Shown: piece by piece, positions 1-64,000 of the stretch | Layout of the letters: each line of letters starts with the position of its first letter | Position numbering within the stretch: the first letter of the stretch is position 1 | Assembly (NCBI GenBank): GCA_000004985.1 | Contig: GG738860.1 | Source: Naegleria gruberi | Taxonomy: Eukaryota | Strand: one strand, 5' to 3' | DNA length: 64,000 nucleotides | Program-made: the position numbers and the translations under genes | Notes under the pieces: generated by a model | What the model was told of the DNA's origin: nothing | Seen by the model: only the letters and a program-made list of their open reading frames with translations | Databases searched by the model: none

Positions 1-1597
1 GTTCTAAATGTTACCCAAATACAAATACAAAATAGAGGAACAAGAATTGGTATGAAAATTCCCAAATATTCAAACCATTTCAATTCTGACATTTCCCCAT
101 AATAGCTTATCAAACCAAAGCAAACATTAAGTGGAACACTACAAACTGCTGCTGTAATAGCATCCATACGGTTTCTAAGTCTTTGCTTTTTTTGAGTTTC
201 ATTCAAGTGGTGGTCGGTTTCATCTTGAATGGTTTCACCAGCATCATCTCTTCTTTTTCTTTCAACTCCATTATAGATAGTGATAAGGAATCCTGAAAGT
301 GTCATGAAATTGTCATCTTTGATATTATTATTTCTGTTAGGATTTGGTGCTAGCGAGAAGGACTTTACAGCAAAAATGATATCAAATAATAAAATTGCTG
401 TGTTCAAACAAAATAGAGGAATAATTGAAAATGCATAAGGTATATACTGGACATACTTGTCTAATCTTACTCCCAATAAAATAAAGAATGCAACAATACA
501 CAATAAAAAGCCGAATAACTCTAAAAAAACTTGAGCTCTATAATTGCTTGCACCAGCCATTAAAACTAAATAAATATAACCAGCTGCAAATTGAAGAGTT
601 GCATAAACCATTATAGGAATAAAAATTGACATATAAGTTAGTGGAGTAAATTCATCTTTCCAATCCAATTTCAAACATAATAAAATAGTACAACTCAAAA
701 AAACGGTCAACCCAACTAATAAACTGTATCCAACGAATCTATCAATTGATTTTCTCTTTTCTCTTTGAATAGATCTAACGGAACTATATAAAAGAGGATC
801 AGCACTTCTAAATGTGACGCTATCTCTAGCAATAGTTTCTAACTGTGACCTATATCTTTCGAATCTTCTATATTGTCTATTATAATGTCTTCTCCATTTA
901 ATAATATCCTTTACAGCCCAAAATATTATTGAAGATAATAAGAATACAACCATGAAATATGTTGGAATCATAACCATTATCCATCCAAATACCCAAACAG
1001 GAGCTTCAAACATAAAACGTGCCTCTAATTTAAACAGAATGAGTGACAATTGGAGGAACAGGAAATAAACTGTATAAACTGAGTTTACAAGTCCAGTCTT
1101 CCAAAATGGGATTTTACTATTAATTTTGATTAGAAATTAGAAAATAAAGAAACAAACCTTCCATTAGCAATATGGAATCCATTCACTTCACTAAAATTTC
1201 GATGTCTACGAGAACGGGATGGTCGTATTCGGTAAAATCGTTGACCCAAAGCTAATCTTGTAGCCAACTCATTAAGAGGTTCTTGTCCTGTTGTTGTTTG
1301 GTTATTGTTATTACTATTATCACCTTCTTGTTGATCATTACTAGCTGATGGTTGTTGTGATATTTCTCTTCCACTATTATTATTATTCTCTGAAGAATTA
1401 TTATTACTACTACCCGCTGCTTGTATTTCTTCCTCTTCATCATCACTTTGCAAATCATCAACGTCATCAATTAATAAATTATGACCATTACGTGTTGTTC
1501 TCATTGATGAATCACGATGATGCCGTAAGAGATCATTCAACGAGCTCGAACCAAACAACCCACTAGTCAAGTTGGATGCAGAGGAAGACTGAGACAT
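1..1597 (-). CDS. Multi-pass membrane protein with S/N/acidic-rich N-terminal region; partial, 3' end lies beyond window start
   Basis: Minus-strand ORF 1130..1597 (MSQSSSASNL...) ends at an in-frame stop unless a 41-nt intron (1117..1157, GTTTGT...AATAG) is removed. After splicing the frame stays open for >1100 nt to position 1 and encodes several hydrophobic helices (e.g. VWVFGWIMVMIPTYFMVVFLLSSIIFWAV, LLVGLTVFLSCTILLCL, IFIPIMVYATLQFAAGYIYLVLMAG). Exons complement(join(1..1116,1158..1597)). Confidence 0.5.
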
Positions 1598-2098
1598 TTT
1601 TATTTGAATTTTAATTTGTTTGCCTTCATTCCCCTTTTAGTGCGCACTCTATTATTGTTCCAAAATGATTCAGTGCACTGTGTTGACAAAAGATACTATG
1701 GTGATGGAGCGAGATGTACATATATTGAATTCTCTGGACAGAACTCAACACACAGAAGAGAAGAAAGTTAATACACTTGATTGTTGAGTTGTTTGTAGAA
1801 TAAGAGAAATAGACAAGATTTGAAAGAGATGGTTGCTACCTTCAATGTATTTCAATTGCATCTATATTGTATTGTAAAGAATGCACAAATGAGATTCTTA
1901 CAATGGAAGGAGGTGTAGTGAATTGGCGTGTACTAGCTACTTTTGTAACATCCGATTTTACAAAACTCAATTTCATACAACTACAGAAACTAAATTGGAT
2001 TCTCTTGGTAAACCATTTTGAAAAAACAGTGTCATCAAAGTAATAACTGAATTAGTTAAATATTGGACAGATGAATTTGATTTTCACACAAACAAAAA

Positions 2099-2668
2099 AT
2101 GTCATACCTTCGAACCCTCTCACTCTATGAACATTGGGATGAGTTTGTTGATGAAACTGTTAAAATGATAATTGAAGAGTGGTCCTCATCACCTTCCGTA
2201 CGAAAAGTAATGCTCCTCAACGATAAAAACACACAGGAAAATAATAATTCGCCTGTTCCTGTGAGTTTAATTTTGGTCAATGAAGAAAATCAAGTGGTTT
2301 CACATGCTAAATTAATTAAATCACAGGAAAATGTTTATATCATTGAAACTGTTGTCACTCGGAAAGATAAAAGAGGTCTCGGATATGGAAAGAGAATTGT
2401 AGATGAAATGTGTTTATATTTTAAAAACAATTTTATTACTGATACATCCAGTACTTTGTATCTATCAACTAAAATACCTAAATTCTATGAAAAGAGTGGA
2501 TTTATAACAAGTCAACCACCAGAGGCTTGTGGAAAAGTCTGTTCAAACCTCAATTCATCTCAAATTAATTCATTGTCTGCCATGTTATCAAAGAGAAATC
2601 AAACTAATTTACCTTTAAGCTCTGAATCCAAATCTGATGAAGTGTGGATGAAATGGATTGTTCAATAA
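2099..2668 (+). CDS. GNAT-family N-acetyltransferase (single exon)
   Basis: 189-aa ORF with acetyl-CoA binding motif A, R-G-L-G-Y-G-K-R-I-V (Q/RxxGxG/A), in a GNAT-like context (VYIIETVVTRKDKRGLGYGKRIVDEM). Native AT-rich composition with a poly-N run. Confidence 0.55.
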   Translation: MSYLRTLSLYEHWDEFVDETVKMIIEEWSSSPSVRKVMLLNDKNTQENNNSPVPVSLILVNEENQVVSHAKLIKSQENVYIIETVVTRKDKRGLGYGKRIVDEMCLYFKNNFITDTSSTLYLSTKIPKFYEKSGFITSQPPEACGKVCSNLNSSQINSLSAMLSKRNQTNLPLSSESKSDEVWMKWIVQ

Positions 2669-2858
2669 AAGATAAATGAATTGTACAACCAATCTTATCT
2701 ACAATATGTGTATCATATTCTCCATCATAATAATGTTTGTGTTCATCTTTGTATTCCAAGAGGAAATAGGTAGGTATTTTTAGAACACTCAAATAATTTT
2801 AAAAATTCATCTATTAAAAAATTAAGCTCACAACAGCTGCACCAATTATTGTATAAAA

Positions 2859-4463
2859 ATGACGATCAAGGAGACTACCGATGCTGAAATGAAGGAATCA
2901 ACTTCCCCAACTACTACTACTCTTTCACCAGAAGAGGAATTGGAATTAGTTATTAAAGGAGAATTGAAGGATCAATTAAAGTTAATTGCTAAATCAGCCC
3001 AACAAGATGATCTTGATAATGATAGAAAACAAATGAGAGCTTTTAGATTGTTCTACAACAAATTAAGAAGACAAATCACAGCCAAGTTGCTCGTTAGCAT
3101 TTTGAAGGTAGGTTTTGAATTGATTCCGATCTAATATTTTGTGGATTAATCTTAGGAATTGAAATGTTCTCATATTGTTTCATATATTGAAGATACTATC
3201 GGAATGCAAGACGATGAACAAAAGCCAATCCCAGAAGCTGAAATTTATTTATGGCTTATTACAATCATCTTTTTAACTGATAAGAAGGAATATCGTCGTG
3301 CTTATACTTGTGCTCTTGATTGCGTGAAATATCAACAAACATTGGAAAAGCAACAAAAGTCTCGCTCTGTCAATTTCCTCTTCTCTAAAGTGTATTTTTA
3401 TTTCTCCCTTGCTCATGAAAAGTTGCCAACCATTTCCAACAATGAATTTAGAAATATTTTGTTAGGAAGATTACGTAGTTGTACATTGTCTCATGATAAT
3501 TGGAGTCAATTTGTTATTTTGAACTGTTTATTGAGATCATATTTACAAGACAAGCTTGTAGAACAAGCCAACAAACTTTTGAAGAATGTACCTGTAGATC
3601 AAACAATTGGACATGTTGACAACAGTCAATTGGCTAGATATTTCTACTACAAGGGAAGAATTCAAAGTATCCAATTGGAATATTCTGAAGCTTTCAACTC
3701 TTTGCAAACTGCTCTCCGTAAGGCACCAAGTGCACAACCAATCAAGAAATCTCAAGGTACTGAATCAATTAATCCAGCTAAACGTACTTATGGTGTTGGT
3801 AGAGGCTTCCGTATCCATACTAACAAGTTGCTTATTGTTGTTAGCTTGTTGATGGGTCACATTCCAGATCGTTCACTCTTTGTTAATACTATTGAAGCAA
3901 CCAACGATAGTGTCACTTTGTCACAATTGAAGCCATATTATGAACTAACACAACAAGTTAGACTTGGTAATGTTAACGGATTTGAAACAATTGTTGAAAA
4001 GTATAGAGATCAATATATTGCTGATGATAATTTGACACTTATTAATCGTATTAGACAAAACGTCATTCGTACCGGTTTGAAGTCAATCATCAAAGCTTAT
4101 TCAAGAATTTCATTTGCAGATGTCAGTCAAAAATTGCATTTGAATGATGTTGATATTAATGATGTTCAAGGTATTATTGCCAAGGCCATTAAGGATGGTA
4201 TTATTGATGCCAAGATTGATGAAAGCACCCAAAGTGTAGATACAGCCAAGAATCAAGATGTTTATCAAACCAGTGAACCAGCTGATGAATTTGACAAACG
4301 TATTCAATTCTGTTTGAGTTGTAGAAGTCAATGTATCAAGGCCATGAGATATCGTGAAGAAAAGAAGAAAAAGCCAACACAACAAGACTCTGAAGATTCT
4401 CTTCATTTAGATATTGATGAACTTGTGGATGAAGTCGATGATGATGATATCATGGATGATTAA
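2859..4463 (+). CDS. RPN3: 26S proteasome regulatory (lid) subunit Rpn3/PSMD3, PCI domain
   Basis: Two exons join(2859..3107,3156..4463); 48-nt intron GTAGGT...CTTAG, phase 0. Strong family motifs: PEAEIYLWLITIIF, ARYFYYKGRIQSIQLEYSEAFNSLQTALRKAP, HTNKLLIVVSLLMGHIPDRSLF, RISFADVSQKLHL, IIAKAIKDGIIDAKID, RIQFCLSCRSQCIKAMRY (all match PSMD3 by recall). Confidence 0.85.
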
Positions 4464-4547
4464 ATTGTTAATAATTAAATACTCCTTTTGTAAATATTTT
4501 TCGAGTCAAGTTTCAAGGCTATTTTTAATTTTTAAAATTAATAAAAA

Positions 4548-5090
4548 ATGATAACAAACAACGAAGAGGAACAAACACCAACCACGGAAAAAAACAATGA
4601 AAATATTGAATTAGAAGATGATGAACAATTAATTACCAGAGCAACGAGACAACAAACGCAAGAATATTTCCAAAAACATAAAATCTCGCAAATCATAAAA
4701 CAAAAGTTAAATGAAGCTTTCAATTTAAATCATCAGGATCCGGTCGAATATTTATTTAGTACAAAGAGGATCCAACAACAAGATTTAAAATTACAACAAC
4801 AAGAAAAAGAATTAAAGGAATTGACCAAAAAACACGATGAAGAACTCACTGCTCTTCAACAAAGTAAAGAGGCCTCTAGAGAAGCATTGATTGAACAAGA
4901 AAAACAACTTGTCGATCAATTGGAACAATTAAGAAAGGAACGTAAAGATTTGGAAGATAAAATTCAACAAACAGAACAACAAAAGAAGGTTAGAGATGAA
5001 AATAGAAAATATAATATTGAGCTTTTAAAGCAACGAAATGCAGAACTGTCTCAAGAAAATCAAAAATTATCGAAAGAATTATCTGTATAA
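4548..5090 (+). CDS. Small coiled-coil protein (Q/E/K-rich), function unknown
   Basis: 180-aa ATG-initiated ORF. Heptad-like charged sequence (LKLQQQEKELKELTKKHDEELTALQQSKEASREALIEQEKQLVDQLEQLRKERKDLEDK). No recognisable catalytic motif. Confidence 0.45.
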   Translation: MITNNEEEQTPTTEKNNENIELEDDEQLITRATRQQTQEYFQKHKISQIIKQKLNEAFNLNHQDPVEYLFSTKRIQQQDLKLQQQEKELKELTKKHDEELTALQQSKEASREALIEQEKQLVDQLEQLRKERKDLEDKIQQTEQQKKVRDENRKYNIELLKQRNAELSQENQKLSKELSV

Positions 5091-5119
5091 TTACCTAATT
5101 TGTATATTTAAACACTTAT

Positions 5120-6448
5120 TTATTTCTTTTTCTTTTTTTTCTTTGGTGTTTTGGTTTTCTTTTCCTCAGATGCTGAAGCCTTGCTACTTGCCTCAACAAC
5201 TGCCTTGTTTGTTGTTGTTATATCGGTTTTAAAGTTTTCAATTCCTTCACTGTGATTCTCTAAACAATTTGGACAAAACCATTGTTTCTTGCCTTCTTCT
5301 GGCTTTTGTGAATCTGTTAAGCATTTATCAACATGAAATCCACAATCACAATAATCACAAAATACAAGTGTCCCTTCATTTGGTCCCTTTCTACATTTCA
5401 AACAAATTTTACAATCAGAACATAACCAATTATCCTTATGAACTTGTTCCAAATGTTCCAAATTAGGTGTATAACAAAATGTGTGGAAATATGAATTACA
5501 AGACAAACACTGAATGAATTTGGTCTCCTGCTCAAAACTATTACAAATCTTGCAAAGCTTTCTTGTTCTTGGTCTACCACGTTTCTTTGGAATCTGTGAA
5601 AGGTCAGTTTCAGAAAATATCTTAGTAGATGATTGACTTTCTGTTTCAGTCTTTGGTGTTTCAACTACAGATTCAACTGTTGGTGCATCAGATACATCAA
5701 CAGGTGCCGTAACTGTGCTTTCAATACTTGGTATGGTTTCCTCAGTTTGTGGAAATTCGTCTATCAATTGTATAAGAGCATCATTCTCGTCTATCATCTC
5801 TTGTTGTGGCTTATTTGATGAAAGAGAATCGATCACATCCGAATAGGTGTTTGAAATTCCTTCCAATCTATCCCTAGAAATTACTATTGTTGAATTAAGA
5901 GTTGGTTGATTTAGACGATTAAAACCAAACTCGTTAGCATATTCTGGTCTACTTTTACAATACATTTCCAAAATACTCTTAGTGTTATGAATATATCTTT
6001 GTTCTTGTTTCGAATTTTGGAAGAATTTGGTACAGTAACAAATTACTCTAGCTGTGTATGGACAAGCTGTATGGAAGTTAGATTTGTATCCGAAACTAGT
6101 CTTAACATTAGGGAATGATGACATTAGAAAAGGAACTTCCTCCTTTTGTCTCTTCATCAATTGTATTTCTTCCAAAGATAATTGCTTAGATTTTGTTTGA
6201 TCTCCATTATGAACAATCGATGACGAATTATCATTCACATTAGATAGTAAATCTCCATTTATCATCATCAAGTCATCACCATGTGCAATATTGTTATTTC
6301 CTTCCTCCAAAATAATATTTGTTGTTTGAACGGAAGAAGATGTATCAACAACAGATGCAAGAACCTCATCGGCACTCTCATCAATTCCATTCAACAATTC
6401 ATCGACGTCATTTTGATGAGAACGTGGCGGAGTTTCAATTTCACTCAT
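5120..6448 (-). CDS. Tandem PHD zinc-finger protein with lysine-rich C-terminus
   Basis: Minus ORF 5120..6493. Two adjacent C4HC3 PHD fingers (CKICNSF...CLSCNSYFHTFC...WLCSDCKIC; CLKCRKG...FCDYCDCGFHVDKC...WFCPNCL). Start taken at MSEIETPP (6448); an upstream in-frame ATG at 6493 is also possible. Confidence 0.6.
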   Translation of the reverse strand: MSEIETPPRSHQNDVDELLNGIDESADEVLASVVDTSSSVQTTNIILEEGNNNIAHGDDLMMINGDLLSNVNDNSSSIVHNGDQTKSKQLSLEEIQLMKRQKEEVPFLMSSFPNVKTSFGYKSNFHTACPYTARVICYCTKFFQNSKQEQRYIHNTKSILEMYCKSRPEYANEFGFNRLNQPTLNSTIVISRDRLEGISNTYSDVIDSLSSNKPQQEMIDENDALIQLIDEFPQTEETIPSIESTVTAPVDVSDAPTVESVVETPKTETESQSSTKIFSETDLSQIPKKRGRPRTRKLCKICNSFEQETKFIQCLSCNSYFHTFCYTPNLEHLEQVHKDNWLCSDCKICLKCRKGPNEGTLVFCDYCDCGFHVDKCLTDSQKPEEGKKQWFCPNCLENHSEGIENFKTDITTTNKAVVEASSKASASEEKKTKTPKKKKKKK

Positions 6449-6708
6449 TTTTTTCAACTTTACTTTTAGCGGTTTCTTGAAGAAAATGATCATTGTTATG
6501 TAACGGGATATGACTCATAGTTGTTTCATCATGAGCAATGCTCTTCTTGTATCAATTCGTATTGAATAAATGGCTCGACATTTTTTACTGGCTATGATAA
6601 GCATCAGGAGTTGAATTTTTAAAAAAGGCTTTCCTTCCCGTTCTTCCGGTGTTGTTGGGAAGTAAAAAATTGGATTTTTCAAAAATTTAATATTTTAAAA
6701 ATAAAAAA

Positions 6709-7268
6709 ATGTCAAAACCAGTAAAGATTAGAGCAGGTACAACAGCATTGTTAGGAATTATCGGTGATGAGGAAACTGTTACTGGTTTCTTGTTGGCAGG
6801 TATTGGTGATAATGATCCAAAGCATGCTGAAAATTTCCTTATCGTTTCCCAAAGTATGTGTGATTTTTTTGTTATGATGATATATATTTGTTGTGTGATG
6901 ATATTTGGTTGACGAATTGTGAATATTATTAATGTTATTGGCATGAAATTATAATGCGGAAATAATGGACTTTTTACTTTGGATTTTAAAAGGTACTCCA
7001 CAATCACAAATTGAAGAAGCTTTCAAAAAATTCACTTCCAGAGAAGATATTGCTATTTTACTTATCAACCAACATGTTAGTATTTAATATTTCAATTAAT
7101 TTCTTACGAGTATAATGTATTAATTAGGTCGCTGAACAAATCAGATATTTGTTGGACAGCTATTCTCAAATCACTCCAGCTATTTTAGAAGTCCCATCTA
7201 AGGAAGCTCCTTATGATCCATCCAAAGATTACATCCTCTCCCGTGTTAAAATGTTCTTCTCCGATTAA
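6709..7268 (+). CDS. ATP6V1F: V-type H+-ATPase subunit F
   Basis: Three exons join(6709..6853,6993..7075,7128..7268); introns 139 nt (GTATGT...AAAAG, phase 1) and 52 nt (GTTAGT...AATTAG, phase 0). Product [34 protein letters not shown]...[78 protein letters not shown] is collinear with human ATP6V1F. Confidence 0.88.
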
Positions 7269-7305
7269 TAAATCCTTTCTCTTGATCTTTTCTTGTATTC
7301 AAAGT

Positions 7306-10300
7306 TTAGTTTATTTTGACATTTGATGTGGTAAATCTTGCATAAATTGGAGCAAATATCTCTAAATGTTTTCTTAATGAGTTTTTGATATTGGCCATAT
7401 AATCTTCTTGTTGTGGAGGTGGTTGAGTTGGATTAGTTGGATCTGTTGTTGGGGGTGTAGTGTTGGCATTAGAAGTCTTTGTGCTTACAATGAAACGGAA
7501 AATATCTAATAGCATGTCAACTGCTTCTCTCGGTGAAACATAAGGAATAATTTCGTTAATAAGGTCCATTGGTTCCACAATCAATTCAGCTCTATAAATG
7601 ATGTTAATGATTTGTATCGTTTTCATTATCAAATGTTTGTCACTTTCACTAGATCCAAAACCCTTATTATTTGATAATACTCGTAAATTCCATTCACCAA
7701 TTACATTAGCAAACAAACTTATTATAGTTAGTTCCATATTTTCAAGTTCTATAAACTTCTTAGGATATGATAATGAAATAAAATCAATCAAACTGTACAA
7801 AATAGGGAATTTGTGGAACATCTTGTCTATAACTATTTCTCTTTCGGTCATTGGTTTCTTAGGTAAAGTTGTTATCAGTTGGGAAGGAGATTGAGCAGGA
7901 TATTGCAACTTGAGTCTTTTCATTAACTGCTTGCCAAGTTGTAAGGTTGTCAAAAGGTTCTTTTCTGGATTTTGGGAGAATAAGCATTTGGAGAATAGGC
8001 TGAGAATATGTGACTTGTTAAGTTTGACAATTTCTTCATTATACCTGTCATGGTGAGAAGTGTCTTTCTTGAGATGGAAAGATCTATTTCTTATTTTAAG
8101 CTGTACATTATTTGGATTTACAAAGACGACACCTCTTGTTCTGATACCTGATTTATCATCAAGGATGTATTTCTTCTTATTGGTAGTGCTGGTATCGTTG
8201 GAGTTAATTTGTTTAACTAAGGATGGATGTTCCGATTTAGATGTTGATTCAGTGGTTTCAGTGTTCAACTCTAAACCTTCCTCTACATCTTTGAAGAGTA
8301 TTTTTGTAATAAAATTCTTATCCTCAGATCTGATATCATCATTACTTAATATCTTAGAGTTTGTTGATGTTTCGTCAGGGAAAAAGTAGTTGACAAGTGA
8401 TAACGCATCCTTGTGATAGAGCAAAGGATAGTTAATTTGTTCATGCACTTGTGTTGAAGTGAATACATTGGTTGCATGGAGTCTGGATTCCATGTGATTA
8501 GAAAATATTAAATCAAGGGTAAAATCAAAAACAGAAGAGGCAACTTTTTCAAATCTAGTGCACAAAGTTGAAACTATTTCTTTTGTTATACTCCTACATG
8601 ATTCAATTATTTCCATTCTTCCATCGAAAACAATATACAACAAGTAATAGTAGTATAAAGTACTTGCAATATCACTATCAGGGTCAATAATGTTGTTAGG
8701 AATAATTTCATGAGATGCTTTCATTCTATTTCTCAATTGGTGTCTTCTCTGATGTTTAGTGGAGAAGGTAGGTTTAAGTAAAAAGAAATAGTAAGCAATC
8801 AGAGCTTGGGATAATTGATTGGCTATCATTTCTGGTATTGTTATGGAGGCTGTCTCTTCAGTGCTACGAATAATAGTTACTGTTTTTAAAATAGAAATAA
8901 AGGATTCGAGTATTAGAATAGGTAGGTCTTTGGCAGTAGGTGATGATCTAAAAAGGTATGGATACAACAATTGCCATTTTGTTATAAAATAATAACAAAT
9001 TACGGACTTGTACTGAACTTCCTCATCTTCCATGTCTTTCATGATGTTTATCCAAAGACAAATATTTCTTATAACCATACAACAATTATCTTGTTCATTT
9101 GAATTGGTAATCTTCCATAACACTTTTTCAATAAATGGTTCATTGAAAGTGGAATAGTTCTTAGCAACCACATCATAAAGTTTCAAAAAAACTATTGTAA
9201 CCTTTCCATCTTTTGATGAAATATCTTTAGAGAATGAGAATGACTTTAGAATATGTAAAAGGATGTTCGACGAAATTGCTTCTCCACCTGCTATACATAA
9301 AAGTTCAAGTAAGAAGAACCATATTGATTCGCTGATGGCATCCGATTGGATAGTAAATAACAGAATATCTTCGAAATGTTTCTGTAAGCTATTTAAGAAT
9401 GTCAGAGAGTTCAATCTTGGAACTAGAGATGGTGAAACCTGTTGAATAGTATCTGCTGAATAATTGAATTCGTGGAGCTTAGAGGAGTAGAAAATAAAAT
9501 CTTCTTGGAGTATCGAAACAACATAATTCAAAACCACAAAGAATTTGTCCCTAATGTAATGATCAACTTCCTCATCCTCAATAATGCTTTTGAAAAGCAT
9601 TAGAAAATCAAAAGAGTGATCTCTTAGTTGATGCATATTTTCTCCAATAATTTCCAATAAAATTCCAAGACCATGTCTATCTGGTATTTTGAAAGGAAGA
9701 ACGGAAAGCAATGAAATAAAACCTTTCTTGTTAGATTGCACCATTTCTAAAAAGTCTGGCAAAATTATTTTGATCACACCTTCACATTCACTCAATAGAT
9801 AGAAAATTAGGGCAAATAGGATTTGCTTCTTTTCGTGGCTAATATTATGAATATCAAACATTATTTCCTTTACCATAGGCAGTAATAAACTCTTAAGTAT
9901 TTCTGGAAATTTGTTACTCATATTAGCAAGAGTTTTCAGCTCCCTTTTAAGTATCAGCTTTTCCTTCATTGAGTCAAATATTGGAATATTAAATAAATTT
10001 TCTCTAGATTGGCCAAGATTTAGCAATGAATTAATTATTTCAAGAATAACTTTTGAAATAATAAATGGAAGGGATATAAAAGGATTTTCTAAAGAAAAAT
10101 TTACAAAGAGAAAATCGCTTTCAGTAGAGTACAAAAAGTCCAAAAGAACTCTATGCTTTGAATAGATTTCTCTAAGTGAAGGACATAAATCATAATTTAC
10201 AACTTGTCTCAACTCGTTAGGTATTATAATTTTGTTAAACTCTGATATTGTAGTTGACTTGTCGATTGGCTTAAAAATAAATTTCATTATGTCTAAATAG

Positions 10301-10944
10301 AGTTGGCACAGGTTATGAATTTCCAACTTATCTAAAATAGCTCCAGTTGTAATATTTTTGGATTCAAAGACCTCATTTGATGTTTTTCTCTTTTTTTGAG
10401 GAGGATTCAATTCGTCTGTAGTTAAATTCTCAACTTGATTCATGTCTTCTGGAGGAGGAGTATAAATGGAAAGGGTTCTATTGATTTCTGATATTATTTG
10501 TTGAGTTAAAAACTCTAAAACTTCTTTTTGGAAATTTTGATTTTTAGTGTTCTTAATTCTCAACTTTAAATCGCTTGTAATTGCTTTTTTAACAACATAA
10601 TAATTTAGTTTCCAATGTTCATCCAATTGCTCGGATTGTTTGATTAAGTTTTCCATTCTTTGATTACGTGTTCTGTTGTATGATTGTTCCTTGAAGATGG
10701 ATTCTTTACATTTTTCGTATTGTTCATAGTACAGACTCATCTGATTACAAAGTGTTTTAAAACTATTCATAAATTCATCATCACTGGTTTGATTTGTAAA
10801 TACATCCCGAAGAGTCTGGGAGAGAATAGTAGGATCCACAATCGCAACAATTTGTTTAAAATACGTATAAGTATGATAATCTTGTTGCTTTGTTTTTGGG
10901 ATCACAAAGATGGATTGAAGTTTTGCCTGATGATCCATCATCAC
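7306..10944 (-). CDS. Large (1212 aa) uncharacterised, predominantly alpha-helical protein; single exon
   Basis: Uninterrupted 3.6-kb minus ORF with native codon usage. No family motif recognised by eye (possibly a HEAT/ARM-like scaffold). Its stop (7306) lies 37 nt from the V-ATPase F stop (7268) on the opposite strand. Confidence 0.6.
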   Translation of the reverse strand: MMMDHQAKLQSIFVIPKTKQQDYHTYTYFKQIVAIVDPTILSQTLRDVFTNQTSDDEFMNSFKTLCNQMSLYYEQYEKCKESIFKEQSYNRTRNQRMENLIKQSEQLDEHWKLNYYVVKKAITSDLKLRIKNTKNQNFQKEVLEFLTQQIISEINRTLSIYTPPPEDMNQVENLTTDELNPPQKKRKTSNEVFESKNITTGAILDKLEIHNLCQLYLDIMKFIFKPIDKSTTISEFNKIIIPNELRQVVNYDLCPSLREIYSKHRVLLDFLYSTESDFLFVNFSLENPFISLPFIISKVILEIINSLLNLGQSRENLFNIPIFDSMKEKLILKRELKTLANMSNKFPEILKSLLLPMVKEIMFDIHNISHEKKQILFALIFYLLSECEGVIKIILPDFLEMVQSNKKGFISLLSVLPFKIPDRHGLGILLEIIGENMHQLRDHSFDFLMLFKSIIEDEEVDHYIRDKFFVVLNYVVSILQEDFIFYSSKLHEFNYSADTIQQVSPSLVPRLNSLTFLNSLQKHFEDILLFTIQSDAISESIWFFLLELLCIAGGEAISSNILLHILKSFSFSKDISSKDGKVTIVFLKLYDVVAKNYSTFNEPFIEKVLWKITNSNEQDNCCMVIRNICLWINIMKDMEDEEVQYKSVICYYFITKWQLLYPYLFRSSPTAKDLPILILESFISILKTVTIIRSTEETASITIPEMIANQLSQALIAYYFFLLKPTFSTKHQRRHQLRNRMKASHEIIPNNIIDPDSDIASTLYYYYLLYIVFDGRMEIIESCRSITKEIVSTLCTRFEKVASSVFDFTLDLIFSNHMESRLHATNVFTSTQVHEQINYPLLYHKDALSLVNYFFPDETSTNSKILSNDDIRSEDKNFITKILFKDVEEGLELNTETTESTSKSEHPSLVKQINSNDTSTTNKKKYILDDKSGIRTRGVVFVNPNNVQLKIRNRSFHLKKDTSHHDRYNEEIVKLNKSHILSLFSKCLFSQNPEKNLLTTLQLGKQLMKRLKLQYPAQSPSQLITTLPKKPMTEREIVIDKMFHKFPILYSLIDFISLSYPKKFIELENMELTIISLFANVIGEWNLRVLSNNKGFGSSESDKHLIMKTIQIINIIYRAELIVEPMDLINEIIPYVSPREAVDMLLDIFRFIVSTKTSNANTTPPTTDPTNPTQPPPQQEDYMANIKNSLRKHLEIFAPIYARFTTSNVKIN

Positions 10945-11041
10945 TCTGTTGCAATCAAATAATTTATTTTTTTTTCTATTTATTTTTCAAATTATCATCG
11001 GCTTGAAGTCCTTCACAGCAGTGAAGAAGGAAGAATAATTA

Positions 11042-12106
11042 TTATTTCGACTCCAAACTACTATTGGATTGTGATTGTTTAGAGAGTGGTGTTCTGATTT
11101 TTACAGTACACCTTTTTTTCCATTTTGTTGGTGTGTCATCATCGCTTTTTCTCTTGTTCTTGTTTGGGGAATGGTCAACAAACGATGGTGAATACTTTTC
11201 TTCCTTTGGCTCTTCTTTTGGTGGTGGTGTGAGAATAATAATATTGGTATCGTCTGGCGATAGAATAATTGTGTGAATAGAACTGTCTTTTGTTTCCTCC
11301 TTTTTAATTGGACTAATAGCTTCCAGACCTCCATCAAAACTGTCTGTGAATGAAGAATCCACAAGGTTAATGGTGGTAGAATCACTCTTTCTCTTTGGAA
11401 TGGAGAAGAATGCAAGATTGGGAGTTACGGTTTTTGTCTTTAGCTGCTCTCGTTCTTTTTCTTCCTTAATTATAGAATTAATTATTTTTTCCTCGGGTAA
11501 TGGATTCGTCCTATCAATATTAGAATTATATCGTAGAATGAATTCCTTAATTCTCCAAATCATTTGTTCTCTGGTGCCATGGAGAGGTAATGAATATTTC
11601 TTCAAATATTCTTTGAGTTGATTGTTTTTCAATAATGAAAAACAAAGTGGTGGAAGTTTGCTTTTTTGAATTTGCTCGTGAGTATGTTTGTTGTTTTTAA
11701 GTTGTTCAGACCAGTCGAACGATTCTTGACTTTCACTGATTATTGATTTTTGATCTTCTCTCGTTTGGCTTATTTCCTGACTATGATTTCCAAATTTTTC
11801 CATAAGATCTTTCCTCGCTCTAATATACATATCCATCATATCCGAAACAAAAGGTATTTTAATGATATCACTCTTTGAATATTCCTCTTTACAGACAGGA
11901 CATTTGTTTCTAAATGAAAATTCTCTAGAAATACACAAATCACAAAAGAAGTGATTGCATGTTTTTACACATTTTGGATTATCCATAAATTCTTTACAAA
12001 TAGGACATTGCAAACTCCTCTCGAATTGTGACATTGAAGGAATACTTGACTCCCACCAATCTGCATCGGAAGAGTCCTCAACAGAGAGCAGTGGATGTTT
12101 TGACAT
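11042..12106 (-). CDS. RAD18: RAD18-like E3 ubiquitin ligase (RING + SAP), post-replication repair
   Basis: N-terminal C3HC4 RING (CPICKEFMDNPKCVKTCNHFFCDLCISREFSFRNKCPVCK) followed by a SAP motif (LKEYLKKYSLPLHGTREQMIWRIKEFILRYN; compare human RAD18 LKEHGLSIQGNKQQLIKRHQEFVHMYN). Single exon. Confidence 0.75.
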   Translation of the reverse strand: MSKHPLLSVEDSSDADWWESSIPSMSQFERSLQCPICKEFMDNPKCVKTCNHFFCDLCISREFSFRNKCPVCKEEYSKSDIIKIPFVSDMMDMYIRARKDLMEKFGNHSQEISQTREDQKSIISESQESFDWSEQLKNNKHTHEQIQKSKLPPLCFSLLKNNQLKEYLKKYSLPLHGTREQMIWRIKEFILRYNSNIDRTNPLPEEKIINSIIKEEKEREQLKTKTVTPNLAFFSIPKRKSDSTTINLVDSSFTDSFDGGLEAISPIKKEETKDSSIHTIILSPDDTNIIILTPPPKEEPKEEKYSPSFVDHSPNKNKRKSDDDTPTKWKKRCTVKIRTPLSKQSQSNSSLESK

Positions 12107-12239
12107 TTTTTTAATAATAATTAATTTTCAGTTCTTGCGCTTGATCGAACTCCAAATCACTGGTCATTTCGAGCATGAAGAAAATGGCGCCTAAATTGTA
12201 GTGTAACAGAAACCCTCTACAGTTTTCAAAATCAAAAAA
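12107..12239. promoter_or_regulatory. Short (133 bp) divergent intergenic region shared by RAD18-like (minus) and CFAP161-like (plus); candidate bidirectional promoter
   Basis: Start codons at 12106 (minus) and 12240 (plus) with no room for separate promoters. Inferred from gene arrangement only. Confidence 0.3.
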
Positions 12240-13124
12240 ATGCAATATTATACAACACAACAACTTCAAGGTCATACAACCTTTAAACCTCACGTTAGAA
12301 TCGGAAATTGGAATGAGGATATTGAATTAATGAACGAAAAACAAAAAGAATTAGAAAGAGCTAAGGATGCTGGTTTGCTTCCTCATCAAGTGATGGAAAA
12401 AAAGTTGCAACATCACATGGAACCAGTAACAATCAAATTTAATGAAGAAAAACAAATTAGATTCGGAGATATTGTTATGATAAAAAGTTTAAATACAAAT
12501 GGGTACTTGTCAATGGATTTGGATACACAACTTCATCATGTTCACGATAGATTTGCTTGCTCCACTTCTCCTTTGGTTAATTCGCCAGTGTCAAGGAATT
12601 GTTATATTGTCGAAAGAGTTGAGAACGATGTCAATATCGATATGATCATTCCTGATGAGGAAAGCCATTTACTTCACTATGGGCAAAAGTTTAGATTGAG
12701 ATGCGTTCCTCAATTTAGTGCACCTGTAAGTATTCTGAGTTCTTCAAACCTTAAAGATTAATCGATTATGCAGCTCTTTTTGAGATCAGAAAAGGCCTCA
12801 CCAACCTGCTTTGCTTCAGGAACTTCAAGCGCAGAGAAATGTCAAGAAGTTTCTGTTGACAAATTGTACACATATGATTCTGTTTGGAAATTTCAATACA
12901 TCCACAAAGGATTTAGACTTGAAAATGAAGGACAAGTGGTTACTCTTGATGATCCACTGATTGTCACTCACTGTGCAACAAATCAATGTTTGAATTCTAC
13001 AAAGAAAACAACTGTTTTGAATGATTTTGGACAAGAATTCCAAGTTTTCTGTAAAACCATGTTAACCATCCACAAGACTGAAGATGTATGCAATCATTTT
13101 GTTTTGACACAAGGAGGAAAATAA
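12240..13124 (+). CDS. CFAP161: CFAP161 (C15orf26)-like cilia/flagella-associated protein
   Basis: Two exons join(12240..12725,12774..13124); 48-nt intron GTAAGT...ATGCAG, phase 0. N-terminal signature HVRIGNWNEDIEL matches CFAP161 RVRMGNWNEDVYL. Further collinear blocks: LHYGQKFRL vs LRYGQDFCL, LIVTHCATNQCL vs ILINHCHTNRGL. Confidence 0.7.
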
Positions 13125-13171
13125 CACATCTTTCATTTGTTCATAATAAATTAGGTGGCATGTTTATATAT

Positions 13172-13756
13172 TTACAGAATGGTTTCTTTTGGTGTTGTTG
13201 AACTACTAATAACTATATCTGGTGATTCAACCTTAATAAATGGTACAACTACTGTATTATTAGATAAAGAGTTTGGGATTTTGATGGGATTCAATTTCTT
13301 GGGTATTAAAAGTGAATTGTTTTTTGTGATTGTAGGAGTTGACATTGAATTTTTCGAACGTTTGATAGAGGTAGTTGGGGTGTCATCCTTATCAGCATCA
13401 GATGTTGTAGACCCTTCCGAAGAAGTAGTTGGTGTTTCTGCATTATATTTTTCTCCAGCCTTAAGGAGCTCATTGCATGAGGCATATCCTCTCATTGGTT
13501 TCAAATCAATCTTATTAATTTTTGAATTATAGTTAACACCTCCATTAAGAATTGCTGATGATTTTGTGTGTTTTGATGAGGAAAAGTACTCTCTTGGAGA
13601 CATTCCTGCGGGTAATGTTATGGCATCCCCAAGAAGTGATCTCTTCAACATTTCAGCAACTCTTTCCAACTGTTGATCATCCATTGTTGCAGATGGGGGC
13701 TGTTGATGCTGACTATCATATCTATATTGATTGTTGAAAGAGGCGGTATTGCCCAT
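13172..13756 (-). CDS. Hypothetical protein with N-myristoylation-type start (MGNTAS), S/T/N-rich
   Basis: Minus ORF 13172..13876; internal ATG at 13756 gives the classic MGxxxS myristoylation consensus. No other recognisable domain. Confidence 0.4.
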   Translation of the reverse strand: MGNTASFNNQYRYDSQHQQPPSATMDDQQLERVAEMLKRSLLGDAITLPAGMSPREYFSSSKHTKSSAILNGGVNYNSKINKIDLKPMRGYASCNELLKAGEKYNAETPTTSSEGSTTSDADKDDTPTTSIKRSKNSMSTPTITKNNSLLIPKKLNPIKIPNSLSNNTVVVPFIKVESPDIVISSSTTPKETIL

Positions 13757-14113
13757 GTTTTTTTGTTGGCGCAAAAACCTGATAGAGTTCTCACAAGTAG
13801 ACATCTTAATATGGATCAGGCTTAGTTGTTGATAATGTGAGAGGAAGTTGCTACAATTGTGCAACAAGCCCATCAACGGAGGTGCGGTTGAGATTTCGTT
13901 TCAAATTACAGCCATTCAGAATTGGTTTTTGGAAACCTTAATAAAAAATTGTGTCCGGTGTTGAATTTGCAAATAAGGTTTCTGTATGGACATGTCCATA
14001 CAGAAATTCAACTTAAGTTTCCAAACAGTACGGAATATCCATTGTGCAATCGATATGAAATAGATTTGAATAGTGATAATAAATCATTGTTTTTCATGAA
14101 TTAATATTTGGTT

Positions 14114-16209
14114 TTACTTTTTCTTTGTTGTCTTCTTCTTTTTCTTTGGTTTTTCAGAAACGGATGAATTGAATAAGGATACAGATTCTTTGCTCTTCTT
14201 TTGTTGGAGTTTTTGTTGTTTGGCAGCAAATTGTTTGGCAGCTTTTTGGTTATGATTTGACTTGTTCAAGAAGGATGGTTTGGACACACTACTGGTGTTC
14301 TTATGGCCTTTTTGGCTTCCTTGTTTGGATGTTGATGATTGCATGATGGATAACAATTCTTGAGAGTTTGAAAATGAAGAAATTGAATCCAAAGATGGAG
14401 TAGGCATCATTGATGATGGTTCATCATTGTCTACGAGAGATAATGATTGTTTTTCAATTTCACGTTTTCTCTTCTTGATGGCATTTCTATAAGCTTCCAT
14501 TTGCTTCTTTTCAGCTTCCTTCTTTTTCTCCTCAGCTTCCTTTCTTTCCTTCCTTTCTACTTCCTGCTTTGTATCAGATTTTGATGTGGATGGGATTGCA
14601 ATCTTTGAAAGGGTCATATTGAGAAGTTTAGAACCTCTGGATGAGAATTGACCATAACCACCATCCTTTCTTTGTAATGTTTTAAGATTTTCTTGATTCT
14701 TTTCCAATTGTGCAGCAAGTTGTTTTGGTGTTAGTTTGGCAGAGACAATCTTCTTTCTTCTTGCCCCTAATATGTCATATTCATCATCGTCATCTCCTCC
14801 AAAGCTCATCATGGACATGGTTTCATCTTCCTCTTCGTCTGAAAGACCGGTAATTTCACTTTCTGCTTCTTCATTTCCATAAATGTCTTCTGCCTCTGGA
14901 TCAGAATCAGAAAATGTGACAAAGTCTCCAATTTCTTTTTCAATTTCCTTTTCATCCATATCGTTCAAGTCATCGAATGTCTTATAGTCCAACACATTTC
15001 CTTCATCATCTTCTTCTTCGCATTCATCTGACATGTAGGCTTGGGCTGCCTTAGCTTCCTCTTTCATATCATCAATATATTTCTTAAGGGCCATCTTTTT
15101 CGCCAATTCCTTTCTTTCTTGCTTTTCCTTTTCTTCTTCAGTAAGCTCAACTGTTTCTTCCTCTTCCTGTTCAGAACTCTCTGCTTCATCTTCTTCAGCA
15201 GGTAAATCTGTGGCAAGAGTCATAGTTTGAGGAAGTGGTTCATTAAATGTATCAGTAATGTTGGTTTCTTCAGGTTTATCCACAACATTATCTGACTCAT
15301 CACCCTCTTTCTTTGATTCATCACCTTCTTCATCAGTAGTGGAAACTACTTGTTCTCCTTCTTTGGCTTCTGTTTCATCTTCATCATCTTCATCATCCTC
15401 ATCTTCTTGATTTGGTTCAAAATCTCCATCCTCATCTTCATCATCATTCATTTCTGTTGGTAACATTGCTCCAGGTTTCAATTCTTTAGTAACAACCAAA
15501 TCAAAGTCATCATCGGATGAATCGTCATCATCCTCGTCATCATCACCATCCATAGCATGTTTCAATGTTGACATTTCCTTATCATCCACAAATTTATCAA
15601 CTCTAATTTCTGGTCGTAAAGGTCTTTTGTGACTTAAATGGTCAATTAGAATTAATTCGAATTCAACACTACGTACCAAGCAAAACTATTAACAATTGGC
15701 CCCAAGTGAGTTAAAATTTTAGGAATCAAATCATCCAATGAATTGATATATTTTACAGGTCTTGAGGGTAAATCTTCATCAATAGTTTTGTTTCTCTTAT
15801 ATTGTGCATAGACTGCATCTTCCATATCTTTAACTTGCTTTTCCTTTTTCTTTGATTTGTTTCTGGATCTCTTCTTTCTACCCTTGGAAGTCTTTTCACT
15901 CTTTTCGGTTGTTTCTTCTTCGTCTGCTTGTTCTCCATCATCATTGTTGGTAGTTTCTTCTTCTTCATTTGTTGTTGATTTTCTTTTCATTGATAAGAGT
16001 AATGATTCATCTACTGGTGCTGCATCATCATCTAACAGGGCATCCAAATCATCAAATCCTCCCATCGAAACTCTCATCTTGGCCAATTGTTTAATTTTCA
16101 TCACACTATCCAAATCTATTTCTTCCTCTTCATCAAATTTTACATCACCACCATCTTGTTGCATTTCCTCATCCTCCGAATTTTCGTGATGATTATTTGT
16201 TTGTTCCAT
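14114..16209 (-). CDS. Highly acidic, lysine-tailed nuclear/nucleolar-type low-complexity protein (about 690 aa)
   Basis: Two minus ORFs (15652..16209 and 14114..15679) are joined by a 44-nt intron (15633..15676; donor TG|GTACGT phase 2, acceptor ATTTAAG). This gives complement(join(14114..15632,15677..16209)). Long D/E tracts, KKRKREIEK and a C-terminal KKKKKTTKKK tail. Family not identified. Confidence 0.55.
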
Positions 16210-16468
16210 TGTTATTGTTGTGGAATCTTTTTTGTGGTATTTTTTTTAATTTATTTGAATGATAACAGTTGGAAAAGGCGGGAAAGAAATTGAGTCTAAC
16301 TATTCCACATTGACAATTACATGACTAAAACAATTTCGTGGAAAATTTAAAGATCAAAATCAATATATCAGTATTTGTCTTGATGATTTGAAACGAAATT
16401 ATTATGACGCTTTGTTTCAGTTCATAAGTATTTTTTGAAATATTTGAAATTATTTAAAAATCTTAAAA

Positions 16469-17833
16469 ATGTCGCAACGATTGAAACCTTTCACTTCTGT
16501 GACTTTTAGTAAATGTTCGGATGTTGAGAAGGCTAAGCAACATCTCCGAGAATATAAAGCAACAGGTGGCGATGAATCTCTTACAAGAGAATACATCTTG
16601 AATCCTTTTATTTATGAGCCTTTGATGAAGTTTGTTCCAAAGACTCTTGCGTAGGTTTTAATAATTTATATTCGGAATGATGACGATCGATAATTGTGAT
16701 AATAATAATGAAAACAGACCAAACGTTATTACATTGGGTGGATTTATGTGTTTATTAATTTCTGGAATTTGTTCTTTTATTACTTGTCCAACTTTCACAG
16801 AACCTGTGCCTTCATGGGTTTTTCTTATCAATGGTATTGCATTGTTTTGGTATCAAACATTGGATAATATGGATGGAAAACAAGCACGTAATACTGGAAC
16901 AAGTTCACCTCTTGGAGAATTGTTTGACCATGGTGTTGATGCTTTAGGTAGGTTGACCAACATCTTTTTGATTTGTTTACATGATCGAATAGCTACTACT
17001 ATTTGTGCCATTTCATTTTTGTGCACATGTGGTCAAGGTGCCTCAATTACTTCTTATGCCATTTGTCTGATTGGTTATGTTCCATTTATTTTTGCTACCA
17101 TGGAGGAATATTATATTGGAGGATTATATTTAGGAAAGATTAATGGACCTATTGAAGGAGTTTTAGGTTTTATTACAATTCAATTTGTTGGATTTTTATT
17201 TGGTTATGAATTCTTCCATAAACCAATGCTTGGTCCAATTCCATTTTGGGTTTTATTCACAGTTCCAACTTTCTGGTAAGTTGACCTATTCGAATCTATC
17301 AAATTTTTGACATTTTCTCTAGTGCAGCAATGTACTCTTCTGCTGAAAATGTTATGAATATTATCAAGAAGATTAAGAGTAATAAGAAGGCTCTTGAGGA
17401 AAATAAGGTATCTGAAGCTGAAAAATCTTCTCCATGTTTTGAAACTGATGTTGTTAAGGCATTCCTTCCAGTCATTCCATTCGGTATTTTAATTGGGTCA
17501 TACTTTGTTATCTCAATGGTTGATCCAACTGTAAAGAGTCATCCATTTGCATTCCTGATTAGTATGGGATTTGGATTTGGATATTTGGCAAGTAATTTGA
17601 CACTTTCATTCCTTCTCAAGAAACCACTAGCCACTTCTTCCTATATGTGTATTTTACCAGCTGTTTATTTGGTTAACACGCTATTAGGATCAATTATTCC
17701 TGGTCATATTTGCTTATTTGCCTGTTTGATTGTTTCTGCAGCCATTTATGTAAATTATGTTTTGTCTATTATTGATGATATTTGCAATGCATTGGGAATC
17801 AACATGTTCTCAATTTCTAAGAAGAAACAATAA
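16469..17833 (+). CDS. CEPT1: Choline/ethanolamine phosphotransferase (CDP-alcohol phosphotransferase family, CEPT1/CHPT1-like)
   Basis: Three exons join(16469..16650,16718..17275,17323..17833); introns 67 nt (GTAGGT...AACAG) and 47 nt (GTAAGT...CTCTAG), both phase 2. Catalytic motif DNMDGKQARNTGTSSPLGELFDHGVDAL (D-G-x2-A-R-x8-G-x3-G-x3-D). N-terminal block LTREYILNPFIYEPLMKFVPKTLAPNVITLGGF is collinear with human CEPT1. Confidence 0.82.
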
Positions 17834-17835
17834 AT

Positions 17836-18672
17836 TCAAACAAAACATCTGAAGAAACTTTTACTCTTTTCATTTTCTTTAGCATTCAAAGCAACATTTT
17901 CAAAAATGTCTTTGGATTCAATGATAACATGTTCTTCCTTGATTGGTTGAACTAGATCTGTGTTGACAATTTTGAGTCGTTCACGAATAGCTTTTTCTAT
18001 TACTGATACAATAGAGGCTCCTGTTCTAGCTGAACAAGTTGCCTTAAAACAATTAGTTTTTGAGGAAAGGTTTTTGAATATCTCGTTCAATTGTTTTTCA
18101 TCAACAACTGTTGATGGAAGATCAATCTTATTTCCTAATAATACACAATTAATTGATGAAAGATCCACAACTTTCTCAACTTCCTTTATCCAAGACTCGA
18201 TATGCAGCAATGATTCCACCTCTGTACAATCATACACAAATATAATTAAATCTGATTGTCTATAATATGATTTGTGTATTGTTCTAAAGCGTTCCTGTCC
18301 AGCTGTATCATATACTGTTTTAAGGCAATTTATATTTAGTAATACGATCATCATACTGAGTACTAGAAATTATTACTCACTCGTTAATTTTACATTCTTT
18401 TCATCAAGCTTTACTATTTTACTGACAAAATCTACAGCAACTGTCGAAGCTACTGAAGAAAATGTATCATCAATATATCTTTTAATAATACATCTGTGTG
18501 CATAAACGCATTCAATAACAAAATTCCGAAAAATCCAACACCATTCAAAACAAGGGTCGATTAGAGCAATGTATAAAATAATGAAACTTTACGTTTTACC
18601 AACGCTCACATCTCCTAAAAAACAAACTTTCAAAGAAATATCATAATCATCCTCACATTCCAATAAGGACAT
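17836..18672 (-). CDS. Rab-like small GTPase lacking C-terminal prenylation cysteines (RABL2-like, tentative)
   Basis: Three exons complement(join(17836..18314,18381..18493,18593..18672)); introns 66 nt (GTGAGT) and 99 nt (GTAAAG). G1 GDVSVGKT; G3 DTAGQERF followed by KSYYRQSD; G4 GNKID; G5 SAR. Ends ...FFRCFV with no CC/CXC. 222 aa. RABL2 has the similar KICLGDSAVGKS / DTAGQERF...ASYYHKA pattern and is likewise unprenylated. Confidence 0.65.
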
Positions 18673-19000
18673 TTTTTTTTATGAAATCTTGTGCGCACTC
18701 TGAGTAATAATTCACTAACTGGATTTTGAACAGGCCACAGCTCAGCAAGTCAACCAAAGATTTTAAATCACTCTCTCAAGAAAACCTTAAAAGTGATGGG
18801 CTTAATTTTGAAATTTAACCGGACTTTGAAGATCTTTTTTCTGCTGAAATAGTTAAATTTTTCATCCTAACCAACCAATTACACATTCAATTTATAATCG
18901 AATAAGAATATATATTAGTTTAAATAAACATAAATAATAACACGTGTTTTGTTTTTATTAAAATCTTTAAATTTTCCAATTTTTTACATTAATAAAAAAA

Positions 19001-20421
19001 ATGGCTCCACAAACATCAGCTAAAACATCATCTTCCGAATTAAAAAATCGGAAACAAGATTTGGAACAAATTAAAGATGATGAAATTGAAATTACCAGTG
19101 ATGAAGAGGCTGAACTCTTAAAAGAGGAAGAAGAAGAAGAAAAAAAGAAAATGTTACAGGCTGGATACAAGCCTCCACAGTGGACAGAATCTTTTTGGAT
19201 TAAATGTTTAGGTCTTGCATTTCCAATTTTGCTATCTTTAGGAGATGTTGTTTTATTTGTTTTTGAGTATTTATTTACTAACACTATTGTTCAAACCTTA
19301 CTTGCTTCCGTTTCATTCCATAAATATAGATCATTTTCATCTATTCACAAGTGTGATAGTTGTAAAATTAATTTGGATTTGAATTCAACTGTCACAACCA
19401 ATACGGAAGCATTTTCAGCTTTTAATGAAGTCATGAATATGGATTGGAAGTCTTGTTTAACATGTGTATTTTCAGAGGATGCATCTTTAATTATGCTCAA
19501 CTTTTTATATGTTGCTGTTTGGTCATTCTGTATTTGTTATTATTTCACATGGAGATATGGTGTTAAACTTGGTAAAATTAGAAAGCCAAGTGCTAAAGCA
19601 ATTTTAGTAATTTTGACAATAATTATCGGAATGGTTTTGTTGGTTTGGTATCAATATCAAAATAATGAATGGATTTACTCCATGTCTAATTTTACTGCCA
19701 TTAAGAGAGATACTAAAAATCCATTTGGATTCTTTGGCAATGAAACTGAAATTGAAGCACCAATCGAAGATGATATTACTTCCTTTGTTAGTGAAACAGA
19801 AACCATCAATACTACAATCCCAAATCTTTTAGAACAAGAAGGTACTCAAGTAGACTATCTCAAGATGATTCAATTAATGATTGGTTCTCCAATTGTGGAA
19901 GAAATTATTCTCAGAGTTGTACTTGTCCATATGTTCTTTAGAAGAACTGGTAGACCAGTTGTAAGCTTTGTAATGACTAATACTTTGTTTGCAGTCCTCC
20001 ACATGTTTTCAGTCAACTGGGGAGCATCCTACGTGTACACTTATTATCAAGTTCTTGCTGGTTTTGTTTTGGGAATGTTCTACAGTACTAGATATTATTT
20101 GACAGAAAACTTGGCAGAAAATGCATTATTGCACATTGCTAACAATGTCTCTGCAATCTTCTTGCCAGTTACCTTAACATTTGACGACATCTATCCAAAA
20201 TATGTTATTCCAGGTAAGTTTTTGATTTGGAATTAAGATTTAACCCTCAATTATTAGTTGTTTTGTCATTTGCTTTCTACATTGTCATGTTGATTTTGGA
20301 TCTCAATAAGGTAATGAATATGCCAACAAAGCAAATCGTACCAGTGATTGTTGAGGAAAACAAATCAACTTCCACTCCTCCAACAACCTCAACAAATAAT
20401 GAGGACAAAAAGAAGAAATAA
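19001..20421 (+). CDS. RCE1: CAAX prenyl protease 2 (RCE1-like, CPBP intramembrane metalloprotease) with N-terminal acidic extension
   Basis: Two exons join(19001..20213,20258..20421); 44-nt intron GTAAGT...TTATTAG, phase 1. CPBP motifs EEIILR (EExxxR), FAVLH (FxxxH), HIANN (HxxxN) embedded in hydrophobic helices. Confidence 0.75.
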
Positions 20422-20549
20422 ATTTTAATATTTATAAATGACTCGTAATCTTATTCGAAACTCAGTTATTGATGAAAATGCCACAGATCAAAATTTTAAA
20501 GCATTGCACAAATAGTTCAACATTCCAATATAATATTTCAACTTTAAAC

Positions 20550-22238
20550 TTAATGTCTCCAACTATTTAGGGTTAGAACTCAATAGTAAAATTAAAAAAC
20601 TTACATCTTCAACATTCTGTCCTTACCACCAGAGGCAGCTTTATCACCACCAGGAGACCAATCGACAGCAAAAACTTCATCGTAGTGACCAGGCATATCA
20701 TTGAGAAGTTGACGTTTTTGAACATCCCACACCTTAGCAGTCGAATCCTTACTAGCAGAAAGTAATAATCTAGAGTCACCACTCCAACAACATTGATAAA
20801 CAGCACCAACGTGACCTCTCATACTACATAAATATTTACCAGTTTGGGCATCCCACAATTTGATTGTCTTATCAAATGAAGCACTAGCAATAAGTCTACC
20901 ATCTGGTGAAAATTTAACTTGATTGACAACTCCCTTGTGACCAGTTAATCTAGCAATTGGTTTATCACTCTTTGAAGGTTCCCATAAAATAAGAGTATTA
21001 TCATCTGAACCTGTTATTATTCTAATTGGTTGAGAACCGAATGTCTTATTGTACAAGCTCAATAAATCTTCCTTTCTCTTATCAACTTCTTCTTTAGCTT
21101 CTGGGAGAGGTTCACAATTGTGATCAAAAGCACCTCTTCTTAAAAAGTATTCAGTACTAACAGACATGGTATTAACCCAGTGAGCATGTCCAGATAAAAC
21201 TTGTACACATTGTTTAGTATCAGTATTCCACAATCTAATAGTACAATCCTGAGAACAACTATACAGAATATCATTCAAACCCCACATAATTCCAGAAACA
21301 CCTTTTGAGTGACCAGAAAGTGTAAATTCCTTTTGTGTCATTACTGTATCCCAAATAATAATTGTACCATCCTTACTACAACTTGCCAATCTCTTACATG
21401 CAGTATTTTTCAAAAATGGTTCCCAACTCAAACCAGTAATCCACTTTTTGTGACCTTTCAATACTTTTCCACACTTTTTACCACTATCTCCATACCAAAT
21501 TTTAATATTGCAATCTTTACTACCACTTGCAAGTTTTTTAGCATCTGGAGACCAAGCAACACATAAAACCCAACTTTCGTGACCTTTAAGAGTATGTTGT
21601 GGAGTTTCAGTATTCAAATCCCAAATTCTAACAGTATTATCACCTGAACCAGTTGCTAATTGTTCACCATTTGGAGAGAAATTAACAGATAAAATAGCTT
21701 CAGAGTGACCTTCAAGTGTTGAAGTACATCTACTGACAGGTCTAACTCTAAACAATGCTTGAGGATGATAGACAATCTTTAAAGGAGCATCTTGTGTTGA
21801 TGCAAAATCAAATAAATCTTGTCTCTTTTTCAAAGCAAGTTGATTTTTAGAATTCAATTGTTCTGTAAGTGTTGCCATTAAAGTATCTCTAACACTTGCT
21901 TGAATTTCTTCACCATTCACAGAGAAGGAATATGGTAATTCTTCTGTATTATCAAGAAAGAGGTTACTATTCAAAAGTTGATTTAATTGAAGTTTAGACA
22001 TGTTAGCATCAATTTCAACTGTAGTACCAGACTTTTCATCATCAATTCCACTCACAAATTCAACAAAATATCTTCTTTCAGATGCAATACCTGTGAGTGT
22101 TTCTTCCGATGAGGTTTTTAATTGTTTTGCTTGATTTTCAATAAGATCACCCGATGATGAAGAGGCCTCATTTGTTGTCGATGTTGTTGTTGCTTCGGAG
22201 AGTTTTCTCTTCTGTGCAGAGGATTTTTTAGCATTCAT
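20550..22238 (-). CDS. NLE1: Notchless homolog (NLE1/Rsa4), WD40 ribosome-biogenesis factor
   Basis: Collinear with human NLE1 from IVYHPQALFRVRPVSRCTSTLEGHSEAILSVNFSPNG through KAASGGKD. The main ORF ends ...KDRMLKM*. A 42-nt intron (20563..20604; donor AT|GTAAGT, acceptor AAATAG) plus a 13-nt terminal exon (20550..20562) restores the conserved ending KDRMLKIWRH (human KDKCLRIWRR). Exons complement(join(20550..20562,20605..22238)). Confidence 0.8.
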
Positions 22239-22436
22239 TTTTTTTATGAATTATTTTTTGATGAAGTTCAAAAATAATTATTATTTGTTTTAATCATTGT
22301 TTCAAAGCAGCTTTGGAAAGATGGAAATTTGTGGCTGGAAAGAGTATGTGAAGGTTGTGAGTAAGAATTCTAAAGGATTTATGGAAGGGTTTACTGGTTG
22401 GGATGGGTTAATGTACATTAAAGATGGTGCTGGTGG

Positions 22437-23456
22437 TTAATTTTGGTTGGAACCATCGAGTTGAGCGAAAAAGACTTGAATGAGGTCAAGTTCTTCCTTG
22501 GTGAGGTCTGGATGGTTAATGTCAATTAAAAGGACAACTCGAATATCACTCAATTCTTCTCTTCTTTTTTGTTTGATTTCTTCACTAGATAGTTCTTTTG
22601 GTTCATCGAGTTCTATATTTTCATTGTTGGTGGAGGAGAATAATTGCTCATCCTGATCGAGGATTAGATTGTCATTGGCATCCTTGTAGATTACTTCATG
22701 AACGAAACTATCGTCGAGAATAATTATTTCACCTTCATTATATTGTCTTTCTACATTTTTAACTTTCATAGTGACATGATCATTTACAATTAAAGGTAAT
22801 TGAATTCTCAATTTAATATTTGATACACCACAATGCGGTTTAATATGAGTACCCTTATGAATAATACTGAAATAGACATATCCAATATTTAATCTACAAA
22901 TTCTATCATTAAATCCTAAAATATCTTCAATAATATTTGTTGTGTTTGGAAATAATTTACAAATTTGTTCATCAATCTTTCCTTGATTGACCAAATAAAT
23001 AGCATTCCACTGTCCAGTAACACTACTTTTAATATTATCAATATTCAAATCATCAATATTTAAATAATTGTTAATAAATTCCGATTTAATATCTTCAAAA
23101 TAAGATTCCAATCTCAATTGAATATCACTATAAATACTATAATCATATTTCAATTCATAATTATGATAATTAACATCATAATAAGGTTCATCATTTCCGA
23201 TATGTGGATAGACAAATAAATTTGGATATCTCATACTTTGATGTAATCGATTGGAATTAATCAAAAATTCATATAAACAATAAACAAGCCTCAACTTGGT
23301 CCTCTTCAATTCTTCAACAATATCTGGCAAGGAATATTCCTCCGTTAATTGTTTGATCATCATTTCTTTACAGGCATTAATTTCTTCGCTCGAAGGAGTA
23401 CACTGATCAGTATTGTCCTTTGATGGTGGAGCAGTGGAAGATGAGGATGATAACAT
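22437..23456 (-). CDS. Aspartyl/asparaginyl beta-hydroxylase domain (ASPH-like cupin) protein
   Basis: 2-oxoglutarate oxygenase-like block HKGTHIKPHCGVSNIKLRIQLPLIV...GEIIILDDSFVHEV resembles the AspH catalytic domain (HSGPTNCRLRMHLGL...LIFDDSFEHEV). Start taken at MLSSSSST (23456); the ORF is open to 23549. Confidence 0.55.
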   Translation of the reverse strand: MLSSSSSTAPPSKDNTDQCTPSSEEINACKEMMIKQLTEEYSLPDIVEELKRTKLRLVYCLYEFLINSNRLHQSMRYPNLFVYPHIGNDEPYYDVNYHNYELKYDYSIYSDIQLRLESYFEDIKSEFINNYLNIDDLNIDNIKSSVTGQWNAIYLVNQGKIDEQICKLFPNTTNIIEDILGFNDRICRLNIGYVYFSIIHKGTHIKPHCGVSNIKLRIQLPLIVNDHVTMKVKNVERQYNEGEIIILDDSFVHEVIYKDANDNLILDQDEQLFSSTNNENIELDEPKELSSEEIKQKRREELSDIRVVLLIDINHPDLTKEELDLIQVFFAQLDGSNQN

Positions 23457-23662
23457 TGTGGAGCTATTTTTTCTTGTTAGAACTTGGAACTGGAGTTTGC
23501 TTATGTTCTTATTTAATGAGGGATGAAATATTGTAAAGAAAGTGATCATTTCACACTCAAAAAGTCTTTCAGAATTGTCTATTTTTATCAGTCAACATTT
23601 TCAGGTTTAATATATCAATTTATTAGGGATAATTATTATTAAAATTTAAATATTAAAAAAAA

Positions 23663-26600
23663 ATGATGTCAGCAACAAGAAATCATCATGAACCACAAAA
23701 TAATGAACGACAGTCGTCGGAAAGAGTCTACCGTAAAAAGATTTTAGATGCTGTCTTGGAGTATTATTCAGAGGCTTTTTCTATAGAAAAAAGTAACGAG
23801 CAAATTAAAACGGAAATGGACCTTTGTTTACCGAAAAATGTCTGTAAGCGTATTTCATTTAAATTATTGAAAACAGGAGTCCAAAAAAAAGAAACAAATA
23901 TAAATTCCATTAGTGAGAAAGTTTTGAAAATTCCAAAAAAAGAAAAGAAAATTGAAAATCATGAAGAAGTGCTTCTTTCCCAAGCAGACTTGGATGATTT
24001 TAATAAGGAACCAACACAACATGACACTGAGGAGAAAAAAAAACAAATAATGGAGTATACTGAGCAGTATATTCAGAAAAAGTCACAGAGTGTGCTTTCA
24101 CAGATGGATAGTATTACTTTTCCCAAAAAGATTAGAGCAAGACTTGATCAAATTTCTAATGTTATTGCTAAAACCTGTATTCATCTAGAAGAAGAAAATG
24201 TAAAAGTGGAAGAAAAAGGATCAAATGATATTTCCCAAAACACCCCTATCAAAACAAAACAAGTTGATAATTGTCACACTACGGAAAGAAATGTTTCAAC
24301 TCAAAAAATTAATCTATTAAGAAACTTTAAATATTTATCTGTTGATACTCTTCAATATCTCTCAAGTGGTATCGACACTGTAGAAATGACTCACCAAATT
24401 CCAATAACAATGGCTATATTAGAATATGCTATGCAAAACACTGAAAAATTCAAATTTCAAACGTACGTATTCTATTTTTTAAATATTTAGTATTGATTGA
24501 TATTAAAAGTCTAGAGTGTCTTCAGTTAGGTTCTCTATTGATGGACGCATTCACTAAATACGATATCAAAGAGAAAAAAAGAGTATTTGGAGATACTAGT
24601 ATTCGAATAATGACTGAAAAAAAGATTCATCCCTATTTACTATTCATGGAAAGTCAACGAACAGACTGTGACACTGTTTTTAGTCACAAGGATTTTTTGA
24701 AAATTTGTTTAACATGTAGATCTTCGCTCAAATACACCACCTACCAATTATTTAACTCTCAAAACAAAACTATTTATGATAGTACAAAACTATCATGTTT
24801 TGCCTTATTAACATGTCCATCCACAGTGTTTGTTTTGAGAATGGATTGTGAAAATTATAAACCTGAAAATGTAACAAGTATGGTGATGGATAAAGCGTAT
24901 AGGCTTGGATTCTCTTTGAGGTTAATAGCAACTATTGACATGAAAAAAGATCCAGAATCACTACTTTCAGTATTATATACTATTTTTAGTTATGGACATG
25001 ATTTGACATTAACATTTAATGGAGAACCATGTGATAGAATTACTAACACTCCAATAGAAACTAAATTGAGAGCTCAAGAAGCTAATAATTTTACCTTTGA
25101 ACGCTACTATAATATTATTACTGAAGTATTTGAAAGTGATTTTAATGAGATTAGTTTAATTATTAAAGTACTTATTCAGAATCAATATGATAAAACGTAC
25201 CAATATGATTCGACTTTTAACGGGCCTAAATATGAGAAAACTGATTGGAAACAAAATTTCAATACCTTTCTTGAACAACATTCAGAATCAACAATTTATA
25301 TTTTATCAAACACCAATTCAACACCAACTCTTGAATTGCAAAGAAAAGGGAATGAAAAAATAATAGTTTTTTTTAAAACCAAACGAGTCTATGATTATTA
25401 TGATGATGATGAAGAAACTGAAATGAATGATAATGTAGAAAATAATGATGAATTGAATGAATATGATGAACTTGGCGATATATTGCATGCCACATGCTAT
25501 ACAAAACCTTTAAAAAAGAGAAAAAACCTAAAATCCCAATCGTTACAAGATTCAAAAAAATCTAAATCTAACACTGATACTGATATGTTTTTACAAAGAC
25601 CAGCTGGTAGCAATGTTTCTAACACAGGAGAGTTTTGCTTTGATAAAAATAATTCCACAAATGAAACAAAAGATTTGAAATTAGACAAATTATTAATGTT
25701 TGATATGACCAGTGAATATGAACAATTATTATATGAATTATTTAATATTAATATAATTAATAAGTATTATAGAATAAGAAGAGATTTAAATCCAAAAGAA
25801 GGAGTATTTTTATATTTGGATGGAATTTACAATAATAAGGAAGTATTTATTAAAATTACATGTTATAAAACAATTAATGAAAATATTGAATTAATGAACA
25901 AACTTAAAAATATAAAATCTAAATATTTAAATGAAATAATAGATTTTAAATTAATTAAATTATCCAATGAGCAATTATGTAAATTATTTAAATTAACAAA
26001 TATGGAAATTAAATATTTAGGATTAAAAAATGAAATTTTTATTTCAATTTTATCACCAACAATTGTGTGGTATGATTACTTTGTTTCAAATTATTGTAAA
26101 ATTTATCCATTAAAAGATTATAAATTAATTTTATTATTAATTATTAAATTATTTATTGATAATTTAAATGGATTAAAATTATTACATGAATTAAATATTT
26201 CACATATTGATTTTAACATTTTAAATTCTAATATAATATTAAATAATGGTTCTGATTTAATTAGTAAATATTTAAAAGAAAATAATTTACCAACATTTAA
26301 TATGGTATTAATTGATTTTAATAGTTCAAAATTAGAAAGTCAATTATTATTTACAAATGAATACATTCCAAAAACAACACATTATCCTCCTGATTATAAA
26401 TTATATTATGATAATATAAAACCAAATATATCATTTACAAAAGCACATGATATTTATTCATTATCTATTGTAATGATTCAATATATTACCATTTTGATTA
26501 ATTGTTATGGGAACAATTGCTTTCAAATGAAATCAAATACTATTAGATATATAAATCAATCACATAGAAACAAAGACGAACCATTCAATATTGATTTTAA

Positions 26601-26832
26601 TATTTTAAATTTTAATATTTTAAATAGTTTTGAAAAGGAAATTTTTAATGAATTATTTGAAATGATAAGAGAAATGAATTTAAACCCTTGGAAAATTATT
26701 AATGAAAAAGATTATTGTTTACAACAATTAGAAAAATTACAAAATAATGTATTGCATTGGAATATTTCTGATACTTCTTCATCACCTACAATTAATAGTG
26801 AAATGAAAAATTCACATCAAATGAAACAATGA
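23663..26832 (+). CDS. Large N/K/I-rich protein with a degenerate protein-kinase-like (pseudokinase) C-terminal region
   Basis: ORFs 23663..24490 and 24493..26832 are joined by a 47-nt intron (24463..24509; donor AC|GTACGT phase 2, acceptor AAAAG). An alternative junction 24467..24516 is also possible. Kinase-like remnants: LKLLHELNISHIDFNILNSNIIL (compare HRDLKPENILL), VLIDFNSSK (compare DFG), DIYSLSIVMIQYI (subdomain IX). No intact HRD/DFG, hence pseudokinase. Confidence 0.45.
25690..26700. repeat. Hyper-AT (>85% A+T) low-complexity coding stretch with short direct repeats (TTTTAATATTTTAAAT x2; NIDFNILNFNILNS)
   Basis: Visible shift in composition relative to flanks. Still one continuous reading frame of the pseudokinase-like gene. 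Confidence 0.5.
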
Positions 26833-26919
26833 TATTGTCAAATGATTCTTTTTCCTCAAATTTAATAGTCTCCCAATATAATCACTTTTGGCAAATTGTA
26901 TTCCTAAATATCATTGTCA

Positions 26920-26969
26920 NNNNNNNNNNNNNNNNNNNNNNNNNNNNNNNNNNNNNNNNNNNNNNNNNN
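26920..26969. other. Assembly gap (50 N)
   Basis: Run of 50 n characters. Scaffold-join placeholder, not biological sequence. Sits 87 nt after the stop of the pseudokinase-like gene and 35 nt before the stop of the minus-strand F-box gene. Confidence 0.95.
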
Positions 26970-27004
26970 ATTTTTTTTGAAGAAACTCATATTCATGAAG
27001 AGTA

Positions 27005-27541
27005 TCAATCCTCCCTAAGCAACTCAATTATTCTTTTCGTTTCCTCCAATTTCATATCAAAACTCCTCAATGAATCTTCATGCAATTCCTTCTCTCCAAA
27101 CAAGTGAGTCAATTTATGCTGATACGAAACTCTAATATCTGTATTTGTACTCTTTTGTAAACATTCAACAGTCCACTCAATTGAATCAGTCAATTCTCTT
27201 ATAATACTCGATTGTTTTTCAACTTGTGCATAATATTTCATTTCACGACAGAAGAGATTGTCTAAATAATTAATTTTTTCATCAATTAAATTCCCAATTA
27301 GTGGACGAATCGAATCTTGATAGAAATTTTCTCCAAAGTCTAATTGTTCAATTTTTACATGACAATGGGATGGATCGATATGTTTCCTATATAATTGAAG
27401 AATTTGTTTCCAATAGAATGGATCTGTTGTGATACGATTGTAAGTTGATTTGTTGATCAATAAAATGTTTCGAATATGTTTTAATGAGAGAAAGGAAAAT
27501 ATTTCGGTTTGTAATTCTGTTGGTAAATCCAATAGAGACAT
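27005..27541 (-). CDS. F-box domain protein
   Basis: Canonical F-box immediately after the start: MSLLDLPTELQTEIFSFLSLKHIRNILLINKSTYNRIT (LP.E(I/L)...IF..L....L). Start at ATG 27541; ORF open to 27574. Confidence 0.55.
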   Translation of the reverse strand: MSLLDLPTELQTEIFSFLSLKHIRNILLINKSTYNRITTDPFYWKQILQLYRKHIDPSHCHVKIEQLDFGENFYQDSIRPLIGNLIDEKINYLDNLFCREMKYYAQVEKQSSIIRELTDSIEWTVECLQKSTNTDIRVSYQHKLTHLFGEKELHEDSLRSFDMKLEETKRIIELLRED

Positions 27542-27651
27542 TTTTCTGTTATTATAATTCGAGTGACATCGCAATCACCACCTTTTGATTATTCGATTTA
27601 GTATCGATCAATTTCTAATAATTCCCACACAACTCGATAAAGAAATTCCAC

Positions 27652-27906
27652 ATGAAATTATCACAAATTGGATGTTCTACATGGACAAACAAACTCTTTT
27701 CAATTTCATTAGAAGTTTACAATATTTTTGATGAAATTTATGCAGAGGAAAGATTGAGATTGGAAATTTTAACCCTACGAAGGAATGGTCAGATCTCGAT
27801 GAATCAAATGGAGGACCTCTATCCATTGATATTGAGAAATGTGGATTACAATTTTGTTGATTTGTGTAAATCAATTGGATTGTTTCCTTTTAGATGGAGA
27901 TACTAA
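27652..27906 (+). CDS. Orphan small ORF (84 aa), no recognisable family
   Basis: ATG-initiated ORF in an otherwise unassigned 1.5-kb interval. Low confidence that it is expressed. Confidence 0.2.
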   Translation: MKLSQIGCSTWTNKLFSISLEVYNIFDEIYAEERLRLEILTLRRNGQISMNQMEDLYPLILRNVDYNFVDLCKSIGLFPFRWRY

Positions 27907-28100
27907 AAGCAAGGCCCTATTCACTTCTGAATTCAGAAATTAGAAAATTCTGAAAGAAAGGGTGGTTCTGAAATGTTAGAAAAGTTAATTTCATTAGATG
28001 GTTACACATTCTTAGATAGACCTTCTGAACTTTCAAAAACCTGCCATAATCTTGTCAAAAACAAGTATTCATACTCTCTCCTAGTTCAAAATTTAATATT

Positions 28101-28556
28101 GTGAATTGTGCCAAATGTTCCACCTATATTTATTCAACACAAATTGCATCTCAATTGAGTTTGAAGATGAGACAATATGACTCGTCCATTGAAATTCCAA
28201 AATTTGACACAATTAATGAAAATAATTTCAATCCAAAAAATTCATTTCTGTTGGCTTTTATCCAATCAACAAGGTTTGGGGTTTCTGGAGCTATTATAAC
28301 TTTATTAGTTGAACAAGATGAGAATTCAGGAATTTCAAAGAGGACAATCTTTATATTTTTGGAAGGGGCTTATGGACTGGAAGAATTGCAAATTGCATTC
28401 TATTCCTTACTGAATTTTAGGAAATATATTGAGTACATTTCAGTGTACGATGAAATTCATGTAAAATTGGCAAACACAAGAATTGTTTCGTCTAACTATG
28501 AAGTTCTCTATCCTCCACAATTTACCCTCCAAAATTTGGATGTTCAATTGAGCTAG
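28101..28556 (+). CDS. Orphan ORF (151 aa), no recognisable family
   Basis: ATG-initiated ORF with native composition; no motif recognised. Confidence 0.25.
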   Translation: MNCAKCSTYIYSTQIASQLSLKMRQYDSSIEIPKFDTINENNFNPKNSFLLAFIQSTRFGVSGAIITLLVEQDENSGISKRTIFIFLEGAYGLEELQIAFYSLLNFRKYIEYISVYDEIHVKLANTRIVSSNYEVLYPPQFTLQNLDVQLS

Positions 28557-28674
28557 ATACAAAAGTGTTATGTGTAGTTTTAGCAATATTCTTATTAATC
28601 ATATTAGTTTTATCTAAGGTGCAATATTTCCCATTGATTTGAGTCAACAATCAAACGTCATCACATAAAAAAAA

Positions 28675-28992
28675 ATGCGTTCATCTATTTCATATGTTGT
28701 TTTATTAGCCATGATGGTCTTGTTGATCGTTATTGCTACAACTGCTTCCTTCACCAATGCCTCTCATGAAGCTGTTGTTTTAGAACAAATTAATCAATTG
28801 GAAGATGTTGACATTTCTGAATCGATGGCTGCAACTCTCGGAGCTAAAAATCCAGCTTCGGTTAAAATTACAAAACCTAAAACTGCTCAGAAATGTTCAT
28901 CAATCTGTAGAGAAGCCTGCAGAGAAACCTATAGAGGAGGAAAGAAGAGTAAATGTTTGGATCATTGTCCTTCAGTTTGTAGTGGAATTTAA
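28675..28992 (+). CDS. Small secreted cysteine-rich protein (signal peptide + 8-Cys C-terminal module)
   Basis: MRSSISYVVLLAMMVLLIVIATTASFTNAS has an N-terminal hydrophobic h-region and AxA-like cleavage context. C-terminus CSSICREACRETYRGGKKSKCLDHCPSVCSGI carries 8 Cys in 32 residues. Confidence 0.45.
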   Translation: MRSSISYVVLLAMMVLLIVIATTASFTNASHEAVVLEQINQLEDVDISESMAATLGAKNPASVKITKPKTAQKCSSICREACRETYRGGKKSKCLDHCPSVCSGI

Positions 28993-29063
28993 ATAAATTG
29001 AATTTCTCTTACAATTTTTATTAGAATGAAGAAAATTGAGAATTAGATTAAGAATTAGTTGAA

Positions 29064-30683
29064 TTAAACATGTTCATGTACTTTGGAACTATCGGAAACA
29101 ATGGAAACGTGATGACTAGTCAAATATTCCTTGTTTCTCATTTCCATTAATCTTGAAATTGTTCTTGTAAAGGCAAAAACTTCATCAAAATTCTCAGTTT
29201 GACTCTTATTGAAATTATAGGCAGGTTCAACGTTTAAATTAACTTCTCCTTGATTATCGAATTGACAAAGCTCCTCAACTGGTCTAGCTGCTGAACAAAT
29301 TACCTTAACACGATGTTGATAAAGTTCATCAATAAGAGTAATAAATCTTCTCATGTGATCTCTATTGTCCTTATTAAATGTTGGAATACCTGAAATGATA
29401 AGAGTGTGGAATTCTCTACAAATACCAATATAATCCACAGCACTCTTTGGTTGTTTACACAAAAAGTCAAATGTACAGAAAGCAACACCTCTAGCAGCTC
29501 TTGGAACCATCAACAGACGATTCATAACCATAATTGGTTTTGGTTCAGCATCATATGGATGAGTTAATTTTTGGAATAAACTTTCTAATTGTTGTTCTGA
29601 TTCCTTATTAAGTGGTGTGAAATATACATTAGTTTGCTTAGTACCACTTGATAATCTATAATCACAAACTGCTTCCATATCAAATACATCGTATTTAATT
29701 TTAATGACATCAATAAATGGTAAAAATGCTTCTCTGTTAATACCATTTTCATACAAGTGATCTGGAATTCTGTTAGATGTCTTGACAACTACAACTCCTC
29801 TATTTAATAATCCTTCAAAAAGTCTCTTTAAAATCATGGCCTATTAGATAAGAAATTGTTATTTTCAATTAATTTCTTCAAACTTACATCACCAATGTCA
29901 GTAACTTGGAATTCATCAAAACATAATAAATTATAATTATCAGCAATTTCATCCATTAATTTTTCCATATTTGCACCTCCATCCTTATTAATTCTATTCA
30001 TTTGATGCATTTTAGTGTGAAAATCAATCATGAAACTGTTAAAGTGAATTCTCAACTTTTTTTGCAATGGAACACACTTGAAAAACATGTCCTATTATTG
30101 AATTTTAAAATCCCAATTGAATATTTCTAAAACATACCATCAAGAATGTTTTACCACAACCAACATCTCCATAAATATAGAGAGATTTTGGTAAACCAGT
30201 TGGATGAGGTTTAATTTGCCTGGAAATAGCTTTTGGATCAAAAGAACCAGTTTTTGCAGTACCAGTTGCTGAAGTTGTTCCCAAATGATTTTTAATAACT
30301 GCTCTTGCATCATTAATATTATAATTCTTCAATTTTTCATAGAGATTTGTTAACACTTTTAACAATTCAATTTGTCTGACATCCTCATTGACTGATCCTT
30401 GTTTTACCAAATCTTTATAAACTTCCATTGGTGATTTTCCTTCAGTATGAAGACTTTCAGCATGCTTTGAAATTGTTAAAACTCTAGATGATGTACTAAA
30501 ATGTCTATTATTGGTTGAAGGAAGAATTAAAGATGACTTCCGAATCATATTTTTCTTAACCATTTGATGATGACACACAGAGGATGATGATGCTGACATG
30601 AGAGAGGCCATCATTGCACCACTCTTCAGTGATAATGATGAGGTTGATAAAAGTTTTTTAGTATTGTTGAATAGTAAACTCAT
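29064..30683 (-). CDS. AFG1L: AFG1-like mitochondrial ATPase (LACE1/AFG1L family)
   Basis: Three exons complement(join(29064..29840,29888..30091,30138..30683)); introns 47 nt (GTAAGT...CTAATAG) and 46 nt (GTATGT...AATAATAG), both phase 0. Walker A YIYGDVGCGKTFLM. Family blocks: [59 protein letters not shown] (compare human [47 protein letters not shown]). Confidence 0.82.
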
Positions 30684-30885
30684 TTTTTTTAACTTGGGAT
30701 TTTAAAAATAAATCAAATAATGCCGAATTATTGTTAGCGAGAGGATTCTTTGGAGGTTTTGTTGCCTTTTATGAGAATTGGAACGTATGAATAATAAGTG
30801 AATTCAAGTTAAGACAATATTAAGGGGAAAGTGATGCATCGTGTTTTTTTTTTCTTGTATTGTTATTAAAATAAATCAATGTGAA

Positions 30886-30966
30886 GCGGTCTTGACCGAG
30901 TGGTTAAGGTGATTGACTAGAAATCAATTGGGGCGACCCGCACAGGTTCGAATCCTGTAGACCGCG
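30886..30966 (+). tRNA. tRNA-Ser (anticodon AGA)
   Basis: Hand-folded cloverleaf. Acceptor GCGGTCT/AGACCGC (7 bp), U8; D-arm ACC-GAGTGGTTAA-GGT (3-bp stem, Ser-type); anticodon stem ATTGA/TCAAT with loop CTAGAAA (anticodon AGA); 13-nt variable arm TGGGGCGACCCGC; T-arm ACAGG-TTCGAAT-CCTGT; discriminator G. Internal Pol III A-box (AGTGGTTAAGG) and B-box (GGTTCGAATCC) present. Followed by T5-T6. Confidence 0.85.
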
Positions 30967-30969
30967 AAG

Positions 30970-30975
30970 TTTTTT
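30970..30975 (+). terminator. Pol III oligo-T terminator after tRNA-Ser
   Basis: TTTTTT run starting 4 nt after the discriminator base. Confidence 0.6.
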
Positions 30976-31344
30976 ATTGAAGAAGAATGTACTTTATTTT
31001 TACTTCAATCCACTCAAAGATCTTACATCATTCCATTCTAGTTCTTTAGGTGGCTAATGCATTTCTTCTATAAAGGTCAACACGTGTTTAACTGGAATTG
31101 CAATTAAAATTCCCTCTGAGAGATAATACTCGGTCTTACACACTTGAAAGACCATTCCAAGAATGACATCACACAAGAAATTAACAGGTATTTGACCCGA
31201 TTGACTGATTATGTTCTTTCATTACAGGCTCTATGTTACCATGAGGTGATTCATCATCAAACATTGGCATTGAAATTAAAATAATAATCAAATCATGAAA
31301 GAATACTTTAAAAAAAAAAATACAACAAAATCAAATTCTTTTTC

Positions 31345-33734
31345 ATGTCATCTCAATCGGTCGTGATGAAGAAGAAAACCTGGGGTGGGTTTGCTATTGT
31401 TGCTATTATGGCTATCATAATGGCAAGTATGCTTGCTCTTATTGAGGGTAGAAAGGAAGTTATAGGACACACTGGTAAAGGTCAAGTTAAATTTGATGGA
31501 CCTGTTGTCGGTATCGATCTTGGTACTACATACAGTGTTGTTGCCATCTATAAGAATGGTGCTGTTGAAGTTATTCCAAACGATCAAGGTAACAGAATTA
31601 CTCCTAGTGTTGTTTCATTTGTAAGTATTAATCTATCGATTGGATATTAACAACAGTGCAATGTGTGATGGAATGTTGTTGTTGTTGTTTGTTGCTACTA
31701 CTACTCTGTACTTGATTATAATCAATGATACAAAAAATCAACATTGATTTTTTAACACAAATCATGTTATTAATAATCATCGACAATGATTTAATGACAA
31801 TTTGATGGATGAACTAATTATTATTATTATAATATAGGATTTGTCAAATAATAATCAAAAACTTGTTGGTGACTCTGCCAAGAACAATGCCGTCTCTAAT
31901 CCAAAGAATACTTTCTACGATGTCAAGAGATTGATTGGTCGTAGATATAATGAAGTTTTGAATAAGGATGCCAAGCTCTTGTCATATGATTTGGTTAACA
32001 AGGAAGGTCGTGTTTATATCAATGTTCAAAATAAGACCACTTCTCCAGAAGAATTGAGTGCTCAAGTTTTGGTCAAGATGAAGCAAATTGCTGAAAAGTA
32101 TTTGGGTGAACCTGTTAAACATGCTGTCATTACTGTTCCTGCTTATTTCAACGATCAACAACGTCAATCTACAAAGGATGCTGGTCGTATTGCTGGTCTT
32201 AACGTTATTCGTATTGTCAACGAACCAACTGCTGCTGCCATGGCCTATGGTTTGTACAAGAAGGATAAGGAAGAAAATATCTTGGTTTTCGATTTGGGTG
32301 GTGGTACTTTTGATGTTTCTTTGTTGACTGTAAGTAGTTTATATATTATCGGAATGTGTGAAATTTTTTCAGATTGACCGTGGTGTTTTTGAAGTTATTG
32401 CTACTAATGGTGATACTCACTTGGGTGGTGAAGATTTCGATGCTAGAACTATTGATTTGTTGATTTCTCTCTTCACTAAGAAGCATCCAGAAATCAAGGC
32501 TGACAGATTGTACAAGGATTTGAGAGCTTATCAAAGATTGAAGCGTTCTGCTGAAGATGCTAAGAGATCTCTTTCAGCTGACACTAGTGTTAAGGTTGAA
32601 ATTGATAATTTGATTGATGGTATTGACTTGTCTCTCACTTTGTCTAGAACTCAATTCGAAAATGCCAACAAGGACTTGTTCAAGAAGACTTTGCTCCCTG
32701 TCCAACGTGTATTGAAGGATGCTAATTTGGAAAAGAGTGATATTGATGAAGTTGTTTTGGTTGGTGGTTCTACTAGAATTCCATTCATTAGACAACAATT
32801 GTCTGAATTCTTCGATGGTAAGGAACTCCATGTTGATGTCAACCCTGATGAAGCTATTGCCTATGGTGCTGCTGTTCAAGCTGCTGTTTTGGCTGGTACT
32901 ATGGATGATAAGGATATTATCTTGATTGACGTTACTCCATTGAGTTTGGGTATTGAAACTGTTGGTGGTGTTATGGCTACTATTATTCCAAGAAATACTC
33001 CAATTCCAACTGAAAAGTCTGATATTTTCACTACTACTGGTGATTACCAAACCAAATTGGCTATTCCAATTTATGAAGGTGAAAGACGTATTACTAAGTT
33101 CAACAGATTGCTCGGTGAATTGCAATTGACTGAAATTCCACCAGCTCCAAAGGGTGTTCCACAAATTAAGGTTGTCTTCCAATTGGATCAAAATGGTATT
33201 CTTAAGGTTATTGCTGAAGATCAAGCCACTAAGAATAGAAAGGAAATTGAAATTAAGAAGGGTAGCTTGTCTGATGAAGAAATTGAAAAGATGACCAATG
33301 ATGCTGAATCCAATGAACAAGATGATCGTGACTTCATGGAAAAGATTGAAGCTAGAAATAAGCTTGAAAGCTACATTGCTACTTTGAAGCAACAATTGGG
33401 TACTAAGAATATTGTCAATCGTTTGAAGTCTCAAGATAAGAATGCCATTTTGGATAAGCTTCGTTTGGTTCTCCGTTGGATGAAGGCCAATGAAGATAAG
33501 CCAACTGTTAAGAAGGAACACTTCATTGCTCAATACAAGAAATTGAGAAGCACTGCTGGTCCAATTTTGGCCAAGCTTTATGGTGGTGCTGACAGTTTGA
33601 CTGATGAAGAAATTTTGGGTGACGATTTCGAGGATGATTTCGGTGAAGATTCTACTTTGGCTGAAGATGAATTTGGTTTGAAGAATGAAGACGATGATAA
33701 GCCAATTAGTGATTCTCCAAAGGACGAATTGTAA
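31345..33734 (+). CDS. HSPA5: ER-lumenal Hsp70 (BiP/GRP78-like) with C-terminal KDEL
   Basis: Three exons join(31345..31620,31838..32329,32373..33734); introns 217 nt (GTAAGT...AATATAG) and 43 nt (GTAAGT...TTTCAG), both phase 0. Hsp70 signatures: [124 protein letters not shown]-terminal hydrophobic segment ([23 protein letters not shown]). Acidic C-terminal tail ending PKDEL. Confidence 0.85.
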
Positions 33735-33772
33735 ATTAACATTTCTAGAGCAAAAAAAAATTTAAATTAAAC

Positions 33773-34741
33773 TTATTTATTATTGAAAAGTTTGGTTGCT
33801 TCATCTCTGTTTGGGAAATTTTCTGCTACAATACTTTCCAAAACATTAATCGAAACTAGGTCAGCACCACTTCCCAATACTTCTGTTCTAATTCCAACAC
33901 TGGCTTCATCGTAAAGGCCATCCATTGGTTTATGTCCAAATTCAACAACAGAGAATGGAGATTCTTTCAAATCAGGATATGTATTTGTTAGCTTGACTGG
34001 ATCCTTTTCATAATCATATGTATTCCATTTAGATTGATCAAAGTCAGGATATCTCAATTCTGGATCATTCAAGATGCTTTGACGTTCTAATTCTTGAAGT
34101 TCAGCAAATGCAGAAGAAAAACTTGGGGTAATATTCTGATTTGTTTGTTTAGGTATTGATTTAACTCCAATATTCCTTAACAAGATATTTGATCCTATTC
34201 CTGCTGTTGATGTGGTACCTGTTGGAATCGTTGAATTGATATTTCCTTGTTGAATATTGATTGTTGGTGTTTGTGTTACATTATTTACAATAGTATTATG
34301 ATTAACTTGAGTAAATTCTTGAACTGTGCCATTAACTTGGTCAGTATTAATTGGAGTATTATCAATTATATTAGTATTCATTTGAGATGTTTGATTTAAT
34401 TCCTGTTGATTATTTTGAACTATATTTTGATTTAATTTTTGAAAATGTTGTTCCATCTCCGATTTACTTTGAAGTCCATTTGTAATTGATCTTAAATTAA
34501 GTCCCTTTCTAATTTCTCCTCTAACAGAAGAAACTTCGCTCATCATAAAATCAAACTCTTTTTTCATTTGTAATAATTCCGAATCTTTAGATTTTGCCAA
34601 TGAAGATTTAGCTTCCATCACCAATTTTAAACTCTTTCCACAAAATCTTCCCAACACTCGTGAATATTTGGGTATTTCCTGAGGTTTAAATAATAAAGTT
34701 CCCAACCCGAGCAAAACAACACCTCCCACCAAAGAAACCAT
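33773..34741 (-). CDS. Single-pass membrane protein with TatA/TatB-like N-terminal signature and long N/Q/T-rich tail (tentative)
   Basis: N-terminus MVSLVGGVVLLGLGTLLFKPQEIPKYSRVLGRFCGKSLKLVMEAKSS has a TM helix, an F-x-P-x-x-I-P hinge, then an amphipathic basic helix containing LG and KxxK. This mirrors TatA/B LLFG(P/T)KKLPxxxxxLGxxIKxFKKA. The remaining 250 aa are low complexity. Confidence 0.45.
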   Translation of the reverse strand: MVSLVGGVVLLGLGTLLFKPQEIPKYSRVLGRFCGKSLKLVMEAKSSLAKSKDSELLQMKKEFDFMMSEVSSVRGEIRKGLNLRSITNGLQSKSEMEQHFQKLNQNIVQNNQQELNQTSQMNTNIIDNTPINTDQVNGTVQEFTQVNHNTIVNNVTQTPTINIQQGNINSTIPTGTTSTAGIGSNILLRNIGVKSIPKQTNQNITPSFSSAFAELQELERQSILNDPELRYPDFDQSKWNTYDYEKDPVKLTNTYPDLKESPFSVVEFGHKPMDGLYDEASVGIRTEVLGSGADLVSINVLESIVAENFPNRDEATKLFNNK

Positions 34742-34776
34742 TTTTCAAATTTTTTTTACAATTAAAATTAAAAAAA

Positions 34777-35111
34777 ATGTCCACAATCGAAGCCCTCGAA
34801 CAAAAAGCCACCGAATACGAAAATCAAATTAAACAACTCCAACAACAAATTAAATCTCTGACCGGAGCTAGTAATAAGGATGTTCTTGAAGAGTTAAATA
34901 AGATCCGTCAAACAGTTGTTGAAGAAAAGAAGGAATATGAAGACATTTTATTAAAGAAGGATCAGGTAAGAAGAATATGATTTAAATCAAAGTAATTTAA
35001 ATTGGAATTTAATCGGATTTATTTTAATAATAGGAAATTGAGGAACTTAAAAAGACTATTGAAAAGAAGGATTATCGTATTGATATTTTGAAGAGATATG
35101 TCCAACAATAA
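34777..35111 (+). CDS. Small (about 89 aa) coiled-coil protein
   Basis: Two exons join(34777..34965,35034..35111); 68-nt intron GTAAGA...AATAATAG, phase 0. MSTIEALEQKATEYENQIKQLQQQIKSLTG...EIEELKKTIEKKDYRIDILKRYVQQ. Confidence 0.4.
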
Positions 35112-35209
35112 ATTTAACAATTATTTATTATTACTCGTGATGATCATCAGTTTTTAACAAATTCAAATAGCTTTATGAAAATGAATAGATAATTGTTGAA
35201 ATTGTGACA

Positions 35210-38200
35210 TTATTTAAAGGTTTGAGATAGTAATGAACTTGAAAGATGGGAAAGTAATTCTTGTAAGTTTCTTTTCATGAATTCGATATCATTTTCTAAT
35301 TCTGTAGAGTATTCTTTCTTTTTACGTAATATATTCTGTAGAGAAGATTTCAAGCTAGTTCCATTTTCAATTGACTTGGTTAATGAATTGATTATTCTCA
35401 CTTTTGAAAGTGATGGTTGTAAAAATTCCTGCAACTTTTCTCCATCCTCACAAATGGCAAGTACTGAATGGTTGAAATCTTCGTCCTCTATTGTTGGGAT
35501 TGAATCGAATATATCATCTAAGGAATCCAATGAAGAGAGTTGAAAGATTGTTTCACTTGGTTTTACAAGTTTTGTTGAATCTTCCACTTGCAAAATCTTT
35601 TGGATTTCCAAGATGATGTTTTCATTGGTCTGGGCTAGCTCTTTGATTTTGTTGGTGTTTGTAATTTCCTCATCCAATGCTGAAGCTAAATAATATGAAA
35701 TATCTGTCTTTTCCTTCAGTTGAAGCATGTAAACTTCTAGCTCACCAATAAGACTTTCATTATCTTCCTTCACCTCCATCAAATCACATGAAAGTGTATC
35801 GAAAAGACTGCGTATATCCATGTATTCCAGTGAGCAAATCCTCAACTTTTCTTTCAGATCATCAATGATGGCCTTAGATTTTAAAACTTCCTCTCTTTCT
35901 CTATTGTAATATGCCTCCATTTGTTTATAGTTGTCCTCGTACGTTTCACAGACAGTGTGAAGAGAATCAAACTTCATTTTTAAACTGGAGAGCTCTGAAT
36001 CTTTGATTGATACCTGTGCATTAAGAGTTAAAACTTTATCACTCAATTCCTTCAACTCTTTCTGTTTAGATTCTTCTTGACCTTTTTGTTTACTGTAACT
36101 TTGCGAAAGTTGAGCGTACAATTCTCCTCTCAAAACTTCTTTTTCTCCACAAATCTTAAAAATATTAGTTACACAGCTATTCCAAAAAACTTACCTGTTC
36201 TAAAAAGTCAAGAACTGACTTGGATGTTCGTTTTAACTGCAAGAAAATGTCTTCTACGAACCCTGATGAGCTTCCTTGAGGAGGATCAACTTGGAATTTT
36301 TTAAGTTCATTACTCATTTCCAAGACAATACTATCCATGCCATTTTTAAGGTTTGATATCAAGGTTTTCAAGCTCAATAGTTCCTCTAACTGTTTGAGAT
36401 TTTCTGATTCGACTTGAGAAAGTTGCTCTGTAACTGTTGTGAAACCTGTTTGAATTCTATTCTTTTCATCAATGGCCGTTTCTTTCTCCCATCTCTCTTG
36501 ACTAAGTTTTAATTCTGCGCTGCTTAGCTTCTTTTCCAACCCCCTTATTTCATTATTCTTAGTATTCATTTCATGTTGGAGTTTATCTTTTGTTTCTTCT
36601 AGCTTTTCTATTCTCGATTGAAGAAATGCTTCGTTGTTATGTTGATTTTCCTTATTCGATAGAGTTTGAATTTGCTTGTTGAGAGAGCTAATCTGTTGCA
36701 TCATTTCTAATTTTTCAGTGTCCTTTGATTTAGTTTCTAGTTTCTCTTTCAAGTCTGCATTCTTGACCTCCAAGCTAATTACTTGTAACCTTGATTTTTC
36801 CAATTCCAACTTGAGATATTCATTTTCTTTTAGTCTCTGATTGTTGTTCTTTGAATCTATTTGCAGTTTATAGGTAGCATCCAGTATATTCTTAAGATTT
36901 TCCAACATTCTTTCACTGTAATTTTTACCAAGCACTGACAATATATCCTTAACAACAGCAGAGGTATTTGACAAATGCTGTTTCAAATGATTGCTCTTCT
37001 TGCTACACAACCCCATTTTCTTTTCACATTTAGAAAGTTTTTCACCAAGCAACGATATGGTTTGGTCCATAGAGAAATAGAAGTCTTGACTCGTTGACTC
37101 TAATTCTTCAAAACTGTCCGGATTGTAATTCTTTGCCTCTTGCTCTATTTCTTTATCGAACTGATCAAAATCCAAGTCATCGTGCATCTCTAGGTTTAAA
37201 GCTTCCTCTAACATCTTACTTGCTTCATCTTCCTTATCTTGTAGGGAATAAATCTTATCCAGTGATTTTGTAAAGGAGCCATCTTCTGTTTCGTTAGTTG
37301 AGTTGTGTACAAAAATTTTCTGTAAGGAAGTTCGCACGTTTTTTTCATTTTCTGATTGTATTTGCGGATTGTTATTTGAGAATGTTTCATATTTCTTCAT
37401 TAGAATAGTTAGAATAAAAGTTAGTTCCTGCTTTTGCTTGTTCCATTCCTTAATTTGCAAGTTGAGTAAAAGCAGAGAGTGATTAATCTCAGTCATATCA
37501 CCACTATAATACACGAGGGAGTTGTAAATTTCTTTACTCTTTCCTAGAAGTGTTGTGAAGGCTGTATCACTCCTATTGTTTACAAGATTCATATAGCCTA
37601 CACATAGAGCTACGATAGCCTCCTTAGATTCTTCTGTGTTTCTTTCCAATTCTTTTGCTATTGTTGTCAAATGCTGACTCCTTTCTTTAAGTATTATTGC
37701 CTCCTTCTTGACATTCAATTCCAAATCCTTAATACTGTTGATCAATTGATCTTTTGAGCTTAAATTATTCGATGCTTTTCTAGAATAAATACAAACAATT
37801 GACTCGCTACTTACTTGAGAAAAATAGACTGTTGTTACAGCAACAAATTGAAGATAAAATCTGATCTGAAGGGAGAAGCTTTGTAATAATAATTGGTTCA
37901 AGTAATATTTTCCCTTTCAGATATTCTCCCCACAAATATACATCTTTAGATTTTGACGTAGCAACAGAATATTCAGATCCACAATAAACACTATCAATTA
38001 TTTGAGATCTGAAAACGTCCAAGTGAACTGGGTTAGTGCAATCAATCGAGTCTTGTTGGCATATATTTGATGGTTTCCCAAATCCATACACCAATCCATC
38101 CTCTACTAAGATTAGTATAATCATTGTGAAATAAATACTTACCAGTCAACACAAGAGAAAAATGAGATCCACAAGAAGAATTCTCAATCTTCTTTTTCAT

Positions 38201-39007
38201 TAGTTTGGTCACTGGAGAAGCATAATATCTATCGATTTGATCACCTGTACCTAGTTGTCCATAATTATTTCGTCCAAATGAAAAAACTCTTCCATCATCC
38301 GTGCAGCAGACTGTATGTTCATCGCCCACGGATACATGTTTGATGGTAAACTTTGAAAGTGTTTGAATGAAATATGGTTTTTCAGAGTAGCTCACTGTTT
38401 CACTTGTATCCTCATTGCTTTTTTGTGAATTGTCCACAATATTTGAATAATGGTCATGTCCCAAACATCCATAAAAGTTAAATCCCCAAGAAAAACATTT
38501 TCCGTCATCTGTTAGAACTACACCATGTCTTTTACCCAAAATAATATCCTTCACAACTATGTCTTGTGTGATTTTACCCTCACTGAAATAAAAGTGATCC
38601 AAGTGATGAAGTTTGAATTGAGATTCGAATGATTTCTTTACCTCTTTAGCTACCACTTTATCACCATTCGATTCATCATGAATTATAATTTGTCTGAATA
38701 AATTTAAACCATCCTCGGCAGTGAGTTTTAAAACTTTTCCATCTCCACTTAGCAATATTATGGCCGAATCTCCATTTTCCTCAATACTTGAAATATCAGC
38801 CTTTTTAATGTAATATGAATCAAGTTGAGACAAGCCTTTGATGACTTCATAGCTCAAATCAGACTTGAAAACCATACCATCCTCCGTTATTATTATTCCA
38901 AAATCTTCATCTCTTTCAGTTATACTAGATATCGAATTATTTTGTAGTATTTGATTATTATTCGAAACAACTTCCGAGCACCAAACCCTTTCGATGTTGG
39001 CATTCAA
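35210..39007 (-). CDS. RCC1-repeat (beta-propeller) N-terminal domain fused to a long coiled-coil C-terminal region (about 1215 aa)
   Basis: Four exons complement(join(35210..36154,36195..37750,37815..38105,38143..39007)); introns 40, 64 and 37 nt, all with GTAAGT donors. RCC1 motifs: WGFNFYGCLGH, FGRNNYGQLGTGD, VYGFGK, DVYLWGE. C-terminal 830 aa are heptad-rich (LQ..L..L), typical coiled coil. Confidence 0.65.
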
Positions 39008-39186
39008 TTCTGCAAAGTGTTACCACGTTACTCCGAAGAATGTCTGCAAAGAAACTTACTATACCAATTTCTCTCTAAAATAGCATTGTTTTGTATTGAA
39101 TGTTGAGATGACAGATTAGTTTGGTTGTTGATCATTTTTTTGTGTTTTTAAAAAAAGCCTTAAGAATTGAACATTGAATATTGCCT

Positions 39187-41280
39187 TTATACAACAATTT
39201 TGATTGCCTCTTTTAATAAGAGTGAAATTAGCCTACTATTTGATTCTCCTGTTGACTTGAATTGTTCCAATAGACTTTCGTCCAAAGTGACTGATTTCAA
39301 ATCCACCGTTTGTAAGAAAATGTGAAGAGAGAGTAATAGAGGAGGATTATTATCAAAGAAAGCCTCTGATAAACATCTCAAACTTGATAGAGGAGATAGA
39401 TCAAATATAAAATTTGACCCACATGACAACTCTATCAAATTAAAATCCATAATGCATGTTAGATCCGTTATGTAATTGTCGTTCATTCTTAGAGATTTTA
39501 GTAATTTCTTGAAATTAGCATTTTCTAAAGGTTGAATCATTTCATCCGTGAGACAATTACCTGAGATATCTAGCTCTTCCAAGCAGTTCAAGTGGCAAAG
39601 GGATTCTATATTTACATCGATTTGGTTATAACTCAAATTTAGGTAAACTATAGAGTTATAAACAGAAGTTGGCATTCTTAGGGATTTCAATAAATTAAAT
39701 GATAAATTTACAACCTCCACATGAGGTGGAAGATATTGGAGATTTGTGATTCTATTTCTAGATAAATAGATTTCTTTCAAATCCGCCAGTTTGGATATTG
39801 GATAGATGCTAGACAAGTGACTACCTTGAATTGTTAATTTTTGGAGTGATTTACACTTGTCTAAACCATAGAGTGTAGTAATTGGTTGAGCATTTTCTGT
39901 AGATTCTTCTTCCTTGCTTGAAATGTATTCCAAGGAAGAAATTTGAGAGATATCTTGAGATTCGGCCATTCCAATTTGTTCTTGAACAATTTTATCCAAT
40001 AAATCATCCTTGATAACTCTATCTGAAACAGGTATTTGATGAGGCTCTGTTGCTGGAGATGGATATTCGTACGTAATATGATTATAGCTTGAAGTAATTT
40101 CACTGAAGTATGGATCAATATTGGAAGGATCAGTTTCAAGTTGAATTCTCTTTCTATTATAACTCATTTCAAAAGATTTGTGGATGCTTGGTTGGGCATA
40201 TATTGGCATAAACCTTTCTTTTGGAGAGCCTCTTTCCTCGTATGTTATAGAGCTATCCTCTGCTAATTCCTTTGATTTCAAATCGTCAATTATTTCACCC
40301 AAGTCTGGAGTTGGTTTTTCCTCAACCACTGGTTCTTTTTTAGAACTTTTAACTATTCTGGAAGGAGTTTTCTTTGGCTCTGCTTTTTCTTTTGTCTTTG
40401 GGGTTTTTGTAACTTGAGAAGTTTTTGGTGTTTGAGTTTTTGGAGTTTTTGGAGTTTTTTGTTTTGAATTCTTAGTAGGAGTTACAATAAGATGAGATAT
40501 GTCAACTTCAGCACCTTCTTGACTCATTCTCGATAACACAAGAGTCTTTTTGATTTGATCCAAGTATCTAGCTAAAATCTTTTGCTTATTATCGTAAGCA
40601 CGAATGTTATATACAACTTTGAGATAATGTCTCAATTCAGCCAAAGTCCACGAATCTGGATCATCAATCTCAAAGGCTCGTTCTCTCTTTCCTTGTGACT
40701 TTTTTGATGGTGTGTAACCATTGGAAAACACTTGTTCAGGAGTTTTCAAAACACCTTTTTTTGGTGTTAACAGTACTGGAGCTATCGTACTATCAGAATT
40801 CTCAGTAGCAGATTCTTGAACCTGAGATTGTTCAACAAACGAATCCAAAATTCTATTCATGACAGCTTTTCTATTACCCTTTATAGACAATCCTCTTCTT
40901 TTGGCTTCTTTTTGTATTACGGAAATGTCCAGTTTTGAAACAACCTCCTTGTTAGACCAATCTATGTCATCACGATCAAATTCTTCATCATCCAAATATT
41001 CCTCATCATCCTCAAATTCGTTATCACTCGATTTTTGTTGATCATTTTCTCCATCCTCATCTTGAACAATAGGATCATCGGAAGGTTCTTCATCTCTTTT
41101 GACTTTTTTACTTGTTCTTTCATCCGAATCTTCATTGTTTTTTAACAAATCCTCATCTTCCTCTCCGTCAGATAATGTAGATTTGCTCTCCAAAGCTGCT
41201 GATTCTGCGTCTCTCTTGGAGGGTGTTGTTTTCTTCTTTTGTTTGCTTGCTGATGATTGCCGCTTCTTTTTCGTTGGCAT
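39187..41280 (-). CDS. Leucine-rich-repeat protein with acidic N-terminus and SAP-like motif
   Basis: Single 697-aa ORF. C-terminal LRRs: LQKLTIQGSHLSSIYPISKLADLKEIYLSRNRITNLQYLP, LNCLEELDISGNCLTDEMIQPL and related. SAP-like IQKEAKRRGLSIKGNRKAVMNRILDSF. N-terminus K/D/E-rich. Confidence 0.6.
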   Translation of the reverse strand: MPTKKKRQSSASKQKKKTTPSKRDAESAALESKSTLSDGEEDEDLLKNNEDSDERTSKKVKRDEEPSDDPIVQDEDGENDQQKSSDNEFEDDEEYLDDEEFDRDDIDWSNKEVVSKLDISVIQKEAKRRGLSIKGNRKAVMNRILDSFVEQSQVQESATENSDSTIAPVLLTPKKGVLKTPEQVFSNGYTPSKKSQGKRERAFEIDDPDSWTLAELRHYLKVVYNIRAYDNKQKILARYLDQIKKTLVLSRMSQEGAEVDISHLIVTPTKNSKQKTPKTPKTQTPKTSQVTKTPKTKEKAEPKKTPSRIVKSSKKEPVVEEKPTPDLGEIIDDLKSKELAEDSSITYEERGSPKERFMPIYAQPSIHKSFEMSYNRKRIQLETDPSNIDPYFSEITSSYNHITYEYPSPATEPHQIPVSDRVIKDDLLDKIVQEQIGMAESQDISQISSLEYISSKEEESTENAQPITTLYGLDKCKSLQKLTIQGSHLSSIYPISKLADLKEIYLSRNRITNLQYLPPHVEVVNLSFNLLKSLRMPTSVYNSIVYLNLSYNQIDVNIESLCHLNCLEELDISGNCLTDEMIQPLENANFKKLLKSLRMNDNYITDLTCIMDFNLIELSCGSNFIFDLSPLSSLRCLSEAFFDNNPPLLLSLHIFLQTVDLKSVTLDESLLEQFKSTGESNSRLISLLLKEAIKIVV

Positions 41281-41484
41281 ATTTTTTGATGTTTTTATCG
41301 GAGACAGACGTTACACAAATTAATAGTGCTTTGATAATGAAGAATAATGCAATATGCTATCAAATCTGGTATCTTTTAAAGAACGCTTGCTAAATAAACA
41401 AAATAATAATTTTTAAATTTGTTATTGATTGAAAATTGGCTTGCATCTAAATAATTAAATAAATTGGAAAAAGAAATAAAAAAA

Positions 41485-41891
41485 ATGAACAGGTTGTGTG
41501 CCCGATTTGCTACCCTCTCTATGAGGCGTGCACAACCAGTCTGTTCTTTCCGCAACAGTTTTTCAAGTCTAGGAATGATGAACCCAACCATATTAAATGT
41601 TATTAAACCGGTTCAATCACCATCAAGTTTAGTTATAAATTCACCAAGTCAACAATTGTCCTTAATTTTGGAAGGTATGTAGATGATGGAAAAACAAATT
41701 AATTTAGGAATGATTAAAATCCATTGGATAATATTATAGCTGCTCCTAAGAAGACAGTGCGTCCAATAATTATCGACGAATTCAAGATGGACAGTGTAAA
41801 AAGGAAAAGACATAGAAAGATGAAGAAACACAAGTACAGAAAAAGATTGAAGAAGACTAGAAGTTTGCGAAAGAGATTGGGTAAGAGATAA
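41485..41891 (+). CDS. Mitochondrial ribosomal protein mS38 (AURKAIP1/Cox24 family)
   Basis: Two exons join(41485..41674,41740..41891); 65-nt intron GTATGT...TTATAG, phase 1. N-terminal presequence-like MNRLCARFATLSMRRAQPV. Diagnostic basic C-terminus FKMDSVKRKRHRKMKKHKYRKRLKKTRSLRKRL (compare mS38 MDSVLRKRRKKMKKHKLRKLRKRTRAERRKL). Confidence 0.6.
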
Positions 41892-41943
41892 AATTCCCGA
41901 TATCGTTTTTCACATATTCCAACAAGGGTACATAAAACACCTG

Positions 41944-43917
41944 TTATTGTTTATTAATTAAATGTCCTCTCTTTTCCATATATCTATTATAGACATCAAG
42001 GAATATTTCTCTGCATTCAATTGCAACATCCAATTTGTTACACAACAAAAAGGCACCAGATAACTTTCTGTGGAGAGAATAAGTTACTGGAGGTGGAGCT
42101 GTTAATCTTTGTTTTAACATGGTTGGAATGATTTTAGTAACTCTTTCTGGAATAGCCTTACTTCTGAAATCATAAATGCCTTCACATGCAAATGGTTCAC
42201 CAATATGCATGGCAGCTGTTGCATGAGCTTCATTCATTTCCTTGGATTCTTGTCCAGTGAGGAAACCCATCTTTCTTGAAGCATCAATTACTGTCTCAAA
42301 ATCTTTAGTGGCACTTGCATGGACAACACGCAAGTATTGGTCAACAAATTCTTGAGGGAATTCCAAACATGCTCCAAAATCTAACAAGTGCAAAGTGTCA
42401 GTCTTTGGATCATAGAAAAAGTTAGCCCAGTTTGGATCCGTTTGCATAAATCTGAATTCAAACAATTCCTTTAAACATAATTTGAGAATCAATTTAGCGA
42501 CTCTATTTCTGACTTCAATTGGATATTCTTCCTTGATTTGTTCGATTGTTTTACCATACTTAATTAATTCTGTACACAAAACTCTTCTTGTAGTGAATTC
42601 ATCAAAAACTTCAGGTACACTATATGAAGTCATTGGAACATCAGTTACATAACCTCTATTCTTTTCAGCGATAGCATCATCTTGAATTAATTTTCTAAAC
42701 ATCTTTTGAGATTTAGCTTCACGAACATAGTCACATTCTTGTGTCAACTCTTTTCTAGCTTGTTCCATGGTTTGTCCCAAGAATGCACCACGAGGAACGA
42801 GATTTGTATATTTGATAATTCTTTCTACATTTCTAATATCACTTTCAATAGAGTCAGCAACTCCAGGATATTGAACCTTGATTGCAACTTCTTTACCATT
42901 TGCAAGAACACCCTTGTGAACTTGACCTATCGAGGCAGCTGCAATTGGTTTAGTATCAAAATGTTTGAATCCACTCTTCCATGCTTCTCCAAATTCTGCA
43001 GACATGGCTTGCTCCAATTGCCAGGTTGGCATGACATTAGCAGAGTGTCTGACCTTTTCCAAAGCCTTTTGAATGACTGGAGGAACAGTTGACTCATCTT
43101 GAATGGACATAATTTGACCAATCTTTAAGGCAGCTCCTCTCATTTTACAGAGAGTATCGGCAAGAATCTCTGCATTCTTTTCTGTTAAAACATCAGTCAC
43201 AGAAATGTTCTTTTTTTCAGAATCAGATGTTTGAGAGGTTTCAGTTGCTTCAGGTTTCTTTGAAAAGTATTGTTCCTTAGCAGTATTGACTCCCAGTTTG
43301 ATACCCAAAGCAGCAAATTGAATAGCTCTAGAAACTGAATTACTTGGAACCTTGTTTTCCTTTAAAAATGAATTGGTATGTCTCAAATGAATTTCATCAC
43401 TTTCTGTGTGTTCGGTTTCTGGCTTTTTTTCTTGTGTTGATTTAATTTCAGAGATATCCTTTTGACCATGAATAAGAGAATCGTACATCATACCATCAAA
43501 TGATTCATCTTTCTTGGATTCAATTTTTTGGGTGACAATTTTTGGTGTCTCCGATTTAACTTCTTGTGAACTAGTTGTTGTTGCACTTGTAGTAGTAGTA
43601 TTATTGGTATTCATTGAATTATTTCCATAACTATCAAAGAAAATTTGAACATTATTTTGATTGCTATCATCTTGATCTTGATTAATCCTAATAACATTTT
43701 CTCCATCAATTTTTTCAATTGTAGAAACAGTCTTATCTAGTACAACATTTGGACTATTTTGAATAGTTTTAATATTATAGGCAAATTGTTGAATAGGTGA
43801 TTGTGGATAGTAAGTACAAGCAGAGGTAGCCTTTCGGAGGTGAGCGGAACTCTTCTTTGTGGAGGCTAACACTACCATCCCAACACCTTGAGCAACACGG
43901 AGAAAATCATCAAGCAT
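41944..43917 (-). CDS. COQ8: COQ8/ADCK3-type atypical kinase (ABC1/UbiB family), coenzyme Q biosynthesis
   Basis: Single 657-aa ORF, collinear with human COQ8A through the whole kinase-like domain: AASIGQVHKGVLANGKEVAIKVQYPGVADSIESDI..., ELFEFRFMQTDPNWANFFYDPKTDTLHLLDFGA, YSLHRKLSGAFLLCNKL. Confidence 0.85.
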   Translation of the reverse strand: MLDDFLRVAQGVGMVVLASTKKSSAHLRKATSACTYYPQSPIQQFAYNIKTIQNSPNVVLDKTVSTIEKIDGENVIRINQDQDDSNQNNVQIFFDSYGNNSMNTNNTTTTSATTTSSQEVKSETPKIVTQKIESKKDESFDGMMYDSLIHGQKDISEIKSTQEKKPETEHTESDEIHLRHTNSFLKENKVPSNSVSRAIQFAALGIKLGVNTAKEQYFSKKPEATETSQTSDSEKKNISVTDVLTEKNAEILADTLCKMRGAALKIGQIMSIQDESTVPPVIQKALEKVRHSANVMPTWQLEQAMSAEFGEAWKSGFKHFDTKPIAAASIGQVHKGVLANGKEVAIKVQYPGVADSIESDIRNVERIIKYTNLVPRGAFLGQTMEQARKELTQECDYVREAKSQKMFRKLIQDDAIAEKNRGYVTDVPMTSYSVPEVFDEFTTRRVLCTELIKYGKTIEQIKEEYPIEVRNRVAKLILKLCLKELFEFRFMQTDPNWANFFYDPKTDTLHLLDFGACLEFPQEFVDQYLRVVHASATKDFETVIDASRKMGFLTGQESKEMNEAHATAAMHIGEPFACEGIYDFRSKAIPERVTKIIPTMLKQRLTAPPPVTYSLHRKLSGAFLLCNKLDVAIECREIFLDVYNRYMEKRGHLINKQ

Positions 43918-43991
43918 TTTTTTTAAACTTGAAGAATTTAAAATATTAATTTGAAATTGATTAAATTGATCTATCAGTCAACTTGAAAATT

Positions 43992-46435
<2,444 letters not shown>

Positions 46436-46757
46436 TTTTTATTGTTCAACAACAGAAAATCATGTGACTTCATCTTGTTTGTGTACTTCAACATGGATAA
46501 GAAAATGTGATGAAACAAAGATGACAAAAATCATCCAAGTAATTTTGCAAAAAGAAATTAACTCTTCATTAAATAATTGTTAACAATTATACTTTATTAT
46601 AATAATAGCTCTTCGTTCCGATAATGGGATACTTATCTAGGTTCAACAAAATAGTTGCCGCCAATTTTTTTGATTGGTGTTGTAATATTTTTAAATGTCT
46701 GCAAAGTGTTTGAACAAAAACCAGCATTAATTAACACAAAAAAAATCCACAACAACA

Positions 46758-47579
46758 ATGTCTAACATTTTCTCATTCTTCGGTCAAGAGATCAAAACTG
46801 GTGCTCCTCAAGCTTTCGAAATTCCATTCGGTGAAGTTATTCTCCACTTGTCCACCGTCTCTCTTGCTAAGGATACTCCAAAGGGAGCAATTACCAGAGT
46901 TTTTGTTCACTCAGTTGATGAAGATGACAAGGAAACGAAGGAATCTGTCTCCATTGACTTGAACTTCAGCGAAGATGTTGCCCTCTCTATTGAAACATCC
47001 GCTAATGATGATACTACTGTCCACGTTACTGGTTATATTAACTTGATTAACGAAGATGGTGAAGAAGGTGAGTATGGTGGATATTCAGTCATTGACGGCG
47101 ATAATCTTGAAGATGAAAGTGATGAAGAAGAAAAGACCAAGCTCTTGAGAAAGATGTTGGAAGAAGAAGATGACGAAGAAGATGAAGATTTCAAACCAGA
47201 TTTGAACGAATCATCTGAATCTGCAAAGCTCGAAGAATTGAGTGACGAAGATGATATTGAACCAATTGTCGGTGAAGAAGATGACGAAGATGTCGATCTT
47301 GATGAAGAACAAACTGAGGAAGTTGTTAAGAGAGTTCAAGATTTAGAAACTAGATTGGGAAGAGAAGCTAACGATGAAGAAATCAAGGGTATTGTTGAAA
47401 GAGTTCAATCTGGCATTCCTGAACCAAAGAAGGAACAAAAGCAACCACAAAAACAACAACAAAAACAACAACCAAAGCAACAACAAAAGCAACAACCAAA
47501 GGAAGATAAGAAGAGAAAGCAAGAAGAAGCTCTAGGAAATAACAAGAAGAATAAGAACAAGAAGAATAAGAAGAAATAA
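46758..47579 (+). CDS. Acidic nuclear protein with nucleoplasmin-like N-terminal domain (tentative) and Q/K-rich tail
   Basis: N-terminus MSNIFSFFGQEIKTGAPQAFEIPFGEVILHLSTVSLAKD...ITRVFVHSV resembles the NPL fold of HD2/FKBP-type nucleoplasmins (FWG.E.K.G...LHLSQA.LG). D/E tracts follow, then a (QQQKQQPK)n tail. Single exon. Confidence 0.5.
   Translation: MSNIFSFFGQEIKTGAPQAFEIPFGEVILHLSTVSLAKDTPKGAITRVFVHSVDEDDKETKESVSIDLNFSEDVALSIETSANDDTTVHVTGYINLINEDGEEGEYGGYSVIDGDNLEDESDEEEKTKLLRKMLEEEDDEEDEDFKPDLNESSESAKLEELSDEDDIEPIVGEEDDEDVDLDEEQTEEVVKRVQDLETRLGREANDEEIKGIVERVQSGIPEPKKEQKQPQKQQQKQQPKQQQKQQPKEDKKRKQEEALGNNKKNKNKKNKKK
47454..47501 (+). repeat. 24-nt tandem repeat x2 (CAACAACAAAA[A/G]CAACAACCAAAG) encoding QQQKQQPK x2
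   Basis: Direct inspection; one A/G difference between copies. Confidence 0.6.
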
Positions 47580-47634
47580 ATTAATTTTTTAATCGTAATT
47601 ATTTGAATTTTCTATTTACAAAATATTTAATATG

Positions 47635-47993
47635 TTAGAATGAATTACTTCCTTTAAAAACTAGAACTGCAAGGTTTCCATTGAAATAAAGGTAAAGTAA
47701 GTTCTTTGCTTCATGAGTCACTGACACTCCGAATCCTTCTCCTATTATACAATGCCATGATTTACCATATTTCTTATCCATTTGGGTTTTAATTGCCTTA
47801 GCAGCATTTTCATAATTTTGGGGTGATTTTTCCAAAGCTGTTTCAATTGCTGTTGATACTGTTTCAACACAGTCTATCCTCATATCTTCCGGCATATCAC
47901 AATGCTTAGAAATTTATTTTGTATAACTTGATGATTTAAAAGACCTACCACTACGAGCGCTAAATTATTTGCTGGATTTCCTTCTTCTGCCAT
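47635..47993 (-). CDS. DYNLL: Dynein light chain LC8 (DYNLL family)
   Basis: complement(join(47635..47904,47949..47993)); 44-nt intron GTAGGT...TTCTAAG, phase 0. Product MAEEGNPANNLALVVHCDMPEDMRIDCVETVSTAIETALEKSPQNYENAAKAIKTQMDKKYGKSWHCIIGEGFGVSVTHEAKNLLYLYFNGNLAVLVFK matches the LC8 pattern ([44 protein letters not shown]). Exon 1 (15 codons) is less certain. Confidence 0.68.
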
Positions 47994-48121
47994 TTTTTTT
48001 GTAAATTTATCTGATAAAATTGGCGGGCGCTTGAACTGCAACTAACACTTGGGGTAGGTGGACCTAAAGAAATTACGCTGAAGGTGAAAATCTGTTATTT
48101 ATTAATTCTCTCATCAAAAAA

Positions 48122-49705
48122 ATGGACGATCAACCACTTGAAGAAGACCGTCTATCACAAACTAATGAACAAAAGGATAACAATTCTGCTGTTTCAAATG
48201 CAGAACAAGATAAGGGATCATTGTATGAGAGAGGAAAACAGTTTTTAACAATTAAGGAATCAAAGCTTAGCAAAGAGAGAGAAAGAAAAGTGAATCAAGG
48301 ATCATCAGAATGTACTTTCCAACCAAATATATCAAAGAAGAGTAAAAACATGACTCGGGAAGAGAGTTTGTACGAATATAACAACAAGTGGGTATGTACT
48401 ACATCGCATTTATTTTACTAAGATGTTCGTTAACAGAAATCTAAAGTTGATCATAACATTGAGGAACTAAGAGCAAAGCAATTGAAAAGAGAAGAAGAAC
48501 AAATCCATGCAAAACCATCACCATTATCTGTTGTTTCACAATTTATAATTCAAAAGAAACAGGAACAGAAGGAATATTCAGGTCCTATTACTGGTTGGGA
48601 GAAGAGATTTGATGAATATCGTCATAAGAATCAAATGTATTATGATGAAGAGTACAACTTTTCTCCAAGAATTAATGAGAAATCAACATTGTTGGCCAAC
48701 AAAAATAGATCCGATGCAGAATCAAATCCTTTTGAAAGACTTTATGGAGATTCAAAAAAGAAAAAGGATGAGGAATCCTCAAGTCCAAAAGACAAGAAAA
48801 AGTCGTCTGAATACGACGATGAAAGAAGGAGAGCTGAGGCAGAGTTTTATAAGAAGGCACTTGAAAGACATTTAGAGGCAGAAAAGAAGAAAGCAAAAAT
48901 GAAAGAAGATCAAGAAGATCAATACTCTTTTAAACCTGCTATTAACAAACATTCAAAGGATATAGCCAAACATTTGGAAAGACCACCACTTTATTCACCA
49001 AAGAAAGGTTCTTCACCATCTCAAACTATTTCCCTTGAGAATACCGTTACTACAAATACAAGTACTAATTCTAATACTACTAAGCCAGATAGTCCTTCTC
49101 CAAACAAAAAGAAGTTCGAAGTTGATAACTTTATTCAAAGAAGACTTACTAAGGAGAAACAAAGACAAGATAAGATTAATCAACTTAAACACGATATAAT
49201 AGAAGAGGAAATGAAAGAATGTACATTTAAGCCTTCGATCAATCAAAAGTCTGTGGAGCTTGCACACTTGTGGATTGAATCATTTGATAATGATTTGGAA
49301 GAATTATATGAATTTGACCCAAGATACAATCAATCTTCTCCTAAACCATTCTTGAAAAAGAATTCATCACCTGGTTTGTCATCTTCCAAGAAGGAAAAAA
49401 CAAAAGGAAGTCCAATTAGACAGAGCTTGAAATCAAGTTCTTCCAATATTATTGAGTCAATCATAGATGATGCTATGAAGAGTATTGAAATGGAAAGATC
49501 CCTGAAATCAACACCAAAGAGCTCAGTCGAGATGTCAAAAGAACCTACACTAAAAGAAATTGTAACACCAAGAATCTCAGAATCAAACAGAAAGAGATAC
49601 TCTCTATCTGATGATGAAGATGATGACTTTGTATCAATAGAAAATGAAATGAAATCGGCCATCCAAGAATTTGAAGAAGAATGGAGTAAATATGAAGGCT
49701 TGTAA
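48122..49705 (+). CDS. K/E-rich protein with three C-[TY]-F-[KQ]-P-x-I-N-x-K-S motifs (possible microtubule-associated TPX2-like repeats; tentative)
   Basis: Two exons join(48122..48391,48437..49705); 45-nt intron GTATGT...TAACAG, phase 0. Repeats ECTFQPNISKKSK, YSFKPAINKHSK, CTFKPSINQKS spaced about 100 aa apart. No catalytic motif. Confidence 0.55.
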
Positions 49706-49706
49706 A

Positions 49707-51966
49707 CTAACACATAAATGCTTTAATTTCTTTTGAAACTGTCGAAATTGCACTTTCTAAATCCGTTATCTTGGAAGACAAGTCAACCCAATGTAAATCA
49801 ACTCTTCCTTCGCTGTAACCAATTGCTACTCTGTCATTCTTATTCAGAGCTTTCATTAAATCTGGTTGGTGATGAACTAGCACACTTTGCACTTTCTCCT
49901 TTTGAGAAAGACAAATTAATCCTAATTTGCAGCTCACTCTATTAATCTTATCTTTGGATTGTGATTTTAAGGTCACCTTTTCACAGAATATTAACTTATC
50001 GTTTTGAATGAGATCGAATACCATTAGATCATCATCACTGGTTAAAACAAAGAATACAGATGGATGAACAGCACTCCACTTAATATCTACAATACTTGAG
50101 TTGGTGTAATGTTTAAAGTTAATGATTGGATCTTCGTATCCTTTCAGAAACAGAGCAAACATTCCATTTTCGTAACCAGCAAGAAAATATTGAGGTAAGA
50201 AAAATGAAAATTCCACACACGTAACTCTTGATGTAATATGATGAATATTGGACGAGTACCCATCCTTTCTTTTTACAATGTTGTATGGTTTTATATTGTC
50301 AATGAATCTTCCTCTTCTCAGTATATGTCCAAAATCTGTTCCAACCAATATCCTAAAAGATTAAGTTTCATTGTGTTCGAAATACTTACTGTGAAGAGTC
50401 GTCTGGATCAACCTCGAAACAAACAGCAGCTTCAATTGAGGGAATAAATTGTTCATGGTTGGTATTATCATTTGCGTTTGTAAATCCTTTAAGGATAGAG
50501 GCAGCTAAACTTGTTTCATTCTCCACCTTTTTCAAGTTTAGCTCTAATGTTGGCTCTCCGAATACGTTCATTCTTCCACTGTTTACAATTTTTACCTTTC
50601 CACCAATATTCAACCCAATCTCTGTATCAGAGACTCCACTATCAGGTCTTAGATTCCATCTTAATGTTGTTTTACTTACTGTTGAGAGAGGAATATCACA
50701 AGCCAATAAATTACATTACCAGCTTCATCCAGAGAAATAAAATAATCTCCCATACTTCTTATTTCGTTTGAATATATTGAGAGTTGAGAACTGATAGTTT
50801 TCACTTGGACTACAGAGCACAAGTGAGTTTCACTGAAGAGATTAGCTGTTGAAAAGGATGGAGTGAGGAATGACAATGGAGATTCTTCAATTATTCTTGT
50901 CTTTGGATTTTGATTTGAATCCCAAACAACTACAGATCCATCATTTGCACCAGCAATAATAATATTTGGTCTATCTGGAAGGCAACAAACGCTTGTCAAT
51001 TCACAACCATAAATTAAACAGCTTAAATAGGTGAAATTAAAATCGAATGATCTATCAAGTTAATACTTACAGGACTGGTGATTTTTCATTTAGAGTATCC
51101 CAGATACAAACCAATCCAGTTTCAATTTCTACATTTGAATAATTAGGTCCGTAACATACTATCATTTGGTTATCTTTTGAGAAAATAATTTCCTTAACCT
51201 CTCTTCCATTTGTCAGAGGATGGCCGAAAACAGAATAGCTACTACTAAACTTAAACATAGATTCTCTATTCTTTGTATCTGATTCTGTATTACTACTGGT
51301 GTTAGATTCTAGAATCCTGTCACAGACTGGATAGACAGCTTTCAAAAATCTTGACAATGACAGAGAATTAAATTTGAACTTGTCCATACTATTCTTTGGT
51401 GTACTCTTACTTGATATACCTAAATCTTCTGGTGCTTGGATCGCTTTTACTGACTGTGTTGGTGGTATTGTGTTACATCCCATTTCCTTCTTTTCATCCA
51501 ACGGAGGACATTGAACAGAAGTCTGCATAGATGTTCCTTTTCCAAATGATCTTTGATACATTTCAAAATCAGATAGTGGAGGTAAATCCATCACTTCAAA
51601 TGAAACATTATCCAATGTAATTAATTCCAATAGCTTTTGAGCTCTGTCCAACTTTTTTTGATTTTTTTCAAGTCTCTCCTTTTCTTCCTTTGAGAGAGTA
51701 GGTTTAATTTTGATAGCCTTTGTTGTGATTTCCTCTTGTCTAATTATCTTGATGAATTTCAATCCAAGTTTAAATCCTTACCTGGTGCTCGGAGTTGTAT
51801 TTACAATTTTATCATTTTGTATTTCAACCCTAGATTGAAATGTCTGAGGCACTATTGTTTTTGCAGGTGCACTATTGAACACTGGTTTTTGAGGTACTTC
51901 TTCCTCAAAGTCATCCTCGAAATCATCCTCGAAATCATCATCAAAATCGTCATCAAAGTCAGACAT
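49707..51966 (-). CDS. WD40 protein resembling dynein-2 intermediate chain WDR34/DYNC2I2 (tentative), six exons, acidic DFDDDF N-terminus
   Basis: complement(join(49707..50352,50390..50647,50680..51021,51071..51739,51782..51966)); the 50647/50680 junction (32-nt intron) is the least certain, all other introns 37-49 nt with GTAAG donors. Block IVCYGPNYSNVEIETGLVCIWDTLNEKSP parallels WDR34 [30 protein letters not shown]. Candidate LC8-binding TQT-like site GTSMQTSVQ. WD-type repeats follow (GSVVVWD, NVIYW). Confidence 0.6.
51906..51965. repeat. 12-nt tandem repeat x5 ((A/G)TCATC(C/A)TC(G/A)AA-like) encoding (DFDD/DFED)n on the minus strand
   Basis: aagtcatcctcg / aaatcatcctcg / aaatcatcatca / aaatcgtcatca / aagtcagac. 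Read directly from the sequence. Confidence 0.6.
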
Positions 51967-52079
51967 TTTTTTTGCTTATTTTTCCCTCCAAAATTGTAGT
52001 TTGCAGTTGAATAGGTTTTTAAACAACCGCAGCTCTTACATATAATTTTTATTACAAAACATTTTACACCTTTCCCTCT

Positions 52080-54409
52080 CTAATAATCATTTACTTTTTG
52101 AATTAAATTATTGGAATTCTTAACAAGATTTTTAAGATTCTCCATTTGATAGGCAGGCGCCTTTCCTAAATATTGTTGCTCAAGTTTGGATTGAACGGCC
52201 TTCTTGAGTGTTGAAAAGAATAATGGCTCATCAGCTAAAAAGTCATCCTTAGTTGCTCGCAGAGGATATTTAGAATCTGCTGTTGGTAGAACATCATCTG
52301 TTAATTCGCTATCTGAAGAATTACCTCCATTTTCATCATTTTCTGCCTTCTTCTTCAAATGTAAATATGTCTTGTTGGTAAGATTTTCAAATTTAGCTTC
52401 CTTCTCTTTACTTTTAGTGGCAGCTTCTTGTTCACCACCAGCCTCGGCAATTTTCATTAATACATTCGAATAAGATTCTTGGACAATACTCAAGAAAATG
52501 TTAACAATTGCACAAACTGTAAAATTGTTATCATATAAATTTTAAATTTCTGATAAACTTACTGAAAAGCAATAACTATTTATGTTATTAGCAATATTAT
52601 TCAATTAAATAAACTTACAAATATGACAGTATAAGCTCTTCCCAATATTTTGTAGAAAGTTCCATAAGCATACAATTTCTCGAATACAATTCTAAGGTTG
52701 TCACCTTGAAGGGCACTATATAATGTGACCATAGTGTTATCAATGTTTTTGAAATCTTACCAGTGTTAAATATTTGTTAAGTTTCAAACTTACAAGAAGA
52801 GTAAAATCCGAACCACATAACACCTGTGCAAACAAATGCCGCAAATATTGGAGCTATACTGAACAAATACTTCATAATTATTGGAATAGCTCTTGTAAAT
52901 GCTCTAATGACTAATATAATGTCAATCATTTGTTAATGTCGCTAATAACTTACCCAAGTAGAATTTTGCTTGATAATTAAAGTATTTTGTTAAATTTACA
53001 AGAGAAAGGAATGATCCAATGCCAAGAAATGTTTGAGAAGCTAATTCTGTACTCTCACCTGATTTGACAATCATTGTAATATATCCAATAATTAACATGA
53101 CATCTTTAAGGAAAGCAACATAAATCCAAATTCCTAGATAATCAGTAAATAGGTCATAAAATCTCATCAATTTGTTTGTTTTTTTTCTTTTCTGTAATGT
53201 GTTTAGAATTGTTACCAATATCTTGGGTACTTACAAAGAATACAGTTAATCTAGTAATTAATGATTTGTTGTAAAATATAAAAGAAATAAACGCAAAAAT
53301 ACACATCAAAATACCAATCCAACCTCTTGGTCTTTGGAAAATAGATGAATAATAAGCATCTTCATTTGCCACACAATTATCTTTTTGGAAAATTATTATT
53401 ATCATATCAGAAATTATCTACACAACTTACCATACTTGTAAGATAATCTCATTGGAACTCTGCCACCTCCATCAAAAACGAACTTAAAGAGAACAGTCCA
53501 TTTGTAGCAATTAGGAAATCCCTGAACTTTGGTATCAATACTTATCAGTTTGAAAAAGAGTTCCAAGTTTGTGATTCTGTCAACAAGATATTTAAGATCG
53601 TCTCCTGTCACGTTAAATAGAGAGCCAAGGGGTTCTGAATCTGTTAAATTCTCATTGATTTCGATGGTTTCATCAGAAAATAATGAGTGAACGTCTCTTC
53701 TTGCAATAAATCTCCAATCAATCATTGATGGATCGCTATCTCCATTAGTTTCATTTGCAATTAGTCGTCTAATATTTTCCTTATATAAGGTAGCTCTCAA
53801 TTTTACAAGATTTTGACTAGTAGGAACAAAAACACTAACAGAATTTTCCTGTATCGAATAGTATTTTGCTACAAGACTCTGAATATTCTTCTGCAGATCG
53901 TCCACATTATAAATGTAATAAGTGAAGAAACCTAACAAGAAATGTTAGAAATACTGAAATTCTCTCTACTCACCATCATCGTTATCCTTAATATTTTGAA
54001 ATCCACTATGAAATAATTAACTTGAAAATATGAATTATTCAACCTACTTTGGAAGGAAATAATTCGAAAAAGTATTACTCATATCTGATTTATATCCTTT
54101 AAATTCGGATGCATAAAAGATAATAAAAAGAATTACTAATGCAGCCTGGATAATATCTGTTACTAATTTTGTTGGAAATACTCTATACTTTAAAAACTTT
54201 TGTACAAGTGACAATTGAATCGCTTCTTCTTCATCATCGATTTTTTGTGGTAAAACTCTTTCTTTAAGAAAAGTATAGGAACGAGCCAACAGAGTTGGTG
54301 TTTGCAATTGCACTTGAGAGTTTGATGGCAAATTCAATTGATTAAAATCGTCATCGTCTCCCAACTGCACCGTGCTATTGGCAAGAAGAGATTGTCTCAA
54401 TCTTTGCAT
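52080..54409 (-). CDS. TRP-family cation channel of the mucolipin/polycystin-2 (TRPML/TRPP) type, about 9 exons
   Basis: Minus exons (ORF-track pieces 54044..54409, 53414..53938, 53154..53405, 52922..53218, 52080..52493 plus small exons in 52500..52900) are linked by 37-50-nt GTAAGT/GTAGGT introns. N-terminal cytosolic region, then S1 (LVTDIIQAALVILFIIFYASEF). Large S1-S2 ectodomain with N-glycosylation sites and CYKWTVLFKFVFDGGGRVPMRLSYK. S2-S5, then pore helix with TLYSALQGDNLRIVFEKLYAYG (compare TRPML ETLFALVNGDDMF). S6 VIFVCAIVNIFLSIVQESYSNVL. Exact internal exon boundaries not all resolved. Confidence 0.6.
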
Positions 54410-55883
<1,474 letters not shown>

Positions 55884-56138
55884 TCTAGTTGTGACCAAAA
55901 AATCATTTTTGAAGATTTACTAAACTCTCTGTACATAAATATTTAAAATTCTTTCTCAAGTTTAAAAGGATTCTTTTAATGCCATTATTCCAAAAATGCT
56001 TAATTGGTCGTTTACTTCTCACAAACTACATGTATCTTATTAAATAGTTAAAAACAACGATACGCTTATGATATTAATAATAATGACGAACAAACAATAG
56101 AATCCATTTGATTGAATTTGAATCTTAAAAAAAACAAA

Positions 56139-57952
56139 ATGCAATCGTCCTCTAACATACCTGTATTTGATGTTTTTAATCCAATAATACCTTCGAGTAT
56201 TAACATCTCCGAATTACCTTTCCACTCACAAGTACAATGGTCTCATAATTTAATTTACTCTTCCTCTCTGAATCAATCACTAAATTCATCAACTCCGTAC
56301 ACAAATTCTACATTAAATTCCAATGTTACTCTCATGCTCTTTTTAACATCCTTCTCGGCCACTGTTGAAGTTGTGATTGCATGTTCTATCGGTGCCATCA
56401 TGGTTTTTACAGGGATTTTAACACCCGATAGAGTACAATTTCTTAGTCAACTTATATTCAATGTTTTTAGTCCTACTTTTAATATGCATGCCTTATCTAG
56501 AGCTATTAGTGTTGATTCTATTTATTCATTGTGGATGCTTCCTATCATTAACCTTATTAACACTATCATTGGTAATCTTATTGGAAGAATTGTCTTTTTC
56601 AAAAGGTTTTGGAGAGGAACTTTATCAGAAGAACAACAATCAGTTCAATTTGTCACTCAAACTTTTAGTAATGGTGTTACAATTCCATTGGTATGTTTGA
56701 AATTTTGAAAATCTTTTATTTATCATTCATTAAGGTTTTTATGAGTGCAATTTGTAAAATCACAGCTGGAACTTTATTTAATATTGATGAGGATGAAGCA
56801 GTGCAATCTGCTATGGCTTTTATTAATGTTTACACATTGCCAAGTATCTTTTTGTTTTGGTCGTATGTTTATAATATTGTTTATTTATTGACATTTTCAA
56901 AAACTATTTAAGGTATGGTGTTGTGGCATTGACACCCCCAAAAGAAGAGGATGAAAAACCCAAGATTCAATCCAAAGTTTCAACACCTGAAGGAGAAGAG
57001 GAACAACATTTGGCATCTCTTGAAGAACATGAAGATCATTCAACAGAGCTCAAGGAGGATTTGAATGATAATTTACAAAGTGTAGATATTGAAGCTCCAA
57101 AGGAAAGTGATGATCATCTTTCGAGTGCAATTGAGGAAAGTCCTAGACCAACAACTTTCAAGGAAAAGCTTTTAAAAATCTGGAATGGAGATAGAGCAAA
57201 GAGATTCAAATTTATTTTGAAACAAACAATTAATGGACCAGTGATAGCTTTAACATTGGGAACAATTATTGGATTGATTCCACCTGTAAAACAATTTCTC
57301 ATTACAGATCCACCTCTGGTAGTTAGTGCATTTGTGCATACACTTTCATTATTTGCAAGGTAAGTTTCACAAGTAGTTAGTTGGCTTTGATAGATTAATG
57401 TAAATAGTGGAATTTTCCCTATTAGTATGATTATTCTTGGAGCTAATGTTGCAATGACATTACAAGTTTCCATCAAAGCTAGTGCTCAATCTGAGCAAGG
57501 ACTTAGTAGAACAGAGAAATTAAAAAAATTCCTCAATCCACTCTACACATTGAAATGGATCAGAAGAACTTTTATCAATTTCAATAATCCACTAGCATTA
57601 TTCATTTCAGTATTTATCAAATTGGGTATTATGCCATTGTTGGGAGTTGGAATCATTTACTTGGGAACTAATGTACTTCAAGTCATTCCACCAAATCCTG
57701 TATTGATTTTAACAATTCTTGTAGAATGGTCGTAAGTTTTTTTTTAATAGAGTAATGTTTAAATTTTACAAAATTTTCAGTGTACCAATGGCTATGGCTT
57801 CAACAACATTGAGTTCTATCAATAAGGACTTTGGACAAAGACAAATTTGTGAATTGTTATTGTTCAATTATATTTTGGCTCCATTTACATTATCTCTCTA
57901 TTGTTGGTGGTTCCTTAACTTGTGTTGCCAATTTACACAATGTATTCAATAA
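56139..57952 (+). CDS. Membrane transport protein of the auxin-efflux-carrier (AEC / Mem_trans) family, multi-exon
   Basis: ORF-track exon pieces 56139..56692, 56738..about 56850, about 56952..57359 and 57427..57732 are linked by short introns, with a further downstream exon ending at the 57952 stop. Two hydrophobic halves separated by an acidic loop (EDEKPKIQSKVSTPEGEEEQH...). AEC-like helices GPVIALTLGTIIGLIPPVKQFL and IMPLLGVGIIYLGTNVLQVIPPNPVLILTILVEWSVPMAMASTTL. One internal junction is ambiguous: no phase-compatible canonical donor found for a 56906 acceptor; a CCAA|GTATCT...AAAAG intron of about 100 nt is an alternative. Confidence 0.55.
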
Positions 57953-58112
57953 GCAGTATTACTCTAATTCCATATTAGTTAAAATTAAGTTAATAACACA
58001 AGAAAATTCCATATTTAATGATATTCTCTTTGAAAAATTATCTTTTCATCATGATGATTGTAAATTTATTGTTTAAATTGTGTACTGGTTTGTAAATGTC
58101 ATTTCGGAAGGA

Positions 58113-59698
58113 TCAACACTGATTGTTTGGTCTTGTTTCTTCAAAGAATTTCTCTCCAAAAACTTGGGTGAGACTTGGGAGCTTATTTTGCAATTGTATT
58201 TGTCCGTGTGATTTGGATTTTACAAACATAGGTCTCGAAATTGATGAATAAGGTGTTGGTGGTTGCTGTTGTGGAACTGGCATATGCATCTCTTGTTGTT
58301 GAGGAGAACTTGATAAACTTGAACTAACTAAGGATTGTACTGTTGACACACTTAGAACTTGCTCCTTCTTCTTTTGTATACCCTTAGCTGTTTGCTGAGC
58401 AACAGCGGTAAGTGATGAAGCCTTTTTTAGGGGTGGCCTAGAAAAAGAACTAGTTGTTCTTCTTAACATTCCACTACCTGAATTGTTGGAATCATTATCC
58501 AAATCAATAGCTGACATGTTTGCGACCAAATCACTCAAACTACTACTGCTGCTGCACGTGCTTAATGTACCAGTTTGGAAGTGATTACTCTCCGTATTCG
58601 TACAATTTGAAAATGTTATGGAGCTGTTGCTGTTTGCTTTAAGTAATTGAGGTCTTCTTAAGGAGGATAATGCTGGTTGAGGAGAAGATTGAAAACTTGT
58701 ATGTTGTTGTGTTGGTTGTTGTTGAATAGGTTGAGGAGTTGAGGAATAAACATCTCCCATACATACATCGGCTGATTCGCTCAATACTTGCTGGTTTGTT
58801 TGAGGAAGTTGAATCTGAGTGTTAATGTGAGACGATGAGCTCATGTTGTTAAAACCAGAGTTGTTCGGGTTGATGTTCATCGTATTTGTGTTGTTAAGAG
58901 GATTCATTTGGTTTGGTTGGTTCATAGAGGATTGCATTCCCCATGAGAATGAATTGCCTGTTGGATGATTATGGTGCTGTGGGTGGTGTTGAGAATTGAT
59001 CATTGAGGTATCCATGTTTGAATAATTATTGCTGATATTGTTGCTAGAAACATTCATAGAGAAGGATGGTTGTGTAGCAACTGAATGATTTTGAGTATAA
59101 TTATTAAGTGAAATATGATGATTCATGTTGTTTGTCCAAGTACTTTGATGAGTATTATTACTATTATGGGAGGATCCCATCATTAATTGGGATGATTGGT
59201 TAGTGAATAAATTATTGTTGGTTGGTATTACATTGTTATTTGTTTGATACATGTTTGCATAATTTGTTTGTCCAATGGTGTTATTATTATTGTTAGGACC
59301 ATTGAAGTTTGTGGAATTATTTGGAATATTGGAAGAGGATTGTTGTTGAGGAGTTCCAAAGTCACTATCATTAAAGTTATTGAAAACAAACTCCTTATTG
59401 TCTCTGATAAATTCTGAAACCTTTTCCTTATATTCATCTTCATTCATTTCAACATTACTGTCATTGGCTCCTTTTTGTATTATTGACTTGATTCTTCTAT
59501 AAGGCCATCTATTGATTCCGTATTGACGACAGAACTTCTTTAGGAGAGTTTGGCATATTCCTTCATTAAGGTTAAATAAGATTATGATGAAAGGAATGTT
59601 TAATAATTACCCATGTCGTCTGCAGCTCTTTGTAGAGGAAGATGAAATCGCTCTGATATCTCTTCGTAAGTTGGTTTCTTCTTTGGTGTTGGTGGCAT
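58113..59698 (-). CDS. RWP-RK domain transcription factor with long N/Q/S-rich (prion-like) C-terminal region
   Basis: complement(join(58113..59560,59611..59698)); 50-nt intron GTAATT...AATGAAG, phase 1. Domain FHLPLQRAADDMGICQTLLKKFCRQYGINRWPYRRIKS has the invariant RWPxRK signature and the preceding helix, as in plant NLP/RKD and Dictyostelium proteins. The remaining 430 aa are N/Q/S/T low complexity. Confidence 0.72.
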
Positions 59699-59797
59699 GC
59701 TTTTTTTTTCTAGTTGGTTAAGGTTTTGAACAGAGTTTTAGACTTTTGATACGGTAAAGATCTTTATTGTATATTATCAAATGTGATATATAAGATA

Positions 59798-61625
59798 TTA
59801 ATCCGATTTCAGCTTTTTGGTCTCGCTTGGTTCAGCATCTTCTAATTTTCTCTTCTTATCAGAGGATTCAGCAAGTGCTGATGTATCAACATTTGGTAAA
59901 ATAACTCCTTCTTCGTTTCCATCTACATTAGTGGTAAGTCTCCTCTTATTTTTAAGGAGAATGGTATGCATTTCTGCATCGTGATGTTCTTCGTGTGAAC
60001 AATTTTCCCCGTGTACATGGACGTGTGGGTCTTCTTCTTCATCTAACTCGATAGGATCTTCAAAATTCTTCCAACTCTCTTCCAAAGCCATTTCTTCATC
60101 TGTTAATAAACAAGAGTCCAACTTGGCCGAGATTTCCTTCTCAGAAATATCCATACCAATGAAAACTAGTTCTTGTCTTCTATCTCCCCACTTTTCATCC
60201 CAAACTTTTGCTAAACTATTATCATCTTTTGGCCAATCTTCCTTCGGTATACTAGCCCAGAATCTACCACCAGTTTCAATTCTTAGTGTGTCACCAGCTT
60301 GTGACCAAAGTCCATATATATCCATCTTAGTACAAAGCCAGAAGAATCCTTTACTTCTCAAAACACCATCAAGAGCTTCTTCATCTATTATTTGTTAATT
60401 TCGAATTTTGAAAGAATGATTATTACTTACTATGAATGAATTGATCTGAAAGACGTTTTGGATGGAAAGGTCTTCTTCTTCTATATGCAAAACTTGTAAT
60501 ACCGTATTGTACACTCTCTGGGACGTGATTACCTTGAAGTTCTTGCAACCATCCAGCAGATTGTTGAGCTTCATTGAAGTCGAATATGTTTGTATAGAAA
60601 ATGCAATCAAGAGGAACTTTTCCGAATTTTGTTTTGATAAGTTTTGCTTTAGGATTCAAGTGACGAATAGTTTGTTCCAACAATCCTAATTCATCGGATG
60701 TAACAAGATCTATTTTGTTCAAAATGATAACATTAGCAAATTCAATTTGATCCACCAACAAATCTACAACTTGTCTGTCATCATCCTCGTCATTTTGTAA
60801 GTTTTTATCTTTCAATGTCTTTCCACTTGTATAATCTAACAACCAGTTATAAGAATCAACAACAGTTACCATTGTATCCAAACGAGCAAGGTTTTTGAGG
60901 GTAACATTTTTCACTGGAGCGACTGATTCTGTTGTTGTTCCATTATTTTCCTCTTTTGATTTATGTGCTTGGTTCAGGAAGTCATCAACAGAAAACGTAA
61001 AAGTTTCAGCAACTGGGAGAGGTTCACTGATTCCACTATTCCGAAATATATCATCAACAAATTGTTATTAGACACTTACCTTGATTCAATTAATAGGTAA
61101 TCAAATTTCTTGTCGTTAGCCAATTTGGCAATTTCTTGTAACTAAAAATTTTAGTTTTTGAAACAATTATTGTCGTACTTACTAAATCATCTCTCAAGGT
61201 GCAACAAATACAACCATTAGCCATTTCTATTAATTTTTGTTCCTTTTTCTCATTCTTTTTGTTGTGATTTGTTAATCATCAACTTGTCGTTACAAAAAAC
61301 CTACCTTCAAGTGATTGATATGAACGAGCTTTGCATCAATGTTAATTTCACTCATGTCATTGACAATAACGGCTACTTTATATCCTTCTTGATTATTTAA
61401 AACATATTTCAACAATGTTGTTTTACCTGCTCCCAAAAATCCGGAAAGAACTGTAACAGGTAGTCTTTGATCATCACTAGCCACACCTTTTCTAGTAGGA
61501 AAAAGGCTTCCAACTATACTATTAATATTTGTTGAAGTACTTGATGATATTTGGCTATCCGCTGCGCCAGTGTTTGCATCAGCTGAACAAACGGTTGCCG
61601 ACGCATCAACAGTGGAGTTGCTCAT
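59798..61625 (-). CDS. ZNG1: CobW-domain GTPase (CBWD/ZNG1-like zinc metallochaperone), five exons
   Basis: Exons (minus): 61305..61625, 61183..61242, 61080..61141, 60427/60431..61035, 59798..about 60356. Introns 62, 41, 44 and about 69 nt. [11 protein letters not shown] (P-loop), [24 protein letters not shown] (CxCC metal motif), [27 protein letters not shown]-terminal CobW_C domain [30 protein letters not shown] plus His-rich segment [20 protein letters not shown]. The last donor/acceptor pair is ambiguous: GTAAGT vs GTAATA donor, three possible AG acceptors. Confidence 0.78.
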
Positions 61626-62247
61626 TTTTTTTAATGTTTAAAAAAGGTAAAAAACAAAAACTGCGTTTCAATAGCTCCAAAATTCAATCCAGCACAACCT
61701 AGGTATTGTGTGAATCTGTAATCTCCTCTCAATCTTCTATTTAACATTAAGGGTGAACTATTTCTGTTCAGCACGTTTTCTGGTTAACCACATGTTAAGA
61801 AATATTTAGAGGAAAGTTGTGCGGATGTTTTGAAATGATCTCAATTTATGTTATCTCCTCTAACCTTTTCACTTGTGGTGTTATAGATCAAACAGGTTCA
61901 TAATTGTTCTTTGAAGCAGAAGTATCGAAAGAGTTTCATTGGATTTAATGTTGTTGGTTCATCACGCATAAATCAAATCGTCAGACGACACCTCTTTGCT
62001 TCTTTTATCCAAGAGCTTTATCCATTCCTAATATGAAACATTGATAACAAACCACAAGCGGGACCTAAATTTTCTTACTCATTCTCAATCTATGTTGGAA
62101 TGTACAATTGTTGTAAGTGGTTCAAAGAGTTCCTTAACAACAACCTATTTAAAACACATTTTGCCACTATTTTTACAGCAAAGAAAGTTCATTTCAGATT
62201 TTATTTTTAATATTTTTATTTTAAAATTAAAAAATTAGCAAAACACC

Positions 62248-64000
62248 ATGTCCAGCAGTGCTAATCAACCTTTCGTAATTGATCCATCAACAATTGTTGT
62301 ATCCGATAACGAAACTGATTTGGATGAAACAATTAAATCCGAGGTTTTGTTGTGGTATCAATCATTTAAATCATTAAAGAATGCTACTCGACAAATGATC
62401 GAAAGAAGTCACTTGAATCCTCTTCTTAAAGTACCTAGAAAGGAGTTATTAAATGTGATGGTTAACTTGAATTTATTGGAATTAAATACTCAAGAAAAGA
62501 TCATAATGTTTGATTTGAATGATTCAATCTTTTCAGTTATTTATCCCGAAACTTATAAGCCAATGGAAGGAGAAGGCCTTTTAGTTACTAGTGATGATCC
62601 TGTTCTTGAAAAGGTTGTTGCAAAGGCTAATAGATTTATTCAAAGAGATAGTGTCAGTATGACATCACCATCCATTGCAATTTCTGTACTTTTATCAAAG
62701 ATTATTGAAATTTTCATCACCAAATCATTTAATGAGCTTACTCCTGGTGTTGTAAATGCCACTGATGATTTATTTGCTTCAAAACTTGATGAATTGGACA
62801 AAGGAGCCTCTAAACTTCTTATTAGCTCCGATGATGAAGATGATGATGAGGATGATGATGAAGACTTTATTCAAACTCCAACACCTCAAAAGGTGAATAT
62901 TTCCGAAAAGAATATATTTGATGTACAAGAGGAAAAGGATATGTCAGAGCTTATTGCAAAGCTTCAAAAAATGTCACAAGATGAAGAATTTACAATGTTT
63001 ACAAATGCATGGGGTAAGTTTCCTTTGAATTCTTAAGCTTATCTTTTTTAGGATCTTTGGCTGGCTATGTAGAATATAACTTGTCAGCAAAGAGTAAACT
63101 GTTGACTGAATTGAAATTTATTAATTCATTGAATGGAAGAAATGGATGGAAAGTGGAATTAGTAGACGAAAATATTTTTGTTTGGACTGTGCATTTGTAT
63201 AATTTCCCAACTTCATCAACAATTGCATCTGGATTACGTTCTTTCCAAGAAAAGTTCAACATTGGTAATGGAGACATTGTGTTGGAAGTTCGTTTTGCTA
63301 ATTATCCTGAAGAGCCTCCACACATTAGAGTTGTATCACCAAGAATTCAATATTTGACAGGTTTAGTACAATTTGATGGAAGTCTTTGTGTTGATTTCTT
63401 AACAAGAAATAATTGGGCTGAAAACAGATGCTTATCTATGGAATCAATCTTTTCTAAAATCAAATCATCGCTCATTGAAAATGATGCCTGCATTGATTTG
63501 AGAACATTCAAACCTTATGATGTCAAGGCCGCTCTTAATAGCTATGTCAGACATACAAGAGATCAAGTCATTCAATCAGGAACCAAGTTCAACGAAAAGT
63601 ATTACATTTTCTCATCTGCTTTCAGTAAGCGTTGTTTTGATGTCAAGGTTAATCTTAGTGCTCTTGGTAAGTTTATCGTAGCAAGTAGAATTTATAGTTA
63701 ACATTTTCAGAAAAGGGTAATAAGGTGTTGTTGCCACCTGAAGCAGCTGATAAGATTTTCAACGATCCTAATGTTGAATTCCCTCTTATTTTTGAAATTC
63801 AAACCAAACATTCTAGAGTATATTGTGGTGTCAGTGGTATGTTGTTTCATAATTTTATATTTCTCTAATTTCAATTTTTTAGAATTTACCAGTCCTTCCA
63901 ATAATATTGTTGTTCCAGAATGGTAAGTAAGATGATTAATTTCATTCAATTAACCTGTATCAGGATGTTTAAGAGTTTGTTTATCACAGAAGGAGCTAAA
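62248..64000 (+). CDS. Fusion gene: UBE2Q-like ubiquitin-conjugating (UBC) domain protein spliced in frame to UFD1 (Cdc48/p97 cofactor) N-domain; partial, continues beyond window end
   Basis: join(62248..63013,63052..63666,63711..63836,63883..63922,63964..>64000); introns 38, 44, 46 and 41 nt (GTAAGT/GTATGT donors). Exon 2 encodes a UBC fold close to UBE2Q: FANYPEEPPHIRVVSPRIQYLTGLVQFDGSLCVDFLTRNNWAENRCLSMESIFSKIKSSL vs human [53 protein letters not shown]. End of exon 2 plus exons 3-5 are collinear with UFD1: SKRCFDVKVNLSAL|EKGNKVLLPPEAADKIF...PLIFEIQTKHSRVYCGVSG|EFTSPSNNIVVPEWMFKSLFITEGAK vs human YRCFSVSMLAG...EKGGKIIMPPSALDQL...PMLFKLTNKNSDRMTHCGVLEF...YLPHWMMQNLLLEEGG. The UFD1 part has no ATG of its own. 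Confidence 0.65.

What the first reader, a model, noticed from the sequence alone, without database searches (positions are those of the whole stretch)
12240..13124. CFAP161 homologue (plus RABL2-like GTPase and dynein-2 IC-like gene) implies a ciliated or flagellated life stage
The N-terminal HVRIGNWNEDIEL block is the hallmark of CFAP161/C15orf26, a protein restricted to organisms that build motile cilia. The same window holds a prenylation-less Rab-like GTPase resembling RABL2 (17836..18672) and a WDR34-like protein. Rab7 C-terminus and an RWP-RK gene point towards Amoebozoa rather than Metazoa. Classical dictyostelids lack flagella, so this combination is taxonomically informative. It suggests a flagellated amoebozoan or another AT-rich protist.
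Basis: partly seen in the sequence, partly recalled or inferred. Interest (0 to 1): 0.5.

Follow-up and report, generated by a model that had tools for sequence, protein, structure and literature searches.

The report
Naegleria gruberi CFAP161 flagellar gene
The window comes from Naegleria gruberi, a well-known amoeba that can grow flagella, and the flagged gene is its already annotated copy of CFAP161, a protein that lines the inside of flagellar microtubules, so the finding is correct in essence but ordinary.

Summary
The gene at 12240..13124 (+) is real. It has two exons and a 48-nt intron and encodes 278 aa. The protein is identical to Naegleria gruberi NEG-M XP_002678707.1, UniProt D2VAI8 "FM141". 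It is a clear CFAP161 orthologue by four tests: Pfam PF24569; E about 1e-25 to solved CFAP161 chains; an AlphaFold model whose 17 best PDB matches are chains of ciliary or flagellar doublet-microtubule structures; and a conserved N-terminal NWE motif.

The window therefore comes from a heterolobosean amoeboflagellate (Discoba), not an amoebozoan. The inference of a flagellated stage is right but long known.

One of the two companion claims fails and the other needs correcting.
- The GTPase at 17836..18672 (-) is a lineage-specific Rab1/Rab18-like Rab, not RABL2. The curated N. gruberi RABL2 is a different protein, XP_002671329.1.
- The dynein-2 intermediate-chain gene is at 49707..51966 (-). 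It is the WDR60/DYNC2I1 type (E=3e-34), not WDR34 (E=0.007).

One side lead emerged. Short motifs (GGCGCC, CTACAA) lie just upstream of these ciliary genes in five heterolobosean species and almost never upstream of their neighbours. The sample is small and part of the analysis was post hoc.

Verdict: already known, low interest.

The parts
12240..12725 (+). CFAP161 (FM141, NAEGRDRAFT_65873) exon 1, residues 1-162
   Evidence: ORF and splice model. The spliced product is identical to XP_002678707.1.
12291..12329 (+). Codons for HVRIGNWNEDIEL. This is the NWE motif (R-I/V-G-N-W-N/S-E-D) that marks MIPs lying next to the A-tubule seam.
   Evidence: R20, G22, N23, W24, N25, E26 and D27 are nearly invariant in a 21-sequence alignment. 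The NWE module is described in PMC10973386.
12726..12773 (+). 48-nt phase-0 intron (GTAAGT...CAG)
   Evidence: Removing it gives the annotated protein exactly.
12774..13124 (+). CFAP161 exon 2, residues 163-278 plus the stop codon; C-terminal part of the beta-trefoil (MIR-like) domain
12107..12239 (.). 133-bp divergent intergenic region between the RAD18-like RING/SAP gene (11042..12106, -) and CFAP161. It holds GGCGCC (12186-12191), CTACAA on the minus strand (12196-12201) and CTACAG (12217-12222).
   Evidence: The head-to-head gene pair is conserved in N. fowleri, N. lovaniensis and Willaertia.
49707..51966 (-). Dynein-2 intermediate chain of WDR60/DYNC2I1 type, 696 aa. Five exons: 51966-51782, 51739-51071, 51021-50680, 50638-50390, 50352-49707.
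   Evidence: PDB 6rlb_C WDR60 E=3.1e-34 against WDR34 E=0.007. All named distant homologues are DYNC2I1/WDR60. The exon model was chosen by alignment with the N. lovaniensis and Willaertia orthologues.
47635..47993 (-). DNAL4/LC10-like LC8-family dynein light chain, 104 aa. Two exons: 47993-47949 and 47904-47635.
   Evidence: Best PDB hits are trypanosomatid axonemal light chains (2.9e-27), with Chlamydomonas and Tetrahymena LC10 also ahead of most cytoplasmic LC8 entries, by a small margin (70.4 and 67.9 bits against 66-68). The orthologues carry PF01221.
17836..18672 (-). Rab-family GTPase, 223 aa. Three exons: 18672-18593, 18493-18381, 18314-17836.

Best explanation
The gene is the Naegleria gruberi orthologue of CFAP161/FAP161, already annotated as FM141.

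By homology, the protein is a microtubule inner protein that sits inside the A-tubule of the nine outer doublets of the flagellar axoneme, next to the seam. Its N-terminal NWE motif (RIGNWNED), followed by two helices, would contact the lumenal tubulin surface. The C-terminal beta-trefoil (MIR-like) domain would pack against neighbouring inner proteins. Together they help stabilise the doublet during beating.

Naegleria amoebae have no cytoplasmic microtubules. The gene is therefore expected to be silent in amoebae and switched on when the cell turns into a temporary biflagellate and builds basal bodies and axonemes from scratch.

Shown here: gene structure, identity with the annotated protein, family membership by sequence, motif and predicted fold, and conservation in five heterolobosean species.

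Inferred from solved structures of other organisms and from published Naegleria expression data: position in the A-tubule lumen, the stabilising role, and differentiation-specific expression.
For: - Exact match to XP_002678707.1 / D2VAI8 'FM141'.
- Pfam PF24569, 79.8 bits.
- E=1.8e-25 to 8.9e-15 against named CFAP161/FAP161 chains of solved doublet microtubules, covering residues about 13-276.
- AlphaFold2 model with pLDDT 82 and pTM 0.76.
- Its 17 best Foldseek PDB hits are all chains of doublet-microtubule structures from nine organisms; those I checked against one search are the CFAP161/FAP161 chains. TM-score 0.70-0.79. MIR domains follow only after these.
- The NWE motif is nearly invariant and is known as a seam-association module (PMC10973386).
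- FAP161 is an A-tubule MIP in Chlamydomonas (PMC8233316).
- Orthologues at 71%, 69%, 55% and 43% identity in N. fowleri, N. lovaniensis, Willaertia magna and Acrasis kona. In the first three the locus is syntenic.
- The Naegleria MIP homologues that were examined are all upregulated only during differentiation (bioRxiv 10.1101/2024.01.08.573270).
- N. gruberi forms flagella de novo (PMC4819266).
Against: - No localisation or expression data for this particular gene were seen. The 2010 genome and microarray papers are not in the library.
- CFAP161 knock-outs in mouse and Xenopus have no ciliary phenotype (PMC8233316). The stabilising role is therefore plausible but not shown to be essential anywhere.
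- Overexpressed tagged Xenopus protein accumulated at basal bodies, so a basal-body pool cannot be excluded.
Confidence: 0.93

Rival explanations
1. The protein acts mainly in the basal body or centriole (triplet A-tubule lumen) rather than, or as well as, the axoneme. It would then be part of Naegleria's de novo centriole assembly programme.
For: GFP-tagged Xenopus CFAP161 localised to basal bodies (PMC8233316). Naegleria builds basal bodies and flagella in one differentiation programme (PMC4819266).
Against: All solved structures that contain CFAP161 are axonemal doublets. The authors of the Xenopus work attribute the basal-body signal to overexpression. Mouse CFAP161 is axonemal.
Confidence: 0.1
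2. It is a generic beta-trefoil/MIR-domain protein (like SDF2, PMT or the IP3-receptor N-terminus) with no ciliary role, and the CFAP161 resemblance is only at the level of fold.
For: There is a weak sub-threshold Pfam hit to Ins145_P3_rec (18.7 bits against a cut-off of 23). MIR domains appear in the fold search from rank 20.
Against: The CFAP161 matches are 10 or more orders of magnitude better and cover the whole length, including the N-terminal NWE helix region that MIR proteins lack. All named homologues come from flagellated lineages, with Acrasis (no known flagellate stage) the one possible exception.
Confidence: 0.01
3. The three cilium-linked genes in the window share a transcriptional control element. 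A proximal GGCGCC-type GC box and/or an (A)CTACAA box would switch them on during the amoeba-to-flagellate transition, in an organism that lacks RFX and FoxJ1. This adds to the main explanation rather than competing with it.
For: - In 194 kb of non-overlapping sequence from five heterolobosean species, GGCGCC lies within 100 nt upstream of the ATG in 6 of 13 ciliary-gene promoters and 0 of 67 other promoters.
- CTACAA: 9 of 13 against 1 of 67.
- Both motif classes together: 6 of 13 against 0 of 67.
- An unbiased k-mer scan ranked CTACAA and CGCCA first.
- GGCGCC was fixed as the motif before the Willaertia and Acrasis loci were fetched. One of the two sites in those 64 kb lies at -32 of the WDR60-type gene.
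- RFX and FoxJ1 are missing in Naegleria (PMC10530576).
Against: - Only three gene families are involved, and their orthologous promoters are not independent. Counted by family, the result is about 2 of 3 against 0 of 12 (p about 0.03, my own tally).
- The motif definitions were partly tuned after seeing the data.
- The GC box also occurs at the NPL/DEAH-helicase promoter (window 46657; L004 17035) and resembles an E2F site. It may serve the divergent partner genes such as RAD18-like.
- Within the window alone, two copies of CTACARTTTT are expected by chance in 23% of shuffles.
Confidence: 0.3

Closest known systems
CFAP161 / FAP161 (C15orf26), an A-tubule microtubule inner protein of ciliary doublets (PDB 6u42, 7rro, 7ung, 8g2z, 9e78 and others)
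   Same: - Same length class (278 aa against about 250-320).
- Same N-terminal NWE motif, followed by two helices and a beta-trefoil.
- 23-28% identity and TM-score 0.70-0.79 to solved chains.
- Found in an organism with motile flagella.
   Different: - Compared with green algal and most other protist homologues, it lacks an insertion of about 19 residues near the C-terminus, as do the fish sequence and the other heteroloboseans.
- It lacks the C-terminal EF-hand extension seen in several algal and other protist homologues in the same alignment. The solved Chlamydomonas and Tetrahymena chains are also longer (403 and 492 aa).
- No structural or localisation data exist for Naegleria.
RABL2 (ciliary IFT-associated Rab-like GTPase)
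   Same: Small GTPase of the Ras superfamily with WDTAGQERF-like switch II; about 30% identity.
   Different: - The window GTPase (XP_002678829.1) is closer to Rab1A (44% identity, 120 bits) than to RABL2B (30%, 80.5 bits).
- By eye it carries Rab-family RabF-like motifs.
- It has a 50-residue C-terminal tail ending in FFRCFV, and its Willaertia orthologue ends in CYCF.
- The curated N. gruberi RABL2 is XP_002671329.1, which has almost no C-terminal extension (PMC4736243).
WDR60 / DYNC2I1 (FAP163), intermediate chain 1 of the retrograde IFT motor dynein-2
   Same: - The best match by far is human WDR60 (E=3.1e-34).
- This includes the conserved DLPPL..FEMYQRSFG block upstream of the WD40 propeller.
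- All named distant homologues are DYNC2I1.
   Different: - Much shorter N-terminus (696 aa against 1066 aa).
- Only weak Pfam WD40 hits.
DNAL4 / Chlamydomonas LC10 (outer-arm dynein LC8-family light chain)
   Same: 104 aa. 57% identity to human DNAL4, including IGEGFG..THE.KNLLYLYF. The best PDB hits are axonemal light chains.
   Different: Scores against canonical LC8 are only moderately lower, so assignment within the LC8 family rests on pairwise similarity and not on a phylogeny.

Membership tests
CFAP161 (Pfam PF24569) | Match to the family HMM above the curated gathering score | tested here: met
   79.8 bits against a cut-off of 27, E=2.7e-22; residues 70-274 match profile positions 19-243 of 245.
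CFAP161 (Pfam PF24569) | N-terminal NWE motif (the module for association with the A-tubule seam) | tested here: met
   RIGNWNED at residues 20-27, nearly invariant across 21 homologues. The motif is defined in PMC10973386.
CFAP161 (Pfam PF24569) | Fold: N-terminal helices plus a beta-trefoil, superposable on solved CFAP161 chains | tested here: met
   AF2 pLDDT 82.1 and pTM 0.76. Foldseek ranks 1-17 are all chains of doublet-microtubule structures; those checked against one search are the CFAP161/FAP161 chains. E=1.8e-20 to 3e-13, TM-score 0.70-0.79.
CFAP161 (Pfam PF24569) | Occurs in organisms that build motile cilia or flagella | tested here: met
   The source is N. gruberi NEG-M (exact match), an amoeboflagellate (PMC4819266).
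CFAP161 (Pfam PF24569) | Physical location in the A-tubule lumen of axonemal doublets | not testable with these tools
   Needs cryo-EM or localisation in Naegleria flagellates.
RABL2 | Closest similarity or orthology to RABL2 rather than to canonical Rabs | tested here: not met
   - Best PDB hits are Rab1A/B (2.9e-33), then Rab43, Rab30, Rab18 and Rab8.
- No RABL2 appears among the 120 best database hits.
- The curated NgrRABL2 is XP_002671329.1, a different protein.
RABL2 | No C-terminal cysteine or prenylation motif | tested here: inconclusive
   The protein ends in FFRCFV, with a Cys at -3, which is not a canonical CAAX, CC or CXC motif. The Willaertia orthologue ends in TCYCF.
WDR34 / DYNC2I2 | Closest similarity to WDR34 among the dynein intermediate chains | tested here: not met
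   WDR34 (6rlb_D) E=0.007 against WDR60 (6rlb_C) E=3.1e-34.
WDR60 / DYNC2I1 | Closest similarity to WDR60, including the region N-terminal to the propeller | tested here: met
   The alignment covers query residues 47-422 and 476-600.
WDR60 / DYNC2I1 | Assembly into dynein-2 with WDR34 and the light chains; a role in retrograde IFT | not testable with these tools
   Biochemical and genetic.
DNAL4 / LC10 subfamily of LC8 light chains | Dynein_light (PF01221) fold, and closer to DNAL4/LC10 than to cytoplasmic LC8 | tested here: inconclusive
   - The orthologues carry PF01221.
- PDB: axonemal trypanosomatid light chains at 98 and 91 bits and LC10 at 70 bits, against LC8 at 64-68 bits.
- 57% identity to DNAL4 and 42% to DYNLL1, using recalled sequences.
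- No phylogeny was made.

The most novel reading that the evidence does not exclude
Ciliary genes of Naegleria and its relatives may share proximal promoter elements: an (A)CTACAA box and a GGCGCC(A/T) GC box within about 80 nt of the ATG. These would be the cis-regulatory handle of the rapid amoeba-to-flagellate switch, in a lineage that lacks RFX and FoxJ1, the ciliogenesis regulators of animals.
Probability: 0.3. Interest if true: 0.5.

Novelty: already known. Interest (0 to 1): 0.12.

Why it matters
The main finding changes nothing. N. gruberi has been a model for de novo basal-body and flagellum assembly for decades. Its genome paper listed flagellar-motility genes, and UniProt's name FM141 appears to place this gene among them. 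CFAP161's place inside the A-tubule is known from many cryo-EM structures.

The value of the check is corrective:
- The organism is a heterolobosean, not an amoebozoan.
- The 'RABL2-like' gene is an unrelated lineage-specific Rab.
- The dynein-2 intermediate chain is WDR60-type.
- A third axonemal gene, DNAL4/LC10-like, was missed.

The only part that could matter is the side lead on shared upstream motifs. How ciliogenesis is controlled transcriptionally outside animals and their closest relatives is open. Naegleria's synchronous differentiation would make a candidate cis-element directly testable against existing expression data.

Tried and rejected
- Looked up the contig of the N. gruberi Rab-like protein P0024 to see the annotated neighbours; it is not on record.
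- Exact-sequence look-ups failed for my models of the WDR60-type gene (two splice variants), the Notchless-like, RAD18-like, TRPML, full-length Rab-like, DNAL4-like and Rce1-like proteins. Their official N. gruberi models differ or are partial, so their annotation status is unknown.
- The 2010 Naegleria genome paper and the 2010 differentiation microarray paper are not held. I could not check the origin of the FM141 label or the induction profile of gene 65873 directly.
- Splice model B for intron 3 of the WDR60-type gene (GTAATG donor) was rejected. Model A aligns without a break to the N. lovaniensis and Willaertia orthologues.
- Pfam scans of single exons of the channel gene gave nothing. 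The assembled protein matches mucolipins, so it is not a ciliary PKD2 channel.
- The WD40 gene at 20601..22238 was considered as the 'WDR34-like' gene and rejected. It has seven canonical WD40 repeats and its Willaertia counterpart carries the NLE domain, so it is Notchless-like.
- I considered reading the GC box as an E2F site. Some copies fit GCGCCAAA, but the commonest form, GGCGCCATTT, does not. This is left open.

Full report
**The observation**

The window is AT-rich (about 32% G+C) and gene-dense, with short spliceosomal introns. At 12240..13124 on the plus strand two open reading frames, 12240..12761 and 12768..13124, are joined by removing a 48-nt GTAAGT...CAG intron (12726..12773, phase 0). 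This gives a 278-residue protein.

The protein matches Pfam PF24569 (CFAP161-like domain) at 79.8 bits against a curated cut-off of 27. By sequence alone it also matches named CFAP161/FAP161 chains in solved doublet-microtubule structures of Tetrahymena, cattle, human, Trypanosoma, Leishmania, pig, sea urchin, mouse, Trichomonas and Chlamydomonas. E-values run from 1.8e-25 to 8.9e-15 and the matches cover nearly the whole length.

**Where the window comes from**

An exact-sequence look-up shows that my spliced protein is identical to Naegleria gruberi XP_002678707.1 / EFC45963.1 (NAEGRDRAFT_65873). UniProt D2VAI8 calls it "Uncharacterized protein FM141". It lies on a 536,960-nt scaffold.

Two other proteins confirm the source:
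- The Rab7 encoded at 55006..55883 is identical to N. gruberi XP_002678716.1, on the same scaffold.
- The Rab-like protein is 100% identical to the partial XP_002678829.1.

N. gruberi belongs to Heterolobosea within Discoba, not Amoebozoa. Orthologues of the CFAP161 protein are found in four relatives:

| Species | Identity |
|---|---|
| N. fowleri | 71% |
| N. lovaniensis | 69% |
| Willaertia magna | 55% |
| Acrasis kona | 43% |

In the first three species the gene keeps its head-to-head arrangement with a RING/SAP (RAD18-like) gene.

**What the gene product is**

An alignment of 21 homologues shows that the motif R-[IV]-G-N-W-[NS]-E-D is nearly invariant. [quoted passage not shown] In CFAP161/FAP161 it occurs without the Mn repeats that accompany it in the other family members (PMC10973386).

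An AlphaFold2 model built on that alignment has mean pLDDT 82 and pTM 0.76. It shows two N-terminal helices followed by a beta-rich domain. A Foldseek search of the PDB returns chains of ciliary or flagellar doublet-microtubule structures in ranks 1-17, at TM-score 0.70-0.79. Those I checked against one search are the CFAP161/FAP161 chains. MIR-type beta-trefoil domains (Pmt4, IP3 and ryanodine receptors, SDF2) follow only after these.

Chlamydomonas FAP161 is an A-tubule MIP and mouse CFAP161 is axonemal. Knock-outs in mouse and Xenopus have no overt ciliary phenotype (PMC8233316).

The best-supported mechanism is therefore a lumenal A-tubule MIP that helps stabilise the flagellar doublets. 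It would be made only when the microtubule-free amoeba differentiates into a flagellate. That timing is inferred from two sources:
- The report that the Naegleria MIP homologues examined are upregulated exclusively in differentiation (bioRxiv 10.1101/2024.01.08.573270).
- The biology reviewed in PMC4819266.

I could not see data for this specific gene, because the 2010 genome and microarray papers are not held.

**The companion genes**

The Rab-like gene:
- The gene at 17836..18672 (-) has three exons and encodes a 223-aa Ras-superfamily GTPase.
- Its best solved relatives are Rab1A/B (2.9e-33), Rab43, Rab30, Rab18 and Rab8.
- Its best named database relatives are Rab1A and Rab18. No RABL2 appears among the 120 best hits.
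- Decisively, the pan-eukaryotic RABL2 survey lists the N. gruberi RABL2 as XP_002671329.1, a different protein with almost no C-terminal extension (PMC4736243).
- The window protein ends in FFRCFV and its Willaertia orthologue ends in TCYCF, so "prenylation-less" is doubtful.
- The gene is missing from the syntenic position in N. fowleri.
- It is a lineage-specific Rab with no evidence of a ciliary role.

The dynein-2 intermediate-chain gene:
- It lies at 49707..51966 (-) and has five exons.
- The splice model was chosen by alignment with the N. lovaniensis (69%) and Willaertia (52%) orthologues.
- It matches human WDR60/DYNC2I1 at E=3.1e-34 and WDR34/DYNC2I2 only at E=0.007.
- Every named distant homologue is DYNC2I1/WDR60.
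- It is a genuine cilium-linked gene, for the retrograde IFT motor, but it is the other paralogue.

The WD40 gene at 20601..22238 (-) is a Notchless-like ribosome-biogenesis protein (NLE domain in the Willaertia counterpart).

**What else is in the window**

At 47635..47993 (-) lies a two-exon, 104-aa LC8-family dynein light chain. Its evidence is as follows:
- The best PDB matches are axonemal light chains of trypanosomatids (2.9e-27).
- LC10 of Chlamydomonas and Tetrahymena also scores well, only slightly ahead of canonical LC8.
- It is 57% identical to human DNAL4 and 42% to DYNLL1, both recalled from memory.

It lies one gene away from the WDR60-type gene in Naegleria and Willaertia.

The remaining genes are housekeeping:

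| Gene | Coordinates where determined |
|---|---|
| PSMD3 | |
| PHD-finger protein | |
| INTS5-like | |
| RAD18-like | 11042..12106 (-) |
| CDP-alcohol phosphotransferase | |
| Rce1-like protease | |
| RCC1-repeat protein | |
| LRR/SAP protein | |
| ABC1 kinase | |
| DEAH helicase | |
| Nucleoplasmin-like | |
| Mucolipin/TRPML channel | 52080..54409 (-) |
| Rab7 | 55006..55883 (+) |
| RWP-RK | 58116..59606 (-) |
| CobW | |
| E2-like | |

**A side lead: shared upstream motifs**

While reading the upstream regions I saw that CTACARTTTT occurs only twice in the window, each time 14-33 nt upstream of the ATG of CFAP161 or the WDR60-type gene. GGCGCC also occurs only twice, at -54 of CFAP161 and -190 of the WDR60-type gene.

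I fetched the orthologous loci of N. fowleri, N. lovaniensis, Willaertia and Acrasis. An unbiased k-mer scan compared the 100 nt upstream of 10 ciliary gene starts with 62 other starts. It ranked CTACAA (7/10 against 3/62) and CGCCA (7/10 against 6/62) first.

The extended set has 13 ciliary promoters. Eight divergent partner genes that share an intergenic region with a ciliary gene were set aside:

| Motif | Ciliary promoters | Other promoters |
|---|---|---|
| GGCGCC | 6/13 | 0/67 |
| CTACAA | 9/13 | 1/67 |
| ACTACAA | 6/13 | 0/67 |
| Both motif classes | 6/13 | 0/67 |

The 10-mer GGCGCCATTT is shared by three different genes: CFAP161 in N. gruberi, the DNAL4-like gene in N. lovaniensis and N. 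fowleri, and the WDR60-type gene in Willaertia. Across 194 kb, a GC box and a CTACAR box lie within 60 nt of each other at eight places, and six of these are ciliary promoters.

The caveats are serious:
- Only three gene families are involved, and their orthologous promoters are not independent.
- Counted by family, the contrast is roughly 2 of 3 against 0 of 12 (p about 0.03, my own tally).
- The motif definitions were partly tuned after seeing the data.
- The GC box also sits in the nucleoplasmin/DEAH-helicase promoter of both N. gruberi and Willaertia, so it is not exclusive to ciliary genes.

RFX and FoxJ1 are missing from Naegleria (PMC10530576), so a ciliary cis-element there would be of some interest. 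It needs a genome-wide test that I could not run.

**Comparison with what is known, and verdict**

The gene meets every CFAP161 membership feature that can be tested computationally. UniProt already names it FM141. I take "FM" to stand for the 'flagellar motility' set of the 2010 genome paper, from memory, because that paper is not held. Using ciliary genes to infer hidden flagellate stages is established practice, including within Heterolobosea (a 2025 study is cited in the reference list of PMC12731214).

- Novelty: already known.
- Interest: low.
- The most novel reading not excluded is the promoter-motif lead. I give it a probability of about 0.3.

Noticed in passing
window 47635..47993 (-): An unflagged third cilium-linked gene. 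It is a 2-exon, 104-aa LC8-family dynein light chain, closest to DNAL4/LC10-type axonemal light chains. It lies one gene away from the WDR60-type dynein-2 IC, and this arrangement is conserved in N. lovaniensis and Willaertia.
   Followed up: yes
window 12186-12222, 48021-48030, 51990-51999, 52156-52161; L001 7958-7979; L004 9951-9975; L006 2701 and 7022-7079; L007 3060; L008 2958-2981: GGCGCC(A/T) and (A)CTACAA motifs lie within about 80 nt upstream of the ATG of CFAP161, the WDR60-type gene and the DNAL4-like gene across five heterolobosean species. They are almost absent from 67 neighbouring promoters (GGCGCC 6/13 against 0/67; CTACAA 9/13 against 1/67). The sample is small, partly post hoc and phylogenetically non-independent.
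   Followed up: partly
window 11042..13124; L001 6639-8901; L003 8740-10884; L008 1675-3903: The head-to-head pairing of a RAD18-like RING/SAP gene with CFAP161, across a short shared intergenic region (133-240 bp), is conserved from Naegleria to Willaertia. It is not present in Acrasis.
   Followed up: partly
window 17836..18672 (-); L001 12761-16901: N. gruberi annotates the Rab-like gene as 'rho family small GTPase, partial', although it is a Rab-family protein. It has a Willaertia orthologue ending in CYCF. It is absent from the syntenic position in N. fowleri, where an amine oxidase gene sits instead.
   Followed up: partly
L006 about 2121..2950 (N. fowleri VFQX01000043.1): The DNAL4-like light-chain gene is intact in N. 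fowleri (ATGGAACAAACTGAG..., two exons), but no gene is called there in the assembly's annotation.
   Followed up: partly
window 52080..54409 (-): An eight-exon gene encodes a mucolipin/TRPML-type channel (TRPML1 E=5.5e-12). One intron appears to use a non-consensus GTTTAT donor. My model is not identical to any protein on record.
   Followed up: partly
window 48122..49702 (+): A gene of unknown function sits between the WDR60-type and DNAL4-like genes and shares a divergent promoter with the latter. It has repeated [CY][TS]F-x-P-x-IN-x-x-S motifs, no Pfam match, and a conserved position in Naegleria and Willaertia. It is a possible co-regulated partner.
   Followed up: no
L005 10001..10834 (Acrasis kona): Acrasis kona is an aggregative heterolobosean with, to my knowledge, no described flagellate stage. 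It keeps an intact, intron-less CFAP161 orthologue with TTTGGCGC 12-19 nt upstream of the ATG. [quoted passage not shown]
   Followed up: no
window 20601..22238 (-): A 545-aa protein with seven WD40 repeats resembles Notchless (ribosome biogenesis). It could be mistaken for a dynein intermediate chain but is unrelated to cilia.
   Followed up: partly
window 30886..30966 (+): A single tRNA-Ser(AGA) gene is the only RNA-family match in the window.
   Followed up: no

What the first reader, a model, noticed from the sequence alone, without database searches (positions are those of the whole stretch)
33773..34741. Nuclear gene with a TatA/TatB-like N-terminus (TM helix - FxP hinge - amphipathic helix)
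MVSLVGGVVLLGLGTLLFKPQEIPKYSRVLGRFCGKSLKLVMEAK reproduces the architecture and spacing of bacterial/organellar TatA/B/Hcf106 (LLFGPKKLP......LGxxxKxFKKA). The hinge Gly is replaced by Lys (FKPQEIP). If genuine, this would be a nuclear-encoded Sec-independent translocase subunit, which would normally require an organellar TatC. The 250-aa N/Q/T-rich tail is atypical for Tat proteins. It could alternatively be a convergent tail-anchored-type membrane protein.
Basis: inference. Interest (0 to 1): 0.5.

Follow-up and report, generated by a model that had tools for sequence, protein, structure and literature searches.

The report
Unannotated mitochondrial TatB gene in Naegleria
This 322-codon gene of the amoeba Naegleria gruberi is a diverged, apparently unannotated copy of the nuclear-encoded mitochondrial TatB subunit known from plants, which means that Naegleria mitochondria, published as having TatC alone, most likely have a two-part TatB-TatC machine.

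Summary
Window 33773-34741, on the minus strand, is an intact 322-aa ORF. Residues 1-18 are its only hydrophobic segment, K19-P20 is a hinge, and residues 21-50 are the most amphipathic helix in the protein.

The window is Naegleria gruberi nuclear DNA. The ORF is absent from the N. gruberi protein set in the collection searched. It is under purifying selection (dN/dS about 0.1 in both conserved ends) and syntenic in N. fowleri and N. lovaniensis.

The Tat interpretation is supported, and can be made more exact.
- The protein alone misses Pfam TatA_B_E. A profile of the five heterolobosean sequences finds 36 relatives among 1.8 billion proteins, in green algae, lycophytes, an oomycete and Diphylleia.
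- An HMM of 33 non-heterolobosean members finds this ORF at 84.7 bits (E 2e-22). The next best score is 9 bits.
- The family profile's six best PDB hits are all TatA/TatB chains. TIGR01410 (tatB) matches 28 of 35 members.
- A conserved C-terminal motif (…SGADLVSINVLE…) is shared.

So this is the heterolobosean orthologue of eukaryotic nuclear-encoded mitochondrial TatB. Petrů et al. 2018 show that N. gruberi mtDNA encodes TatC but classed the species as "TatC-only". It is a new member of a known kind. Localisation and function are inferred.

The parts
33773..34741 (-). Complete intron-less CDS (322 aa plus TAA stop) of the N. gruberi mitochondrial TatB-like protein
   Evidence: ORF list and sequence. 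Orthologues in N. lovaniensis, N. fowleri, Willaertia magna and an ENA sample. dN/dS 0.27 overall between N. fowleri and N. lovaniensis. Reciprocal HMM hit of 84.7 bits.
34688..34741 (-). Residues 1-18: short N-terminal transmembrane helix starting at Met1, with no presequence
   Evidence: Only hydrophobic segment. AF2 helix 4-17, pLDDT 80-85. Aligns with the TM helix of TatB and TatA chains.
34682..34687 (-). Residues 19-20: hinge K-P. The family consensus is G-P. Pro is retained; Gly is replaced by Lys (Lys or Arg in all Naegleria/Willaertia sequences)
   Evidence: Alignment columns: position 19 is G in 21/32, K in 4, R in 2; position 20 is P in 28/32. Helix break at 18-19 in the model.
34592..34681 (-). 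Residues 21-50: amphipathic helix with the family signature QEIPKYSRVLGRFCGKS (P24, R28, G31, G35 nearly invariant in the family)
   Evidence: Maximum hydrophobic moment of the protein. AF2 helix 20-50, pLDDT 89-92. Column counts.
34502..34582 (-). Residues 54-80: third helix, SELLQMKKEFDFMMSEVSSVRGEIRKG, matching the mTatB motif E..(L/M)..E....(E/Q)...(I/V)R.E.R.G
34127..34471 (-). Residues 91-205: N/Q/T-rich, poorly conserved, predicted-disordered linker
   Evidence: Composition. dN/dS 0.5. pLDDT below 50. Length varies among homologues.
33812..34126 (-). Residues 206-310: conserved C-terminal domain, present in the eukaryotic mTatB family alignment and with no counterpart in the bacterial TatB chains or models it matched
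   Evidence: dN/dS 0.10. Aligned by the non-heterolobosean HMM at residues 270-308. Helices 208-225 and 292-308 in the model.
33824..33895 (-). Residues 283-306: GIRTEVLGSGADLVSINVLESIVA, the core C-terminal motif (G292 invariant in 32/32; A/S293, D/E294 and E302 conserved)

Best explanation
The ORF is the Naegleria gruberi orthologue of the eukaryotic nuclear-encoded mitochondrial TatB (mTatB/eTatB, the family of Arabidopsis At5g43680). This family is a diverged member of the bacterial TatA/TatB superfamily. Inferred mechanism, step by step: the protein is made in the cytosol and imported without an N-terminal presequence. It sits in the inner mitochondrial membrane through its short N-terminal helix, with the amphipathic helix on the matrix face. 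It binds the mtDNA-encoded TatC to form the TatBC receptor complex. By analogy with plants, that complex moves the folded Fe-S domain of the Rieske protein across the inner membrane during complex III assembly. Shown here: the gene is real and under constraint, it is homologous to the mTatB family over both conserved ends, and that family is homologous to TatA/B. Taken from the literature: TatC is present and expressed in N. gruberi mitochondria, and plant mTatB-TatC functions in Rieske topogenesis. Inferred only: mitochondrial localisation, binding to NgTatC and the substrate.
Against: The window protein alone does not reach any curated Tat model threshold: no PF02416 hit, and NF002377 at 13.5 bits against a cutoff of 96. 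Two residues regarded as TatB signatures are changed. The polar TM residue (E in 12 and Q in 5 of 31 family members) is Gly6, and the hinge Gly is Lys19. Fold searches gave nothing specific. The Arabidopsis sequence itself was not retrieved, so the link to the experimentally studied protein runs through other embryophyte orthologues and NCBI names. NgTatC lacks E170 and F94 and did not complement E. coli, so classical Tat transport may be altered or lost. Nothing on expression or localisation could be tested here.
Confidence: 0.85

Rival explanations
1. It is a true mTatB homologue but no longer part of a protein translocase. With the degenerate NgTatC it would form a static scaffold or assembly factor, for example for complex III, that does not transport folded cargo.
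For: NgTatC lacks the cavity Glu/Gln (E170) and the signal-peptide-binding Phe (F94), failed to complement E. coli, and sits in an unusually large and stable 900 kDa complex. The Naegleria protein has lost the TM polar residue and the hinge Gly. Twin-arginine motifs in Rieske proteins do not correlate with Tat presence.
Against: Strong purifying selection on both the TatB-like N-terminus and the C-terminal motif. Plant mTatB/TatC, also divergent, is reported to be needed for Rieske topogenesis. The complementation test used E. coli TatB, not this protein, so its failure is now explicable.
Confidence: 0.2
2. It acts as a bifunctional TatA/TatB, both receptor partner and pore-forming or membrane-thinning subunit, because no TatA is known in Naegleria.
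For: The family profile hits TatA chains as well as TatB chains: chloroplast TatA 7b7o is the top PDB hit and B. subtilis TatAd is third. A bifunctional role has been proposed for plant mTatB. N. gruberi mtDNA has no tatA according to Petrů 2018.
Against: NCBIfam tatB matches far more members, and more strongly, than tatAE. The long amphipathic helix plus extra helices is TatB-like. A separate TatA in the rest of the genome was not searched for.
Confidence: 0.2
3. It is a convergent single-pass (signal-anchor or tail-anchor-like) membrane protein unrelated to Tat, and the resemblance is chance.
For: No Pfam hit for the single sequence. Short TM-plus-amphipathic helices are common.
Against: Reciprocal profile hits at E 2e-22 across two separate conserved regions. 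hhalign probability 96.7%. Family-level hits to TatB models and Tat structures, all in register at the P-x-x-[LI]-P hinge.
Confidence: 0.03
4. It is a non-functional or spurious ORF, which would explain why it is missing from the N. gruberi gene set.
For: The exact sequence is not in the 15-billion-protein collection, and no N. gruberi protein was returned.
Against: Intact ORF with orthologues in at least four other heteroloboseans, dN/dS 0.1 in the conserved parts, conserved synteny.
Confidence: 0.02

Closest known systems
Plant nuclear-encoded mitochondrial TatB (mTatB, Arabidopsis At5g43680; Carrie et al. 2016, Schäfer et al. 2020) and its published homologues in oomycetes, ochrophytes, cryptophytes (Petrů 2018) and jakobids (Gray 2020)
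   Same: Nuclear-encoded. Starts directly with a short TM helix (no N-terminal extension in nearly all members). P-x-x-[LI]-P hinge region and amphipathic helix with the R..G(R)..G signature. Third helix with E..L..E....E...IR.E.R.G. Variable linker. Conserved C-terminal ...[ST]G[AS][DE]....E motif. Occurs together with mtDNA-encoded TatC. Supported.
   Different: Hinge Gly is Lys/Arg. The TM Glu/Gln is Gly (Ser or Leu in relatives). The N/Q/T-rich linker is longer and the C-terminal domain is expanded (…SPFSVVEFGHKP…LYDE.S.GIRTE…). Only about 20% identity to plant members. Heteroloboseans are not on any published list of TatB-positive lineages found in the paper library.
Bacterial TatB (E. 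coli TatB; TIGR01410; PDB 2mi2, 9dzz, 9e03)
   Same: Order of elements: short N-terminal TM helix, hinge with Pro, long amphipathic helix, further helices. Partner of TatC. Family-level profile matches.
   Different: No significant pairwise similarity. Lacks Glu8 and Gly21 equivalents. Carries a conserved C-terminal domain with no counterpart in the bacterial TatB chains or models it matched. Below the curated cutoff of every bacterial model.
TatA/TatE/Tha4 (Pfam PF02416 TatA_B_E; PDB 7b7o, 2l16, 2lzs)
   Same: Same superfamily and the same TM-hinge-amphipathic-helix core.
   Different: TatA proteins are short (50-90 aa) with the FG..KL and ..FK motifs. This family scores better against tatB than tatAE models (28 members against 8) and is 3-4 times longer.

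Membership tests
Eukaryotic nuclear-encoded mitochondrial TatB (mTatB/eTatB) | Significant full-length sequence similarity to established family members, shown by a reciprocal profile search | tested here: met
   Forward: (36 hits at E<1e-3 in 1.8e9 proteins, including Plasmopara halstedii, green algae and lycophytes). Reverse: (84.7 bits, E 2e-22). hhalign against embryophytes: probability 96.7%.
Eukaryotic nuclear-encoded mitochondrial TatB (mTatB/eTatB) | Conserved C-terminal [ST]-G-[AS]-[DE]...E motif downstream of a variable linker. This is a family feature derived here from the alignment, not one taken from the literature | tested here: met
   S291-G292-A293-D294...E302. G292 is invariant in 32/32 aligned members. 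The region is aligned by the non-heterolobosean HMM.
Eukaryotic nuclear-encoded mitochondrial TatB (mTatB/eTatB) | Encoded in the nucleus of a species whose mtDNA encodes TatC | tested here: met
   Nuclear scaffold of N. gruberi. mtDNA-encoded TatC detected in N. gruberi mitochondria according to Petrů 2018. The TatC part rests on the literature; the mtDNA was not read here.
Eukaryotic nuclear-encoded mitochondrial TatB (mTatB/eTatB) | Direct link to the experimentally characterised Arabidopsis At5g43680 protein | tested here: inconclusive
   The Arabidopsis sequence was not returned. The link runs through lycophyte and liverwort members and angiosperm members of 214-252 aa, several named TatB(-like) by NCBI. 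At5g43680 is 232 aa.
Eukaryotic nuclear-encoded mitochondrial TatB (mTatB/eTatB) | Localisation in the inner mitochondrial membrane in a complex with TatC | not testable with these tools
   No N-terminal presequence. As in most family members, the protein starts at the TM helix. This needs experiments.
Bacterial-type TatA/TatB superfamily (Pfam PF02416 TatA_B_E; TIGR01410 tatB) | Score above the curated threshold of the family model | tested here: not met
   Window protein: no PF02416 hit at E<=10. Best NCBIfam Tat model 13.5 bits against a cutoff of 96. Met only transitively: 13/35 relatives hit PF02416 (best 6e-7), 28/35 hit TIGR01410 (best 9e-15), and the family profile hits Tat chains in PDB.
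Bacterial-type TatA/TatB superfamily (Pfam PF02416 TatA_B_E; TIGR01410 tatB) | Short N-terminal TM helix, then a hinge, then an amphipathic helix | tested here: met
   Hydropathy and hydrophobic moment. AF2 helices 4-17, 20-50 and 54-80 at pLDDT 80-92.
Bacterial-type TatA/TatB superfamily (Pfam PF02416 TatA_B_E; TIGR01410 tatB) | Hinge Gly-Pro (TatB G21-P22) | tested here: inconclusive
   Pro20 is present. Gly is replaced by Lys19. The hinge Gly is also replaced in several other eukaryotic members (A, F, S, R).
Bacterial-type TatA/TatB superfamily (Pfam PF02416 TatA_B_E; TIGR01410 tatB) | Polar Glu/Gln near the N-terminal end of the TM helix (TatB E8) | tested here: not met
   The aligned position is Gly6. 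The family has E in 12, Q in 5, T in 5, G in 3 and S in 3 members.

The most novel reading that the evidence does not exclude
The published 'TatC-only' class of mitochondria may be largely an artefact of divergence and missing gene models. A nuclear TatB carrying a eukaryote-specific C-terminal domain would then date back to the last eukaryotic common ancestor, and would be the obligatory partner of mitochondrial TatC wherever TatC survives. It is here found in Heterolobosea and also in Diphylleia, besides plants, stramenopiles, cryptists and jakobids. The negative complementation results for NgTatC would then reflect the missing cognate TatB. The heterolobosean pair (TatB without the TM Glu and hinge Gly; TatC without E170 and F94) would be a co-evolved, mechanistically altered Tat system.
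Probability: 0.35. Interest if true: 0.65.

Novelty: new member of a known kind. Interest (0 to 1): 0.5.

Why it matters
N. gruberi is the experimental example of a 'TatC-only' mitochondrion. [quoted passage not shown] A cognate nuclear TatB moves heteroloboseans from TatC-only to TatBC. It also offers a concrete reason for the failed complementation and names a candidate second subunit of that complex. It extends the mTatB family to another deep eukaryotic lineage, which bears on whether nuclear TatB was present in the ancestor of eukaryotes. It also corrects annotation: the gene is missing from the N. gruberi protein set and is N-terminally truncated in N. fowleri. Finally, it points to a conserved C-terminal motif of unknown role shared by the eukaryotic mTatB family members aligned here.

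Tried and rejected
- Single-sequence Pfam and NCBIfam scans found no significant Tat hit.
- The profile of five heterolobosean sequences against PDB sequences found no Tat hit. Only the 35-member family profile found Tat chains.
hhalign of the 5-sequence profile against that single sequence gave only 8.7% probability, although in register.
- AlphaFold2 with 5 sequences gave pLDDT 41 and was unusable.
- I tried to see whether the N. gruberi annotation has a gene model at this locus, using exact look-up of neighbouring ORFs. None of the three neighbours was on record, presumably because of introns in the models.
- I tried to retrieve Arabidopsis At5g43680. It was not returned by the word-indexed searches, and Carrie et al. 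2016 is not in the library.
- Rejected readings: a tail-anchored or convergent membrane protein, and a spurious ORF (see rivals).

Full report
**What is at the coordinates.** Window 33773-34741 holds one intact ORF on the minus strand: ATG at 34741, TAA at 33773-33775, 322 aa. The finding did not state the strand.

The window is nuclear DNA of Naegleria gruberi. Two other ORFs (5120-6493 and 58113-59447, both minus strand) are identical to N. gruberi proteins EFC46079 and EFC46096, which lie on a 537-kb contig. The ORF is tightly packed between its neighbours:
- 38 bp separate its stop from the convergent stop of an HSP70/BiP gene ending in KDEL.
- 35 bp separate its ATG from the divergent ATG of a small coiled-coil gene.

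**The architecture is as described.**
- Residues 1-18 are the only hydrophobic segment of the protein.
- The highest helical hydrophobic moment of the whole protein lies at residues 22-42 (muH 0.62; 46 of 5000 shuffles of the segment reach it).
- AlphaFold2 with a 35-sequence family alignment predicts helix 4-17, a break at K19-P20, helix 20-50 and helix 54-80, at pLDDT 80-92.

The tail is not uniformly low-complexity.
- Residues 91-205 are N/Q/T-rich, variable and predicted disordered.
- Residues 206-310 are conserved.

**It is a real gene.** Orthologues of 41-51% identity exist in N. lovaniensis, N. fowleri, Willaertia magna and an environmental sample. In N. fowleri and N. lovaniensis the gene sits in the same neighbourhood: AFG1 ATPase, HSP70/BiP, this gene, small coiled-coil gene. 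Between N. fowleri and N. lovaniensis, Nei-Gojobori dN/dS is as follows:

| Region (residues) | dN/dS |
|---|---|
| 1-90 | 0.10 |
| 91-205 (linker) | 0.50 |
| 206-310 | 0.10 |

The exact protein is not in the 15-billion-sequence collection, and no N. gruberi protein came back from the homology search. The gene therefore appears to be unannotated in N. gruberi. The N. fowleri model (273 aa) starts at an internal Met. The full ORF there is 314 aa and begins MVSLISGLLLIGVGTALIKPQEIPKF…, so the annotated model lacks exactly the Tat-like part.

**Is it Tat-related?** On its own the sequence fails. There is no Pfam PF02416 hit. The best NCBIfam Tat model gives E 0.07 and 13.5 bits against a cutoff of 96. 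BLASTP against E. coli TatB is insignificant.

At family level the answer is clear.
1. *Forward search.* A profile of the five heterolobosean sequences, run against 1.8 billion representative proteins, gave 36 hits at E<1e-3. Those with a source name come from:
   - green algae (Parachlorella 2.5e-7, Botryococcus, Trebouxia, Pyramimonas);
   - lycophytes (Diphasiastrum, Selaginella);
   - the oomycete Plasmopara halstedii (6.7e-5);
   - Diphylleia rotans.

   Two metagenomic members are labelled TatA by IMG.
3. *Profile against profile.* hhalign of the heterolobosean alignment against an embryophyte alignment gives probability 96.7% and E 4e-10 over 83 columns.
4. *Plant link.* The embryophyte profile pulls in angiosperm proteins of 214-252 aa, several of which NCBI names 'sec-independent protein translocase protein TatB(-like)'. 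Arabidopsis mTatB, At5g43680, is 232 aa.
5. *Link to bacterial Tat.*
   - 13 of 35 family members hit Pfam TatA_B_E (best 6e-7).
   - 28 of 35 hit TIGR01410 tatB (best 9e-15), against 8 for tatAE.
   - The family profile's six best PDB matches are all TatA or TatB chains (E 1.5e-4 to 5e-3).
   - The other Naegleria and Willaertia sequences individually hit TIGR01410 in register (E 9e-4 to 0.045).

**Conserved positions.** The window protein keeps the family's near-invariant positions:
- N-terminal region: P20, P24, R28, G31, G35, E55, E62, E69, R74, E76, G80, N82.
- C-terminal domain: P262, R285, G292 (32/32), A293, D294, E302.

It departs at two positions usually treated as TatB signatures:
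- The polar TM residue (E in 12 and Q in 5 of 31 members) is Gly6.
- The hinge Gly (21 of 32 members) is Lys19. It is Lys or Arg in all Naegleria and Willaertia sequences.

**Context from the literature.**
- Petrů et al. 2018 defined three mitochondrial Tat arrangements: TatAC, TatBC and TatC-only.
- They included the N. gruberi proteome in their search set (Table S2) and used N. gruberi as their TatC-only model.
- Its mtDNA-encoded TatC is present in mitochondria in a ~900 kDa complex.
- It lacks E170, has F94 replaced, and did not complement E. coli, including when expressed from a synthetic E. coli tatA-tatB-NgtatC operon.
- Nuclear TatB was reported for plants (Carrie 2016, cited), for oomycetes, ochrophytes and a cryptophyte, and later for Andalucia and other jakobids (Gray 2020).
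- In plants the TatB-TatC complex is reported to be needed for Rieske Fe-S protein topogenesis and complex III assembly.
- Full-text searches found no paper reporting a TatB in Naegleria or any heterolobosean. The library is incomplete.
- The miss is understandable: the gene is absent from the N. gruberi protein set in the collection searched here, and it is too diverged for the Pfam model.

**Most likely mechanism.** Homology is shown here. The presence of TatC comes from the literature. The rest is inferred, in this order:
1. The protein is imported into mitochondria without a cleavable N-terminal extension. Like nearly all family members, it begins at the TM helix.
2. It anchors in the inner membrane by residues 1-18, with the amphipathic helix lying on the matrix face.
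3. It pairs with TatC to form the receptor complex.
4. That complex handles the folded Rieske domain.

The conserved C-terminal motif has no counterpart in the bacterial TatB chains or models that the family matched, and its role is unknown.

Rival readings:
- A true homologue that has lost translocase activity together with the degenerate NgTatC.
- A bifunctional TatA/B.
- A convergent protein, which the profile evidence contradicts.
- A spurious ORF, which the conservation evidence contradicts.

**Verdict.** The gene is a new, diverged and unannotated member of a known family. Its main value is that it revises the 'TatC-only' status of Naegleria and gives a testable partner for NgTatC. Fold searches were uninformative. 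Localisation, partner binding and substrate remain to be tested.

Noticed in passing
L001:3878-4822 (N. fowleri VFQX01000043.1): The annotated N. fowleri orthologue (FDP41_005173, 273 aa) starts at an internal Met. The uninterrupted ORF is 314 aa and includes the TM helix and K-P hinge (MVSLISGLLLIGVGTALIKPQEIPKF…). The public model is N-terminally truncated.
   Followed up: yes
window 33773-34741 (-): The exact protein is not in the protein collection, and no N. gruberi hit was returned, although neighbouring genes of the same scaffold are present. The gene seems to be missing from the N. gruberi NEG-M annotation.
   Followed up: partly
window 33824-33895 (-), residues 283-306; alignment A2: The eukaryotic mTatB family shares a conserved C-terminal motif (…P.S…G..P..R….[ST]G[AS][DE]…….E…; Gly292 invariant in 32/32 members). 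It has no counterpart in the bacterial TatB chains or models the family matched, and no function for it was found in the papers read.
   Followed up: partly
window 33735-33772 and 34742-34776: Very short intergenic spacers: 38 bp between the convergent stop codons of the HSP70/BiP gene and this gene, and 35 bp between the divergent start codons of this gene and a small coiled-coil gene (34777-34980+). The latter implies a minimal bidirectional promoter.
   Followed up: no
window 29064-33734; L001; L002: The gene order AFG1-like ATPase, HSP70/BiP (ends PKDEL), mTatB, small coiled-coil gene (weak ADIP hit on the orthologues), with RCC1-repeat and LRR genes further on, is conserved between N. gruberi, N. 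fowleri and N. lovaniensis.
   Followed up: partly
P0039 (Diphylleia rotans transcriptome) and unnamed metagenome/Logan proteins P0009-P0016: mTatB-like proteins also occur in Diphylleia rotans, a lineage not on the published list of nuclear-TatB-positive eukaryotes. They also occur in several unidentified protists that are the closest relatives of the heterolobosean sequences (E 1e-25 to 1e-37).
   Followed up: no
window 24001-28000: G+C drops to 0.24-0.27, against about 0.32 elsewhere. The region contains a 779-aa ORF (24493-26832, +) with no Pfam match.
   Followed up: no
window 34777-34980 (+): The 67-aa first exon of the divergent neighbour gives a sub-threshold Pfam hit to 'T4SS' (PF07996, E 6e-5, 23.9 bits against a cutoff of 24.7). 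This is most likely a coiled-coil composition artefact.
   Followed up: no

What the first reader, a model, noticed from the sequence alone, without database searches (positions are those of the whole stretch)
47635..51966. Dynein-2 intermediate-chain-like WD40 gene sits 1.7 kb from an LC8 dynein light chain gene
LC8 (47635..47993) and a WDR34/DYNC2I2-like WD40 protein (49707..51966) are physical partners in dynein complexes. The WD protein carries a TQT-like LC8-binding candidate (GTSMQTSVQ). The two genes lie on the same strand, separated only by a K/E-rich gene with TPX2-like F-K-P-x-I-N repeats that may itself be microtubule-associated. Functional clustering of cytoskeletal motor subunits is unusual in eukaryotes. 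It hints at co-regulation of a ciliary/dynein module.
Basis: partly seen in the sequence, partly recalled or inferred. Interest (0 to 1): 0.55.

Follow-up and report, generated by a model that had tools for sequence, protein, structure and literature searches.

The report
Neighbouring ciliary dynein genes in Naegleria
Two genes for parts of cilium motors do sit 1.7 kb apart in this Naegleria-type genome, but they belong to two different motors (the transport dynein-2 and the beating outer-arm dynein), so the neighbourhood looks like ordinary inherited gene order and not a partner-gene cluster.

Summary
The three genes are real and lie at the stated coordinates. The window is Naegleria-like: the WD protein is 67% identical to N. 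lovaniensis.

Both identities need correcting.
- The 696-aa WD protein is a WDR60/DYNC2I1-type dynein-2 intermediate chain (PDB phmmer E=1e-30). WDR34 scores only E=0.007.
- The 104-aa "LC8" is a DNAL4/LC10-type outer-arm light chain. It scores 98 bits to the Leishmania 112-aa axonemal light chain against 64 bits to Leishmania canonical LC8. It is 52% identical to an insect DNAL4 and 42% to human DYNLL1.
- Published composition tables place DNAL4 in outer arms only. Dynein-2 uses DYNLL1/2.

Two further claims fail.
- The proposed "GTSMQTSVQ" site is not conserved even in N. lovaniensis or Willaertia.
- The middle gene has four CTFxPxIN-type repeats but no TPX2 or other Pfam match. It belongs to an uncharacterised family found in flagellated protists.

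The trio is collinear in three related genomes, but so is the surrounding roughly 10-gene block. A more distant relative lacks the trio.

An E2F-like GGCGSS box lies upstream of both dynein genes. It also lies at neighbouring non-ciliary promoters.

Verdict: ordinary, low interest.

The parts
47635..47993 (-). DNAL4/LC10-type LC8-family dynein light chain gene. Exons 47993-47949 and 47904-47635, one 44-nt intron, 104 aa.
   Evidence: Gene model. Pfam Dynein_light E=1.2e-28. Best PDB matches are the 112-aa light chains of the Leishmania tarentolae 96-nm repeat 9Y6S (98 bits, 4 chains) and of 9E5C (91 bits, 3 chains). The canonical LC8 in the same entries scores 64 and 72 bits (30 and 38 chains). 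Chlamydomonas LC10 scores 70 bits. It is 52% identical to Onthophagus DNAL4 and 42% to human DYNLL1.
47994..48121 (.). 128-bp divergent intergenic region between the light-chain ATG and the middle-gene ATG. Presumed bidirectional promoter.
   Evidence: Sequence. The head-to-head arrangement is kept in N. lovaniensis (76 bp), Willaertia (47 bp) and the fourth Naegleria-like contig L004.
48016..48031 (+). E2F-like GC box AAAATTGGCGGGCGCT inside the divergent promoter.
   Evidence: It is one of only five GGCGSS sites in the 64-kb window, and all five lie within 200 bp upstream of an ATG. Orthologous boxes occur in L001 (GGTGGCGCCATTT) and L004 (AAAATGGCGCCAC). Willaertia L002 has none here.
48122..49705 (+). 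Middle gene: a K/S/E-rich 512-aa protein with four [CY]xFxPxI[NS]xxS repeats. Exons 48122-48391 and 48437-49705. The repeats lie at 48311-48343, 48653-48685, 48923-48955 and 49220-49252.
   Evidence: Gene model and repeats. Orthologues occur in N. lovaniensis (54%) and Willaertia (41%). A profile search gave 453 relatives at E<=1e-3. The named ones come from diplonemids, Entosiphon, Tetrahymena (TTHERM_00558650), volvocine and Chlamydomonas algae and unclassified flagellates, and all are 'hypothetical'. There is no Pfam family and no solved relative.
49707..51966 (-). WDR60/DYNC2I1-type dynein-2 intermediate chain gene. Five exons (51966-51782, 51739-51071, 51021-50720, 50678-50390, 50352-49707), 696 aa.
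   Evidence: Gene model. PDB phmmer gives human WDR60 (6rlb_C) at E=1.2e-30 and 109.9 bits, aligned over residues 444-988. The next intermediate chain scores 38 bits, and WDR34 scores 18 bits at E=0.007. [quoted passage not shown]
51541..51588 (-). Conserved WDR60 N-terminal motif DLPPLSDFEMYQRSFG (residues 113-128).
   Evidence: It aligns to human DLPPVNEYDMYIRNFG and to bird, gecko and rotifer WDR60.
51511..51537 (-).
   Evidence: It is present in the window. It is not conserved: N. lovaniensis has DATLNVS, Willaertia has SGSMTAT and vertebrates have MNTKQAY.
51424..51465 (-). PPTQSVKAIQAPED (residues 154-167). This is the better-conserved candidate light-chain-binding stretch. The assignment is inference only.
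   Evidence: [IV]QAPED is invariant in the three heteroloboseans and aligns with vertebrate KWTQHPGE. I note a resemblance to the K-x-T-Q-T-P site of the dynein-1 intermediate chain; that comes from my own knowledge and was not tested.
51967..52161 (.). Region upstream of the WD gene. It comprises a 113-bp intergenic spacer after the stop of the TRPML-type channel gene (52080), plus a GGCGCC box at 52156-52161 inside that gene's 3' coding end, 190 bp upstream of the WD ATG.
   Evidence: Orthologous boxes lie about 70, 32 and 60 bp upstream of the WD ATG in L001, L002 and L004.

Best explanation
This stretch of a Naegleria-type genome holds three independent genes.
- The first encodes the WDR60/DYNC2I1-type intermediate chain of dynein-2, the retrograde intraflagellar-transport motor.
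- The second, on the opposite strand, encodes an uncharacterised repeat protein with CTFxPxIN-type motifs.
- The third encodes a DNAL4/LC10-type light chain. In the solved axonemes this protein sits in the light-chain tower of the outer dynein arm, which is the beat-generating motor.

The two dynein genes therefore serve two different ciliary dyneins. They are neighbours because they were inherited together in a gene block that has stayed collinear across Naegleria and Willaertia.

Each gene has its own very short promoter. The light chain shares a 128-bp divergent promoter with the middle gene. The WD gene starts 113 bp after the stop of a TRPML-type channel gene.

Both dynein genes are probably switched on in the amoeba-to-flagellate transition, like flagellar genes in general. 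That step is inferred and not shown here. It does not depend on the two genes being adjacent.
For: Identities:
- WDR60 scores E=1.2e-30 against E=0.007 for WDR34.
- Every named hit is DYNC2I1.
- The light chain scores 98 and 91 bits to the 112-aa light chains present in 4 and 3 copies in the Leishmania 9Y6S and 9E5C axoneme models. Canonical LC8 in the same models scores 64 and 72 bits and is present in 30 and 38 copies.
- The light chain is 52% identical to DNAL4 and 42% to DYNLL1. JGI names its close relatives 'dynein light chain 4'.

Literature:
- DNAL4 is listed as outer-arm dynein only. DYNLL1/2 are listed for dynein-1, dynein-2, the outer arm and inner arm f (PMC10886578).
- DNAL4 is the homologue of Chlamydomonas LC10, an outer-arm component (PMC6028525).
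- Human dynein-2 splits into WDR34-DYNLL-DYNLRB and WDR60-TCTEX1D2-DYNLT subcomplexes (PMC6589695 abstract).

Synteny:
- The order cobW, RWP-RK, Rab7, TRPML, WDR60, middle gene, light chain, NPL, DEAH helicase is collinear in the window, N. lovaniensis, Willaertia and a fourth Naegleria-like contig.
- Conservation of the trio is therefore not specific to the trio.
- In a 26%-GC relative, a 73%-identical DNAL4-type gene lies beside an importin-11 gene and what reads as an AP-complex sigma-subunit gene (my reading of the downstream ORF, not searched). No WDR60 or middle-gene homologue lies within 10 kb on its 5' side; only about 0.7 kb of its 3' side is on the contig.

Chance:
- About 0.3 dynein-dynein pairs and about 30 cilium-cilium pairs within two gene positions are expected per genome. 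This is my estimate, using about 16,000 genes.
- The TRPML channel and Rab7, both endolysosomal, are also adjacent in the same 10 kb. Such pairs are evidently easy to find.
Against: - The trio has stayed contiguous in Willaertia, although genes were inserted on both sides of it there.
- Both dynein promoters carry a rare E2F-like GGCGSS box that is kept in the related genomes. This could mean shared regulation.
- Relatives of the middle gene were seen only in flagellated taxa. It could therefore be a third ciliary gene, sharing a promoter with the light chain.
- I could not obtain expression data for these gene models.
- No experiment excludes that a DNAL4-type light chain also binds dynein-2 in Naegleria.
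Confidence: 0.72

Rival explanations
1. The light chain and the WD protein are physical partners in one dynein complex, the light chain docks on a TQT-like site, and the genes are clustered for co-regulation as a dynein module.
For: - Both proteins belong to dynein subunit families.
- Dynein-2 intermediate chains do bind LC8 dimers through their N-terminal disordered region (PMC10886578).
- The adjacency is kept in four related genomes.
Against: - The light chain is the outer-arm paralogue and not canonical LC8.
- The intermediate chain is WDR60. In human cells its mapped light-chain partners are TCTEX1D2-DYNLT, while DYNLL maps to WDR34.
- The proposed motif is not conserved in the closest relatives.
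- The whole block is collinear, so the synteny is uninformative. The cluster is absent in L003.
Confidence: 0.08
2. A small co-regulated ciliary gene neighbourhood. The WD gene, the middle gene and the light chain are all induced through the shared AAA(T)GGCG(C/G)(C/G) E2F-like box, the middle gene being a new ciliary or microtubule protein expressed from the light chain's bidirectional promoter.
For: - All five GGCGSS sites in 64 kb lie within 200 bp upstream of an ATG.
- All three recognisable ciliary genes of the window (CFAP161-like, light chain, WD gene) have one.
- Boxes persist at orthologous promoters.
- The 128-bp head-to-head promoter is conserved.
- The middle-gene family was seen only in flagellated taxa.
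Against: - The same box sits at the DEAH-helicase/nucleoplasmin promoter, at the RAD18 side of the CFAP161 promoter, and upstream of an acidic gene (ATG at 16209).
- That spread fits an ordinary cell-cycle E2F site whose real targets could be the non-ciliary partner genes.
- Willaertia lacks the box in the light-chain/middle-gene spacer.
- The window's WD box lies inside the neighbouring gene's coding sequence.
- The sample is tiny and the test is post hoc.
- Taxon sampling for the middle-gene family is biased towards protists, most of which are flagellated.
Confidence: 0.13
3. In Naegleria the DNAL4-type light chain has been recruited into dynein-2, replacing one LC8 dimer of the tower on the intermediate chain. 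In that case the neighbours would be true partners in this lineage only.
For: - Outer-arm and dynein-2 light-chain towers have the same architecture: Tctex, three LC8 dimers, Roadblock. LC8-like paralogues replace LC8 at some positions in outer arms (PMC10886578).
- The WD protein has a conserved Q-containing stretch at residues 154-167.
Against: - There is no precedent in any solved dynein-2 or in published composition studies.
- The closest solved homologues occur in the axoneme models at 4 and 3 copies per model against 30 and 38 for canonical LC8, which fits one copy per outer arm (my inference from the copy numbers).
Confidence: 0.05

Closest known systems
DYNC2I1 / WDR60 (Chlamydomonas FAP163), dynein-2 intermediate chain 1
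   Same: It is the best match by a wide margin (E=1.2e-30, aligned to human residues 444-988). It shares the DLPP(L/V)x(E/D)(Y/F)(E/D)MYxRxFG motif, followed by a Q-rich linker and a C-terminal WD40 region. All named homologues are DYNC2I1.
   Different: It is 696 aa against 1,066 aa in human. The long charged N-terminal extension (about 450 aa in human) is reduced to about 95 residues that begin with a DDDF/EDDF acidic repeat. Identity to vertebrate proteins is only about 25%.
DYNC2I2 / WDR34 (FAP133), dynein-2 intermediate chain 2
   Same: Same superfamily of dynein WD40 intermediate chains, and a similar overall length.
   Different: It scores only E=0.007 and 18 bits, below the outer-arm, inner-arm and dynein-1 intermediate chains.
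DNAL4 / Chlamydomonas LC10 / Tetrahymena LC8_1a, the outer-arm LC8-like light chain
   Same: It gives the highest scores to the 112-aa light chains of the kinetoplastid axoneme models (present at 4 and 3 copies), to Chlamydomonas LC10 and to Tetrahymena LC10. It is 52% identical to insect DNAL4. It shares the IGEGFG and KNLLYLYF stretches seen in that alignment, and a roughly 10-20-residue N-terminal extension.
   Different: The margin over canonical LC8 is small when only Chlamydomonas is compared (70 against 63 bits). No tree was built. Its location in Naegleria flagella has not been tested.
Canonical LC8 (DYNLL1/2), the LC8 of dynein-1, dynein-2, the outer arm and inner arm f
   Same: Same Pfam family, Dynein_light, and the same fold family.
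   Different: Only 42% identical to human DYNLL1. From my own knowledge, canonical LC8 is usually about 90% conserved across eukaryotes. VGRNFG is replaced by IGEGFG.
TPX2 / Xklp2 microtubule-binding repeats
   Same: It is basic and acidic, low in complexity, and has short aromatic-Pro repeats.
   Different: There is no hit to the TPX2 Pfam families or to any other family at E<=1, and none to any solved protein. The repeat is (E)CTFxPxINxxS, and it defines a separate, unnamed family.

Membership tests
DYNC2I1 / WDR60 | Closest sequence relationship is to WDR60 and not to any other dynein intermediate chain (both directions in spirit) | tested here: met
   PDB phmmer gives WDR60 109.9 bits against at most 38 bits for every other intermediate chain. 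All named hits in the 5.8-billion-protein search are DYNC2I1/WDR60.
DYNC2I1 / WDR60 | C-terminal WD40 beta-propeller | tested here: met
   It aligns to the human WDR60 propeller region up to residue 988. Pfam WD40 and beta-propeller models hit residues 270-330 and 505-620, all below their gathering scores. No structure was predicted.
DYNC2I1 / WDR60 | Conserved N-terminal DLPPxxEYxMYxRxFG segment ahead of the light-chain-binding linker | tested here: met
   Residues 113-128 align with the human, bird, gecko and rotifer proteins.
DYNC2I1 / WDR60 | Assembles with the DYNC2H1 heavy chain, WDR34 and the light chains; needed for retrograde intraflagellar transport | not testable with these tools
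   Needs biochemistry or genetics in Naegleria.
DYNC2I2 / WDR34 | Closest sequence relationship is to WDR34 | tested here: not met
   E=0.007 and 18 bits. It ranks below about 35 other chains.
Canonical LC8 (DYNLL) | Near-identity to DYNLL1/2, and the best match among LC8-family paralogues | tested here: not met
   42% identity to DYNLL1. Canonical LC8 chains score 63-72 bits, against 91-98 bits for the 112-aa light chains of the same axoneme models.
DNAL4 / LC10 outer-arm light chain | Best match is to DNAL4/LC10-type paralogues | tested here: met
   The top PDB chains are the 4-copy and 3-copy 112-aa light chains of 9Y6S (Leishmania tarentolae) and 9E5C. [quoted passage not shown]
   Inferred by homology only. 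DNAL4 is described as an outer-arm component in PMC6028525 and PMC10886578.
LC8-binding (TQT) site in the WD protein | A conserved anchor motif of the [TVI]-Q-[TV] type in the disordered N-terminal region | tested here: inconclusive
   SMQTS is not conserved in N. lovaniensis or Willaertia. [IV]QAPED at residues 162-167 is conserved and aligns to vertebrate TQHPGE, but it is not a canonical TQT.
TPX2 family (middle gene) | Match to the TPX2 / TPX2_importin Pfam models | tested here: not met
   No such hit at E<=1. Ten family relatives also have no Pfam family.
Functional gene cluster (co-regulated, selected adjacency) | Adjacency conserved beyond the background synteny, or more frequent than chance | tested here: not met
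   The whole block of about 10 genes is collinear. The cluster is absent in L003. My chance estimate is not small.
Functional gene cluster (co-regulated, selected adjacency) | Correlated expression of the members | not tested
   The Fritz-Laylin & Cande 2010 paper and the supplements of Kennard et al. are not held.

The most novel reading that the evidence does not exclude
The AAA(T)GGCG(C/G)(C/G) E2F-like box is a cis-element of the Naegleria amoeba-to-flagellate programme. It marks the promoters of all three recognisable ciliary genes in this window. The CTFxPxIN-repeat gene that shares the light chain's 128-bp bidirectional promoter is a new, widely conserved ciliary or basal-body protein. 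If so, the locus would give a first handle on how a cell without RFX, FOXJ1 or XAP5 switches on its cilium genes, with an echo of E2F4/5 use in animal multiciliated cells.
Probability: 0.1. Interest if true: 0.6.

Novelty: already known. Interest (0 to 1): 0.18.

Why it matters
As it stands, this matters little. It corrects two annotations: WDR60 and not WDR34, and DNAL4/LC10 and not LC8. It also shows that the apparent motor-subunit cluster is two different ciliary motors lying side by side in a compact, collinear genome.

Two by-products could be worth a cheap genome-wide follow-up.
- A rare E2F-like promoter box lies upstream of every ciliary gene in the window. The regulators of cilium genes in Naegleria are unknown (PMC12183034).
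- An unnamed CTFxPxIN-repeat protein family is spread across flagellated protists, and no member examined had a functional name.

Tried and rejected
1. Four-gene ciliary cluster.
- The N. lovaniensis and Willaertia annotations showed a 'PKD_channel' gene next to the WD gene, and an 'Arf' gene beyond it.
- I built the window's channel model. Its solved relatives are mucolipins TRPML1-3 and not polycystin-2.
- The small GTPase is Rab7.
- Both are endolysosomal, so I dropped the idea.

2. TPX2 or any other known microtubule-binding family for the middle gene. There is no Pfam hit and no PDB hit, including the solved axonemal proteins. No paper mentions the Tetrahymena member TTHERM_00558650.

3. 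Expression data. The supplements of the Kennard et al. preprint are not held. Fritz-Laylin & Cande 2010 and the Current Biology version are not held either.

I repeated the search with database homologues only.

5. Deeper synteny. Only one more distant light-chain locus was long enough to read (L003), and it lacks the cluster.

6. Hidden RNA genes or repeats in the focal region. There are none. The window has only tRNA-Ser at 30886-30966, plus coding low-complexity repeats.

7. The word-indexed search for the light chain scored only 10 candidates. I therefore could not show a separate canonical LC8 gene in Naegleria.

Full report
**What is there**

The window is AT-rich (about 32% G+C) and eukaryotic, with GT..AG introns of 37-49 nt. 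I rebuilt three gene models between 47.6 and 52.0 kb.
- The light-chain gene is on the minus strand: 47993-47949 and 47904-47635, 104 aa.
- The middle gene is on the plus strand: 48122-48391 and 48437-49705, 512 aa.
- The WD gene is on the minus strand, with five exons from 51966 to 49707, 696 aa.

It is head-to-head with the light chain, with 128 bp between the ATGs. It is tail-to-tail with the WD gene, whose stop codon ends 1 bp away.

The WD protein is 67% identical to Naegleria lovaniensis C9374_002353 and 50% identical to a Willaertia magna protein. The window is therefore from a Naegleria-type heterolobosean.

**Identity of the WD protein**

- A phmmer search of all PDB chains puts human WDR60/DYNC2I1 first (6rlb_C, E=1.2e-30, 109.9 bits). 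The alignment runs from the conserved DLPP..EY.MY.R.FG segment through the propeller.
- The next dynein intermediate chains reach at most 38 bits, and WDR34 reaches 18 bits at E=0.007.
The paralogue is WDR60 and not WDR34.
- The protein lacks most of the long charged N-terminal extension of the human protein. It starts with a DDDF/EDDF acidic repeat.

**Identity of the light chain**

- Pfam places it in Dynein_light (E=1.2e-28).
- Its best PDB matches are 112-aa light chains present at four copies in 9Y6S (98 bits) and three copies in 9E5C (91 bits). 9Y6S is the Leishmania tarentolae 96-nm axonemal repeat.
- The canonical LC8 of the same entries is present at 30 and 38 copies and scores 64 and 72 bits.
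- Chlamydomonas 'light chain 10' and Tetrahymena 'LC8_1a (LC10)' come next, at 70 and 68 bits. Human DYNLL1/2 score 66-68 bits.
- It is 52% identical to an insect DNAL4 and 42% identical to human DYNLL1.
- JGI calls its close relatives 'dynein light chain 4'.
- DNAL4 is the homologue of Chlamydomonas LC10 and is an outer-arm component (PMC6028525).
- The subunit table in PMC10886578 lists DNAL4 for the outer arm only, and DYNLL1/2 for dynein-1, dynein-2, the outer arm and inner arm f.
- In human cells DYNLL maps to the WDR34 subcomplex, and WDR60 maps to TCTEX1D2-DYNLT (PMC6589695 abstract).
- The two neighbours are therefore subunits of two different ciliary dyneins and are not known partners.

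**The proposed docking site**

- GTSMQTSVQ is present at residues 130-138.
- The aligned positions read DATLNVS in N. lovaniensis, SGSMTAT in Willaertia and MNTKQAY in vertebrates. It is not a conserved TQT-type anchor.
- A better-conserved stretch follows at residues 154-167 (PPTQSVKAIQAPED). Its [IV]QAPED is invariant in the three heteroloboseans and aligns with vertebrate KWTQHPGE.
- Calling that stretch the light-chain-binding linker is my inference.

**The middle gene**

- It is K/S/E-rich (14%, 13% and 13%).
- It has four copies of [CY]xFxPxI[NS]xxS.
- It has no Pfam family, TPX2 included, at E<=1. It has no solved relative.
- A profile built from its Naegleria and Willaertia homologues finds 453 proteins at E<=1e-3 in the 1.8-billion representative library.
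- Those with names come from diplonemids, Entosiphon, Tetrahymena, Chlamydomonas sp. UWO241, Astrephomene and two unclassified flagellate eukaryotes. All are 'hypothetical'.
- The retrieved sequences show four to eight ECTFxPxxN repeats.
- The taxa are all flagellated, which is compatible with a ciliary role. Sampling is biased, however, and I have no direct evidence.

**Is the neighbourhood special?**

- In N. lovaniensis, Willaertia and a fourth Naegleria-like contig, the order TRPML channel, WDR60, middle gene, light chain is kept.
- The flanking cobW, RWP-RK, Rab7, nucleoplasmin-like, DEAH-helicase and ABC1 genes are kept as well. Conservation is therefore a property of the whole block.
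- In a 26%-GC relative (L003), a 73%-identical DNAL4-type gene lies beside an importin-11 gene and what reads as an AP-complex sigma-subunit gene (my reading of the downstream ORF, not searched). No WDR60 or middle-gene homologue lies within 10 kb on its 5' side, and only about 0.7 kb of its 3' side is on the contig.
- With about 16,000 genes and an assumed 50 dynein-subunit genes, about 0.3 dynein-dynein pairs within two gene positions are expected per genome. For about 500 ciliary genes the expectation is about 30 pairs.
- The apparent 'PKD channel' next door is a mucolipin-type channel. It sits beside Rab7, which is a second 'functional pair' in the same 10 kb and shows how easily such pairs turn up.

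- The hexamer GGCG(C/G)(C/G), counted on either strand, occurs only five times in the 64 kb. All five lie within 200 bp upstream of a start codon:
  - 12186, in the divergent promoter shared by a RAD18-like RING-finger gene (identified from its sequence by my own reading, not searched) and a CFAP161-like gene (the CFAP161-like gene has Pfam E=6.7e-5)
  - 16277, upstream of an acidic gene
  - 46657, in the DEAH helicase / nucleoplasmin divergent promoter
  - 48022, in the light chain / middle gene divergent promoter
  - 52156, 190 bp upstream of the WD ATG and inside the channel gene's 3' coding end
- Orthologous boxes are present upstream of the WD gene in all three related loci.
- They are present in the light-chain spacer in two of the three loci, and in the helicase/nucleoplasmin spacer in two of the three.
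- With its flanks, the box reads AAA(T)GGCG(C/G)(C/G), which is E2F-like.
- It is clearly a promoter element, and it does lie upstream of all three ciliary genes of the window.
- It also lies at non-ciliary promoters. In two of the three ciliary cases it is shared with a non-ciliary or unknown divergent partner.
- It therefore does not single out the dynein pair.

**Expression**

I could not retrieve gene-level data. The preprint text states that 6,389 genes change more than 2-fold in differentiation, and that most axonemal dynein heavy chains and all microtubule inner protein (MIP) homologues are differentiation-specific. Co-induction of the two dynein genes is therefore likely, but it would not be evidence for a cluster.

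**Verdict**

- The family-level reading is right.
- The paralogue assignments and the partner argument are wrong.
- The clustering is best explained as inherited collinearity in a compact genome.

Noticed in passing
window 12186, 16277, 46657, 48022, 52156; L001 9931, 14022, 15609; L002 9969, 17035; L004 9424, 13784: A rare E2F-like box, AAA(T)GGCG(C/G)(C/G). All five copies in the 64-kb window lie within 200 bp upstream of a start codon, and most are kept at orthologous promoters in related genomes. It marks the CFAP161-like, light-chain and WD genes. It also marks the RAD18-like, nucleoplasmin-like, DEAH-helicase and one acidic gene.
   Followed up: partly
window 12240-12761 (+): The first exon of a CFAP161-like gene (Pfam PF24569, E=6.7e-5). 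In other organisms CFAP161 is a doublet-microtubule inner protein (my own knowledge). It is a third ciliary gene, 36 kb from the dynein pair, and it is head-to-head with a RAD18-like RING-finger gene (ATG at 12106; identified by my own reading of the sequence, not searched).
   Followed up: partly
window 48122-49705 (+): The middle gene belongs to an unnamed family with 4-8 (E)CTFxPxINxxS repeats. The family has 453 relatives at E<=1e-3, in heteroloboseans, diplonemids, euglenids, Tetrahymena, volvocine algae and unclassified flagellates. No member examined had a function, a Pfam family or a solved structure.
   Followed up: partly
window 52080-54409 (-) and about 55006-55740 (+): A mucolipin (TRPML)-type channel gene lies next to a Rab7 gene. 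The two endolysosomal genes are head-to-head, about 600 bp apart. They are also adjacent in N. lovaniensis. In Willaertia one gene separates them.
   Followed up: partly
window 49705/49707; L001 12357/12365; L002 12365/12368: The converging WD and middle genes end 1-8 bp apart in all three genomes. Their 3' untranslated regions must therefore overlap as antisense transcripts if both genes are expressed together.
   Followed up: no
window 51902-51961 (-): The WD protein starts with a 12-nt tandem repeat encoding DDDF/EDDF five times. This acidic N-terminal tag stands in place of the long charged extension of animal WDR60.
   Followed up: no
L003 10001-10324: An intron-less DNAL4-type gene, 73% identical, on a 26%-GC contig from sequencing run SRR23962323. 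It lies next to an importin-11 gene and what reads as an AP-complex sigma-subunit gene (not searched). The organism is not identified.
   Followed up: partly
window 30886-30966 (+): A single tRNA-Ser(AGA) gene. It is the only Rfam or ARAGORN hit in the window.
   Followed up: no
window 47422-47572 (+): The C-terminal tail of the nucleoplasmin-like gene is encoded by 12/24-nt tandem repeats (QQKQQP units, then KKNKN).
   Followed up: no

What the first reader, a model, noticed from the sequence alone, without database searches (positions are those of the whole stretch)
62248..64000. UBE2Q-like E2 domain and UFD1 encoded as one in-frame spliced gene
The exon 63052..63666 encodes a clear UBC fold of the UBE2Q type, with the active-site cysteine context GSLCVDFL. 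The same exon runs directly into sequence collinear with the extreme N-terminus of UFD1 (RCFDVKVNLSAL vs human RCFSVSMLAG). A 44-nt GTAAGT...TTTTCAG intron then joins it in frame to EKGNKVLLPPEAADKIF (human EKGGKIIMPPSALDQL) and onward through the UFD1 double-psi barrel (VVPEWMF vs YLPHWMM). The UFD1-homologous part has no ATG of its own. An E2 physically fused to the ubiquitin-recognition cofactor of Cdc48/p97 is an architecture I do not recall from model organisms. It would couple ubiquitin conjugation and segregase recruitment in one polypeptide.
Basis: partly seen in the sequence, partly recalled or inferred. Interest (0 to 1): 0.75.

Follow-up and report, generated by a model that had tools for sequence, protein, structure and literature searches.

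The report
E2-like/UFD1/UBX fusion gene in Naegleria
The gene is real: this amoeba (Naegleria gruberi) makes one 771-residue protein that joins a ubiquitin-conjugating-enzyme-like domain to the ubiquitin-binding part of UFD1 and a Cdc48/p97-docking UBX domain, and the same uncharacterised architecture occurs in many other protists.

Summary
Five exons with canonical GT..AG introns of 38-46 nt (62248..64000, running off the window) encode a continuous protein. Residues 256-440 are a UBE2Q-type UBC fold with Cys368. Residues 449 onward are the UFD1 N-domain. A 99.6 %-identical metagenome contig supplies the rest of the gene: 771 aa, ending in UFD1_N2, a coiled coil and a UBX domain.

The fusion does not depend on my splice calls. 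In N. lovaniensis, Willaertia and two metagenomic relatives the UBC-to-UFD1 junction lies inside one uninterrupted exon. That junction is also the most conserved stretch of the protein.

The architecture is not unique. About 55 distinct cluster representatives carry UBC followed by UFD1, from Heterolobosea, Euglenozoa, a malawimonad, a stramenopile and a dinoflagellate, several of them from transcriptomes.

The UFD1 part is a paralogue, not canonical UFD1. It lacks SHP motifs and groups apart from stand-alone UFD1s.

The catalytic Cys is kept in only 30 of 63 members. It is lost in Willaertia, Acrasis and Percolomonas, so E2 activity is plausible here but unproven.

Best reading: a Cdc48/p97 adaptor with a built-in E2 or E2-like module. 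I found no paper describing it.

The parts
61626..62247 (.). Intergenic region shared with the divergently transcribed CobW/COG0523-type GTPase gene, whose first exon is 61290..61625 on the - strand. It presumably holds the promoter and 5' UTR.
   Evidence: ORF list. The same divergent cobW neighbour is present in L001 and in N. lovaniensis L005. A 4-nt indel against L007 lies at 62165.
62248..63013 (+). Exon 1. It encodes the start codon, a conserved N-terminal domain (aa 1-175, 62248..62772) of unassigned fold, and an acidic linker (aa 176-255).
   Evidence: The N-terminal domain is 67-77 % identical in Naegleria and Willaertia orthologues. It has no Pfam, PDB or hhalign match.
63014..63051 (+). 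Intron 1, 38 nt, GTAAGT..TTTTAG, phase 1.
   Evidence: The flanking residues (NAW|G) are contiguous within one exon in N. lovaniensis and L001.
63052..63666 (+). Exon 2. It encodes the UBE2Q-type UBC domain (aa 256-440, to about 63605), a short linker, and the first 12 residues of the Pfam UFD1_N1 match (from aa 449, 63630).
   Evidence: phmmer to UBE2Q1 E=1.6e-13 and Pfam UFD1_N1 starting at aa 449. Foldseek TM 0.87-0.90 to UBE2Q1 and UBE2Q2.
63387..63389 (+). TGT codon of Cys368, which aligns with the catalytic Cys351 of UBE2Q1.
   Evidence: Alignment. Cys is kept in 30 of 63 family members. The Willaertia orthologue has GCT (Ala).
63667..63710 (+). Intron 2, 44 nt, GTAAGT..TTTTCAG, phase 1, with an in-frame TAA at 63699..63701. 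Among the loci compared it is present only in N. gruberi.
   Evidence: It is absent at this position in L001, L004, L005 and L006.
63711..63836 (+). Exon 3, UFD1_N1 (EKGNKVLLPPEAADKIF...CGVS).
   Evidence: Two synonymous SNPs against L007 lie at 63727 and 63739.
63837..63882 (+). Intron 3, 46 nt, GTATGT..TTTTAG, phase 1, splitting a Glu codon (G|AA).
   Evidence: N. lovaniensis has an intron at the same position and phase.
63883..63922 (+). Exon 4, UFD1_N1 (EFTSPSNNIVVPEW).
63923..63963 (+). Intron 4, 41 nt, GTAAGT..TATCAG.
63964..64000 (+). Start of exon 5 (MFKSLFITEGAK...). The gene continues about 730 nt beyond the window through the rest of UFD1_N1, UFD1_N2, a coiled coil and a UBX domain, to a stop codon.
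   Evidence: L007 is 99.6 % identical over window 62059..64000 and 100 % identical at protein level over the 528 shared residues. Pfam on the 771-aa product gives UFD1_N1 8e-19, UFD1_N2 4e-17 and UBX 1e-6, all above their cut-offs.

Best explanation
This is the Naegleria gruberi member of a conserved protist protein family. Its architecture is: N-terminal domain, UBE2Q-type UBC domain, UFD1-type UT3 domain (N1+N2), coiled coil, UBX domain (771 aa).

Shown here:
- It is one gene and one reading frame.
- All four domain assignments hold.
- The family is widespread.
- The UFD1 part belongs to a lineage separate from stand-alone UFD1 and has no SHP motif.

Inferred from what the domains do in characterised proteins:
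- The UBX domain docks the protein on the N-domain of the Cdc48/p97 hexamer.
- The UT3 domain binds ubiquitin on a client protein. The protein would then act as a ubiquitin-receptor adaptor like the UBA-UBX proteins, independently of Npl4.
- The UBC domain is rigidly packed against UT3.

Most likely, but unproven: in N. gruberi, which keeps Cys368, the UBC domain is still charged by E1 and adds or extends ubiquitin on the client held at the segregase. In lineages that lost the Cys it serves only as a ubiquitin-binding or structural module.
For: One gene:
- The spliced frame is open across four GT..AG introns.
- The junction lies inside one exon or ORF in L001 (ORF 2208-4082), L004 (6487-7995), N. 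lovaniensis (exon 4890-5705) and Willaertia.
- The junction (aa 441-470) is 90-93 % identical among the Naegleria group, the highest of any segment.
- 4 of 4 SNPs are synonymous.

Domains:
- Sequence and family matches.
- The AF2 model has pLDDT 86.6 and pTM 0.81 over both domains.
- Foldseek hits UFD1 and UBE2Q1/UBE2Q2.

Family:
- 67 of 163 fetched proteins have UBC followed by UFD1.
- Named taxa are listed.
- Pfam on 10 members finds UFD1_N1+N2 in all, UBX in five and UBA in four.

Adaptor logic:
- UBX scores above Pfam's cut-off.
- UBX-typical motifs are visible directly in the sequence: KIKFPDG and TYPK (TFPK in N. lovaniensis).
- No SHP motif is present, against 1-3 in three of the four canonical UFD1s checked.

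E2 activity:
- Cys is retained in every Naegleria sequence, in three other relatives (P0004, P0012, P0013), in Entosiphon and in the large 'PEVW' group that includes the dinoflagellate sequence.
- The UBC domain is 57-65 % identical among Naegleria and Willaertia orthologues, so it is under purifying selection.

Functional precedent: human UBE2QL1 is needed to recruit p97 to damaged lysosomes (PMC6776906).
Against: - No transcript data for N. gruberi itself were available.
- No biochemical data exist for any member.
- The catalytic Cys is replaced in 32 of 63 members. These include Willaertia (Ala, codon GCT), Acrasis (Arg) and Percolomonas (Glu). The conserved function of the domain therefore cannot require a thioester.
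- UBE2Q1's Tyr343 aligns to Leu. The alignment to the UBE2Q1 chain ends 12 residues before its C-terminus, where His409 and Trp414 should lie by residue numbering. There the sequence runs into UFD1 instead (PMC10971424).
- Pfam UQ_con scores just below its cut-off.
- The UBX signature is conservative rather than canonical (Lys for Arg, YPK for FPR).
- Binding to Cdc48 and to ubiquitin is inferred, not tested.
Confidence: 0.65

Rival explanations
1. Pseudo-E2 reading. The UBC domain is a non-catalytic, UEV-like ubiquitin-binding or scaffolding module in N. gruberi too. The protein would then be purely a ubiquitin receptor and Cdc48 adaptor, and Cys368 would be a relic.
For: - Cys is lost in about half of the family and in the closest non-Naegleria orthologue, Willaertia, while the rest of the domain stays 57 % identical.
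- UBE2Q1's Tyr343 aligns to Leu, and the alignment ends before the stretch that would hold His409 and Trp414 (PMC10971424).
- There is no HPN motif (VVSPRIQ, seen directly in the sequence).
- UQ_con scores below Pfam's cut-off.
Against: - Cys is retained in 30 of 63 members spread over distant lineages, far more than a neutral residue would be at about 30 % overall identity.
- All Naegleria sequences keep it.
- Absence of HPN is normal for active UBE2Q enzymes (PMC10971424).
Confidence: 0.3
2. Two separate genes. An E2 gene ends at TAA 63699..63701, and an independent UFD1 gene starts downstream.
For: - The unspliced frame does stop at 63699..63701.
- No N. gruberi transcript data were available.
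Against: - There is no in-frame ATG in the UFD1 part before Met517, which lies inside the N1 barrel.
- The Pfam UFD1_N1 match starts 12 residues before the intron, within exon 2.
- Four related genomes have no intron there and one continuous ORF.
- Transcriptome assemblies of five other protists encode the fused protein.
- The junction is the best-conserved segment.
Confidence: 0.02
3. This is Naegleria's one and only UFD1: the canonical Cdc48-Ufd1-Npl4 cofactor that happens to have acquired extra domains.
For: The UT3 domain is intact and well conserved.
Against: - It has no SHP motif and no UT6 tail. The tail is replaced by a coiled coil plus UBX.
- In a neighbour-joining tree, 84 of 86 stand-alone UFD1 domains form one pure clade with no fusion protein inside.
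- A published BLASTp survey lists N. gruberi among the species with UFD1, NPL4 and CDC48 orthologues (PMC12902296). My search found no N. gruberi protein model for this locus. That orthologue is therefore presumably another gene. This last step is an inference.
Confidence: 0.08

Closest known systems
UFD1 (human UFD1, yeast Ufd1), the Cdc48/p97-Npl4 cofactor
   Same: It has a UT3 domain made of N1 (double-psi barrel) and N2. Pfam matches both, and Foldseek gives TM 0.84 to 2yuj and 0.75 to 1zc1. The sequence is collinear from the very N-terminus of UFD1.
   Different: It has no UT6 tail and no SHP motif. A coiled coil and UBX take their place. It is preceded by a UBC domain and an N-terminal domain, and it groups apart from stand-alone UFD1s.
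UBE2Q1 / UBE2Q2 / UBE2QL1, the non-canonical E2 family
   Same: These are the best sequence and fold matches for the UBC domain. The Cys aligns with Cys351, there is no HPN motif, and there is a long N-terminal extension. UBE2QL1 is functionally tied to p97 recruitment (PMC6776906).
   Different: Tyr343 aligns to Leu. The alignment ends before the C-terminal segment that would carry His409 and Trp414, and the sequence there runs into the UFD1 domain (PMC10971424). The N-terminal domain gives no RWD match. Cys is lost in half of the family.
UBA-UBX adaptors of p97 (p47/NSFL1C, FAF1, UBXN7, SAKS1). My description of them rests on my own knowledge.
   Same: The logic is the same: a ubiquitin-binding module plus a C-terminal UBX domain that docks on the p97 N-domain. 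Some family members also carry a UBA domain (P0024, P0034, P0039).
   Different: The ubiquitin-binding module here is a UFD1-type UT3 domain, and an E2-like domain is attached. I know of no characterised UBX protein with either.
gp78/AMFR, an ERAD E3 that binds both its E2 (Ube2g2, via G2BR) and p97 (via VIM). This rests on my own knowledge and is a functional analogue only.
   Same: One polypeptide brings ubiquitin conjugation and the segregase together.
   Different: gp78 recruits a separate E2 non-covalently and is a RING E3. Here the E2-like domain is part of the adaptor, and there is no RING.
UEV proteins (Mms2/Uev1a, TSG101): UBC folds without the catalytic Cys. This rests on my own knowledge.
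   Same: The Cys-less members of this family (Willaertia, Acrasis, Percolomonas and about 30 others) are by definition E2 variants.
   Different: The UBC domain here is of the UBE2Q type, and the N. gruberi protein keeps the Cys.

Membership tests
UBE2Q-type ubiquitin-conjugating enzymes | UBC fold, closest to UBE2Q among the E2s | tested here: met
   phmmer gives UBE2Q1 1.6e-13 and 1zuo 2.9e-13, against 5e-3 for the next E2. Foldseek TM is 0.87-0.90. Pfam UQ_con scores only 23 bits against a 27-bit cut-off.
UBE2Q-type ubiquitin-conjugating enzymes | Catalytic cysteine at the position of UBE2Q1 Cys351 | tested here: met
   Cys368 (63387..63389) aligns with it. However, only 30 of 63 family members keep it.
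UBE2Q-type ubiquitin-conjugating enzymes | Tyr343/His409/Trp414 triad required for UBE2Q1 activity (PMC10971424) | tested here: not met
   Tyr343 aligns to Leu. The alignment stops at residue 157 of the 169-residue UBE2Q1 chain, before the stretch that should hold His409 and Trp414 by residue numbering, so no counterpart could be identified.
UBE2Q-type ubiquitin-conjugating enzymes | N-terminal RWD domain | tested here: inconclusive
   The conserved N-terminal domain (aa 1-175) has no Pfam, PDB-profile or hhalign match. The full-length AF2 model was too poor to judge it (pLDDT 43).
UBE2Q-type ubiquitin-conjugating enzymes | E1-dependent ubiquitin thioester formation | not testable with these tools
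   This needs biochemistry.
UFD1 (Cdc48-Npl4 cofactor) | UT3 domain (N1 double-psi barrel plus N2) | tested here: met
   Pfam gives UFD1_N1 8e-19 and UFD1_N2 4e-17, both above cut-off. Foldseek to 2yuj gives E=2e-15, TM 0.84.
UFD1 (Cdc48-Npl4 cofactor) | C-terminal UT6 region with SHP motif(s) that bind p97 | tested here: not met
   There is no F.G.G..h motif in the 771-aa protein, and only 2 of 63 family members have one. Three of the four canonical UFD1s checked have 1-3.
UFD1 (Cdc48-Npl4 cofactor) | Npl4-binding motif and heterodimer with Npl4 | not tested
   No motif model was available. The region where it lies in UFD1 is replaced by a coiled coil and UBX.
UFD1 (Cdc48-Npl4 cofactor) | Orthology with stand-alone UFD1 | tested here: not met
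   In the NJ tree of 143 UT3 domains, 84 of 86 stand-alone UFD1s form a pure clade that excludes all 57 fusion proteins. The tree is rough and has no bootstrap.
UBX-domain adaptors of Cdc48/p97 | UBX domain | tested here: met
   Pfam UBX E=1e-6, 29.3 bits against a 21-bit cut-off, aa 677-761. This part lies just outside the window and was read from L007.
UBX-domain adaptors of Cdc48/p97 | Arg in strand 1 and the FPR loop that contact the p97 N-domain (my own knowledge) | tested here: inconclusive
   Only conservative variants are present: KIKFPDG, and TYPK (TFPK in N. lovaniensis), read directly from the sequences.
UBX-domain adaptors of Cdc48/p97 | Physical binding to Cdc48/p97 | not testable with these tools
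   This needs a pull-down or a complex model.

The most novel reading that the evidence does not exclude
An ancient paralogue of UFD1, permanently welded to a UBE2Q-type E2 and spread over several eukaryotic supergroups, defines an unrecognised class of Cdc48/p97 adaptor.

In this reading the E2 is charged by E1. It then ubiquitinates or extends chains on the client while UT3 holds the client and UBX delivers it to the segregase. That would be an E3-independent 'mark-and-extract' machine.

As a Rosetta-stone fusion it would also predict that animal UBE2Q1, UBE2Q2 and UBE2QL1 work in physical contact with p97 cofactors.
Probability: 0.25. Interest if true: 0.75.

Novelty: new variant of a known kind. 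Interest (0 to 1): 0.55.

Why it matters
Cdc48/p97 adaptors and E2 enzymes are normally separate proteins brought together by E3s or scaffolds. Here they form one chain with a rigid, highly conserved junction. That is strong comparative evidence that UBE2Q-type E2s and the p97 system work together.

The biology of UBE2Q-type E2s is still poorly understood. In animals the only hint of a p97 link is the dependence of p97 recruitment on UBE2QL1 during lysophagy.

The family also offers a natural experiment. About half of its members have lost the catalytic Cys. Comparing Cys-containing and Cys-less orthologues, for example N. gruberi against Willaertia, would show which part of the function needs conjugation.

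On the practical side, no N. gruberi protein model for this gene turned up in the protein collection searched, so the gene appears to be unannotated there. Orthologues elsewhere are labelled 'hypothetical', 'UBX domain-containing' or, misleadingly, 'ubiquitin fusion degradation protein 1'.

Tried and rejected
1. The two-gene model was rejected for the reasons given under the rival explanations.
2. The first AF2 run (full-length N. lovaniensis protein, 5-sequence alignment) gave pLDDT 43 and was discarded. A 20-sequence alignment of the UBC-UT3 core then gave a usable model.
3. I tried to assign the N-terminal domain as RWD. Pfam, a PDB profile search and hhalign against the UBC profile all gave nothing, so the domain is left unassigned.
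4. A word-index profile search for more named homologues returned only 12 proteins. The exhaustive profile search was what revealed the family.
5. An afdb50 fold search, meant to get organism names for two-domain matches, could not run because the library is not installed.
6. Exact look-ups of two other window ORFs found nothing.
7. Literature searches found no description of the fusion: Naegleria+Ufd1, UBE2Q+UFD1+fusion, UQ_con+UFD1, UFD1/UBX/ubiquitin-conjugating/domain architecture/protists, Naegleria+Npl4/Cdc48, 'ubiquitin fusion degradation'+Naegleria, and 'UFD1 domain'+'UBC domain'.
8. I could not locate a stand-alone UFD1 of N. gruberi directly. Only indirect evidence is available (combined).
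Full report
**What is in the sequence.**
The + strand from 62248 carries an ATG followed by five exons: 62248..63013, 63052..63666, 63711..63836, 63883..63922 and 63964..64000+. They are separated by introns of 38, 44, 46 and 41 nt, all GT..AG. The spliced frame is open for 528 codons and runs off the window. The in-frame TAA at 63699..63701 inside intron 2 is also there. After the junction there is no in-frame Met before Met517.

**Which organism.**
The window is 32 % G+C. Another ORF of the window (41944..43917, - strand, ABC1/COQ8 kinase) is 100 % identical to a 'predicted protein [Naegleria gruberi]'. Its N. lovaniensis and N. fowleri orthologues lie nine or ten locus tags from the fusion orthologues on the same contigs. 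The window is therefore N. gruberi, with conserved synteny. The divergent cobW-type neighbour upstream is also conserved in N. lovaniensis and in a metagenomic relative.

**Domain identity.**
- Residues 260-420 match UBE2Q1 (2qgx, E=1.6e-13) and 1zuo (E=2.9e-13). By my own knowledge 1zuo is UBE2Q2. These matches are far better than to any other E2 (5e-3).
- Residues 443-527 match UFD1 (2yuj, E=2.9e-10).
- Pfam gives UFD1_N1 at E=9e-17. UQ_con scores just below its cut-off.
- An AlphaFold2 model of the UBC-UT3 core of the N. lovaniensis orthologue, built on a 20-sequence alignment, reached pLDDT 86.6 and pTM 0.81. Its two halves superpose on UBE2Q2 and UBE2Q1 (TM 0.87-0.90) and on UFD1 UT3 (TM 0.84 and 0.75).
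- I infer from the high pTM for a two-domain chain that the two domains have a fixed mutual orientation.

**The rest of the gene.**
The 262-aa exon-1 ORF was found by exact look-up on an ENA metagenome contig (L007). That contig is 99.6 % identical to window 62059..64000. It encodes the same 528 residues and continues to a stop codon, giving a 771-aa protein. Pfam on that protein finds, all above cut-off:
- UFD1_N1, aa 449-536
- UFD1_N2, aa 539-617
- UBX, aa 677-761

A lysine- and glutamate-rich helical stretch lies between N2 and UBX. The four exonic differences between the window and L007 are all synonymous third-position changes in the predicted frame: two in exon 1 and two in exon 3.

**Is the fusion real?**
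Yes, and the evidence does not depend on my splice calls.
- Orthologues of 765-771 aa with the same architecture are annotated in N. lovaniensis, N. fowleri (XP_044560543.1, 'UBX domain-containing protein') and Willaertia magna.
- In N. lovaniensis the exon 4890-5705 of L005 encodes aa 233-504. That covers the whole UBC domain, the junction and half of N1.
- Willaertia has a single short in-frame intron in the whole gene.
- In metagenome contig L001 (63 % identity, same cobW neighbour) one uninterrupted ORF of 624 codons covers UBC, UT3 and UBX.
- In the more distant L004 one ORF of 502 codons covers UBC and UT3, and UBX follows after a short intron.
- Among the loci compared, intron 2 of the window is therefore present only in N. 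gruberi. Intron 3 is shared in position and phase with N. lovaniensis.
- The junction (aa 441-470) is 90-93 % identical among the Naegleria-group sequences, the best-conserved segment of the protein. UBC is 64-65 % identical, UT3 73-80 % and UBX 54-61 %.

**How widespread is it?**
A profile of the family searched against 1.84 billion cluster representatives gave 115 hits at E<=1e-30. With domain HMMs built locally, 67 of the 163 proteins fetched carry a UBC domain directly followed by the UFD1 domain. That amounts to about 55 distinct 50 %-identity representatives. Named sources:
- Heterolobosea: Acrasis kona and Percolomonas cosmopolitus
- Euglenozoa: Entosiphon sulcatum and Diplonema papillatum
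- Malawimonad: Gefionella okellyi
- Stramenopile: Platysulcus tardus
- Dinoflagellate: Polykrikos kofoidii

Several of these come from transcriptome assemblies, so fused mRNAs exist. The C-terminal accessories vary: UBX, UBA, XAF1/TRAF-type zinc fingers and ankyrin repeats. WWE or EF-hand domains occur at the N-terminus.

**Relation to canonical UFD1.**
In a neighbour-joining tree of 143 UT3 domains, 84 of 86 stand-alone UFD1s form one pure clade that contains none of the 57 fusion proteins. The tree is rough and has no bootstrap. The 771-aa protein has no SHP motif. Only 2 of 63 family members have a match to the pattern, whereas three of the four canonical UFD1s checked have one to three. 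The fused domain is thus a UFD1-like paralogue that has exchanged the SHP/UT6 tail for a UBX domain.

A published survey lists N. gruberi among species with BLASTp orthologues of UFD1, NPL4 and CDC48 (PMC12902296). My search with the window product found no N. gruberi protein model. That UFD1 is therefore presumably a separate, canonical gene. This is an inference and I could not check it directly.

**Is the E2 active?**
- Cys368 aligns with the catalytic Cys351 of UBE2Q1.
- The lack of an HPN motif is normal for the UBE2Q family (PMC10971424).
- Tyr343 of the Tyr343/His409/Trp414 triad, shown to be essential for UBE2Q1, aligns to Leu. The alignment ends 12 residues before the C-terminus of the UBE2Q1 chain, where His409 and Trp414 should lie by residue numbering, and the sequence there runs into UFD1.
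- Across 63 family members the Cys column holds Cys in 30 and sixteen other residue types in 32; one member has a gap there.
- Willaertia has Ala (GCT against TGT, two base changes). Acrasis has Arg and Percolomonas has Glu.

Retention of Cys in many distant lineages argues that the ancestral protein was an enzyme and that many members still are. The repeated losses argue that the shared core function does not need a thioester. For N. gruberi I rate an active E2 as somewhat more likely than not.

**Mechanism proposed.**
Shown: one polypeptide with the UBC, UT3 and UBX domains, a conserved rigid UBC-UT3 junction, and no SHP motif.

Inferred from the characterised functions of these domains:
- UBX docks on the Cdc48/p97 N-domain.
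- UT3 binds ubiquitin on the client.
- The protein acts as an Npl4-independent ubiquitin-receptor adaptor like the UBA-UBX proteins.
- The UBC domain either conjugates or extends ubiquitin on the held client (Cys-containing members) or contributes a further ubiquitin-binding surface (Cys-less members).

The dependence of p97 recruitment on UBE2QL1 in human lysophagy (PMC6776906) is the only functional precedent I found that links this E2 family to p97.

**Novelty.**
The proteins are in public databases under uninformative or misleading names. I found no paper describing the architecture. The searchable library is incomplete, so this is absence of evidence only. I file it as a new variant of a known kind, the UBX-type Cdc48 adaptors. 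It is not categorically new, because each module and the adaptor logic are known.

Noticed in passing
window 62248..64000: The N. gruberi reference annotation seems to have no gene model here. The search with the window product returned orthologues from other species but none from N. gruberi. Another window gene does hit an identical N. gruberi protein.
   Followed up: partly
window 63667..63710: The intron at the exact UBC/UFD1 junction is absent from all four related loci compared and carries an in-frame TAA. Retaining it would yield an E2-only product of about 471 aa. Whether this is used as an alternative isoform is unknown.
   Followed up: partly
L006 5126..5152 (Willaertia magna); family alignment: The catalytic Cys of the UBC domain is replaced in 32 of 63 family members. 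Examples are Willaertia (Ala, GCT), Acrasis (Arg) and Percolomonas (Glu). The rest of the domain stays conserved.
   Followed up: yes
L007 1..3210 (ENA ERZ929261 metagenome contig): An environmental contig is 99.6 % identical to window 62059..64000. It has a 4-nt indel at window 62165 and four synonymous SNPs. An N. gruberi-like amoeba is therefore present in that sample.
   Followed up: yes
window 62248..62772 (aa 1-175): The conserved N-terminal domain (67-77 % identical in Naegleria and Willaertia, and recognisable in Acrasis, P0012 and L004) has no detectable relative in Pfam or PDB and no relationship to the UBC profile. It contains an 'IYPETYKP' motif reminiscent of the RWD YPxxxP motif.
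   Followed up: partly
window 59500..61625, - strand: A CobW/COG0523-type GTPase gene is transcribed divergently from the fusion gene. The pairing is conserved in N. lovaniensis (L005) and in metagenome contig L001.
   Followed up: partly
window 24001..28000: This is the lowest-G+C stretch of the window (24-27 %). It overlaps a 779-codon ORF (24493..26832, + strand) with no Pfam match.
   Followed up: no
window 30886..30966, + strand: tRNA-Ser (anticodon AGA) is the only Rfam or ARAGORN hit in the window.
   Followed up: no
window 32358..33734 (+) and 32574..33533 (-): An HSP70-family ORF (Pfam E=7e-124, matching only profile positions 204-598, so an upstream exon is likely) has a 319-codon antisense ORF. 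The antisense ORF is probably a by-product of codon bias.
   Followed up: no
family members P0015, P0019, P0024, P0025, P0034, P0039: Outside Heterolobosea the UBC-UT3 core is combined with different accessories: XAF1/TRAF-type zinc fingers, a Di19 zinc finger, ankyrin repeats, UBA, WWE and EF-hand domains. This suggests lineage-specific targeting of a common core.
   Followed up: partly
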